A stretch of 64,000 nt of DNA from assembly GCA_012295275.1 (NCBI GenBank), contig CM022678.1:10726001-10790000 (forward strand). Reading direction: 5' to 3'. The position numbers and the translations under genes are program-made. The notes beneath the pieces are model-generated. The model was not told the DNA's origin, did not search any database, and was given only the letters and a program-made list of their open reading frames with translations. Origin of the DNA: Chrysomallon squamiferum. Taxonomy: Eukaryota > Animalia > Mollusca. Shown here in pieces: positions 1-64,000 of this stretch (positions within the stretch are counted from its first letter, which is position 1; every line of letters begins with the position of its first letter).

Positions 1-1033
1 AGGAGGCTTCACTGACACCATCACCCATGTCTCCTCCAACAGCTCCTTGATCTGGTTAGGAGCCCCATCCTATAACTCTTTAATAGCTTCTTGACATTTT
101 CTCCTTCTGGTATCAGTATCCTTGGTTAATAATAATAATAGTAATAACAACAACAACAACAACAACAATATAATAGTAATTATAATAATAATAACAATAA
201 TAATGACAGTAACAATAGTAATAATAATAATAGTATAATAATAAAAGTGAAAGTAATTCTAATAACAATAATAATAATAGTAGTAATAATAGTAACAATA
301 CTAGTAGCAGTAGTAGCAACAGTAATGATATCAAAGGTAATAATATAAGTAGTAGTTATGATAGTAGTTTAAGGTATAGTAGTATTTTTAGTAGTAACAT
401 TATAATTTTGCTTTAACATCTATCAGCTTTTTGTTGGAGATAGATAAAGATATGTAATTTTATTCTCACCTTATATACCGTTCCAAATACTTCGGAGCCA
501 ACAATTCCTCCTTGTTTCAGTTCAGATTCTTTTATCAGTTTAAGCTGGGTGGGGTCAGGTTTAACTGTCAGGGGCTGAAATAAAAACATTTATTTATAGA
601 TGTGTGTGTGTCTTTACCATCCTGCGTCCTGCATTTGTATCAGATTAAGAACCACTGGCTAACATTATGTTTATAATTTTGTACATAAAAAAAATCATTT
701 GAATGTGACATTACTGAAGGACAAATGTTTTGGTAAATATACAATATAAACATATTACATAAAAAAGTTACTGTACACAGAAATGTGAATAAAATATCTA
801 TCATGTATATATCTGTCTATAAAACAGGTAAGTGTGTGTGTATCAACAGATCAGTCTGATAAAAGAAACTCACTCAGTTTCTTCATGACCAGACATCTTA
901 GCTCTGATTGCCTCAGTCTTCCTCTTCACCTTTGCTCTCTTGGGTCAGTGATATCGAAATTCAGCCACAATACACCCAATCAGAAACAATCCCCTATAAC
1001 TGAGTTTATTACAGTTTTCTTCTTTTCATCACA
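1..1033 (-). pseudogene. EGFR: EGFR/ErbB-family receptor tyrosine kinase fragment: three degenerate exons (~874-1033 TM/juxtamembrane; 470-574 and 1-~121 kinase N-lobe)
   Basis: 470-574 is AG/GT-bounded and reads PLTVKPDPTQLKLIKESELKQGGIVGSEVFGTVYK (EGFR: PLTP...LGSGAFGTVYK, with the intron after VYK as in EGFR). 1-121 reads IPEGENVK/AIKEL*DGAPNQIKELLEETWVMVSV with frameshifts and a TAG. 874-1033 reads TVINSVIG/LFLIGCIVAEFRYH*PKRAKVKRKTEAIRAKMSGHEET. The Gly-loop is damaged (GSEVFG). Confidence 0.85.
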
Positions 1034-2510
1034 GTGAAAATAAAACAACACATTCAGAAAATCTGAAACTATGTAAAATGAAAATAATAACAATAACAAT
1101 AATAATAAAAACAAAAACAATAACAATAACAATAATAATAAAAATAATATAACAATAACAATAAAATTAAAATAATTCGTCATGTAAAAGCTGGTAACAT
1201 ATTTTCTAAACCCCAGAGCTCCACAGCTGTTTATGAGAAGGTTCACATAAAATAGCCCTTCCTGCTGATCAGTAAAAACAGACCATGTGTCAGATGGTTT
1301 CTACTCTCTCTTATCAGCATCATACCACAATCCCAGGCTTAATATTTAATACTTCAGTCTTCTCAGTGAATCACTCATTTCACTCACTGAGCAATTTGAC
1401 ATTCAACACTGAATTAACTTGTTAATTAACTATGTTTTCTGTTAATATTTTAATTATGACTGCTGTTGAGTTAAATCCTATGTTAACAAATACCCAGTTC
1501 GATTTATAATTATCTTAGTTAATAACGTAATGGGAATATAAATATCTCAGTTAATTAGTTTTCTTGTTACTCAAGTTAATTAACTCAGTTAATAAGGTTA
1601 ATCATGTTATTTAGTTAACTGACTAAGATAATAAATTAGTTGTTTCAGTTGTAAAAGTTAATTAACTCAGTTAATAAGGGCCCACACATTTAAACATCTT
1701 GGATGTTTTATTAAGGCTCAGTCTTGGGTAACAAGGTGCTTTAATGGCCACCTAACAGGGAAGATAAACACTAAATTGACAGCATTCTATATAAATCAGT
1801 ACGTAAATGTATCCACTAGACAAATAAACAGAACACAAGTTGAGGTACAAGTTAATTATTTAATTATGATATACAGGTGACTTGATAATAATACGTTATA
1901 CAATCCTAAAACATATGTTTATGTAATTTAGATTAATGATACGAGAAAGGTCATATGGGGAACCAAGACAAAATAAGAATCTGCACGGAGAACACAGTAA
2001 AACATTAAATGTTACTGACACAGTTTAATCGCACATTACACCATATTAAAATAAAAATAGACAATTGCTTACCATACTTGTCTGTAAAGACAACGTCTTT
2101 CAAAAACTTTGGTTTCCCCTCCTGACTGATCTCTCGCGTTGACTTTTTCCTGCTCTATTTAATCTCCAAGTGCTGCACTTTTATAACAACACCATGGAGT
2201 TGAAAAATTGGTGATATGATTGTGGTTACAATCTGTTAATCAATTTCAATTCAGTGATGTAAGGCAAATCATGTTATTTAGTTAACTAAGATAACCAATT
2301 CAGTTGTTTCCGTTATATCAGTTAATTATCTCAGTTATCAAGTTAATCAACTCAGTTAATTTTCACAAAAACACACACACACAGAGATTGAAAAAGAAAA
2401 TACAGATTGAAGAGTGTTAAGTAGAATGAGAGTGATAAAGATGGTAAAGAAAGAAATCAGAAAATAAAAACAAAGAGATATTTACACGCTAGAATATGCA
2501 GAACATAAGA

Positions 2511-2604
<94 letters not shown>

Positions 2605-2677
2605 GCAAAAAAAAAAATAGTCATTTAAAATTTATAAAATTCAAAAAAAAGTGTTTACTTTAATAAAAAACAATTAC

Positions 2678-2872
2678 CTGATGTAAGCTTAACTAAATCG
2701 TCAATGACAGATACACAAAGATCAGGATTATTTCCAATGTCCACATCTTTCAAAGAAAGGAGTTTTCCATGGAAACGTTCTACCAGAAACTCCAACAGCT
2801 GATTGGTTAAACAACTGCAGTTCAGACTTAATTCTTGTACAGAACTTGTGTCTGATCTGGATTCTGGAATTC
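2678..2872 (-). pseudogene. Isolated exon encoding RI-like leucine-rich repeats
   Basis: tatttcAG...GTaa bounded, 195 nt, phase 1/1, open: IPESRSDTSSVQELSLNCSCLTNQLLEFLVERFHGKLLSLKDVDIGNNPDLCVSVIDDLVKLTS (LxLxxCxL and VDIGNN motifs). Confidence 0.6.
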
Positions 2873-2997
2873 CTGAAATAAATGAAAAACAGTATTAAGA
2901 AACTTGGCAACTATATCTTAACTATCAGCAGAAAAAAAAAAAAAGCTCAGAAAATATGATAGGAGTTTCATATCAGTGGAGCCTACACTCTTAGCAC

Positions 2998-3036
<39 letters not shown>

Positions 3037-3835
3037 ATAATATGATAGAAGTTTCATGTCAATAGATATCAAATTAAACCACTATAAATAAACAAACAAA
3101 TAAATAAATAAGAGTAGTAATAGTGGTAATAGTTGTAGTATTAGTAGTAACAGTAATAGTAATAGTGATAAGTGTTAGTAGTAATAGTACTAGTAATAAT
3201 TGCAGCAGTAACAGTGATAGTGATAACTGTGGTAGAATTAGCTTGGGTTGAATAGTAGTAGTAAATACAATAAGAGGAGTCAGTAAATAACTGCAGACAC
3301 CACAGAAGTAGTAGTAGTAGAAGTAGTAGTAGTAGTAATAGTAGTGTAAGAAAAATAGCATTAACATGTGTAGAAATAGCAGTAAGACATAGTGGTAAAT
3401 AGATATATAGTTGTTGCTAATAGATTTAGTGTGTTGAAAGTCACTGTTAGTAACTATTTTTTCAGTAGTAGAATAACAGTAGTAACAGAGGTAATAGCTG
3501 AAGTAGCAATATTAGTAGCTAACTGATAATACTGGACAATTAATAATAACAATGACAATAATAATATTAATAATAACAATAACAATAACAATAATAATGA
3601 CAATAATAATAAGAAGAAGAAGAAGAGAAAATAAGAATTTGTTTTTCACAATTATACATAAATATAAAAATAATTTCTTGTTACTGGGTTTTATTCTTAT
3701 TATTATTGTTATTACTACTACTACTACTACTACCACTATTATTAGTATTACTATTATTATTACTATTATTATTGTTATTACTACTACTACTACTACTACC
3801 ACTATTATTAGTATTACTATTATTATTACTATTAC

Positions 3836-3890
<55 letters not shown>

Positions 3891-3919
3891 AACATTTTAT
3901 AAGTTATAATTAAGATTAC

Positions 3920-4042
3920 TCTCTCAGTGTCTGTTTTGTTGGTGGTGAGGCTAAGGAAGATCACTGTTGTGTTAGAACACATTGCCAAACACACAACTCG
4001 GAAAGCCTGGGGTCCAAAACTGTTTCCTGATAAATTTAAAAC
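3920..4042 (-). pseudogene. Isolated exon encoding an RI-like leucine-rich repeat
   Basis: ctAG...GTaa bounded, 123 nt, phase 0/0, open: VLNLSGNSFGPQAFRVVCLAMCSNTTVIFLSLTTNKTDTER (LxLxxNxF/I, NxxV/LxxLxL). Confidence 0.7.
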
Positions 4043-5090
4043 CTAGTTTAAAAATAAATAAATAAACAAAAATAAAGGTGTTAATAATGAATGAAAATAT
4101 AGAATACTAAATTATTCAGTAATTGTAACATTAACTAAAATAATGAAAAGATTAATAATAATGAATGTAAATATCCAATATTATGTAATTCAGTATGATT
4201 ATATTTTAAATAAATCAAAAATATTAAGAAAATTAATAACTAAATAAATAAATGATAGACAAATACATACAAACATTAGGTATACAGACAGAAGGTAGAT
4301 AGAAAGATTCATAAATAAATAAAAATAAATAAAATAAAAATAATCAGCTGTCTACTAAAACTTGTTTATCAATCATTTTTATAAATTGCCATAAACAATT
4401 CAGTGTGTTTCTAATTATGCATAATGAAGACTCGTATCAGAAATACGTTTTGCACATAATCAGCTAATAACAAATATTTTCAACACTTGTGAATTAATAA
4501 AAGCTGGTGCAATATCATGATGAAACAAATACAGCATTATCCCATTTAGTTACATCATTATGAATGAAATATTTTAGTGAAACTAGAAAAATGAAGACTG
4601 GTGAATATGTATAAGAATTATTTTGATAACAGTTGTAGTAGTGGAAGTAATAATAATACTGATGTTAATAACACTAATAATAATAGATTTTGAATAATAA
4701 AAATAACAATAATTATCTCAATATTAGTACATAATAATAATACAAAAAAATGTTTATGGTCACTAAGAGTGAATTACAAATTCAATAGTTTAAAAAAGAT
4801 AAAAGAGACACATCTGTTATCAATGATCATGAGAGATAGTAAACTACTTTTGATTGGCTAATATGTCTGAGAAAAACATTTTGATTTCACTGGCTTGTCT
4901 GTTGTACCACTGTGTTGTATTATTTCTTCAGATGAAACTGGTAATCCTTTGACACCGACTGACACAAACATTTTCTTTAGTTCATCAATGGTAATTTAAA
5001 TTAGGTGTTTTCTGTAATGTCTGTTTCGTTCATCACTCACCGAATTTTGTTACAATCATAGCGATTGGTTAATTATAAATCCCAGATCTG

Positions 5091-7401
5091 CTATAATGAA
5101 GTCTCATTGGTCAGTGGCCTAACAGTGTCTATCTCAAGCACTTCAATTCTTTGTTTGAGCAGTTTTATCTGTCTCATGTAGTGATCTGTCATCCCCTGTA
5201 ACTGAGTCTCAGGTTTCTTCAGCTTGCTCTGGTACTTCTTCTTTGCTTTATCAAACGCTGATATCAAGACACTGGAGGCAAAATAAATAAACAAATAAAT
5301 AAAATTAGTTTATGGTATTAAGGCACCATGGGGGAAAATAAAGGAAAATAAAGATATAATATTAGATAGGTCACTTATATTACAGAAATGCTAATGCTAT
5401 CAGTACAAAACATAACAAAAAGAAGATAAAAATTAGATGCAATAATTTATGTTAGAAATATATAAATGTAACTCTTTCAACTGTAACAAAAATGTAACAG
5501 TTTATCCTCTAACTCTCTCAATTGTAACAATTTATTCTGCAACTTTCAACAGCAACAAAATGTAACAATTTATCCTCTAGCTTTTTCAACTGTAACAAAA
5601 TGAAACAATTTATCATGTAATTCTTTCAACTGTAACAAAAATGTCACAATTTATTCTATAACTCTTTCAGCTGTAAACAAAAATGGAATAATTTATCCTT
5701 TAACTATTTTCATATAAACTTTAAAAAAAGTGTATTTACTAACAACTTAACAGTACTTTTTTAAAGAATGTAACAATTTCATGCAGTTAATAATTTAACT
5801 GTTACTCTTTCAGAGAAAAGCTTAATGCAGAAATTATTAACAGAAGCCATACTATATAATTGAAGGAAAAAGCAGTCTTAATAATTAAGTTTTGTGTTTT
5901 AATTATACCTACAAATAAAAATGCAAATATAATTATTTTAATATTTATGCGGAGTTACCTTTCTTTTCAACTTCTCCCTGTCATCATTAATATATTCAAT
6001 AAGCTACATAGCTGTGTAAGTTCTATTTCCTGTCTGCCTATCTGTTTTTGACTTTCAGCGTTGTCTAAAACAAAAACAAAAAAAAAAAACAACAAAACAA
6101 AAACATTTATAATTATTCTCGGTTTTAATGTTGTGTATACAGTGATTTAGTAATTAAAGAAAAAAAAAACATGAAGCGAATTTTAATTTTATTTGTAAAT
6201 TTAATTATATTTTTCTCTTCTGATCAAATTAACTGATTGAAAGAATATCTAATTTTAATTATATATTTATTTGTTACTTTTTTTAAAATTCCTTTCAACA
6301 GTAAGTAAATAAGAAAAAATATTAATTTTAATTACATATTTATTTGGTACTTTTCTTTTTAATGCCTTCTAACAGTAAGTAAATGAGAAAAAAGAATATT
6401 TAAATTCATTACCTGGACTCGCAGTCTGGGAGCCATTTGGATTATTCTTGTTGATACTTCCTCCATCATCTTCAAACTCATCGTCTTCTCTACAAAGAAA
6501 GGAAAAAAAAAACTAATTATCAAATTTCTTTACACTTTCTGAAATTTGGTATTTTCAACAAATTCCTAGAAATTATTTCTTAGTCTTTCATTAAACACAG
6601 TGAAGAACAGCAAGCTAAAGGTGTTGTTTTACATCTGAAGAATGACTGACGACTCATACAATGAAAGAAAACAATGGTTAAAGGTCTTCAGATATTTCTG
6701 GAATTTCAGGTTTTCAGGAATCTTTCCTTGTGCATTATAAACAGTGAGAAACCAGCAAACAAATGGTATTATTTAAAAATAAATAATGACAAGCCAAAGC
6801 TATGTTTCATTATGTGACCAGATATATTATATTATTGCTTTCATCATTGCATTAAAAACAGTGAAGAACTGCAAACTCACATTATATATTATTTAATAAA
6901 GACCACTGACCTGATGACGTTAATCTGCTGTCTGTCTGTTTTCTTCATCAGCTCTGCAATGACGTGTGAAGTTCAGTGACGCGTCACTCGTAGCGTTCCG
7001 CTGTCTGGTCAACTCTGTCATCGAAGTCTTTCTGAATCTTCTCAGTCTTAGTGACAACAAACAATCAGATTTCATAATAAACACATACAATAATAATTAA
7101 ACAGACAGGATAAGAAAATTATTTATTAATGGTATACGCAGTTATAAAATTAAAAAAATAATAATAATAAAATAATAGTACATAACAAAATATTCGTTAA
7201 CTGTAAATGCAATTATAAAATAAAAAATAATAGCTTTGCTTTTAGTTAGAGTTAGTTAAATTGTTTTAAAAGTTTATTAATTTTAATTTACTATATAAAT
7301 CGCTATATATCAATATTAATATTTGTGGGATTCTTTGAAATATTAAATTACCTAAATTTTTAAAAATGATTTATTAATGGTATATGCAATTATAAAATTA
7401 A

Positions 7402-7453
<52 letters not shown>

Positions 7454-8150
7454 TATTATTATTATTAAACTACTTAATTAAAAACAATAAAATTTAAAAA
7501 TATTTAGAATCACTAAAATATTTGAAGTTTTGAATGTTTCTTGTATATATCTGTGTCTATTAATATATTTGTAAATCAAAAACATACAGACTAAACATTC
7601 TCAATATTTAAAATCAACAGACTTATTTTTAATGAATTTGATTTTGTATATATTGTATTTATTGGAACTATGTATTTATTCTGTGTTTTAGTGTCTAAAA
7701 CATCAAAAATAAGTAATCACATAAATACATAAATATAACCAAATAAGGAAGCAAGTAAATAAATAATAAAACTTTTTTACATTTAAATTTAATCATCACA
7801 TTAACATAAATATATTTCTAAATCTTTACCAGAACGATAGCCTGAATAACATTAAATCATCACCAAGAGTTATTCCAAAACATGTTGTTTTCTAGACAGG
7901 CTATCTTCTTATTACTGTTACCAGAATAACAACATTAAAAGTCAGTTGGAGATAAAATTTCAGTTTAATACCAGGATAAAAAATTTTAAAACTAAAAACA
8001 AAATTAAAAAAAAAAAAAAAAAAAAAATTCTTACCTGACATTTAGTCAGGTTTTTTTCCCTAACTGATCTCTTTCAGCTACTACATGTGCTAACCTGTTG
8101 TTCAGCTCGATTATCTCCCCTTTCAGAGAGGCCAAGGCCATCTGGTGAAG
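5091..8150 (-). pseudogene. MCC: MCC (colorectal mutant cancer protein)-like unprocessed, internally deleted pseudogene; exons 8035-8150, 6911-7046, 6413-6489, 5959-6064, 5091-5271
   Basis: Exons read LHQMALASLKGEIIELNNRL (MCC LHSAALASLKGDIVELNKRL); RYE*RVTELH/VIAELMKK (MCC RYEERITELHSVIAELNKK); REDDEF; QEIELTQL../IEYINDDREKLKRK; and terminal ISAFDKAKKKYQSKLKK...LLKQRIEVLE...RPLTNETSL* (MCC C-terminal PDZ motif NETSL). All are AG/GT bounded. One in-frame TGA and at least 3 frameshifts. Confidence 0.9.
5470..5720. repeat. ~40-bp minisatellite, ~6-7 degenerate units
   Basis: Recurrent aactctttcaactgtaacaaaaatgtaacaatttatcct. Confidence 0.8.
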
Positions 8151-8722
8151 CTGGGGAAGAAAAGAAAGATCTTTGAATTGTTTGTGGTTGTAACCAAATT
8201 AAAACATATTTTTTGTGAATTATTTGTGATTCAATCCTTTTTATCATTTCTAAACCTAATTAATGTAAAGACACTGATAATGAAAATAATAATAATAATA
8301 ATTTTATAAATATTGGTGAGAATTAAATAATCCAAAAGACAATAATAATATAAAAATATATTATTCATTTCAATTATTAGACATCTCTGTTACCTGCTAA
8401 ATTAAACACTGGAAACAAAATATAATAAAAATTTGTTACTGAATAATTAATTTTATAAACAATTTTCAAATTTAATGCAAGAACAAAATGTTCTGTTCTG
8501 TACTTTATTCAACAACTGAAGAATCCACTAGATTACAGTGACTGCAAGTCTCCACCAATGAAATTCCATCAATCTAACACGTCATTTGCCATATTGAAAT
8601 GTAGATTCGAGTGGGTGAATGTTGCAACCAGCAAATAGTAAACAAATAAAATAAAACTTAGTTACACCTTTCATCATCAAAACTCAAAATCATTTTAGTA
8701 ACAAACTACATAACAACCTTAC

Positions 8723-9773
8723 CAGACACAGAATCAGCTACTCCACCAGTCTAAACACAATCAAATTCAAACACAAAACTAAACTTTAGCTGTGGAATTT
8801 CTGAAACCATGTAACATTACTTATTTCTCTGTCCACATTATTTCAGTGAACATCTAATGCTATATGACACATTCAATGAATTAAAAATTGAATTTACACT
8901 CAAAAACATCTTGATAGAAACAGTGAAAAACTGAGAGCCAAACTTTAATTCAATCAAATAAATAGACACAAATGTTTAGTTAATTAAATTCAAAACATAA
9001 CATAAAATAGCACAGACACATAGGTAAAAAAAAAAAATATATATATATAAAATAGCACACAATAACAAACAAAACAAAAAGCAATACACCAATACAAAAT
9101 AATTGTATCAATTATTTAATTACTAGATTAACTGACTCACCAACTGATAGATTTCTAACACAGAACTTCAGAACATATTTTAAAAGTTCCTCATTTTCTA
9201 GACACAAGGAAGTAAACTGGTTCTGGCTGGAGTGGGCTGTTTGGAATGTGAACTTTCTGTACTGACAAGTCAAACTGATGAAGACAATTAGCTTTTTCTT
9301 AAAAATAAAAATGAAAACAAAATTTAAAATAACAAACAAAAACATACTGCAATATAAAATAAATTAATCTAAGAATTAATAAAATATCCTTAAAATTATA
9401 TCACTTAATATATAAAAATTACATCACTTAATATATAAAAATTACAGATTATTCAAATGAATTCTTACCCTGTGCAATAGCAGTCTGTTGATACTCCCTC
9501 CAAAGTGAAGATTTAGTCTCACATGCAAAAAGATTTTCAAATCATTACCTTTGAATCCTGTGACTGACTCAGAAAAAATTAATCATAATCTTGAGGAAAA
9601 TGTTTCAGAAATTGAACTATCCTTTTTCTGTCTTCACATGTAAGGTATGTGAATTAATTTTCTTCTGCCAGATTTCTTTTCTCTCTCGGAGTTACCCCAT
9701 TCGTGCTGTGAGTTTGTTCTGACTAATCCTGTAAAAAAGCAATAAAAGATATAAACAGACACCAGTAACCCCC

Positions 9774-9822
<49 letters not shown>

Positions 9823-9992
9823 TCAAATGTGCTCTATAAAAATGAGGGAGAAATTACAAATTAATTGCCGCCTAAATAGGAAAAATATTAATAAAAAAAA
9901 CATACAAGTTCTCTCTGCTTTGTTCATTGGAATGCTTTGAAGAACTTCCAGAAGTATCATATCTTTTTCAGCAGCAAAACAAAAAAAAAAAT
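8723..9992 (-). pseudogene. Unidentified exon-like relics (about 9906-9992, 9469-9728, 9141-9275, 8723-8751)
   Basis: GC-richer islands, each bounded on the - strand by polypyrimidine-AG and GTAAG/GTGAG/GTATG. No continuous ORF and no donor gene recognised. Confidence 0.45.
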
Positions 9993-10371
9993 CTGAAATC
10001 TTATAATACTTACACAGTGGTAAATTAGTTGAAATAACTGTCCTAATTCAGATGATAACATTTTTTATTTTATAAAAATCATTTTAATGAGTCTTGTTTA
10101 TCCAGTTAAAATATATTACAATTGATTAAACATAAAATTTCTGATTTCCAAATTTAATTCAATAACTGTCTCTAACATGAATAAATAATATTACTCTAGA
10201 AGAACTGACTTTTTTCTTCTTCTTCTTATGAATATGTATTACTGACATTTTCAACTTGAGACAAATGTCTTTCAAGTTGATGATTATGGACCTTATGTCG
10301 GTTCGAAATTAAAAAAAAATTGATGTTTAGTCGCGCAAAAAATTGTTTTTGGATCATCTTATAACACTATT

Positions 10372-10476
10372 AATAATTTTATAGCAAATATTTATTTCAC
10401 ATAAAAGTTTGTTCATAATTCGATAAATTGAAAGTATCGGCTTACCTTAATTTGTCAACATATAAAAAGAAGTACG
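10372..10476 (-). promoter_or_regulatory. Dispersed ~130-bp module with splice donor, copy A
   Basis: Reverse complement atgttgacaaattaagGTAAGccgatactttcaatttatcgaattatgaacaaacttttatgtgaaataaatatttgc aligns with 11150-11250 and 22505-22600. The promoter/first-exon role is inferred. Confidence 0.6.
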
Positions 10477-10572
10477 AAATTTCTTTATTAATTAAAATAG
10501 CCCAAAATAATGTAGCCCTAGTTATACAAATCAGCTGGTAAGACATTTTCAAACAAACCTTGACAAAAATGG

Positions 10573-10673
<101 letters not shown>

Positions 10674-10907
10674 TTATAGTATTATACGCTTGGATTTTTC
10701 AAAAGAAACAAAAATTAAAGGAAAGCAACATGGAATGACAGTGAGTAAAGTTTAGCGTGTGTCAAAAATAAGAAAATCAATGACTTTCCTCTATAAAATA
10801 TGCAGGTGTTCAACTTTTCTTTTTAGTAGTCTTTCTTTATTTCTTTATTTCTTTTATTTTTTATTTTTATTTATTTTTTTTCTGGTTAAGTAATCCTACC
10901 GGAATTG

Positions 10908-11133
10908 AAAACGAAAAACAATTGCAAATACATGGTTATAGAGTTATCTTCCATGATAACTAGTTCCGTTAACCAACCGATAATAATTTAGGTAACGCTC
11001 AAAAAGTTCGCTAAATGTTTTCGTTGGCTTCTCTTTAGCGAATTAAAGGTGGAATTCAAAAGGAAAAACAATAGCAAACAATTAGCTTCAGAGTTATCTC
11101 CTATGATAACTTGATCCGTTAACCAACCGATAA
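10908..11133 (+). promoter_or_regulatory. Direct ~75-bp duplication (10908-10984, 11059-11133) with GTTATC-N6-GATAAC palindrome and CCGTTAACCAACCG
   Basis: gagttatcttccatgataactagttccgttaaccaaccgataat vs gagttatctcctatgataacttgatccgttaaccaaccgataat. The regulatory role is inferred. Confidence 0.5.
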
Positions 11134-11144
11134 TCCTTTAACTT

Positions 11145-11290
11145 AGTGTTTATAAATAGATGTTGGCAACTATGGTAAGCAGATATGTCTAACTTATGGA
11201 ACTATGGGCAAACGTTTTATGTGAAATTAATATTTGCGATAAAATTATTAGAAAATTATTATTTTGTATTATAACTTATAGAAAAAACAG
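11145..11290 (+). promoter_or_regulatory. Dispersed module with splice donor, copy B (inverted relative to copy A)
   Basis: gtgtttataaatagatgttggcaactatgGTAAGcagatatgtctaacttatggaactatgggcaaacgttttatgtgaaattaatatttgc; donor at 11175. Confidence 0.6.
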
Positions 11291-11690
11291 GTCAGAACAT
11301 CTCAGAAAAATGTCCACAGATCTTGGATTCAAAAGATATAGTCACTCCTGAGACACCACATGTAACACTTAATGTAACAGACGGCATAGATCATAGACCC
11401 CACTGTGATAGCCGTAACCAAGCATTAAATCCTCGTAGACATCTTCCCGATAATGAGAACCAGTTTTGTAAATGTAAGTGAGAATGTTGATCCAGTGATC
11501 ACTTCTCCCCATCTATTTACTTGTGGTCCTTTTATTGTGAATATGACAGCTGATGCAGAATGAGAGACATCATCACAAGATGTAAATGCTGCTCCTGTAA
11601 GACGCTCATCTAGGTTACGAGCTGGTCAGCATGGTAATCCTCATAACCTACCCCTCTCTGCAGTTGTTCTGGAAAGTATGGCAACATTTT
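11290..11690 (+). mobile_element. Gypsy-type LTR retrotransposon relic (pol C-terminal tail)
   Basis: About 11578-11665 reads DVNAAPVRRSSRLRAGQHGNPHNLPLSAV, matching the RRSxRxxAGQHSNPHxLP tail that follows integrase in metazoan Gypsy elements. Upstream sequence is degenerate. Confidence 0.6.
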
Positions 11691-11829
11691 ATTTGGGAAA
11701 TCTTTAGAATAGATTAACCATTGGTTCCTATTCTATAGAGCTTAGATTATGTAATGTTTAAAGTGCTAGCAAGATATATTAACATGACTCCTTCCTATTG
11801 GGAGATTTTATTAGCACTTGGAACTGTAT

Positions 11830-12530
11830 TGTCATGTGACATGACCATATATGGTAACTACTGGCTGGCGTTTTTGGAGGTTCCATTTATCCCGTACTGA
11901 TAATTAGCGTACCAAAGCTTTGTGAGTACATCTCACGTAAGGGACATAACTCTAATCTATGTTTGTGAACACATATCACTAAAGGGAGATTACTCTAATC
12001 GATGTAATTTTTAATTTGCTTAATGAGTACATCTCACGTAAGGGACATAACTCAAATCTATGTTTGTGAACACATATCACTAAAGGGTATCACTCTAATC
12101 GATGTAATTTTAAATTTGCTTAATGAGTACATCTCACGTAAGGGACATAACTCAAATCTATGTCTGTGAACACATATCACTAAAGGGTGATAATCTAATC
12201 GATATAATTTTTACTTCGCGGGGTAAACTCCTCCCACTTCCGGTGACATGTCATGGCTTATGTCAAGTGACCCATATTATATATAAAGAACGTGATTTTT
12301 CCACAATCGTAGATCGAATCATGGCGTATGGCGTTTTCGGAGGATAATTAGCGTACGTAAGCTTGGTGAATACATCTCATGTAAGGGACGTAATTCTAAT
12401 CTATGTTTTATGAACACAAATCACTAAAGGGAGATAACTGTAATCGATATAATTTTTACTTTGCTCGGTGAGTATATTTCACGTAAGGGAGATAACTCTA
12501 ATGGATATAATTTTTACTTCGCGGCGTAAA
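11830..12530. repeat. 100-bp tandem repeat array (units start 11924, 12025, 12125, degenerate at ~12366 and ~12470), likely the internal array of a non-autonomous element
   Basis: Unit gagtacatctcacgtaagggacataactc(t/a)aatctatgtttgtgaacacatatcactaaagggagattactctaatcgatgtaatttt; rich in AAGGGAGATAACT-like motifs. Confidence 0.85.
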
Positions 12531-13913
12531 CGGCTTGCTCTGATTAGAACGTTAATTTTTTTCAAGGTTCATGGTTCAAGGTCCACAATCTTTCATAGAT
12601 GAATCTGGAATCGGAAAGTACTGCCGAGATTCGATAACATGATCTCACACACATGAACATAATGACAAGAAACCCTAAAGTTTCAACTTGGTTCTGTACC
12701 TTCACAAGCTGTGTTTGAGCGGGGCAAACAGCCGGCGTGCGGGGGTAGGGGGCGTGCGTACGTACCTAACCCCCCGGTCCGGACCCGAATTTGAATTATA
12801 CTTAATATTTAATTCAGTACAATCATTCGTTGTTGTTTTTTTTATTAAACTATTGTGTTTTTTTATTCCGCTGTTAAATCTTCTATTATGTATATAATGG
12901 GTTTTTTTATTATTATTAGTTATTTTTTGTTATCTTCCCTGAATAATTAAACAGGATATCCCATACACAATAAACAATTTTTTTTTTTTTTTTTAATTTC
13001 TTTAGCACTTAACTCAACGAATTAAATGAAACAGAAATCTCAATTCGAAACAATATCATTATTATTATCATTTTTATTTTCACATTTCAAAATTTGTTCT
13101 GTTGTTGTTAATGTTGTTATCCATTATCATCGATACATTTGTTCCTGTTATTAATGGTCAACAGAGTTATTTCCCTTAGACCACCTCGTCTATGAAATTG
13201 ACTAATTATTATTAGTAGTAGTAGTAGTGGTAGTAGTAGTAGTAATAGTAGGAGGAGTATCTCTATTTGTGCATTCTTAATTTATTTCATTTGTTTAAAA
13301 TATTTCTTTATTAAAAACTTAATATTTCTTCATTCGTGCTATTCAGAGTTAAAATGAGATCAAGAATTTAAATTTGTTAAGAAATTCCGTTTTGATACGA
13401 GAAAATTTCTATATGTTATTTATTATGATTAGAGAAACAGTGATTTGGGTTTCACTACGACTGTAAGTTTGTATGGTTTCATAAAAACTTCATTTCACTG
13501 TAAAAAATGTAGGATAAAAATTTGAAATACATGTAAATACTGTTTTTCAGCCGTTTCATACTGATACGTTATTTAAATTTCACAAATATAATGATTTCTA
13601 GAGCGTGGTATCTAACATCAATTCAACTGTTTAGAAGATTAAGTTTGTGTGTTTGTGTGTGTGTGTGTGTTAGCGCATGTGTCTGTCTTTCATCTATCTT
13701 TAATTTTTGTTTGTTTTATTTTTATTGTTGATACTATTGCTAACATTGTTATTTTTGTTATTATAGTACATAATTATTACTATTTTTATATTGTTGTGAT
13801 TGTTAATATTACTGTTATAGCTGTTGCTTTTGCTGTTGGATAACTTTGCTTTAGGTAAAGTTTTTAATTTTGTGTTGAGAGAAGAAAGCAAGTTAGAGAG
13901 AGGCAGGAAGAGA

Positions 13914-13971
<58 letters not shown>

Positions 13972-14539
13972 AATTCAAATAATCTTATAGACATTCTAAT
14001 TAATATGCCTATGAATTTATCCATTTAAATAAATTTACTTTATGTAATTGTAACAGAAGGAATTATGATTATTAAGTACGTTATTTCGGTTAATATATCA
14101 AAAGAATATAAATAAAAATTATCCTCATCAATAGAAATTTGTTTCTCAATTGTGATAATGTTAGTTAAAATTTTATAAGTGGAAACAAAATAATTTGTAA
14201 TATTTATTTCAACAAAAATACTTTTTCATATGAAAAATATAATTTTAGAAAAAGTTCTAAAAATTATAAGATTTCTGATTTATCCGGTATATATATCATA
14301 ATAAAATATACAAGAAGAAATAAAAAAGAATACTAAGACTTTATTTTACAAAAAATGTTTTAAATTGATATATAATTTGACAGATAAAGTAACCTGCATA
14401 TGATTAGGTAGATTATGCTTTCAAAAAAAAAAAAAAAAAAAAAAAAAAAAACACGAAACAAGAAATATCTTTAAAAATAATAATAATAAAAAACAAATAA
14501 AACATCTTCCTCGAAATAAACACAGTTTATTATAAAACA

Positions 14540-16114
14540 TTTTTGTTTTTTAGCCAACTAATCAATGACTTCTAAGATCAAGCATATTCATCGTCTTTTC
14601 AGATTTGTATCATAAGAATTAATGTCATATTTTTCACCACTGTTTGAAATACTTTGAAATAAACATCATTTTCCCTATCATGTATTGTCTGAATGTTTTT
14701 ATTTTTCTCACTCATTAGTATCATTTGAAATATTTGTCTTGTTTAAGACTGCTGCAGACTTGACTGTACTTGGTGCTGTGTCTGGTCAAACATTTTTCTC
14801 ACTGCTGTGACTGACTGAAAAAAGAGGCAGAACTGAATCCAGCATCTGTTTCATGATTTCTGAATCAGTCTGGCATCAACTATCAAAACTTTGATAGCAT
14901 AAACTCAAATCTTCATCAAACTTGGCCATGGATTTTCATTTCTGCTTTCACATGTCTGTGCACTGAACTCCATCTATAAATAATAATAATAAGAAGAAGA
15001 AGAAGAACGACAACAACGGTAATAAATATAGCAAGAATAATAGTGAAAATATCTACTGCTTTAATATTAATACTAATAATTTTTATTACAATAAAGTAAC
15101 ACACTCTATACATATATTTGCTGTTAAGGCTAATTAATTTACTGCTTTAAAACTTACTTATCTATATTTTGCATCAATTTAATTGAAAATATTAAGTAAC
15201 TATTGTTCATTGAAATGGGTAGACTTTTCTTTAAAAATCACTTATTAAGAAATATTAGAAATCTGACTTCCACTGTTACATCAATGATACACGAGAGACA
15301 GACTTTCACTGAAATTGTTTCATTCAGGATGATATTTCTACTACCTGAATCAAAGTGAATAATTATTTGTTGTCTACCACATCAAGTCTACTATTTCAAG
15401 TCAGTGGAACCTCAAGTCTCAGATCCTAGGTTGCTTAGGTTTGTAAATTGTAATCTTTAATGTAGAGATAATTATGTACTGTTATTTATCATATCCATTA
15501 TTTATAAAAAATGAATTTATGTAGCTGTTCATGATCTTGCATGTGACAGCTAGTGGTAACCATTTTTCGAATGCAGTACTTGGTCACAACCACAAACCTC
15601 TATCAATTAACCGAACAGTGTGAAAAGGAAATGTCTAAAATTGATGTAACTGGAAAAATTAGAAGCATTTTGTTTGGTTTATGATTCAGACATGAGTTTA
15701 TATGTAGCAGATACAGAACACCAATAAAATACTTTCCTTTCCAATGAATTATTAATAAATTTTATTTAAGAAAAATAAATGAAGTTCCATAAGCCTATTG
15801 CAAAATGTGGTCACATGGCACTGAATAAAAATGGAGGCAAAATGTACTTCCAAGTGATAATATAAAAAATAAAAACAAATGTAGACTAACTTTAGTAGAA
15901 AACAGTGATTCTTTCACGTATCACCAGCCTGCATGAACCATGTGTGTGTGTGAAATCCTAACAGTCTTCTGGATTCTGTTATCTGCAACCTGTTGATGAG
16001 TCCTTCCATCAACACTCTACCAGTCAAAGTTATACATAAACTAGTCTGAGCAGCTACACCAACAGTGACACCTGTAAATATTAACAGTAAATCAATTTAA
16101 AATATAAATTCTTA

Positions 16115-16146
<32 letters not shown>

Positions 16147-19100
16147 GACACTAATATACACACACTCACACACCTGCAACAAAATATCTGTTTTTAGATT
16201 CTGTGTAGAAAACAAACATTTATTTGTGACCATCCAGCACAAAATGGGTTGCTTGTCATAAAATTTACATTTTATGTTTTTAACTTTTCTAGTTGAGCTT
16301 TGTCTTAGCAGTGAAAATTATATAAAAATCTAAAATACTGTTCCCAAGATATTAGTCATTGAACACTCTAACTTTCCATAATGAGATTCTTGTAAAACAA
16401 TTAAATAATAATGATTATCATTTAAGCATTTTCCATACCAACAACTATACCATATTAATAGGTTCAGTAAAGAATGTCTTGATGTTTGAAGACAGTATCT
16501 GTTTTGTTTTTGTACAACAGCTTATTTAAATAAAAAAGAAATTAACAAAATATTAATTTTTGACTGAATGCATTAAACTAGAAATACCTGATTCAGCAGA
16601 AGTAATTTAATACTCATTAAACAACATAAAAACATAAAATTATAAAAGGAGATGTTGATTGAGAAGAAAAGACATCACCACTATTTAAAGTCTTCAGCTG
16701 TATTTTTCTGAATTGTTTATCACACATTAAAATATTTCTGTATTTATAGAATAATCTCGTATTAATGCTTCAACATTTTCAGCATTACAATCATTTAAAA
16801 TATTATCTCACTGTGCAGAATTCCAAGCTTTCACAAAAATCTGTGCTTGTAGCTGAAAGTTAGTTTGGAAAATGTGTGCACTCTTTTGACTTCTTTACAT
16901 GATGTACTGGTATTGAGGAATGAGAGGAAGGCTGTCATACAATCTACAGTTTACTGCCCTTTATCTTAATTTCATTACTGAAACTACACAATGTGATATC
17001 TGACTCATATGCTGGCTAGTAACATTTGATGTTTTAAAAAAATTAACATACTATTGTACTATTTAATTTCTTATTATTTTAAAAATTATTATTATTATAA
17101 ATAATCAAAAGATGTGCTGATAAAAAGAACTGTCAGTGTGTAAAATAAAGTTTAAGTTTGTGAATTAATAAAAGAAAGAAACAAAACTCAGATGAACTGG
17201 TCACCTGTAGACTGCACACACAACACACCAGCTCTGCATGTCAGAGTACGAGTCTGGAAAATTCTCCCTCATCTTCTACCATTAGCACTTGTGTGACCTT
17301 TTTCTCTTTTCTAAAAGTGTGAAAATGTTTTGAAAACGAAATGAAACAAAAATTAACTTAGAATGTTGTTTAGTTTTTGTTTCAAGTTTTGTTTCTTTGT
17401 TAACTTTTTTTTTTCTGTATTTGTGTGAGTTGTTTCCCTTTACAATGATTAACACATTATTTTTATTATGTACAAGCAGTTTCAAACTTAAATATTGCAA
17501 CTTTTTATCCTTTAATTAATAGTTTTACATTAAAGGGAAGTGCAAAAGATTAATTATAAAATTGTTTACTTCCTCAAAAATTAAGAACTAAAATGACTCA
17601 CTTTCATTTCCAAACATGAACAAAATATTTGTTTTCACTAAAACTTTATAGAGCTGTCCCACTATTAACAGTTGACTCTAAAACCCAATATATTATAATT
17701 TAGAAAATTTACTTTTCTTTTCAAAAACCAGTTACTGTCATGAACACAATTAAAAACTAATTATTTGCTTGGCCAGGTATACCCTTTTAAATGAGATAAT
17801 AAGAATAACAAGAAAAAATAATAAATATAAATATATCTTTGTCAATAGAATAACATTAAAACTACTTTTCTCAAGAATCTAAATCAAATACAACAAGGTG
17901 TAACAAAAAGGGCAGTACCTGATGTAAATGAAGATTTTATAACAGAGCTGGGATCCTTCATCCACTTTGTTCAGATTGTAGTCAGCCAATGTTTCACCAG
18001 AAATCTTCACAGTCAGGTAGACTTAGTGTGTCTCACACCAGAGAACTGTGTGAAATTACAAAACTATGTGATATACTGAAATTTAAAAAACAATCATATT
18101 TAGTCATCATCACAAATCTTTATAAGAATAAAAATAATAAAATCAAAATAACAATAATGATGATGATGATTAAAAACAGATAAATAAATTATATTAATAA
18201 TAATAATGATGACAGTAAGAAAAAACACAATCAACTGAAATCATAAATAAATAAATAATCCATTTAATGAAGATTTTAAAGATACATTTTTTTCATGATT
18301 TTATCTTTTCATTTTTCATTATTTTTCCCAAACCTTCACAATTTTAGCCTACTTAATTATTGCATAAATACATTAAATTCCTTATAAATGTTATAGAGAA
18401 ATAAAACTTTTGCCACATACCAGACGAAAGTAGTTTCAGCTATTTTTTCAGATAATCCTCAGAGGTTCCTTTTTGATAAAACAAAATTGGCATCTACGAA
18501 AAGAAAAACCCCAGAAAAACAAAATTGTATCTGATCATTCTTTGAAGCTAAATTTTATATCAAACAACATTTATAATTAAAATAAAACATATATTTGTGA
18601 TACTTAAGGATTGTTATTCATATAAACTAAATAAAAATATAAATAAAAACTAAAAAAACAAAAACAACTAACCTCTGAATCCAGTGAAAATGCAGGTGAC
18701 ATCACATCACCAATAGCAGATAAAAATGCTGAAGAAGGATTTCCACTTTCAGCAACAAGCAGTCAGTTTCTGAAATACTGAACATAGAAAAAACTGAGTT
18801 GTATAAACATATAACAAAATACATGTATAAAAATACAATAAATGGTTAGTTAAAAACTTTTATCTAATTATATATTTCTGTACATTAAATATTTAAAAAA
18901 ATATAAAATTTCCTGACAATTATCTATTATTTGAAATTTTAGAGATCTTACATTACTTTATTTTTCATATTACAGAAACACGGACCAGGAAATTCTAATG
19001 CTGTATAAATGAATAAATACACATATTATGTAATGTATCAATACATTTTCTTTGACGGAATTTCTTACACAACCCCAGTTGGAAATCAAGTTCAGATTAT

Positions 19101-19890
19101 TTGCATATAATGGATGCATCATGAATATTCATGATGCAAAATAAATCAGTTTCTTAACGACTATATCAATTATCAAGTTTTGAACTAAGCCACCTAAAAC
19201 ATATCAACATTCTGAATATAACAATATCTAAGTCTTAATCTTATATGTGGCTCTTACTACAGAAATGGGGTTTATAGTCTTTCTGACAAGCCTTGATCCA
19301 GTTTCTTCAGTACACTCCTGTACCTCATCATGCAGCTTGAGGACTTTGTAACCTACTTAAACACTACAAACTCTGATCAGACTGTGTGAATGTACACTCT
19401 GATCTGCATCTACAATGGTAAGCCCTGTTTCTGCAGTCAGACCCACATATAATAATAACAACCCATTCTTCCAGTTAAAGGACACAACTGATTCATACGT
19501 TTGTCAACTTTACACAGCCAACTTTACAATCTCATCAACCAGTGATAGTGAGTCTTCTGATTTCTCACTGATCAGAAAGTCAAGTGGAAAGCTTTCCCTG
19601 CAGCACAGTGTATTCATTCTTCCTAAAACCAATCACTTGTTCAAGATGAATCTAACATGGTCAGTTTGTCTCGACATCCACAGACAGTGATGTGAAACAC
19701 CATTAGTAAACATGGGATTTGTTCATTTACACACACAGCAATGTCAGACTCAGTCTGCTAATACAAAGACTCCTGGAAGAAGTTTATTCAATAAAATACT
19801 ATCAGAAACATGTTTTGTTGTTGTGTTTGTATAATGTGCAATTCTGATGTTTAAATAACAACACTTGTTGCTTTTGTGGTATCTGTCTGA
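14540..19890 (-). pseudogene. Chain of unidentified degenerate exon-like blocks (about 19260-19886, 18673-18769, 18421-18493, 17919-18075, 17205-17310, 16812-16855, 15891-16071, 14540-14972)
   Basis: Coding-like composition, AG/GT boundaries on the - strand, and scattered stops (e.g. LLVAESGNPSSAFLSAIGDVMSPAFSLDSE; VYLTVKISGETLADYNLNKVDEGSQLCYKIFIYI). Donor genes not recognised. Confidence 0.5.
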
Positions 19891-20019
19891 AATAGGAAAA
19901 ACACAGATAATTTAATTTTTTATTGTTTTTATTACTAACATTGTTTACTGTTATATCTATATCATTGCCATTTACTAATACAAATGAATGTTTGTTGAAA
20001 AATCAGTATCTTTTCAATA

Positions 20020-20375
20020 TAGTAAATTGTGTTTTATCTGGATTTCTGTGTCGCCAAATATCAACTAAATTATAATTATAAATAACTGACTGTAATTCAT
20101 TACTACTTTTCATACTGAAATTTTTTATTATTAATGCCTACATCTATATTAGGATCTCAAATTACATTAAAATCTCTGTATTTTTAAAATCCACAAATTT
20201 ACATAATCCTTTAAAAAATAAAATTCTTTCTTCAATATTATTAGGCACATATACAGTTATAAAACTATATTCATCATCATCTATTTTAGTATTAACTTTT
20301 AAAATCTTGCCTTCAGTGTCACAATTATTAAAGGTAAACTTATAAGGATTGTGAAATATAAAATTACCCACACAA
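20020..20375 (-). mobile_element. L1/Tx1-like non-LTR retrotransposon APE endonuclease fragment
   Basis: CDTEGKILKVNTKIDDDEYSFITVYVPNNIEERILFFKGL, followed after a break by ELQSVIYNYNLVDIWRHRNPDKTQFT; these are typical L1-clade EN motifs. Confidence 0.8.
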
Positions 20376-20462
20376 AAAAAAACCCATTCCTTATCTTAGA
20401 TATTAAGATTCATAAATTTACTTTATGCTAAGAAATATATAAGAACACAAACTCAACTTCAC

Positions 20463-21670
20463 CTGCTCAGATTTGTTTCTCTTTGCAATGGCAGCAGTAC
20501 AAACTTTATTTAACCAGAAAATAATTGTATCCTCTGTGCCTGATGGAAGTTCACTGGATGCGTTAAAAGTTTTTTAATTCTTTGCTCAGTATGCTGCATG
20601 TAAAGACAGAGGTCTTATTACATTATATGATAAATTATACAAAACATGCACCCAAATATCATTCTCCTTCCCTATCTCTCCATTCCTTCAGCCTCTCCCT
20701 CTTTCTCTCATACATTCATAGATTTGCTTGTTTAACTCTAATTATTCTCTTTCTTTTCAGCTATGTGTTAATAAACAAGGTAGAATGATGAATGTCTTTA
20801 AATACTTTCTTTATTGGCAGCATTCTGAAATACTGACCTTTACAAACGGATCTTTTAAAGTCTGAAACCATTCAATTTTAATAATAAAATTGTATTTAGA
20901 TAGGTAAAAACATCAATCAGTATATACACTAAAACTGAATATTTTTACCATATATTTACCATTTATCATCTAAAGTATAGAATGAAGAAAATAATCTTTA
21001 ACAGAGCCAAACAAACTCATTTTAATAAAATAAGATTTAAAATGTTAAGTAATTAACAAAATAATAAAAAAAAATAAATAAAAATAAATAAAATTAAGTA
21101 TAAGTATATGTATGAGTATAAATTATAAAAAGAAATTAAGAAATAAAACAACAGAATTCCTGATGGCCGGGACAGCAAATTCTACCAAAACAACTGCACT
21201 GGCATATGTCAACATTAGCGCATCAATTAGAGCTGTATGTGCATATTAAAAAATAATAATAAATAAATAATAAACAGTTATAGTAAATAGCTAATACTTC
21301 TTTATTATTAGGATTTAAATTGTACTTTTATCAGTTACTGGACTGTTCACGCAATATGGGCTGTGGGATATTCTCAGTGTACATTGTTATTAATAAATAA
21401 TTTTTATGAATAATGCCTAATCATTATAATGATAATAATAAAATAATTAACAAAACAACAGCAAATAAGTGATTATTATTACGATATTTTATAATCAATA
21501 AATTATAAAGAGTTTCTACAGAACTTATTTTACTCTCTAATACACAAAAATAAAATAAAAAACTCACATCTCAGAATGGTGCAGTCTGCATAAGAATGGT
21601 TTCTTAACAGGTGATTCATCCTTCTCCATGATGTAAATTCCCTTTCTTAACAGAATAATAATGCCGTGAC
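20463..21670 (-). pseudogene. CAMSAP: CAMSAP/Patronin fragment: three consecutive degenerate exons (21568-21670, ~21155-21245, 20463-~20590)
   Basis: RKGIYIMEKDESPV (CAMSAP1 RKGIYVMESDDTPV); AHTALIDALMLTYASAVVLVE (AHMAMVDALMMAYTVEMISIE); TFNASSELPSGTEDTIIFWLNKV (TFSASKELPYDLEDAMVFWINKV). Frameshifts and stops are present, and no other CAMSAP exons were seen. Confidence 0.85.
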
Positions 21671-21823
21671 CTACGAAAAATAGCAATACCAATAGTAAAT
21701 ACAATATATATTATTTTTTGAAAGAAGATGATATTGTTTCAGATAAATGCATTTTTCTCTGCTTATTATCGTTTGTGAATGTCATAATAAATTTATTTGC
21801 ATGTGAAATTGCCAACACACACA

Positions 21824-21903
<80 letters not shown>

Positions 21904-21927
21904 AATTCTATTAAATTGAATACTCAC

Positions 21928-22640
21928 CAAGTAACAGTTACCGAATTAAAAATAAAAATAATCTGGCTGTCAAACATCAGTTCATACTGTTTTGAAAAGC
22001 GTAGTATACATTCGAACCCGTGTATGTTCGAAACACTGTGGTTTATCGAGACTGGTCTCGGCCTGACTTTATTTAGTATTTAAGAAGTAATTAATTTGTT
22101 TATTCTCACAAAAATTATTATAGAATTTGTAGAAATTAATTCTGGTTTCCGACCTACATGTGATTTCCTGTCTATTGTCGCAGCCACAGTATAACTTGTG
22201 GTGTTTGATGAAGTCATTCTCTGTCAGATTATCTCAAGTATGTATTTACAATTAACTTAGATTTTACAAATCAGGACAATTATAATGTATTCATTTCTGA
22301 GCTAAAAATGAAATTAAGAAAAATAACCATAATAATTATTAATATTATTAATATATATATACAGAGGACTCGAATGTCTCCGTCTATTCTGCCGAGACGA
22401 TCCGAACGGTCACGATCAGTTTTACGATACTGGTTCAGCGAGACTCGTGGTTTTGTTTATCAAGACTACAGATAACGCCATGCCTATCCGGTCTAGAAAG
22501 TTTGTGTTTATAAACCGATGTTGGCAAATTAAGGTGAGCCTATAAGTCCAATTTATCGAACTACGAGCAAACCTTTTATATGAAGTAAATATTTGAGATT
22601 AATACTGACTCTTATGTTATATCTTATAGAAAAAAAGGCG
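21928..22640. promoter_or_regulatory. Putative bidirectional promoter hub containing module copy C (22500-22640, +)
   Basis: CpG-enriched relative to its flanks. Outward-facing donors: - strand GTGAGT at 21922-21927 and + strand aagGTGAG at 22534. Exon chains lie on the - strand to the left and the + strand to the right. Confidence 0.5.
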
Positions 22641-22883
22641 ACTATATCATAATCTTTTTACCATCCCAGTCGCTGAAACGGAACTTAGTCGCAATTAATT
22701 CTTAAAAATTGTGACTAAATAATTTATAATTTTAATATTTTCAGCAATTTGTAAATTTTTTTTTTTTTATTTTTTGGTTTCCAAATGATAAATGATAAAT
22801 TTTATAATTTTGTTTAAATTTTTTTTTTTTTAACAATTATTTATTAGGGTTATCAATGATAAATGTAATTTATCTATTTACAG

Positions 22884-25800
22884 GATAAACAAGCCTTCTG
22901 CTGACCAGAAAAAGGCCAAGGATGACCACTTGACCATGTGTGTAGTGCAGCGTTCAGTGAAGAACATAACTTCTCCAGTCCTGACAGTTAAGAGAAATTT
23001 GTACAGACTCAGACACTGAGATGTGCTCAACATGTTTGTAAACAGATGCTGGGTATAATGGACAAGTAATTCAGTTTACTACCAGATTTTATAAACTGCT
23101 TAATGTCACCTGAGAATGTTTTAATATTAATATTGTTTTAATGTTATTAATTAGGTATGTTTAAGTGAACAATGAGTTAACAGTGAAAAGACAGTGAGTT
23201 ATATCTATTATTAATTACTTCTATAATTTTTGTTTGTTGATTTAATTTTTAAAATGATAAAAAAAAGTCATTATCATTTTTCAACTATGCTGTTTTTAAT
23301 GCATTTTATATTAATATTAAATTGACATAAACAAAAAACTGATTAAAAAAAATGAAGAAAAAAGAAACAAGTCAAAAAAAGTGTTTCAAAAAATAAATTA
23401 CTTTTGTTTCAGAGTGAGAATGTAGAAGCCAGGGTTTGACATGGGAACAGATTTCTCATAAAGCTGAAGGCAATTTATGTCATTATGGATACCACTTGAA
23501 AAAAGTATGAGAAAGGTTAGCATTTTTTTCTTTGAACTGTAGTGTACCTATCAAAGCAAAAAGTGCAAGGGCTGCCTGTCTTGTCTCAGATGAAAAAGTC
23601 CTTGGTTTCACAAATACTGAATAAGCTTTTTACTTTATTATTATTATTATTATTATCATTATTTAGATCTAAATGAGTATACATCAACTGATGCCAGTGT
23701 TACTAAGTATATTGATACTTGTACTAACAGAATCAGTGGATTCACTTGTTCCTGTCCGGCTGGGAAGAAACTTGAAAATCACCAGACAACATGTGTTAGT
23801 AAGAATTTCTCATTACAAAATAAATTAATATAAAAATACGTTTTAAAATATTTTAAGAACATAATTATATTTTCAAATTTGAAACAACTTATTCTGTAAA
23901 ATTAGAAATTTCTGATCATATTTAGATTATACTTTTAATATAAGTTTATAAATTTTGTTTTACATAAAAATACTAACACTAAAGTTTGATTTTAAATTGT
24001 TTTATTTATTTTAATTTAAATTTTATTTTTTCCTCTCAGAGCATTGTCAGTGTAAAGCTGGCTGAGTGGTGTGTGATGTGAAAACAACAGAGATGAATGT
24101 AGTGTTTCAACAGTTTCATGTCGAGCAAACAGCAACTGTAAAAACCTGCCAGTCTCCTATCATTTGAGTGTAAACAGGATATCACAACTGGCCAAATGGA
24201 TGTATAGGTGAGTAGGATACTTAATAAATAGTTGATTTACTGAATATTAAAAATTTCGTAACAGGTTGAAATTATAATATTTTATATAATAAACAGTTAT
24301 ATGCAATGAATTATTCCTTATTATTTAATAAATAGTTATACATTACAAATGATTTCTTATTATTTATGAAATATTTATATGCTGTAAATGATTCCTTTCT
24401 ACTTAATAAATATTTATATGCTCAAAATGATTGCTTATTACTTTAAAAAAAAAAAACATTACTAGTTAAATGATACAAAAAATTGATGAATTTTCTATAT
24501 ATCATTTTGTGATTTTAATTACCAAAGAAATCAGAATGGATGTTTTAGATTGAAAAATGACATAGGAATGAGTTAATTAATACCTCAGTGACAACATTAA
24601 CTTTATCTGCATTAAAATTTAATAAATAAATAAATAAATAAAATAATAAAAATATCATTTTATACTTGTTAATAATGTTTTATTCAAAAATGTTTATTTA
24701 ACACATAAAATCAACTTTCAGTAACTAAGAAACAACAAAAAAGAAGCCAAAACAAAACCTGTTTAGTACCAGCTAATTTTATTTTTTTCAGTTTGAGTCA
24801 CATTAATTTTTAGCAACATGAAAAGAAACCCCCCAAAAGTCAACACTTTTTATTTAAATGTAACAAAATTTTATAAAATTATAAAATATTTTATTTTCAT
24901 TTGTGTCAGAAAGTGATAAAATTGTAAATTATTTTCTTGTGACAAAATATAATAAAGTTATAAAAATATTTTATGTTCAGTTGTGACAGTGCTGCAGTGA
25001 ACAGTTCGTGTGAACAGGGCTGCAGGGTGCATGACACAGTGGAGCAGTGTTTGTGTAGAAATGTTTACCTTGAATTCAGACAACAAAACATGTTCAGGTG
25101 AGTCAGTTCTATCTGGTTCTCAGGTTAAATTGTTCACTTCAAGCATTCTTAGTTTATTCATATTTTAAGTGTTATCTCTTTGAATCTGACTGGCCAGCAT
25201 TTCTACCATTATCTGTTTTTTTTATTATTAATAATGTCATGCTCATTATGTAATCAGCAATCAGTTTTTACAGCTTAGGTATGCATTAGTAGCTTTTGTG
25301 CTATTCAAATAGTTAAGTTAAAGTTCTCATTTCTGGAATTAAGAAAAATTTCAAAGCAGTTAATACTATTTCAGAAACTTGTCAAAATTTTATGAATAAA
25401 TTTTATTTTTATTAATAATAATTATATCCCTGTAATTCAAACTTGACTAATTTTATTAACTGCTTGAAACTTCTCAGAATCTCTGAATTTTAAATTTCGG
25501 TTAATCCATATATTTATTATAAATAATGTCTTTGTAAATGATGTTTGATGTCAAACCGTAGGAGTAAGTTTAATTGTTGTTAATGATTGAGATGTGATTT
25601 ATTTGTTTCTCTCTTTCAGATATAAATGAATATAAATCAGAACTATAACTACTGTGATGGAGGCTACACATGTACATGAATGGGTGTTTATAAATGGGAA
25701 CTGATCAAATTACTTGTAGAGGTAGATGTATATTAATATATCACATACACACATCAACACATACACATGAAAACGTGCATACACAAACCTCCATACACAC

Positions 25801-26650
25801 ACACACATATATATATATATATAGTGAATTGAATGATATCAAAGCAACTACAGTGAAATCAATGAAATGTAATGATAAGATATACACTGAAATGAAATAC
25901 AATGAATGAAATTAAATGAAGTGAATGAAATGTAGTGTGGTGCAATGAAATTGATTGAAATACAATATATGAAATGAAATAATAATACAATACACTAAAA
26001 TAAATCAAATACTATGAAATACAATAAATGAATAGAACTGAATTGAACTGAAATAAATGATTCACAATGAAATAAAGTGAAATGAAATACAATACAATGC
26101 TAAATTAAAATGATTTTGTTCATGGAATAAATGGCTTTTTTACAGTAAGTAAAGAATCATGAAAATAATTAAGTGACAACCCATCCCATTTGAATCATAT
26201 CAAACTTCATTGTACATGTAAATTGTATAATATTGTTTATACAACTCTGAATATTACTTTAATTTTAATATTTTTTTTTTTTCAGGTTCTATTATCGTAA
26301 GCTTGTTTTGAGAATGAAAGAAAATATGAGAAGTGACATTGATTCTAAGTGACTTGTGTTTATCTCCAAGTTCTTCACATTTTCTCACTGTACTGAACAA
26401 ACTAAACAGAAGAAACATCAGAAGATAAAATATCTTCACAACAAATACGATGAACTGAACTTGTTATGTGGACTGCACTTACTGAAGAATTTATAAATCT
26501 GTGAAACTGTGATTTCAGATTCAGAGTGTCATTCATGCAAGATACAGTCAGACATAGACCAGTGGACAGAATGTTTGGACCAGACAGTCAAGTGTGAAAA
26601 AGAAATTATTTTAAAATGTCTGATGCAGAAATCCTTGATTTACTGCTTTA
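22884..26650 (+). pseudogene. Calcium-binding EGF-repeat (fibrillin/mucin-like) gene relic plus unrelated exon relics, copy 1
   Basis: EGF exons 23667-23798 (DLNEYTSTD...CTNRISGFTCSCPAGKKLENHQTTCV), 24040-24207, 24981-25097 (CDSAAVNSSCEQGCRV...CLCRN/TLNSDNKTCS) and 25620-25721, with lost cysteines and frameshifts. Flanked by non-EGF exon-like blocks at 22884-23065, 23413-23515, 26286-26460 and 26519-26620. Confidence 0.8.
25850..26105. repeat. Degenerate (AAATG)n pentamer array (paralogue 49105-49370)
   Basis: Runs of gaaatgaaat/aatac. Confidence 0.75.
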
Positions 26651-28000
26651 AAAAACTACAAATTATATAGCTCAAGGGAGATAACTTTATTATTATTATT
26701 TTTTTTTTAATAAAATAGTGGTAAAGATTTATCAAAATGTTTGTTAATAAAACGTAAAATGGAATAAGATCTGTTGTATAGAAGATATTTTCTTAATGAT
26801 TAATTTGCAGATTACATTGTATGTCAAGTTGTTTTAGTAATTTTTAATTTTTTTTCTAACCAAATGTCTTACTATTCTTTTTTCTTTTTTTTTTTTATTA
26901 ATATACTTTTATTGGAAATCTTGTTTTATAGCATTCTCAGCACCTTAAACCTTTTTAAACATTTTAAATAATTTTTAATTTGAAAGTTCAGATACATTTT
27001 ATACCATATTTCACTAAATTTTTTATTAAGGATTTTGTTGAGGCTTTTCTAAAATTATCTTTTTTATATGCAAAAGTAGCTTAGATGTTGATCTTTTCTT
27101 TTTTGTGTTCAAATAAATATTTCAAATTATTTTGTTTTCTGTTTTTCATTACATATTTGTAGCTAGAATTTTCATCAGACTTGAGAAACAGTTTCCTAAG
27201 AGTGAATGTTTGTATTTATATAGTTTTGAAATAAGAGTAGAAGTAATAGATACAATTGTGGAAGTAGTGATACAGATAATGTTGCAGCAGTTAGTAATAG
27301 AATTAGTAGTAGTAGTAACAGAAATAGAAATAATAGTAGCAATAGTAATACTAGTAGAAGGTAATAAAAAGTGCAATAGCATAAGTAATTGAGGGAGTAC
27401 TGTAATAATGGAAATATTTTTTAAAAATGTTGCTATGTACATATTCAGAAAACACCATAAACACTTTGCTTGGAGATATATAATTTTTAATTTTACTTTC
27501 ATTTCAAATGACTGAAAAATTCGGCTGTTAAATGGTTTATTCTATCTTTCTATCTGTCTTCTATCTGTCTGTCTGTCTCTATCTGTCTGTGTATATGTGG
27601 AACCAGTCATTACACATATTATATAAAATAACTAAAGCTTATTGCTGACCTTGTTATACAGGCTTTTCTTTTTATTTATGAGAGGTAATTATATTCAAAC
27701 ATTTATAATAGGTAATTATAAATGTTTATTTAAACCCTGTTTTCTCCTTCCAAACAAATATTTAAATTATTCTGTTTTGTTATTTATATTTTTAATTTAA
27801 GCTAGAGTCATAGACAACTTCATAGGGTAAAGTGGAGGGGAACAGTGATTAACAAATTCAGTGTTTAGCTGTTATTACAGACATTTCACTAGATGTCAGT
27901 CTGATCCCAGGATCAAATCAGGAGAGCAAATTTTTTTTACAAAATGAGATTGAATGATAATTCATGAGAGAAGCAGATAGACAGACAGAGGGAGACAGAT

Positions 28001-28039
<39 letters not shown>

Positions 28040-28066
28040 TAGAGAGAGAGAGAGAAGCAGATAGAC

Positions 28067-28147
<81 letters not shown>

Positions 28148-28388
28148 CAATAATAATAACAGTTTAATTCAACAATAATAAAAAGTCTGGGTGAGGATTG
28201 GCTGAGGGTAGGTTTACAGTTAGATTTAAGACTGATTAATATTTATTGATAGATAAAAGAAGTCTGTTTTAGGAATTTTGTTTTCTACAAATAAAGCTAT
28301 TATAATTCTTACTAGATTCAAAATAATTTTTAATTTCAGTACATAGTTTACTGTATTTTATCATTATTTCTGTATTGTTTCAGTTATG

Positions 28389-28450
<62 letters not shown>

Positions 28451-29309
28451 GTACTATTTAATATATATTGACAAAAGGAACATTTCAGTGTTAATTCAAT
28501 AAATGTATTTGTAAATATCTTACACTTCATATTATTTTTGCAAATTAGGTTAGGATTTTATATTTATTTTATTTTGTTTTATTATTTGTTTTAATATATT
28601 TATTGATTGAAAAGTAGCAAATTATTTATGTATATGTTTGTATAGAACAGGTTTAGAACCTGGTAATACATACGAAAGTTACAGCTGACTGGTTTGTTTT
28701 GATAGAAAAGAAAAAGAGAAGACATTGAATGTTAAACTCTGCTTAAAACATGATCATGTTATTTCCAACATATTTTAATTGTTATCTTCTTCTTCTTCTT
28801 CTTCTTCTTCTTATCATTATCACCAAACACATGCTACTACTAATATTAATAATAGATTTGTTAATTATGTTGTTGTTTTTTATTATTATTATTTGTTTTT
28901 ATTTACTTTTGTACTTCATTCCTTTTTGTCTGTAACTAAATTAATTTGTAATATATTTTTGACTGCGTATATTCAAAACGTGACAAAGTCAAGTGTGTTT
29001 CGCCTCGGTAAACAAATAGAATGTTAAACTGAACAAGTTGGGTATGAAGATTGTCGTGTCAGTGTGTATACACAGCTAAATGCCAACTTGTTTTTATGTC
29101 TAATAGTTGTTACATATTTTTTTTTTCTTTTAAGCAGATCCAGTATCATCCAGTTCGTCATTCTATTTCAGACATGATTTATTTTTCCAGTGTGTGTGTG
29201 TCTGTGTGTCTTAAAACATCATCAATTATTTTTTTTTTTTTTATTATGTTATTAGTGCTGGTTAATGATATCAGAAACCGGATTCGAGTAATAAAAATAA
29301 ATAAATAAT

Positions 29310-29398
<89 letters not shown>

Positions 29399-31590
29399 GC
29401 GGATGGTAGCGGATATTTAATGTCTTTGTTATAAAATTAAAAACGGATATCTTTGAAACTGTTTTTCAGTAGATACATTTCTCTTCTGTATACTAGGCAT
29501 AGATAATCCTAATAAAGTAATAATGTTTATATGTATATAATCTTTTTATTATTATTATTAAGATAGTTTAAGTCTGTATATAGCAACTATAAACTAGAAA
29601 AAAGTCGTGTGTGTGAGATTTTGTGTGTGTGTGTTAGTAATTATAATAAGTAAATAAACTTCGGGTTTTATATATTACAAACATATAAACTTTTAATATT
29701 TAAGAATTGAGATAAAATAGCTAATGCGGTATTTGCTTAACAGGCAAAGTTTTAGAATTTTAGAATTAAGATAATTAGCTATGGCGGGTTTTGTGTAACA
29801 AACAAACTAAAGTTTTAAAATGTGTCAGTCTAGGCTGGCTTCTCTTGCTCTTTGAATTCGATGTTTTCATTGACATCTACAGTAATCTAATAATTTGTAA
29901 TCTTTGTAAAGTTCGGTGGGCCCTTTTATGAAATGGAGGTAACTGGATCGAGAAATTCTGATCTTGTTTTGATAAGCATTTGACAGCGGGTTAGGCTTAG
30001 ATTTGTCCTGACATGTTGAGAAATTTTGCAGTGTAATCTGTGTCATTAAAGGCGTATATGTTTCACACATATGTATATGTTTCAGTATTACATTAAACAA
30101 GATTTATTTCTGATGACGTAGCATTTTATCTGTCAGGCGGTGGTTCTGAGTCATGTGATCAGCTGATTGTTGTCGTTCAGCCAGGACAGAAAAAAAAGTT
30201 GTTACAAGTATCAGTTCCGTACCTGAGTTAAATCATAGATGTGGGCTTACTGTTGAGTATTGTATGTCATTTCACCACTAATTATAATTTTTTTCTAAAG
30301 TAATAACATTCAGGATATATGAATCATAATAATCACAAACATAAAGGATTGACCCGAACTGAATAAACATCAACTGCTAACATATTTTTCTATTTTATCT
30401 TGCGAAAAAAACCTACATGGAAAATAATAATAAATAAAATAAATAAATAAATAAATAAATAGATAAATAAATAAATAAATGATAAAAAGATTGTACTGAA
30501 GCAACAACTACTAATATTAATACTAATACTTATACTAACACTAACTCTACTCTATTACTAGCTCTACTACCTAATACTAATAATTTTACTATCATTATCA
30601 CCAAAAGTATACTACTGCGGATAACAATAAATCTGTTAATTGCTTTTGTTATTTTACTTTATTTACTTTATTATTTATTTATTTATTTATAATTAATGCT
30701 TTTGGTGTGCACCTGAATTAATTTTGTCATTCAAAACGTGACTAAACAGAGTCAAGTATGTTTCGCCTCGGTAAACAAACAGAATGTAAACTTCTGTTAA
30801 ACTGAACTTGCAGGGTATGAACACCGGCGTGTCAGTGTGTCTACGTGACTAAATGCATATTTCTTTTTATGTCTAAACTTGTATTTCGTTTTTTTTTTTT
30901 TCTTAATTAGATCCAGTATCATCCACTTCGTCGTTCAATTTCAGATTTGGATGTTTCCACTGATTGTGTGTATGTGTGCGTGTGTAAACCAGTTTCTTTC
31001 TTTCTTTCTTTTCTTACATGGAAATCGTCTCTTTATATATATGTTTTTTATTATTTATAGGTTAGCATTTATACAGACTGAGCGAGATAAGCATAAGTTC
31101 ATAAATTACATTTGGGAATATTAGTATTTGTACATACTGTCAACTATTAGAAGGGAAACAAATTTGTTTAAATTCATATTTTAATATGTTAGATATGGAA
31201 ATTAGTTTAATACTGACATAAATTATGTTGAAACATGACCAACTGTATGTTTGTCTTGTATTTGTTTAATTGGAATTAATTTCTTTATTTAACAAGTCGA
31301 TTTATCTTCATTATTTTTCTATCCAGAGTATATTCTCCTACTCCTAAAGAAATCTGTCATTATAAAACACTTGTAACTAGTTTTATCCTTCACACCAGCA
31401 ACAAACAACATATATATAATATAAAAAAGAGAATGCTAGCTGCACATTATCACCACATTTCATATAATAATTAATATCGGGAAATCAATTCAATTATAAT
31501 TGCAGAAAATACTAATTTTACTTAGTGATATTTGTTTCACTCACACAGAGACACACACACGTATATGCAGGTGTATCCCAGAAAGAGGGA

Positions 31591-31698
<108 letters not shown>

Positions 31699-32124
31699 AA
31701 TAATAATTAAAAAAAATAAAAAAATCTGGGTGAGAATTGACTAAGGGTACGTTTATAGTTAGATTTAACATATTAAGATTTATGAATAGGTAATATAAGT
31801 CTGATTTAGGAATTTTCTTTTTACAAACAAAATTATTATAGTTTTTATTAGATTTAATAATTTTTAATTTCAATACACATTTTACTGTATTTTATCTTTT
31901 ATTAAATTTACAAGTTACAATTAAACTTGTAGTTTGCGTATATTTGTGATATTATCTTAGTATTATTTGTATTAATTGTAATCATATCTGTCCTGTGTGC
32001 ACCTAAATGAACCTGACATTGTAAAACACTTTTATTCATGTATGGAAACAAACAGTATATGTTCATCTTTGTCACCTAATGAAATATACTATAATTCACT
32101 GAATTAATTTGTTTAAAAACCATA

Positions 32125-32175
<51 letters not shown>

Positions 32176-32509
32176 TAACAATAATAAACAAAGGTATCTG
32201 ATATATAGAGGAAAAGTTTTACTAAAAGCATATTGCTATTAATTATTTATTATCTTATAAAAAAAAGGATCAATAATCGCCTGTATATTTATACACGATC
32301 TGTTTTGGTTGTAGAAGTTGTATTATCTTTCTCTTTTGTCCAACAAACCTGTAAAGCGGGCTTCACCTTATCATATGATAAAAACATTGTGACGGTTTTA
32401 TTCAGAGACGCTATTCTCGTTTTATCTGAACGAAAGTCTAAGATTTCATTATGTCATTTTGACCTTTACTTTCCTGTCCCACTCTCACAGGGTTATGTTA
32501 TATTTATGA

Positions 32510-32577
<68 letters not shown>

Positions 32578-33339
32578 ATTTAATAATTGTAATCAAAGGT
32601 AACGTCATTGTAACAAATATATAAGATAACTGAAACGTGTTAAAATACTTAGAAAACAATTATGTTACATATATTTTTCAAGCTATTAACAGTGCTGACA
32701 TAATATTCAAACTCTTATTTGGTCAAACTATTGATAAATGTTACCATCCCGAAATGCGGTAGAATTGCTCTCTCTCTTGGTTTAGTCAAATAATAAAATA
32801 TGTAATATTATAATAACATAAATTTAATCGTTAATATGATTTATTTATTTATTTATTTATTTATTCATTTTAAACAGAATGAAATAAAGCTATATAATAT
32901 ACAGAAGGAATATGTAGTATTATTTTATGACTATGATGTATACGTGGCTAAAATCATATATTCACCTTGTATGCTGTTTTTCATTATTATGGTTTATTTA
33001 TATCTCTTCCGAAAAACCTGATACCGACAGTTCACTATTCAAGTTTAAATATGATACAATTTGGCGGTTAAATGTATTATCTTTCTCTGTCCAACTACAA
33101 GCCAGATGCTATCTCTATTATTACTATATGTGTCGCAGGCTGTGACCAGCACTTTATAAATTAATTGAGTGCACAAATTATGTTAAAGTAGTTATTACTT
33201 TTCCTGCAGTTTATTTTATCAGAAGAATTAAATATTTCACGATTATTTTTTAACAAAAGAAACAAAAGTTTTATAGAAAACTTCAAAGCTCCTACCCCTT
33301 CTTCACATGAATTGGTATCTTCCGCTCTGTAAGTGTCAT

Positions 33340-33441
33340 CTGTAAAAACCGGGCTTCACTACTGCAAGAGTAAGTTGACATCGCAGACGAGCAATCGGAG
33401 ACATTTTTTCAGCTCTGAAAATTTTCATTTCTCAAGACTAA
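33340..33441 (+). promoter_or_regulatory. Probable non-coding first exon/promoter of the TRIM-NHL gene
   Basis: Block conserved in both duplicates (55880-55991), ending in aaGTAAGT (33442). Acceptor cacAG at 34145-34146 lies 2 nt before the ATG. Confidence 0.5.
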
Positions 33442-33450
33442 GTAAGTCAA

Positions 33451-33512
<62 letters not shown>

Positions 33513-34083
33513 GTGTTCTAAGATATTTTAAAATATCATTTTCAAAGTCAATTCCACGATTACTTTATCGTGCGAGCTATGTGATTTTCAAGAAAAGTAG
33601 CTCGTCACATTGCGAGAAACGATTTCTTTTAGTAGTGGTGTGGTATATTTCCTTGCAGTATTCATGGATACTCACATATGTTGAGTTTTGGGGTTTTTTT
33701 GGTGATTTTTTTCTTTGCTTCATACAATTTATTACAGTAGACTTCGTTTATAATATTAGTTTTGTCGCCACGCAATTTACAACAGACTGTCGTCTTCCTT
33801 CTAAAATTAAGAGTAACGTCACAAGGTTAAATTTATCAAGTTCGTAATGCACTTTTATTTTACAAATAAGACTAAATAAATAACTAAACAAACAGTTTAT
33901 TTAGTGCATTTATAAAATGACAGTGTTATATTTCCAAGTTTATATATTTATCATTTCATTTTAATTATTTGTATATATCATTTGTCGTATGAATTAACTG
34001 GGATTAATATGCAATTTTACCTCCAGTCAGTTGTTTTCAATTATTATTATTATTATTATTACTTAGTTTCTCTTAGCCTTCCC

Positions 34084-34143
<60 letters not shown>

Positions 34144-34148
34144 CAGAT

Positions 34149-34665
34149 ATGTCAACAGCTTCAAACTCCGATGATAACTTATCTTGCTGTCTATGCATGG
34201 ACATTTTCGACAAGCCACGAGTTCTTTCTTGTGGACATTCGTTTTGTTCGAAATGCCTGCAGGACTTTTTGTGTCACAATTACAACAACGACGATACAGA
34301 AATAAGCTGCCCGTTCTGCAGGCAGAATGTCCACATCCCAGACAGCACGAAACCAGTGTACACATGGGCAGCTCAGTTTCCTATTAACAAGTCACTGGTC
34401 GACGCCATTAATGATCGGCTACAATCAAAGTTTTGTGAGTCACATGTGTTTAGATCTATTACAATAAAAATAATAAAAGAAGATACAGTGATTTTTAACT
34501 CACAATACTTGTGTCCTGTATTAACCATCGCAGCATAAAGAAATAAAGCTTATTTTTCTACCCAGAATTTATATTTGGTTGATAAAATAAATTCAATAAC
34601 TCTTAACATTGTATGCATATCATTGTTAATAGTAGTAATTACTAATTACTAATTCTATTATTATT

Positions 34666-34700
<35 letters not shown>

Positions 34701-34705
34701 TTATT

Positions 34706-34737
<32 letters not shown>

Positions 34738-36239
34738 TTTCAGCTTTAAAGGGAGGCCACATTTCAATTCTGAGTTCTGTTTCTGAAAGTCTCAAATCCT
34801 ACAAAGAAATTCTTCAGACAGAGATGGATGATAAAATTGAGCAACTTCACCAAGCCGTCGACATCAACGTCGTGGACACCGCAGAAGAGGTCAGAAGGAC
34901 TGGTAACACACTAATAACAGATTTCACAGCCGCAGTCCACAAAGAACAAGACAGGTTAATAAGAGAAATAGAAAAATCTCAGAACTTTGTAAACTCAGAA
35001 ATAGACAAATTGTTTAGTGAACATAAATGTCTGATTGATGAAAATAAAAAGTTTATAGAACTCAGTGAACATTTGTTAAAAGAAAAATCAGAGTCAGACA
35101 TAAAAACACATCTTCCAAAATTCACCAAACTTCAAAACACAACTTCCGAGTTTCTGACAAAATCTCTTTCACAAATAGAAAAAGTAGAATTCAAAATAAA
35201 TCTCATAAAATCTGATAAAAAGAAAGAAATTTCTGTGCACATTGGAGAAATAATCACAAACATCCAAACAGACACACAGATAAACAGAGTGACAGACACA
35301 CTGAAACACACAGACACCATTAAAAGAAAAACACAACACACAGTCACACAGACACACAGACAGACAAAGAGACTCAAACACACAGATACCATTAACACAA
35401 AAACACAACACACAGACACACAGATAGACAAACAGACAGACACCCTCAAACACACAGACACCATTAACACAGAAACACAAGAAGATGAATTTGATCCTTT
35501 TGTGTCTTCCATCCTCGTGTCAGGTGAAGACAAGAGTAAAATTGTTGTTAGTGATAAAAACAATAAATGTGTAAAATGTTTTTGTTTAGAAAGAAAATCA
35601 CTGATTTCCAAGCTCGTGACTTCCTCTCCACCATGCGGTCTTGCTCAGTCACGTGATCAGCAGGGTGATGTTGTTGTTGTCGTTGTTGTGCCACGTGAAA
35701 AGAAAATATTGTTTTTAAATTTGGAAAACTTCAAACTGATAAAAACAATTACAACTGGTAAAAAGTATGAGTTTATCGCTGTGTTACCTGGCAACCGTTT
35801 CGCGGTCACTGGTGCGTGGTGGTTTAGTCAGTGCTTGGACATACTGACAGACAGTGGTCAGCTCATTAATTCTATCTCAACTGATTTGATCCCCAGTCCG
35901 TACAGACTCACAGTTCATGATAAATGTCTGATTGTTGTGTCAAAGAGAGAAAACAGTTTATTTTGTGTGAAGTCATCAGGGGACGTCAAATGGAAGTCAC
36001 GTGATTCAGACAACCTGAGAGACTTGACATGTGTTACATGTGACAGAGAGGGGAATATTTTTGTTTGTGATTTTAATAGAAATTGTGTTGTTCAGTTGTC
36101 ACGAGATGGTAACATTACACGTGACATCCTCACTGACCAGGATGGACTGTCCAGTCCTTGGTGTGTCTGTTGTGACGACAACAAACTGTACGTGACACAG
36201 TATAATAAAATAAAAATATTTACTTGGTGTAAAAAGTAA
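34149..36239 (+). CDS. RING - coiled coil - NHL-repeat E3 ligase (TRIM-NHL/TRIM2-3-56-71-like, no B-box); join(34149..34434,34744..36239), 593 aa
   Basis: C3HC4 RING CCLCMDIFDKPRVLSCGHSFCSKC...CPFCR. The GTGAGT donor at 34435 (phase 1) joins the ttcAG acceptor at 34742-34743 in frame with ORF 34824-36239. That ORF has a helical coiled coil followed by NHL repeats (IVVSDKNN, VTCDREGNIFVCDFNRNCV, DGLSSPWCVCCD). AATAAA at 36705. Confidence 0.9.
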
Positions 36240-36517
36240 ACTTCAAACTGTCTGCTAAGTTAGTTTCACTGAACTGTTTTGAAGTTGAAAGTCCACAGAC
36301 ATTTCTTTCTTGTATATAAACAGAAAATCAGTTATTTATTTATTGTAAGGTAATTATTATAGTTAATTTGTTTACTTTCTTTATTTTTATTTTTAAATAT
36401 GTTATTTATTTATTATGAATTACTTTATCGTTTAACCTTGCTAAATTACAAAATAGATTTCACTTTAAAAAAGACTCTGATTTACTTTCGAAATTTTCAC
36501 CAAGTTTCGTCATTTAA

Positions 36518-36634
<117 letters not shown>

Positions 36635-36989
36635 TACTTCTAAACTATAGTTTATTTCAAATAATATTGTAGTATTTAAAATATACTTGTACAATCAAAA
36701 CTGCAATAAAATATTTATATCATAATAAGTAAAATTCTTATGTCTTTATTTAATTTAAATTTTAAAACTGTTTTACATTGCTTCGTGTTCTCTTTGTCTA
36801 TATAGCTACCTATGTAGTCACCTAACTGTATGTATGTATGTCTGTCTGTATAATATAATTAATGAGTAGAACAAAGTAGTTCACTGTTGAGATTTCTCTC
36901 TTAGACATGAAGTTAAGTTTAATTTTTTATTATTATTTTTTTAATCTAAAGAAAGAAATAAACAAATGAAAGGAAAGAAGAAAAAAGAG

Positions 36990-39190
36990 ACACATACATA
37001 CGCCCACACACATTACCATACACACACACCCATACACATACACACACACCATATACACACACACGCACATACACACACAAACTACATTCACACAAACACA
37101 CATATATAGAAACACACACAGATACAAACACAAACACACACCACATACACACACATACAAACACACACATACAAACACCACATACACATACACACATACA
37201 CACACCACACAGATACACACCACATACACACACATAGAAACACATAAACATACACACAAACCACATACACACACATATATACACGCACACACACACACAC
37301 AACATACAAACACACACACATACACACACAAACACATACATACAAACATATTCAAACACACATATACAAACACACACAAACATACACACACACAAATACA
37401 CACAGATAAGATATATACATATACACACACACAAACACTGAAATACACACACACAAACACACACATACACACACACCATATACACATACAGATACACTAC
37501 AACATACACAAACATACATACAAACAAACACACACACATACAAACACACACAAACACACACACACAAACATACACACACAACCACACACACATATAAACA
37601 CAAACACACACACATACATAGAAACACACACATACAAACACAAACACACACCACATACACACACACACAGACCTAGACAAACATACACACAAACCACATA
37701 CACACAGATACACACACACATAAACACACACACATAAACACATTCAAATACACATACACACACAAATACACACATACATACAAAGACACACACATATTCA
37801 AACACACATACAAACACACACACAAACAAACATATATACGATATACACATACACACATACACACATTCAAACACACATACACACACATACAACACACACA
37901 CACATTCAAACACACACATACAAAACACACACACATAAACAAACAAACACATATGTACACATCCACACACACATACACTGACAAATATACACACATACAA
38001 TCACACACACATACAAAAAACACACACATATAAACAAACACACATACACCCCACATGCACACATATTCAAATATACACACACACCACATACACACATACA
38101 CACACACAGATATATACATACACACACACACAACACACACACCTGATATACACACACACACAAACACACAAACATACATACAAACACACACACACATACA
38201 AAAACATACAAACACACACACATACAAACACATACACACACATACACACACACACATACACACACACACACACACATACAAATACACACACACATACACA
38301 CACCACATACACACACACATGCATACACACACATACACACGTTCATACACACATATACCTCATACACACCACAGACACACGCAGATACACACACATACTC
38401 ACACATACATACGCACACTTGCTTACACACATACTCGGACACATACACACAGACACACCACATAAAAACACATACACGCACAGATACACACACATTCAGA
38501 GAAAACATACACATAAACACATTCAAACACACATACTTATACACACGCACCACATCCACACACATACACATTCACACATACACACACATAAACACACATA
38601 CAAACACACCTATGGGGCCAAACATACATCACAACACAACATACACACACAAACATACACACACATACAAACACACACACAGAAGCACACATTCACACAC
38701 ACCACTCACACACATATACACACATACAAACACACACATTCACACACACACCACATGCACACAAACAAACACACACATACATAGAAACACAAACATTCAA
38801 ACACACACACATACAAACACACACACACACACAACATAGAGATACACACCACATACACAAACACACACATTCAAACACACACACATACAAACACACACAA
38901 ACACAAACACACACACATACACACACACACCACATACACATTCACATACACACACACACATACACACACCACATCCAGACACATTCAAACACACACACAT
39001 ACAAACACACGCACACATACACACACCACATCAACATACAAACCACATACACACAAACTAATACAGACATATACAAACACACACACATACACACAAACAT
39101 ACACACATACACATAGACACACATACATACAGACACTCACACACCTACAGATACACCACATTCACACACACATATACATCTACACACACA
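36990..39190. repeat. Cryptic CA-rich simple-sequence block
   Basis: Imperfect (CA)n/(CATA)n/(CAAA)n. It is the source of the many V/C and H/T ORFs. A shorter paralogue lies at 59920-60720. Confidence 0.95.
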
Positions 39191-39544
39191 TAGTTTATTC
39201 TGCGTCTGGTTAGTGATATTATTGTTGTTATTGTTGCTGCTGTTGCTGTTGTTGTTGTTACTATTTTTGGATCAGTTTATTTATTTCCGAACAATAACAA
39301 TAATATCAACATGTATATTAACATTAACTGTAATAATTGTATCTACATACACAAAAACATACGTACTGACATAAATACCCTCATATACAAACACACACAT
39401 ATGTATACACACAGATTATTCTCATTGTGCAGTCTAAACGTAACAGAACAGAATATTGATTCCTGTATAAATACATAAACACAAATATATCTACAGCAAC
39501 ATTAACACACAAATATGTTCATACACAGATAGAACCGGGCGCAC

Positions 39545-39978
39545 ACGCACACGCACACACATGTGTATTAAACTACTGTTTTAATATTTGCTTTTCTTCT
39601 TCTTCTTCTTCTTATTTCTAATATTATTATTATCATTATTATTATCTATTATTATTAATATGATTACTACTACTACTTCTACTACGATTACTACTACTAC
39701 TACTATTACTACTACTACTACTACTACTATTACTACTACTGCTACTACTTTTATTACTACTACTATTTCTACTACGACTACTACTACTACTTCTACTACT
39801 ACTATTACTACTACTACTATTACTGCTATTACACACATGTGTATTAAACTACTGTTTTAATATTTGCTTTTCTTCTTCTTCTTCTTATTGCTAATATTAT
39901 TATTATCATTATTATATCTATTATTATTAATATGATTACTACTACTACTACTACTATTACTACTACTACTATTACTAT

Positions 39979-40020
<42 letters not shown>

Positions 40021-40690
40021 AACTTATACTACCATTACTACTACTGCTACTACTATTACTACTACTACTATTTCTAATACTACTACTATTACTACTACTT
40101 CTACTACTACTATTACTACTACTACTACTGTTACTTCTATTACACACGCACACACGTGTATTAAACCACTGTTTTATTATTCTGCTTTTTTCTTCTTCTT
40201 CTGTCTTATTGCTAATATTATTATCATCATTATTATTATAACTATTATTATTTAATACTACTATTACTACTACTACTATTACTACTACTATTGCTACTAC
40301 TATTACTACTACTACTACTATTACTACTACACTACTACAATTTATACCACCATTACTACTACTGCTACTACTATTACTTACTACTACCACTACAATACTA
40401 CTACTATTTACTACTACTTACTACTTTACTATTACTACCACTACTATTTACTACTACTACTATTACTACTACTACTACTTCTACTACTACTACTACTACT
40501 ACTACTATTACTACTACTGCCACTATTACTACTACTTTACTACTACTACTACTACTACTACTTATTACTACTATTACACACGCACACACGTGTATTAAAC
40601 CACTGTTTTTATTATTCATTTCTTCTTCTGTCTTATTGCTACTATTATTATTATTATTAACCTACTTATTAATATGATTATTACTACTAT

Positions 40691-40750
<60 letters not shown>

Positions 40751-40921
40751 TACTACTATTACTACTATTACACACGCACACGTGAATTAAACTACTGTTT
40801 TATTATTCGCTTTTCTTCTTCTTCGTCTTATTGCTAATATTATTATTATCATTATTATAACTATTATTATTAATATGATTATTACTACTATTACTACTAC
40901 TATTACTGTTATTACTACTAT

Positions 40922-40987
<66 letters not shown>

Positions 40988-41050
40988 CACTTCTACTACT
41001 GCCACTATTATTAGTATTATCATTATTTCTATTATTATTATTATTAATGA
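39545..41050. repeat. Compound (TAC/TAT)n array with ~5 higher-order units
   Basis: Anchor acacacgcacacacgtgtattaaac(t/c)actgtttt...ttcttcttc recurs at about 39545, 39830, 40140, 40575 and 40770. Confidence 0.85.
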
Positions 41051-41597
41051 GATTGTTGTACAGGAATACTAATATCATATAGGAAAATGCACAAAAAAAA
41101 AAAAAAAAAAAAAAGAAAAAAAACAATAATCTATTCCAAGATAGATACACAGAGGTGTATACGTAATAGATATACAGACACAGAAGATATACTTCTATAG
41201 ACACACACGCTAATAACGCATACAGAAGAAAACACACAAAGTTTGCCTACATAGATACAAACAGATATAAAAACAGAATGAACATATAAAGCACACACAA
41301 TGTTTACTTAAATAGGCAATAATAGTTCCACACATAAAATGAAGATAAATATACATACAAAGTATACTTATATAGATATATATACTATCATACAAATAGT
41401 ATGGAGAAAAACATATAAAACACAACAAAGTGTACTTCTATAGATACATACACAGTGATGCACATATTGCATATAAAATATAAAACAAGATAAAAGACAA
41501 ATAAAAAACAAAAAACGCACAAAGTATGTTACATGGGTACACACACATTGATACATGTAATGTATAGAACACGCACCAACTATACTTTAATTCTGAT

Positions 41598-41875
41598 TTA
41601 AAACCAATAGCAAGTAGTCACGCCAGTTTTGTTAAAAATACAGATGATTTTTTTTATCTAAAATATCTAAAACAAAAATACCACCAAACTCCTTTTTAGT
41701 CACCCTGGATACTGATCGTGAAAATGTAACGAGAGGTGAAATAATTTTCCCAGTAATTTACAATCGCCGCAATGCTGACGTTGGTACAATTATGAAGGAG
41801 CAATATTTTAACATACAGACTACTATGAAAAATCCACTAACAGCACGTCCCGTCATAGCTTACAGAAAAAACATT
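41598..41875 (+). mobile_element. Penelope-like retroelement relic, internally deleted (copy 1)
   Basis: LKPIASSHASFVKNTDDF/SKISKTKIPPNSFLVTLD (PLE RT motif leading to the first catalytic Asp) fused to FPVIYNRRNADVGTIMKEQYFNIQ...RPVIAYRKN (resembles the PLE linker before GIY-YIG). Confidence 0.65.
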
Positions 41876-42294
41876 TCAGTCTCTACGCGATTTTCGGAAT
41901 AATACGGGGTTTGTGAGGTCGTGATTGAACTTACATAATCAGACGTACATAAGACAGATAATTTTCATTGCTTTAATTTACACAATTACAAAATAGAATT
42001 AAGTTGTAGATTTGGTTTGTTTACCATCCCCAAATGCTGTACATAAACACAGTTGGAAATATGACAGTTTCTGAAATGTTTTATTAGGAATAAACAGCTG
42101 TGATATCTGAGGAAGAAACAACGCTGATATTAGAAGAAATTTCTGCATTCTCTGTTTTTTCACCTATAGGAAAATAATATAATGATTTTTATTACAGAAG
42201 AAAGAAACAAAATGTGTTATTTAACTCATTTTATTCACTGTTAGTGGGGTTAGATGTATTGTTAAGGAACATTCAAATAATAAAAGAAGAAACC

Positions 42295-42506
42295 CACTGC
42301 TGTCACTTAACGGTTTACTCTTTCTTATTAACAAGTGATATTTCATTTACACCTACCCACAGACAGTACATACTATTTCATACATCAGTTGATGAACACT
42401 GCTGTCACTTAACGGTTTACTCTTTCTTATTAACAAGTGATATTTCATCTACACCTACCCACAGACAGTACATACTATTTCATACATCAGTTGATGAGCA
42501 CTGCTG
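42295..42506. repeat. 102-bp tandem duplication (2 units)
   Basis: cactgctgtcacttaacggtttactctttc...catacatcagttgatga occurs twice. Confidence 0.9.
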
Positions 42507-42790
42507 AAATGTAAACAGCTCAAAATTCTATCAGACAGCATTGATCCAAATATCTACAGAGACCTCCATCTAGTACCTTGTATTACTATTAGTATTGCCT
42601 AATGGACTGTATTCTCAACTCTTGTTCTGTAAATCTATTCATAAAATACTTTTAAAAAGTTATCAAATAAAAAAGGTTTTATTAAATGTCCTAACTTTTT
42701 AACTCGAGGTGTTTGATTATGTTATTTAGAAATACTCATGAAAACACAATTCTCACAATTTTGTGACATAAAAAAACTTAATTAGTCTTA

Positions 42791-44420
42791 CCTCATTTTG
42801 GATTTGTTCTTTTCCATCTTTTTAGGGCTGTGATGGGCTGACTGGGGCAGGTTCTGGCTGTGTTTCTCAGTTGTTCTGCTGCTTTGTTGAGTAGACATAG
42901 TCAACCTGAATCACACGTAGATTTACTTAATGCTATTTCAAATGTTTCTAAACATTACAGATACACATTGTAAAAATCAATGGAACAGTTGTCTCAAATC
43001 ACTGGAACTGAACTAAACCTGTGCAGTGTAACCAGAGTCAATGAAACTTACTGCACTGCCATTAATTTAGGTTTCAGGATATCAACTTTCCATTTAACAC
43101 ATTTTTCATACTGAAAACACATGTTGATCAGTCTGCATACACAAAGGAAAGAGAAAAACAAATTCTAAACACTTAATAACGTGGGTAAAATCATGTCAAC
43201 TGAATTCAGTTAAATAAGTGATAGACAGGTTTGTCTTATTGAAAGTCGATTCACACTTTGATGTTTGATTTTCAAATGTCCTGTTGTTTCGTTGAAAACC
43301 AGTCACAGTTTCAAATAATAATGTTTAAAGCATGTAGAACAATTGTATTTGAGTTCTATCATTAAGGATTTATGCTAGTAATTTCAGAATAAGTTACACT
43401 CAGTTGTCTTACTAAATTAGTTCACTGTTACAGGCCAGTGTCTCTCACGTATCCATGTTTTTCTTAAGCTGCAACATGCTCAACTATCCATATGATTTTT
43501 AACTCTAGCTCAATCATTCAGTGTGACATAGACACAAAGATAATAGGACTGCATTCAACAGTTATTCCTCAAACAAACAGGACATCAGCTTGACAACTAC
43601 TGCAGTCATCAGTCGATTTGTTACCTCCAATAGGCAACATCCAAAACAGTGTTTTGAATCCATTGCAGCCTGTATGGGATGTCAGTGAGGGTTTTATACA
43701 CACAGTGGAATGTAATCAGGTTACAACTGGGAACAGGATCAGTTGACCATTTGACAAATACAACTTTTAACAGGAGGGATGAGTTGGATGTTGGAGGTTG
43801 AATGTTTACTTGTCATTGAATCTTTATCTACAGATGTAATCTAGAGACTCAAAGTAACATTTTTTCTCTGAAACAGATTTCTTAAACTGTTTCATGAACT
43901 CTGGAGCTCCACACTTTGGAATGATATTTTTAGTGTTAAGTAGTACTTGATAATTATGTGACAATACTGTTATTAAAAGAAAATCCTATATCCAATACTG
44001 GGATGCTTAACATTTTTTTCATGTGTATATTATATTTTCCCTCTCCTGTGTTCTCCTCTGTTTGTTTTGTTTTTTTGTTTCTTTTAGTATCTTTACTCAT
44101 ATTTATTTGTATTCAGTTTAATTTTTAATTTTTGGAATAATAGTGCATAAACAAGTATAATATTTTATATCAGAGTGACAAGACTGTTATATCTGTTAAA
44201 TAAATATAGTAAAATTATTCTTCTCTGTTGTGTCTGCTTGTGTAAACAAACTTTGAGAATTTGTAGACTTCACCGTTCAATAATCTGCTACATTCTTCAT
44301 TCCAAATCTTCATCACTTCATCATTTCATGTTAATCTGCAGACACAGTTCATCTGTGTTTGAATCTGTCATCTTGACAAACCACCAGCACAATAGTGACA
44401 TATGTAAATAGCACAACATT
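42791..44420 (-). pseudogene. Unidentified degenerate coding/exon-like blocks (42791-42905, ~43430-43930, ~44265-44410)
   Basis: 42791-42905 is ttcAG...GTAAG bounded and reads VDYVYSTKQQNN*ETQPEPAPVSPSQP*KDGKEQIQNE. The other blocks are coding-like with stops. Confidence 0.4.
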
Positions 44421-44489
44421 CAACAATATCATACTTGTACAAAGACTTTTTTATTTACTATTTGTTTTTTAAAGATGATTTCTCCACAC

Positions 44490-44520
<31 letters not shown>

Positions 44521-45499
44521 ATGAAAAAAAAAATGTTTCAAAGTCATTTCATGCAGTTAAACATTATTCTACAGTAATTAAAATAACTAATGATTGTGTT
44601 TGAACATATATTCCTTCATTTGATGTAAATGTACTTTCAAAATAATAATAGTCGTGATTCTGTTGTGTTTTAAATTGTTTGATAGTTGTTTCCTCGGTGA
44701 GCATTAGTCCACAGTAAATATAATAATCTGTGACTTAACACACAGCTCCACTGTCAAGACAAAATGAGTAAAAAAATACTGTATTTATGCTTCAAAATGT
44801 TTGGTTGAAAGTCAGTGTCACCTAACTGGGGTTACTTGTTTACATAAAACTTGCTGATTAAATATTTGAAGAAACTGAAGTTAAAAATATTCACTGACTG
44901 AAAATATAAAACTTTTTTCTTTTTTTAAGTGAATGACAAGTGACACAGTAATTTTTGTTGGGAAAATAAAGAAACCAACATTCATCCAAATTTCCACTTA
45001 GAAACTATTCAGTAAGTCCTGTTACTTAATTTTTTAAATGCAGATAAATAAAATAAATAAATAAATAAAATCTTTGGTAACTATGGTAAAAATTAATTTT
45101 ATTTAACATTAACTGTTTGTAATATGAAACTGACAAAAATGAAACTGAAGTCAGTGTGTGTGATATTTTTATGTAAAGGTTGAAAACTGCTAAAGAAATG
45201 TTTGTAAGTAGCAAACTACAACAACAGTGAAAAGTTATTTTTAGTAAAACCTGAACCTAACCTGAGACTTGATTTGACAACTAAAGTTGTATTAGTTTTA
45301 TATTGCACATTGTACACTTATAATATTAAATTAAATACAATAAGCATAAAGATTCATTTCATTTCAAAATACTACATAATACAATTTCCTTTTCTTTCTC
45401 AAGAAAAACGATGTTTAGTCAACACAAGCCATAAACAATTGAAGAGCTAACTTCATTCTAAACATATATAATTATTATTAAATTTTATACATTCTTCTC

Positions 45500-45790
45500 T
45501 GAACTGTAATCTACAGTTTAGAGAATAAAGTCACTGTCATTGTTACTGTTAATTAGGTGTGCACTGTAATCTACAGTTTAGAGAATAAAGTCACTGTCAT
45601 TGTTACTGTTAATTAGGTGTGTACTGTAATCTACAGTTTAGAGAATAAAGTCACTATCACTGTTACTATTAATTAGGTATGTAGTGTAATCTACAGTTTA
45701 GAGAATAAAGTCATTGTTACTGTTAATTAGGTGTGTACTGTAATCTACAGTTTAGAGAATAAAGTCACTCATTGTTACTGTTAATTATAA
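45500..45790. repeat. ~60-bp minisatellite, 5 units
   Basis: actgtaatctacagtttagagaataaagtcactgtcattgttactgttaattaggtgtg repeated. Confidence 0.95.
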
Positions 45791-46042
45791 ATGTTTAAGT
45801 GAACAGTCAGTTAACATTGACAAGACTGATTTATATCTATCATTAATTACTTCTATAATTTGTTTTAGTTTATTTAATTTTTCATATTGTAAAAAAGTCA
45901 TTGTCATTTTTGAACTGATGCTGTTTTTAATACATTTTTCACATTTATATTAATATGAGCTAAATAAAAAAGCAGAAATGAAGGAAGAAAAAGAAAAAAG
46001 AAAAAGAAAATTTTTAAAAATAATAAATTACTTTTGTTTCAG

Positions 46043-46723
46043 AATTTGAGAATGTAACAGTCAGGGTTTGATATGGGAACAGATTCGTCAGAATGTTGAA
46101 GGCAGTTTATGTCACTATGGTTACTACTGAAAAAAGACCCCCCAAAAAGTTTGAGAAAGGTTAACATTTTTTTCTCTAAACTACCTATCAAAGCAAAAAG
46201 TGCAAGGAGTGACTGTCTTGTCTCAGATGATAATTTCACAAATAGCTGAGTTTACAGTAGTAACATTTACAAAAGTATTATTATATTAATTAAGTAAAGC
46301 TAATACCAGTTTTCTCAATACAGTTTCAGATCCATGTCAGTGTTACTCTCATCTCAGCTGCAGCCATTACTGCACCAATGTGAACAAACAGGACTTTACA
46401 GTTGTAACTTTGGATACAAACTAGCAACAGGTACAACTCATGTGTTGTGAGTACAGAATATTGCTTTATACGTTAACTAGAAAAAAGTCCTTGGTTTATT
46501 AACATTTACTAATCTTTTCTGTTGTACCTTTACTTTCAGTCTTTTCTTTATTTCTTTTTATTAAAGTTTTATTTCTTTTTATCCTTTAAATGCATATGCA
46601 CGTGTACATTTATGTATTAAAACATGAGGCTGTAATTGTATTCAGTATAAATGCAGAAAAGAAAATGAAAATTTGAACAATATTATACTAAGTCATTTGA
46701 AATATATTATCATTATTTTATTA

Positions 46724-46784
<61 letters not shown>

Positions 46785-49700
46785 GTGTAGATATAAATGA
46801 GTGTACATCAACTGAGGTCAGTATTACTAAGTATACTGATATTTGTACTAACAGAATCAGTGGATTCACTTGTTCCTGTCTGGCTGGGAAGAAACTAGAA
46901 AATGACCAGACAACATGCGTTAGTAAGCAGAATTTCTCATTACAAAATACAATAATGTAAAAATAAATTTTTAAATATTTTAAAAACATATTTATATTTT
47001 CGAATCTGAAGCAACTTATTCTGTAAAATTAGAAATTTTCATCATATTTAGATTACACTTTTAATTTAATTTTATAAATTTTGTTTTATAATAAATACTA
47101 ACACAAAAATTTGATTTTAATTTAATTTATTTATTATTAAATTGGATTTTATTTTTCTCTCTCAGAGCATTGTCAGTGTAAAGCTGGCTGGGTGGTGTGT
47201 GATGTGAAAACAACAGAGATGAATGTAGTGTTTCAACAGTTTCATGTCAAGCAAACAGCAACTGAAAAAACCTGCCAGTCTCCTATCATTTGAGTGTAAG
47301 ACAGGATATCACAACTTGTCAGATGAATGTATAGGTGAGTAGGGTATACTTAATAAATAGTTGATTTACTGAACATTAAAAATATTTTGGTAACAAGTTG
47401 AAACTATAACATTTTACTTAATAAACAGTTATATGTTAGAAATAATTTCTATAATTTAATAAATAGTTATATGTAACAAATAATTTCTTATTATTTATGA
47501 AATATTTATATGTTATAAATGATTTCTTATTACTTAATAAATAGTTATAGTCTAAAAAATAGTTAAAAGATACAAATGATTGATGAATTTTGTACATATT
47601 TTTGTGATTTTAATTACCAAAGAAAACAGAATGGATGTTTTAAAACTGAAAAATTACATAGTTAATTAATACCTCAGTCACAAAATTAACTTTTTCTGCA
47701 TTAAAATGTAATAAATAAATATAATAATAAAAATATCATTTTATACTTGTTAATAATGTTTTAATCAAAATCAGGTTTCAGTGACTAAGAAATTAACACT
47801 CTTAAAAACAACAACAAAAAGAAACAAAACAAACCCTGTTTGGTATGAGCTAACTTTATTTTTGCAGTTTGAGTCACATTAATTTTTAGGAACATTACCA
47901 ATAAAAGTAATTAAAGATAAAAATAAAAATCATGTTTTACAACTGATAATTAAACTATTATTAAACAGATATTTATTAACTCATTCATTCATCCATTCAC
48001 TCTTTACCTTCCTCACCTTCATCATTCATTCATTCATGTAAAAGATCATTTTTTTAAATTGTTCAATGAGTGTTTGTTATCATTCTTGTACTAAACTGAG
48101 AAAAGCTACATTTGTTCTTGTCACAGTGGTTACAAATTATAAAATATTTTAATTTTATTTTAATTGTGACAAAATGTGATAAAATTATAAACTATTTTAT
48201 TTTGATTTGTACCAGAATGTGATAAATTTCTAAATTATTTAGTTGTGACAAAATATAATAAAGTTATAAAAATATTTTATGTTCAGTTGTGACAGTGCTG
48301 CAGTGAACAGTTCGTGTGAACAGGGCTGCAGGGTGAATGACACAGTGGAGCAGTGTTTGTGTAGAAATGTTTACCTTGAATTCAGACAACAAAACATGCT
48401 CAGGTGAGTCAGTTCTATCTGGTTCTCAGGTTAAATTGTTCACTTCAAGCATTCTTAGTTTATTCATATTTCAAGTTTAAGTGTTATCTCTTTGAATCTG
48501 AATGGCCAGCATTTCTACCATTATCTGTTGTGGTTTTTTTCATTATTAATAATGTCATGCTCATTATATATTCAGCAATCAGTTTGCAACTTATGTATGC
48601 ATTAGTAGCTTTTGTGCTAGTCAAACAGTTAAGTTAAAGTTCTCTTTTCTGGAATTAAGATAAATTTCAAAGCAGTTAATAGTATTTCAGAAACTTGTCA
48701 AGGTCTATGAATAATTTTTATTTTTATTAATAATAATTATATCAAACCTGACTAATTTTATAAACTGCTCAAAACCTCTCAGAGTCTATGAATTTTAAAT
48801 TTCAGTTAATCCATATATTTCTTATAAATAATTTCTGTATAAATGATATTTCAGTAATTTCAGAAACTTGTCAAAAGTTTAATTGTTTTTAATGATTTGT
48901 CTGTTTCTCTCTTTCAGATACAAATGAATGTATTGAAAAATATTATCACATGTACCTGTATGGATGTTTATAAATGGGAAACTGACAAAATTATTTGTAG
49001 AGGTATATATAAATATTAATACATCACACACACAACAACCTATGCACATGCAAAGATTCACACACATTAAAACATGCACACACAAAGCTCCATATACATA
49101 CATATACAGTGAATTGAATTAAATCAAATACAGTGAAATCAGTGAAATGAAATTAAATGAAATGAATAAAATGCTGTGCTGTGCAGCGAAATACAATACA
49201 ATACAGTAAATGAAATGAATGAACTGTACTGAAATAAATGAAATTAAATTAACTTAACTAATGATAAAATACAATAAAATTAATGAAATAAAATGAAATA
49301 AAATACAATGAAATGAATAAAATGATTCACCGTGAAATGAAATGAAATGCAATACAATGCTAAACTAAACTAAACTGATTAGGACCATGGAATAAATGGC
49401 TTTTTAACAGTAAGTAAAAAATCATGAAAATAATTAAGTGATATGGTCAATTGCATAATATTGTTTATACAACTTTGAATATTATTTTAATTTTAATAAA
49501 AATGTTGTTTTTGTTTGTGTTTTTTTTCAGGTTTCTTTATAATAAGCTTGTTTTGAGAATGAAAGAAAATGTGAGAAGTGACACTGATTCTAAGTGACTT
49601 GTGTTTATCTCCAAGTTCTTCGCGTTTTCTCACTTTAATGAACAAACTAAACAGAAGAAACAGCAGAAGATAAAACCACAACAAATATGAAGAACTGAAC

Positions 49701-49930
49701 ACTTGAAGAATATTGCCAATTTCTAGAAAGTTCCACACCAAAAGTAATATTTTAAAAACAGTTACTTGTTACATGGATAGAATTTATAAATCTGTGAAAC
49801 TGTGATTTCAGATTCAAAGTGTCATTCATGCAAGATACAGTCAGACATAGACCAGTGGACAGAATGTTTGGACCAGACAGTCAAGTGTGTAAAAAGAAAA
49901 TATTTAAAAAAATGTCTGATGTAGAAATCC
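46043..49930 (+). pseudogene. cbEGF-repeat gene relic plus unrelated exon relics, copy 2
   Basis: EGF exons 46330-46446, 46791-46922 (DINECTSTEVSITKYTDICTNRISGFTCSCLAGKKLENDQTTCV), 47166-47334, 48287-48403 and 48918-49002. Frameshifts are shared with copy 1. Confidence 0.8.
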
Positions 49931-50625
49931 TTGATTTACTGTTTTAAAAAACTAAAAATTGTATAGCTCAAGGGAGATAACTTTATTATTATTATTATTT
50001 TTTATTAAAGTACTGGTAAAGATTTATGAAAATGTTTTTTAATAAAACATAAAATGGAAGAAGATCTGTTGTTTGGAAGATATTTTCTTAATGATACATC
50101 TTATTCCATGTTTTTCTAAATTTTTAATTCAGGATTTTGTTGAGAATTTTCTGGTAGAAGGTAACAAAAATAACAATAGCATAAGTAATTGAGGGAGTAC
50201 TGTAATAATGGTACTATTATTCATTTGTTTGGTGTGTACATATTTAGAAAACACCATAAAAACTTTTTATTTATATAGTTTTGAAATAATAGTACAAATA
50301 ATAGATGTGATTGTGGAAGTAGTGATACAGATAATGTTACACTCTTCATAGATGAAATAACAAGCAAAGTAATAGATGAATAGTAGCACTTAGTAACATT
50401 ATTAATAGTAGTAGTAATATAAATAATAGTTGCAATAGTAATAATAGTAAGAGGTAATGAAAATAATTGCATAAGTAATTGAGGGAGTACTGTAATACTG
50501 GTTCTATTATTAATTTTTTTGATATGTACATATTCAGGGAATACTATAAACATTGCGTAGAAATATATAATGTGGGTGTTTTCTGTTGCTGAATATAATG
50601 ATCAGTACATTTCAGATTTGTTTCA

Positions 50626-50665
<40 letters not shown>

Positions 50666-51550
50666 AAATAGATTTTAAGGATGCTTTAGCATTATAATGG
50701 AGTTAGTACATAGCAGTACATGTCAGTCCTATTTGAGGATCAAATCAGGGTAGAAAATCTTTATTTTTAACAATAGAGTTTGAATATACATCTATGTGTA
50801 TGTGTGTGTGTGTGTGTGTGTAAGTGTGTGTGTAAATATATATATATGTGTGTATATATATAGAAAAGAGAGAGAGAGAGATAAATAGTTAAAGTCTAAG
50901 ACATTATCTTGTTTCAAAATAATTATCTCTCAGTTAAATTCAACAACAATAAAAAGTCTGGGGGAGGATTGGCTAAGAGTAGGTTTACAGTTAGATTTAA
51001 GACTTAGTAAGATTTATAAACAATTTTTTATTTTTATTATTATTATTTATTTTTATTATTTCTATATTTTTTTTTTTTTTTTTTTTTTTTTTCTATTATA
51101 TACAGTCTGGACTGATAACATATCACATTTTCTCAGTCGTATCAAAAGAATTTTAGAATGTCCGATACAGCAGGAACACATGCATGAGCATGTATCAGAA
51201 CATCAGAGGAGGGGAGATAATCGAAAATTTATCAGCTAAAGGAAATAATCACCATAATATGGGGTTAGGTTCAAACGTCGAAAAGCTAAAAGAAAACGAG
51301 AATTTTATGGTAGCAGATATTCAAGGTTGCCTTTGTTATAGATTAAAAACGGATGTCTTTGAAACTGTTTTCAATGGATACATTTCTCTTCTAATACTAG
51401 CTGTAGATAATCTTAATAAAGTAATAATGTTTATATGTGGATAACCTTAACATTGTGAAGTCTATATATAAAACAGAAAATATAAATCAACTATAAACGC
51501 TAGAAAAAACTCTGTGTGTGTGTGTGTGTTAGTAATTATAATAAGTAAAT

Positions 51551-51728
51551 AAACTTCGGTTTTTGTATAGAAAACATAGAAAGTTTTAAACTTTTAGAAT
51601 TAAGATAATTACCTATGACGAGTTTTACGTAACAAACATAAACTTCGGTTTTTGTATAGAAAACATAGAAAGTTTTAAACTTTTAGAATTAAGATAATTA
51701 CCTATGACGAGTTTTACGTAACAAACAA
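51551..51728. repeat. 89-bp tandem duplication
   Basis: aaacttcggtttttgtatagaaaacatag...gagttttacgtaacaaac starts at 51551 and 51640. Confidence 0.9.
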
Positions 51729-52407
51729 AACTTTAAAATTTGTCAGTCTAGGCTGGCTTCTTTTGCTCTTTGAATTCTATGTTTTCATTGACATCTTCAG
51801 AAATTTAATAATTTGTAATCTTTGCCCAGTCCGGTGGGCCCTTTTATGAAATGGAGGTAACTGGACCTCGAAATTCTGATCTTGTTTTGATAAGCGTTTG
51901 ACAGCGGGTTAGGCTTAGATTTATTCTGACGTGTTGAGAAATGTTGCAGGTGTAATCTGTGTTATTAAAGGTGTATATGTTTCAAAAACGCGCGCGCCCG
52001 CAACTTAATAGTTTTATCATTATTCTGCTCTTAATAGGCTTCAGTTGACTGATTCCGTTTTTTAAATTAGCTTTCCCAAAACCCGTAAAGAATATTTTTT
52101 TTTTTATTATTTTTTTTTTTTTTTTATATTACTATAAAATATGTTTCCAAATTAAACTTAAGCTAGTGGATGAGTGTAGTATTATGCCATCACGATAATC
52201 AGTTTGAATTTACTAATCCCTCTCATTGTGTTTTAAACGGACCCTTTGATGATGATAACGAGCACGCCAGACATTGTCACGCGGTGGTTCTGAGTCATGT
52301 GATCAGCTGATTGTTGTCGTTCAGCCAGGATAGAAAAAAATGTTTCTTATCAATATCAGGTGCGTGCTGAGTTAAGTTCTGGCTACGTGCGCTTACTGTT
52401 GTGTACT

Positions 52408-52874
52408 GAGAGCCGGCGCCAGACTGTCTGGCGTCCCAGGCAAGGTTAGATTCGGTCACCCCCAGGAACATATCAATTTCAAACTTTTAAAACATTTATT
52501 TTCAACATCCTATGCGATCTCTAGAGGGAAGATTTTTCTGTTACCGACATTTAAATATCCCACACAGGCCAGTTCTTTCCTTGCTTATACCATTAAAATA
52601 AGGTGCACCGCTTTCAGTTTGATTCTGCCACAAAGTGAAGATTTCGTATACGCGTGATTCTATGGAAAAACTCGTGGCCTGCAAACCTAATTACGTTTTG
52701 AAAATTTGATGTACACACGATTTTCACTCTCTTATTTTGTTTGTTTCGGTCAGACTGAATCTACCCGATTATTTGTCCCTGTATAAAATAAATCAGGATG
52801 AAAAGCGACCGTCAATAAAAATTAAATTTATTTATTTTTCAAAACTGTTTGCCTGTATGATAGCGCCAACCCTT
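52408..52874. mobile_element. hAT-type MITE (467 bp) with 8-bp target-site duplication
   Basis: TGTGTACT at 52400-52407 and 52875-52882. Imperfect TIRs gagagccggcgcca / tagcgccaaccctt (9 of 14 match). Absent from the paralogous site near 30250-30265. Confidence 0.75.
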
Positions 52875-53511
52875 TGTGTACTTACTATATCTCATTTTAC
52901 CATTAACTGTTTGTTTTTTGTTTTATTAAAGATATTCAGGATATAAGTTTGATAAAAATCACAAACACGGTGGATTGACCGGAACAGAATAAACATCATC
53001 TGCTAATGTATGTTTCCATTTTATCTTGCGTAATGAATTTTGTTATTATTATTATTATTTTTATTTTTTTTAAAGATATACTGACTGTACAACAACAACA
53101 TCTACTACTGCTCCTAATACTAATACTATTACTATCATTATCACCAAACACATGCTACGACTAATATTAATAACAGATTTGTTAATTACGTGTTTTTTTT
53201 TGTTTTTATTATTATTATTTGTTTTGATTTACTTTTGTACTTCATTCCTTTTTGTCTGTAACTGAATTAATTTGTAATATATTTTTGACTGCGTATATTC
53301 AAAACGTGACAAAGTCAAGTGTGTTTCGCCTCGGTAAACAAATAGAATGTTAAACTGAACAAGTTGGGTATGAAGATTGTCGTGTCAGTGTGTACACAAA
53401 GCTAAATGCCAACTTGTTTTTATGTCTAATAGTTGTTACATTTTATTTTTATTTTAAGCAGATCCAGTATCATCCAGTTCGTCATTCTATTTCAGACATG
53501 ATTTATTTTTC

Positions 53512-53558
<47 letters not shown>

Positions 53559-53666
53559 TTAAAACAATTTTTTTTTTTTATTATGTTATTAGTGCTGGTT
53601 AATGATATCAGAAACCGGATTCGAGCAAGTTTATTATTCAAATTTAAAAATAAATAAATAATGCTC

Positions 53667-53778
<112 letters not shown>

Positions 53779-53955
53779 TCGATATTTTTATTGACATCTT
53801 GAGTAATTTAATAATTTCTTACATGAAAAGGGTCTCCCTTATATCTTTTATTATTTGTAATTTAGTATTTGCATGGACTGAACTATTGGTAAATATTCCA
53901 TTTTTATATTATAATTTGTTATAACAAGCACACATACACAGATATGTAGGTGTAT

Positions 53956-54054
<99 letters not shown>

Positions 54055-54142
54055 ATTACAGTTACTAAAATAATAAAATGTATTCAATTTGCAAATGTTA
54101 CAATTACACTTCTAGTTTGGGTATATTTGTGATAATGTATCA

Positions 54143-54272
54143 TTTTTAATAAACATTATTTCTGATAACTTTTAAAAAACATTATTAGAGATAATGTACT
54201 ACTTTTAATAAACATTATTTCTGATAACTTTTAAAAAACATTATTAGAGATAATGTACTACTTTTAATAAAC
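54143..54272. repeat. ~60-bp tandem duplication
   Basis: ttttaataaacattatttctgataacttttaaaaaacattattagagataatgtactac occurs twice. Confidence 0.85.
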
Positions 54273-54365
54273 GTGACACTTAAACGATCTGCACCTGAAT
54301 GAACATGACATTGTCAAACAATTAAGAATTGTTCTCTTATTCAGGCATGGAAACAAAAAGTATAT

Positions 54366-54498
<133 letters not shown>

Positions 54499-55345
54499 TA
54501 TAGTGATCGTAAAAAGCATTCTGACGTGTTGAGAAATTTTGTGTAATCTGTGTCATTAAAGTTGTATATGTTTCACACACACAAACACACGACTTACTAC
54601 TTATAGTAATCTGATTATTTTTCTCTAATTAAGTTTTAATTGAGTGATTCCGTTCTTTAAATCAGGTTTCTCTGTAAATAATTTAGTTGTTTTTATTTTA
54701 ATTTGTATTATTACAGAATATGTTTCTAAATTAATAAACTTAAGCTGTTGGTGTGTTATTATCTAACAGATGAGTGTAGTATTACTCCCTGTCATAGTGA
54801 GATAAACAGGCCCTAGACAGCCATAATGAGCGCTTTAGCCATTGGCATCATGACAACAACAATAACAGCAATACAATGTAGTGCGTGTCATATGTGTATG
54901 TATTGTATGTGTCTGTATGGTCATGTGTGTTTATGTATGTGTGTGTAAGTGTGTAACATAAAACATCTTCCTTTTCGCTCGAGTATTTTATTTAATGTGA
55001 TTAATGATATATTTAAGAAAACCCTTATTCCAGCTAGTTTATCACTGAAACTTTAAACAAATATAAATACATAATATAATACTAATACTAATAGTCTCTC
55101 TGACAGAAAATAATAACTTTTACTCACTGAGATTTGTTACAAGTTATAACACACAAACTCACACACACATACACACGTATGTAGAAAAAAGTTTCTTTCT
55201 TTCTTTTCTTAGATGAAAAGCGTCTCTTTATATATTTTATTATTTCTAGTATAGCATTTATACAGACTGAGCGAGATAAGTATAACACCATAAATTACAT
55301 TCAGAAATATTAATATGTGTAGATACTGTCGACTATTGGATCAGG

Positions 55346-55411
<66 letters not shown>

Positions 55412-56001
55412 TAAATAAAATGAAATAAAGCTATTTCATACAGATAAGAGATATATATTTATTATTATTTTATTACTACTGTGTATAGGTGACTAAAATC
55501 ATATATTCACTTTCTATGCTGTTTTTCATTATTATAGTTTATTTATATATCTTACGAAAAGACCTTATACCGCCAGTTCACTATTCAAGTTTAAACAAGA
55601 TACAATTTGGCGGCTAAATGTATTATCTTTCTCTGTCCAACTACAAGCCAGTTGCTATCTCCATTATTACAACATGTGTGATAGGCTCTAACCAGCATTT
55701 TATAACTGAATTCAGTACACAAACCATGTTAAGGTAGTTGTTAATTTTAATCCTGTTTACTTAACCACAAGAATGAAAAAAAGTAACGATTATTTTTTAG
55801 CAGAAGGAACAAAAGTTTTATAGAAAAAACTTCAAAGCTTCTACCCCTTTTTTTACATGAATTGGTATCTTCCACTCAGTAAGTGTCGTCTGTAAATACC
55901 GGGCTTCGCTAATGCGAGAGTAAATTGACATTGCAGACGAAGAAGCGTTCACATTATTTCAGCTGTTAAAATTTTCATTTCTCAAGACTAAGTAAGTCAA
56001 A

Positions 56002-56063
<62 letters not shown>

Positions 56064-56091
56064 TATTCTTCTTCTTCTTCTTCTTCTTCTG

Positions 56092-56122
<31 letters not shown>

Positions 56123-56631
56123 GTGTTCTCAGATATTTTAAAACATTATTGTCAAAGTCAATTCCACGATTACTTTATCGTGCGTGATATGTGATTATCA
56201 GGAAAAGTAGCTCGTCACAAGTAGTGCGAGAAACGATTTCTTTTCTAGTGGTGTGCTAAATTAACTTGCAGCATTCATGGATACTCACATATGTTGAGTT
56301 TGTTGGGGTTTTTGTGATTTTTTCTTTGCTTCATATTATTTATTACAGGCGACTTCGTTTATTATATTCGTATTGTCGCCCGCAATTTACAAAAAAGACT
56401 GACGTCTTCCTTCTCAAATTAAGAGTGACGTCACAAGGTTAAATTTAGCAAGTTCGTAATGCACTTTTATTTTACAAACAAAACTAAATAAATAAATAAA
56501 CAAAGAGTTTTTTTTAGTTTATTTATAATATTGTCAGTGTTGTATTCGCAAGTTTATACATTTAACATTTCATTTATTTATTTGTATATACCATTGGTCG
56601 TATGAATTTAGTGGAATTACTACTACTACTT

Positions 56632-56676
<45 letters not shown>

Positions 56677-56700
56677 ATAATAATAATAATAATAATAATA

Positions 56701-56756
<56 letters not shown>

Positions 56757-56761
56757 CAGAT

Positions 56762-57363
56762 ATGGCAACAGCTTCAAACTGGGATGACAGTATTTCGTGC
56801 TGTCTGTGTCTGGATATTTTCGACAAACCAAGAAGTCTTCAATGTGGACATTCTTTCTGCTCTAAATGCCTGCAGAATTACATCAGCAAAAAATACCATA
56901 ACAAGTGCACACGTATCTCCTGCCCATTCTGCAGACAGAATGTCAACATCCCAGACAGCACGAAACCAGTGGAAACATGGGCAGCACAGTTCTCTATTAA
57001 CAGGTCACTGGTGGACGCCATTAATGATCGGCTACAATCAAAGTCTTATGAGTCAGGTGTGTTTAGGTCGATTACAATAAAATCATTTTAAAAAATACAG
57101 TGAATATTTAACAATAAATATTTATTTATAAACCATAGCAGCATAAAGAAATAGAGGACATTTTATCTCTAACATTTTTCTACTAAGATTTTACATTTAG
57201 TTGATAAAATAAGTTCATTAACACTCCAAATTGTACGCATATCTTTATTAATAGCATTAGCATTAAACCTATTTTTATTTTTATTATTATTATAATTAAT
57301 CATTTATTTATTTATTAATAGTAGTAGTACTAATTACTAATTCTATTATTATTATTATTATTA

Positions 57364-57394
<31 letters not shown>

Positions 57395-58988
57395 AATTAA
57401 TCAATTATTTATTTATTTATTTATTTCAGCTAAAAAGGGAGGCCACATTTCAATTCTGAGTTCTGTTTCTGAGAGTCTCAAATCCTACAAAGAAATTCTT
57501 CAGACAGAGATGAATGATAAGATTGAGCAACTTCACCAAGCCGTCGAGATCAATGTCGTTTACACCGCAGAAGAGGTCAGAAGGATTGGTAACACACACT
57601 AATAACAGATTTCACAGCCGCAGTCCACAAAGAACAAGACAGGTTAATAAGAGAAATAGAAAAATCTCAGAACTTTGTAAACTCAGAAATAGACAAATTG
57701 TTTGGAGAACACAAACATCTGATTGATGAAAATGAAAAGTTTATAAAACTTGGCGAAAATTTGTTAAAAAAAAAATCAGATTCAGATATAAAATTAAATC
57801 TTCCAAAATTCACCAAACTTCAAAACACAACTTCCGAGTTTCTGACAAAATCTCTTTCACAAATAGAAAAAGTAGAATTCAAAATAAATCTGACAAAATC
57901 TGAGAAAAAAGAAAGAAATTTCTGTTTACATTGGAGAAATAATCACAAACATCCAAACAGACACACAGATAAACAGAGTGACAGACACACTGAAACACAC
58001 AGACACCATTAACACAAAAACACAACACACAGACACTATTAACACAAAAACACAACATACAGACACCATTAACACAAAAACACAACACACAGACACACAG
58101 ATAGACAAACAGACATACACCCTCAAACACACAGACACCATTAACACAGAAACGCAACACACAGTCACACAGATAGACAAACAGACAGACACCCTCAAAC
58201 ACACAGACACCATTAACACAGAAACACAAGAAGATGAATTTGATCCTGTTGTGTTTTCCATCCTGGTGTCAGGTGAGGACAACAGTAAAATTGTTGTTAG
58301 TGATAGAAACAATGACTGTGTAAAATGTTTTTGTTTAGAAAGAAAATCACTGATAAACAAACACGTGACTTCCACTCATCCATACGGTCTTGCTGAGTCA
58401 CGTGGTCAGCAGGGTGATGTTGTTGTTGTCGTTGTTCTGCAAAATGAAAGTAAAATATTGTTTTTAAATTTGAAAAACTTCAAACTGATAAAAACAATTA
58501 CAACTGGTAAAAAGTATGAGTTTATCTCTGTGTTACCTGGCAACCGTCTCATGGTCACTGAGTGGTCTAATCAGTGCTTGGACATACTGACAGACAGTGG
58601 TCAGCTCATTAATTCTATCTCAACAGATTTGATTCCCAGTCCGTGCAGTCTCACAGTTCACGATCAATGTCTGATTGTTGTGTCACACAAAGAAAACAGT
58701 TTATTTTGTGTGACGTCATCAGGTGACGTCAAATGGAAGTCACGTGATTCAGACAAACTGAGAAACTTGAGAGGTGTTACATGTGACAGGGAGGGAAATA
58801 TTTTTGTTTGTAGTGAAAATAGAAATTGTGTTGTTCAGTTATTAAGAGATGGTAAGATTACACGTGAGATCCTCACACGCCAGGATGGACTGTACAGTCC
58901 TGTTTGTGTCTGTTGTGATGACAACAAACTCTACGTGGCACAGTTTGATACCAATGACATAAAAATATTTACTTGGTGTAAAAAGTAA
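56762..58988 (+). pseudogene. Paralogous RING - coiled coil - NHL gene, join(56762..57056,57430..58988) with two frameshifts (pseudogene or consensus errors)
   Basis: RING CCLCLDIFDKPRSLQCGHSFCSKC...CPFCR. Relative to copy 1 there is +2 nt in an (AC)n run at ~57591-57599, giving TAA at 57600, and +1 nt in A6 at 57905-57910. The NHL region 57978-58988 is open. Confidence 0.85.
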
Positions 58989-59259
58989 ACTTCAAACTGT
59001 CTGCTAACTAAGTTTCACAGCACTCTTTTGGAGTTGAAAGTCCACAGACATTTCTTTCTTGTAAATAAACAGAAAATCAGTTATTTATTTACTGTAAGGT
59101 AATTAATTTAGTTAATTTGTTTACTTTCTTTATTTTTATTTTAGTGTATGTTATTTATTTATTGTGAATAACTTTATCGTTTGAACTTGTTAAATTACAA
59201 AATAGATTTCACTTTAAAACAAACTGATTTACTTTTAAAATTTTCACCCAGTTTTTCAT

Positions 59260-59355
<96 letters not shown>

Positions 59356-59624
59356 TAAATCTAAACTATAGTTTATTTCAAAAGTAATATTTTCAAATAT
59401 ACTTGTACAATCAAAATCTGTAATAAAATATTTATATGATAATCAATAAAATTGTTCTGTCATTTATTTAATTTAAATTTGAAAAAACTATTTTACATTG
59501 TTTTGTGATCTCTTTGTATAGCTATACCTATGTATTCCTAAATGTAACTGTGTATGTATGTCTGTATAATATAATTAATGAGTATAATATCAGTGTAGAA
59601 CAAAGTAGTTCACTGTTGAGATTT

Positions 59625-59830
59625 ATTATAAATTTATTATTAACAGCTAATACAAATTATTGTTTTGGAGATCCCTAGCATTTTCAACATGTTAAAAAAA
59701 CTCTGTGGCACTTTCCCCGCGGGTCGGGAGAAATGTTTCAACACGTGCAAAAGGTGCGCCGTCGGCCCACGTGTGGGAAAAACGTTTTCAACTTTACATT
59801 TTTTATTCTGCTTGACATATTTTATAAATT
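59625..59830. mobile_element. ~200-bp copy-2-specific insertion, probable MITE fragment
   Basis: Absent at the paralogous site ~36892. GC-richer, with the palindrome ttttcaacatgttaaaa, and ttataaattt at both ends. Confidence 0.45.
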
Positions 59831-61569
59831 TCTCTTTAGACATGAAGTTTAGTTTACTTTCTTATTTATTTATTTTTTTAATCCAAGAACAGAAATAAAC
59901 AAATAAAAGAAAAGAAGAAAACCACATACACACATATACAAACACACACACATAACACACACCACGTACACACACACCACAAACACACATACATACAAAC
60001 ACACACACACACAGACATACACCACATGCACACACATACAAACACACACACATATAAACACACACACATACAAACACACACACATAACACATACACACAC
60101 ACAAACACACACCACATACAGATACACACCCACATACACACCCACACACATACCACATACACACACAAACACACACAAACACACACATTCACACACACAC
60201 CACATACACACACCACATAGACACAAACATACAACCACACACACATTCAAACACGCACCACATACACACACACATACAAACACACACACATACATACATA
60301 CACCACATACACACACATAACACACACCACATACACCAAATACACAACACTTACAAACACACACACATACAAAAACACACACATACACACACTCCACATA
60401 CACACTTACACACCCACATACACACACCCACACGAACACACCCACACGAACACACACCACATGCACACACACAAACATATACACAGACCACATCACACCA
60501 CATACAAACACAAACATACAAACACACACCACATAAACACAGACACACAAACACACGCACATACATCACACCACATAAACACACAAATACAAACACACAC
60601 ATACACACACACCACATACACACATACAAACACACACACACATACACACGGACACACACCATAAAACAGACACACACATACAAACACTCACACACCACAT
60701 ACACATAGACACACATACAACTACTGCTACTACTATTACTATTTCTACCACTACTACTACTATTACTACTATTACATACGCACACACGTGTATTAAACTA
60801 CTGTTTTATTATTCGCTTTTCTTCTTCTTCTTCGACTTATTGTTAATATTATTTTTATCTTTATTATAACTATTATTATTAATATGATTATTACTACTAT
60901 TACTACTACTACTACTATTATTACTACTATTACTACTACTACTACTATTACTACTTCTACTACTACTACTATTACTACTACTACTACTACTACCACTTCT
61001 ACTACTGCCACTATTATTATTATTATTATTATTAATGACATTGTTGTACAGCAATACTGATATCATATAGGAAAAAAAAACACAAAAAAAGAGAAAAAGA
61101 AGAAGAAAAAAATATATATATTCCTAGATAGAGGTGTATACGTAATAGATATTACAGACACAGAAGATATACTTCTATAGACACACACACGCTAATAACG
61201 CATACAGAAGAAAAAACACAAAGTTTACCTACATAGATACAAACAGATATAAAAATAGAATGAATATATAAAACACACACAATGTTTACTTAAATAGGCA
61301 ATAATAGTTTTACACATATAATAGATAAATATAAAGTATACTTATATAGATATATAGACTATCATACAAATATTATGGAGAAAAACATATAAAACACAAC
61401 AAAGTGTACTTCTATAGATACATACACAGTGATGCACATATTGCATATAAAATATAAAAACAAGATAAAACAGAAATAGAAACAAAAACGCACAAAGCAT
61501 GTTACACAGTTACACACACAGTGATACATGTAATGTATGTAACACGCACCAACTATACTTTAATTCTGA

Positions 61570-61848
61570 TTTAAAACCAATAGCAAGTAGACACGCCAGT
61601 TTTGTTAAAAATACAGATGATTTTTGTTATCTAAAATATCTAAAACAAAAATACCACCAAACTCCTTTTTAGTCACCCTGGATACTGATCGTGAAAATGT
61701 AACGAGAGGTGAAATAATTTTCCCAGTAATTTGCAATCGCCGCAGTGTTGACGTTGGTACAATTATGAAGGAGCAATATTTTAACTTAGAGACTACTATG
61801 AAAAATCCACTAACAACACGTCCCGTCATAGCTTACAGAAAAAACATT
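61570..61848 (+). mobile_element. Penelope-like retroelement relic (copy 2)
   Basis: Paralogue of 41598-41875; ORF 61624-61875 reads KIPPNSFLVTLD...RPVIAYRKN. Confidence 0.65.
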
Positions 61849-62081
61849 TTAGTCTCGACGCGATTTTCGGAATAAAACGGGGTTTGTGAGGTCGTGATTG
61901 AACTTACATAATCAGACGTACATAAGACAGAAAATATTCATTGCTTTAATTCACACATATCAAATAGAATTAAGCTGTAGTGTTGGTTTTTTTTTTACCA
62001 TCCCCAAATGCTGTACATAAACACAGTTGGAAATATGACAGTTTTGATATAAGAATTAAGTGTTAGATTGGGAAATAAATT

Positions 62082-62281
62082 NNNNNNNNNNNNNNNNNNN
62101 NNNNNNNNNNNNNNNNNNNNNNNNNNNNNNNNNNNNNNNNNNNNNNNNNNNNNNNNNNNNNNNNNNNNNNNNNNNNNNNNNNNNNNNNNNNNNNNNNNNN
62201 NNNNNNNNNNNNNNNNNNNNNNNNNNNNNNNNNNNNNNNNNNNNNNNNNNNNNNNNNNNNNNNNNNNNNNNNNNNNNNNNN
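62082..62281. other. Assembly gap (200 N)
   Basis: Run of N. Confidence 1.
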
Positions 62282-62955
62282 AATATCTTAAAGAATTACA
62301 AAGATAGTAAAATTGTATTTTAATATTATAATGTTTTGTTTTCTATCAATATCAGCTCTGAATATCTGAATGGAATAATTCTTTTTTCTTAGAGAATTTA
62401 TTCCTCTTTTATAAATACATCAACTGATTTATATCATATCAGTGCAAAGCACATTATTTTTCTTGAAAAGATAATTTAAATAGATCATGAAATGTACCAC
62501 ATATAAATAAATCCAAATGCTGTCAGTATATTCTCACAAGTAAATGTGCCATTGTTTCTCTTTATTTTTGGGATATTAGAAAAAATAAAGCACGATCAGT
62601 TAAGAATCACACAGATACAAGATATGCATCACATGATTGATGCTAGTACACCTAACAGTGCTTGGTGGGAGTGACTGATTGACACGGATCACCCACTTCT
62701 AATGTGGTCTTTCAAATCCTGTTTTAAATAAAAATGACTTCCACAATGAAGAGAATTCTGTGGATTTGTATCTAAAGGAATTCTGTTATATCTGAAGTCC
62801 ATAGAATCGTGGTTTCCTTAATTTCAGTATTCCCAAAATAACACCAACATTCTTTTGTCACTTTTCTTCTAGGATTAATCACCTATAATTTTATGTTGTA
62901 AGCTTGAAGTGTATCTATGCTTTTTATAACTTTAGTAAAAATATGATTTTCACAG

Positions 62956-63488
62956 ATCTGTGGTAATTGGAGCCAAATCAAGAAAAGAGAGAAGAAAAAG
63001 GCAGATCATTCTGCTTGAAGGACATAGACTCATTGCAGATGCTATCAGGTCCGGAGCAAATGCTAAATGCATATACTTCAGTCAGATTGACATTCTAAAC
63101 AGACTGCCTCTTGATCTGATTGATGCTGCTCTCTATAAGGTTCATTATCAACACATGAAGCTTTGGTCTGATGTTGAAACGCCACCTGGTATTATGGGTA
63201 TGGTTTGCGTCACATTCCAGGCATAAATATTACACTCGTGTGGTAATGATTCTGTTAAACTTAAATTTGAATTTCTTTTATATCTTATCTGAATCAGAAA
63301 TAACACATTCAATTTAATCCATTTTTGTTTTTTAAAACCCTTTTTATCTTTTTTAATGTTGTCTAGTCTAAATGTTTATTAGACAAGATCAGACAATGTT
63401 TATAAATAGATGACTGACTAGAAGCTGATATATTTATTTTGTTAAATTAATATAAATGTAATCCAGTTATTTTAGGCCATTTAATTTC

Positions 63489-63520
<32 letters not shown>

Positions 63521-64000
63521 GTTTTATAATAGGAATATTTGAAATGCCAAAGAAGGATCTATAAGTATACCAGAGAATGCTTTACCAGTAACTGTGATCT
63601 GTGATAACATTCGTGATCCTGGTAACATGGGGACACTCATTAGAACAGCTGCAGCAGTTAGTTGTCAAAGATCCTTACTACTAAAGGTTTGTCACAATAC
63701 TGAAGCACGACTTAAGAAAGATGCTTTTTAATTTTAATTTTTGATTTATTTAAACAAGACTGCAAAGTTGCTTGACTTGTTTGTTTTTTGCTGTTAATTT
63801 CAGGATGTGTGGATGTCTGGGATCCTAAAGTTCTTCGAGCAGGAATGGGCAGTCACTTCCACATACCAATTTTCAGTGTCTTCATGGGATCAGTTGATCA
63901 ATTCCATGTCCAGTGACATGGGTGATTCTAGCTGTCACACAGATTACAATATTCAGAGAAGAGACCAGCAGATAGTGGATTCAGATTTGCTACTATCTTC
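62956..64000 (+). CDS. MRM3: rRNA methyltransferase 3, mitochondrial (SpoU/TrmH SPOUT family), internal exons 62956-63197, 63533-63686, 63804->64000
   Basis: ILLEGHRLIADAIRSGA...WSDVETPPGIMG | ...TVICDNIRDPGNMGTLIRTAAA...TTKG | CVDVWDPKVLRAGMGSHFHIPI. AG/GT junctions are in phase 1. Several small frameshifting indels occur in the last two exons. Confidence 0.9.

Follow-up and report, generated by a model that had tools for sequence, protein, structure and literature searches.

A probable multicopy patchwork of intron-bearing gene fragments behind a short repeated first-exon module in Chrysomallon squamiferum

Our analysis of a 64,000-nucleotide window of the Chrysomallon squamiferum genome (GCA_012295275.1, contig CM022678.1, positions 10,726,001 to 10,790,000) revealed a chain of minus-strand exon-like pieces of unrelated genes, introns included, at positions 1-10,446. 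The chain is likely one member of a mosaic family whose diverged copies number roughly in the tens and differ from one another by 5-15%. The origin that we tentatively favor, at a little under even confidence, is a patchwork, akin to the core duplicons of primates, that arose through template switching plus duplication of blocks and whose head starts a spliced non-coding RNA. Specifically, template switching during replication would have joined intron-bearing pieces of MCC, a leucine-rich-repeat (LRR) gene and EGFR downstream of a short, repeated first-exon head, and the patchwork would have spread via block duplication. Transcription would start at the head, and the pieces would be spliced into a non-coding RNA.

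Pieces of unrelated genes in one chain

The chain holds 13 exon-like blocks with defined borders, all on the minus strand, and five further partial blocks (10227-10191, ~9520-9469, ~2170-2073, 1751-1680 and ~1390-1185), which bears out the co-oriented blocks with mostly intact AG/GT sites described in an earlier note on this DNA. The acceptor AG is intact in 13 of 13 bounded blocks (that at 993, a weak site, was chosen by hand) and the donor GT in all 12 that could be tested. Ten of the 13 were assigned to genes (five to MCC, two to an RI-type LRR gene and three to EGFR), in agreement with the earlier claim of fragments from at least three unrelated genes plus further blocks, and exon order within each donor gene is native. 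Stops or frameshifts break five of these ten exons, and hence not most of them, as had been claimed.

The five MCC exons match Haliotis MCC with identities of 41-78% (E 0.008 to 1e-19), and ~207 of its 1,000 residues remain, in three pieces. The exon at 8035..8150 (~aa 199-236 of the Haliotis protein) has a frameshift near its end, one frameshift and one stop disrupt that at 6911..7046 (aa 241-283), and that at 6413..6489 (aa 284 to ~315) is open. The match then jumps ~105 codons to a frameshifted exon at 5959..6064 (aa 422-459), in which a 1-base gap at 6002 is missing from every aligned contig. On the same strand, a 40-bp tandem repeat (5466..5712) multiplies the acceptor and start of the next MCC exon, and coincides with a second internal deletion that skips ~480 codons. 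The last MCC exon (5041..5271, aa 939-1000) stays open as far as the natural stop at 5091; a splice donor follows 50 bases beyond that stop, and neither AATAAA nor ATTAAA occurs between 5091 and 4201. This new donor beyond the stop, with no poly(A) signal after it, suggests a transcript that would run on across genes.

Farther along the minus strand, an open RI-type LRR exon (3920..4042) matches PDB entries for RI-type LRR proteins (best E 7.7e-9), and a second, likewise open LRR-like exon (2678..2872) was assigned by language-model features alone, with recognition below threshold and no match in sequence database searches. The EGFR portion starts at the membrane segment of that gene. Its transmembrane/juxtamembrane exon (874..993), which has one stop and no database match, was assigned by an RNA joint and its position; the kinase N-lobe exon (470..574, E 2.8e-8) is open, three residues shorter than in human EGFR and altered in the glycine loop; and the next kinase exon (1..120, E 9e-5), with stops and a frameshift, is truncated at the window edge. 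The remaining minus-strand features comprise a 5' module (8481..10364), with exons 9728-9549, 9297-9141 and 8750-8723 bounded by AG/GT plus partial blocks, a very high-copy module (1565..2337) flanked by diverged direct repeats (1565-1673, 2234-2337), and an exon-like block (1185..1390) with no clear splice ends and no database match. The high-copy module includes an exon pair (donor 2072, acceptor 1751) that also lacks a database match. The exons with no assigned gene gave 0 matches in a 1.84-billion-protein search and none in Atlas or PDB.

Introns of 300-990 bp separate consecutive MCC and EGFR exons, so the introns were kept, and the intron loss of a retrocopy chimera was not seen across them. 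These introns, together with an acceptor at 8150 that falls at the start of the match to a Haliotis MCC isoform, support the capture at the DNA level that had been proposed. When 16 blocks were joined into a spliced model (1,980 bases), the longest ATG frame had 70 codons, and the product would therefore be non-coding. A six-frame Pfam scan of 18 frames from three stretches of the chain gave no real match, none of 32 short frames rose above the cut-off, Rfam returned 0 matches, and no loci related to the chain were found in metagenome and viral collections.

A repeated head, stepped copy depth and the question of a carrier

DNA contigs from two studies (runs X1 and X5) were aligned to this stretch, yielding 3,204 and 5,005 contigs, respectively, with 446 and 669 at 99% identity or higher; most were 90-95% alike to it, and all 30 bins were covered. 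Depth stepped module by module, with 3- to 13-fold differences among modules, and the profiles of the two runs were concordant (Spearman 0.87, 25 bins). Summed contig depth, which is a rough measure and not copy number, had medians of 1152 and 3649 in the 5' module versus 335 and 1122 in the MCC module (bins to 10600), a 3-4-fold difference; each of the five 5'-module bins was deeper than each of the nine MCC bins in both runs, and bin 1697-2120 reached 4264 and 17030. The thousands of contigs, mostly 90-95% alike, and the stepped module depth together point to a multicopy mosaic family. At most 39% of sampled window words were recovered in any single sequencing run and many window letters occurred in no contig, which suggests that the window copy may be private, derived from another population or affected by assembly errors.

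The head module (10365..10490, minus strand) comprises a first-exon end, a splice donor at 10445 and ~80 bp of intron, and has plus-strand copies at 11140-11264 and 22498-22602, with 79-85% identity among the three. This CpG-rich sequence of 95-130 bp opens both the 1-10,446 chain and a second one, and also a third spot in the window; its donor GT is conserved in all three copies, and the downstream sequence differs after each. Among these three copies, upstream similarity fades gradually and no common TC end was seen. The CpG richness and the kept donor suggest that the head serves as a promoter. In spliced-leader RNA genes, the copies are nearly identical and a conserved Sm site follows the donor. 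We considered the head as such a gene and rejected it, given the divergence of its copies, the lack of a shared Sm-like motif by eye, and no match of the head in Rfam.

The stepped depth and the repeated head bear on the explanation that MCC, the LRR gene and EGFR are neighbors at one locus, of which the chain would be a plain, decayed duplicate. Native exon order within each gene would fit such a duplicate, but a fragmentary MCC, an EGFR that starts at its membrane segment, unequal depth among modules and unrelated chains behind the same head render it very improbable.

Position 10365 is a sharp boundary, at which six RNA contigs of run X9 diverge, DNA contigs connect it with 11264, and the heads at 10371-10464 and 11157-11250 form an inverted pair with 81% identity. 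The sharp boundary and the inverted pair would be consistent with a Pack-type TIR transposon that has the head as its terminal repeat and a partner beyond position 1. However, the pair points away from the chain and does not enclose it, the second and third chains both terminate inside the window and lack a head copy at the far end, and for animal Pack-TIRs the median cargo length is 224 bp, with 4 of 281 cases multicopy (PMC8277862). We thus consider this a decidedly improbable origin.

The main rival, possible but on balance unlikely, is that a non-autonomous Helitron or Helentron captured a promoter, first exon and donor, as HelibatN3 of bats did, and grew by 3'-end bypass into successive genes, the chain being its cargo. 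Kept introns, the greater depth of the 5' module and the repeats of very high copy number, with tandem units inside, that adjoin the head (10780-11140, 11866-12530) all favor it. So does the head's anatomy of first-exon end, donor and start of intron 1, which resembles HelibatN3 (PMC4224331, PMC4778049), and maize Helitrons hold exons from up to 12 genes. The search for element ends points the other way. A scan of the 64 kb for a hairpin plus CTRR-T gave two matches (0-1 in 10 shuffles), neither of them with CTAG or at a chain end. Canonical Helitrons carry a 3' hairpin ~11 bp before CTRR and insert between A and T. No such hairpin was found at the ends of the second and third chains or at module joints (the 3' end of the first chain lies beyond position 1), and GC-rich palindromes were absent near the same chain ends and at most module joints. 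In Helentrons and HINEs, a palindrome at the 3' end accompanies subterminal inverted repeats of 12-15 bp (PMC4067079). The two repeats neighboring the head (10680-11160 and 11820-12820) lack such a pair, with one internal 9-bp pair only, and palindromes at 11831 and 12776 are unpaired. Further, depth does not fall steadily from 5' to 3', as the LRR and 1697-2120 bins exceed MCC, and no Rep/helicase was found among the scanned frames. Because hairpin-less Helitron ends are described in PMC4778049, absent ends still leave room for Helitrons. With no ends at the chain ends inside the window, the Helitron or TIR carrier suggested earlier is not supported so far. A piRNA source, as also raised earlier and expected to yield 24-31 nt RNAs with a 1U bias, is likewise a hypothetical role that has no support so far.

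Our preferred reading, template switching with block duplication, draws on the joints themselves. A tandem duplication of 16-19 kb, with a TRIM gene inside, copied one chain (23147-42070, again at 45781-62044); its break sits directly beyond the first exon and head, and a tandem repeat of 60 bp marks the joint. Short tandem or direct repeats at module and deletion joints suggest template switching. The two window copies of an EGF-exon module differ in the DNA upstream of them, and this, along with the depth steps, suggests that modules moved separately.

Strand, splice sites and RNA

The co-orientation noticed earlier is real, yet the independent pieces are few (three identified donor genes). 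A common strand was indicated for five of five modules by T>A skew and AATAAA depletion. AATAAA occurs 18 times in sense and 55 times in antisense (p 1.7e-5); a skew also appears in the three control regions (8/21, 16/26 and 17/30), and the third chain shows no skew (23/19). Blind counts of donor motifs (22 vs 13, p 0.18) and acceptors (4 vs 5) were not significant, splice-motif counts by strand reached significance in no chain (a repeat-rich control region gave 13 vs 0), and blind splice-site scoring of 1-10,500 found seven minus-strand exons and one plus-strand exon, too few for a test. CpG observed/expected is 0.14-0.31 in five chains, 0.82-0.95 between chains and 1.0-1.4 at heads. The low CpG and strand skew could be inherited from the parent genes. 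In our preferred reading, a single strand would prevail because antisense pieces would terminate transcription early or give antisense RNA against intact genes.

For the earlier proposal that splice sites outlast reading frames, the evidence is suggestive only: 19 of 19 splice dinucleotides are intact, for which chance is 0.14 at 5% divergence and 0.02 at 10%. Between copies of the third chain, mismatches were fewer in exons (54/603) than in introns (310/2,277; p 0.002), with two of five exon borders one base off; this difference is not proof of selection, since AT-rich introns misalign and mutate faster. A more adventurous and rather improbable reading is a self-growing family of exon-collecting genes, in which a promoter-exon head without transposon ends collects sense-strand pieces of unrelated genes, selection keeps their splicing while the code decays, and the chimeric non-coding RNAs regulate the parents. 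Under it, tens of such RNAs would act on intact EGFR, MCC and other parents via small RNAs or as decoys.

RNA contigs were available from two runs (X8 and X9) of one study. Two X8 contigs bridge 874 to 574, joining two EGFR exons, and their 17 loose letters match 558-574 exactly. The joint has the window's shortened form, three residues less than the human peptide, and one G more than the donor of the window copy yields, so this RNA is not from exactly this locus. Across 25 bins, the RNA/DNA ratio tracked exon bases (Spearman 0.62-0.81); its median in 14 exon-rich bins exceeded that in 8 exon-poor bins 3- to 10-fold, and the ratio fell almost to zero in the two repeat bins of greatest depth. 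The head is covered by RNA contigs and splice joints were seen within one gene; no RNA joint between different genes, or from the head, was among the joints listed, and the single transcript across genes that had been suggested is not supported so far. MCC RNA loose ends at 6050 and 5959 (X9 at 5959) run into sequence absent from the window, which suggests that the intact gene or fuller copies likely account for some of the RNA signal.

These loose ends, which are parent-like, also fit a silent family, in which the RNA contigs would come from intact genes and library DNA, an account that concerns expression only and is compatible with any origin. The likeness threshold of 85% lets parent mRNA align to exons, intronic RNA contigs are present at low depth, and both RNA runs are from a single study. 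Nevertheless, the spliced EGFR joint carries the window's short form, exons 9728-9549 and the LRR exons also have high RNA/DNA ratios, and the deepest DNA repeats are almost missing from RNA. Silence is a rather unlikely account, and the patchwork is likely read as spliced non-coding RNA. The two options posed earlier, element cargo or chimeric transcript, are not mutually exclusive, and our results add that the patchwork appears to be multicopy and that spliced RNA of the fragment type exists.

Relation to known mosaics

A literature search found no description of such a patchwork family in molluscs. This genome, in which 64 kb hold several chains and the copies number in the tens and differ by 5-15%, would allow a direct test, across copies, of whether the common strand of captured pieces reflects mechanism or selection on transcription, and of splice-site retention after code loss. 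Such loci also inflate annotated gene counts for the EGFR, LRR and EGF-domain families.

Primate duplication blocks, as well as Helitrons of maize and bats, offer known cases of gene-piece mosaics that follow a shared, transcribed core. The LCR16a/NPIP core duplicon (PMC7419210) resembles the patchwork in being a mosaic of several genes' pieces with introns kept, in which an over-represented core lies beside varying gene-rich duplicated pieces; that core is transcribed, and fusion transcripts of core duplicons rarely keep a reading frame. The head likewise lies in three places with three different flanks, and the 5' module is deeper than MCC, depth being rough. However, the LCR16a/NPIP core is ~20 kb, protein-coding and under positive selection (PMC7419210), whereas the shared part here is ~0.1 kb (2 kb with the 5' module), the pieces are 1-4 kb, copies are 5-15% apart and no protein was seen. 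No expanded protein family encoded by the core was found, the longest ATG frame being that of 70 codons and the 5' exons lacking relatives.

Animal Pack-TIRs, in the FoSTeST account of PMC8277862, capture gene DNA through microhomology template switching, as proposed here, and many are transcribed chimeras. Their cargo is nearly all single-copy and TIR-enclosed, unlike the patchwork, which exceeds 10 kb and spans several genes in what are probably tens of copies, with no enclosing TIRs seen. Maize gene-fragment Helitrons (PMC4528327) share its intron-bearing pieces from unrelated genes and its mostly dead code, and their pieces are at times spliced into chimeric transcripts; those elements have defined ends, whereas a carrier of the patchwork is only hypothetical. 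Finally, bat HelibatN3 (PMC4224331, PMC4778049) multiplied a promoter, first exon, donor and partial intron 1, splices onto downstream exons and has its 5' pieces highest in copy, all of which recall the patchwork as proposed here. HelibatN3 has TC and CTRR ends, none of which were found at chain ends inside the window, and it mostly splices into intact host genes, whereas the downstream exons of the patchwork are themselves multicopy fragments of several genes.

Exon fragments of chain 1 and their orientation

Chain 1, a patchwork of minus-strand exon fragments at 1-10,446, is real, and the earlier note had described it correctly as co-oriented blocks from MCC, an RI-type LRR gene and EGFR. 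It comprises 13 bounded exon-like blocks, 10 of which could be assigned to a gene, plus five partial blocks. Splice ends are mostly intact, as also claimed, with AG in all 13 bounded blocks (weak at 993) and GT in all 12 that were testable; the statement that most blocks carry stops or frameshifts went too far, since these break five of the 10 assigned blocks. Five minus-strand MCC exons (aa 192-230, 241-283, 283-315, 422-459 and 939-1000), recognized by matches to Haliotis MCC, cover ~207 of the protein's 1,000 residues; they follow the native order and are interrupted by two large internal deletions. The match to Haliotis makes it likely that the DNA is from a gastropod. The border at 8150 is a native intron, given that the match of the shorter Haliotis MCC isoform starts exactly at that acceptor. 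Of the remaining assigned blocks, one matches RI-type LRR proteins (E 7.7e-9) and another resembles an LRR on features alone. Two are EGFR/ErbB kinase exons; the exon preceding these had no database match and is spliced in RNA to the first kinase exon. That chain 1 is a simple decayed duplicate is, in our judgment, highly improbable, more so than any other reading considered here.

The co-orientation of the pieces is real, three identified donor genes being a weak test by themselves. The minus strand has more T than A and fewer AATAAA hexamers in all five modules of the chain; over its whole length AATAAA counts are 18 versus 55 (p 1.7e-5), and T exceeds A in 16 of 20 bins. Three control regions are likewise skewed (8/21, 16/26 and 17/30), and the strand counts of donor (22/13) and acceptor (4/5) motifs in chain 1 are not significant. 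As a possible cause, sense pieces would persist and antisense pieces would be lost, because poly(A) hexamers are three times more frequent in the latter, which would also pair with the mRNA of the parents, the intact source genes.

Heads, neighboring chains and tandem duplication

The head, a module of 95-130 bp that keeps a splice donor and ~80 bp of intron, opens both chain 1 and a chain of EGF exons on the plus strand. It occurs at 10371-10464 (-), 11157-11250 (+) and 22498-22602 (+), the copies being 79-85% alike. CpG o/e is 0.14-0.31 in five chains, 0.82-0.95 between chains and 1.0-1.4 in the heads. In invertebrates, low CpG marks methylated gene bodies and high CpG unmethylated promoters; the chains and heads fit this pattern, making the head a putative promoter, and the low CpG of the chains may be inherited from their parents. 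The inverted head pair faces outward, which argues against capture by a Pack-TIR element, an origin we regard as very unlikely. Directly behind the plus-strand head, a decayed coding-like stretch at 11300-11700 (+) has no Pfam match and presumably looks like the final part of a Gypsy pol gene.

A second chain at 14650-21930 (-) has ~11 exon-like blocks from the donor at 21927, none matched to a known gene, with a CpG o/e of 0.18 and AATAAA counts of 14 sense versus 44 antisense. It diverges from the third chain (+) at one CpG-rich stretch with the appearance of a bidirectional promoter (21940-22700, o/e 1.36). The third chain, at 22534-26700 (+), consists of a head, an exon without an assigned gene and decayed calcium-binding EGF exons (Pfam EGF_CA). 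A tandem duplication of 16-19 kb, whose break lies past the head and holds a 60-bp tandem repeat, copied it together with a TRIM gene. The arms, 23147-42070 and 45781-62044, show 72-91% identity with a shuffled middle part; the second chain copy, at 45781-50100 (+), lacks the head, has one extra exon (~46330-46450) and starts inside the 60-bp repeat. In the alignment of the two copies, AG and GT are kept in five of five shared exons (chance ~0.05 at 13.6% divergence).

The TRIM-like gene (RING and NHL-repeat; 34150-36239 and 56750-58988, +) has a single intron as well as a variable internal repeat; its second exon is open in the first copy, and the second copy has a frameshift near 57600. Both arms carry a CpG-rich 84-codon frame (41648-41902 and 61621-61875, +) without a Pfam match, perhaps a retroelement remnant. 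A fourth CpG-poor stretch, at 42090-45400 (-), contains exon-like blocks without an assigned gene (e.g., ~42900-42795), and exons of an MRM3-like rRNA methyltransferase, with seeming frameshifts in the later ones, occupy 62939-64000 (+), beyond an assembly gap at 62082-62281.

Copy number and transcripts

Nine of eleven sequencing runs share part of the stretch, each at most 39% of its words, and contigs of four were aligned to 1-12,700 at 85% likeness. From the two DNA runs, which belong to different studies, 3,204 and 5,005 contigs were aligned (446 and 669 of them at least 99% alike); most commonly 90-95% alike, they cover all 30 bins, introns included, and their depth profiles are concordant (Spearman 0.87, 25 bins). 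Median depth was 340/1,034 in the EGFR part, 335/1,122 in the MCC part and 1,152/3,649 in the 5' part (module 8481-10364, bins extending to 10600), and reached 4,264/17,030 in bin 1697-2120. Near-identical pieces had depths of 14-18 for two of three and 105 for the third in the first run and 48-122 in the second, which makes the modules roughly 20 to 70 times as deep as a single copy; as summed contig depth is not copy number, we keep the estimate to tens of copies, resting on the steps between modules present in both runs. Many letters of the window, and the frameshift at 6002, occur in no aligned contig, and this copy may be private or contain assembly errors. A repeat of 43/58/100-bp units at 11866-12530 has depths of 55,000 and 410,000, exceeding those of chain 1 more than a hundredfold, and likely exists in thousands of copies.

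In RNA contigs, from two runs of one study, the RNA/DNA ratio tracks exon bases per bin (Spearman 0.62-0.81), its median in 14 exon-rich bins being 3-10 times that in 8 exon-poor bins. In the two repeat bins of greatest depth it falls to 0.0002-0.007, and this near-absence of RNA argues that the exon-following signal is not DNA carry-over; parent mRNA may be its source. Two contigs of one RNA run splice together two exons, of which the first ends at 874 and the second starts at 574, and the loose letters of these contigs match 558-574 and 875-885 exactly. In human EGFR (peptide in PMC4247952), five residues separate EPLT from the proline at which the alignment matches again, against two in chain 1 and in the joined RNA; if the intact snail EGFR resembles other ErbB proteins here, this RNA would come from a family copy. 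The joint has one G more than the chain 1 copy would yield, and the MCC loose ends at 6050 and 5959 are parent-like, continuing into sequence absent from the window. That the family is silent, a matter rated separately from its origin, we consider rather improbable.

None of the RNA joints listed connects different genes. A cross-gene transcript is predicted from sequence, since a donor lies 50 bases past the MCC stop, no poly(A) hexamer occurs in the 890 bases after that stop, and an acceptor follows at 4042. In the 16-block model (1,980 bases), ATG frames do not exceed 70 codons.

Origin and comparison with known systems

Our best explanation, held tentatively and at somewhat less than even odds, is that template switching would join DNA pieces behind the head and trim them, block duplication would multiply the joined pieces, and transcription starting at the head would yield a spliced non-coding RNA. 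The template-switching reading is based on tandem or direct repeats at 5466-5712, 1565-2337 and 45500-45787. A 9-base word at 6417-6425 (-), close to where the third MCC exon ends, recurs in the loose RNA end at 6050. That end contains MCC sequence immediately preceding aa 422, and microhomology of 9 bases may have served in the first internal MCC deletion.

Rolling-circle capture by a Helitron or Helentron, with read-through of the HelibatN3 type, is the next most probable origin, if an unlikely one. The far end of chain 1 lies beyond the window, and Helitrons can terminate without a hairpin (PMC4778049). Against it, a scan of the 64 kb for a hairpin plus CTRR-T found two sites (0-1 in shuffles), neither with CTAG nor at a chain end, and the high-copy repeats beside the head have no subterminal repeat pair, a Helentron feature (PMC4067079).

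A literature search of main texts, few of them from subscription journals, found no comparable family in a mollusc. The patchwork works in a similar way to primate core duplicons (PMC7419210) and to the promoter-capturing Helitrons of bats (PMC4224331, PMC4778049) and gene-capturing Helitrons of maize (PMC4528327), but on the features observed it fits neither the core-duplicon nor the Helitron definition in full.
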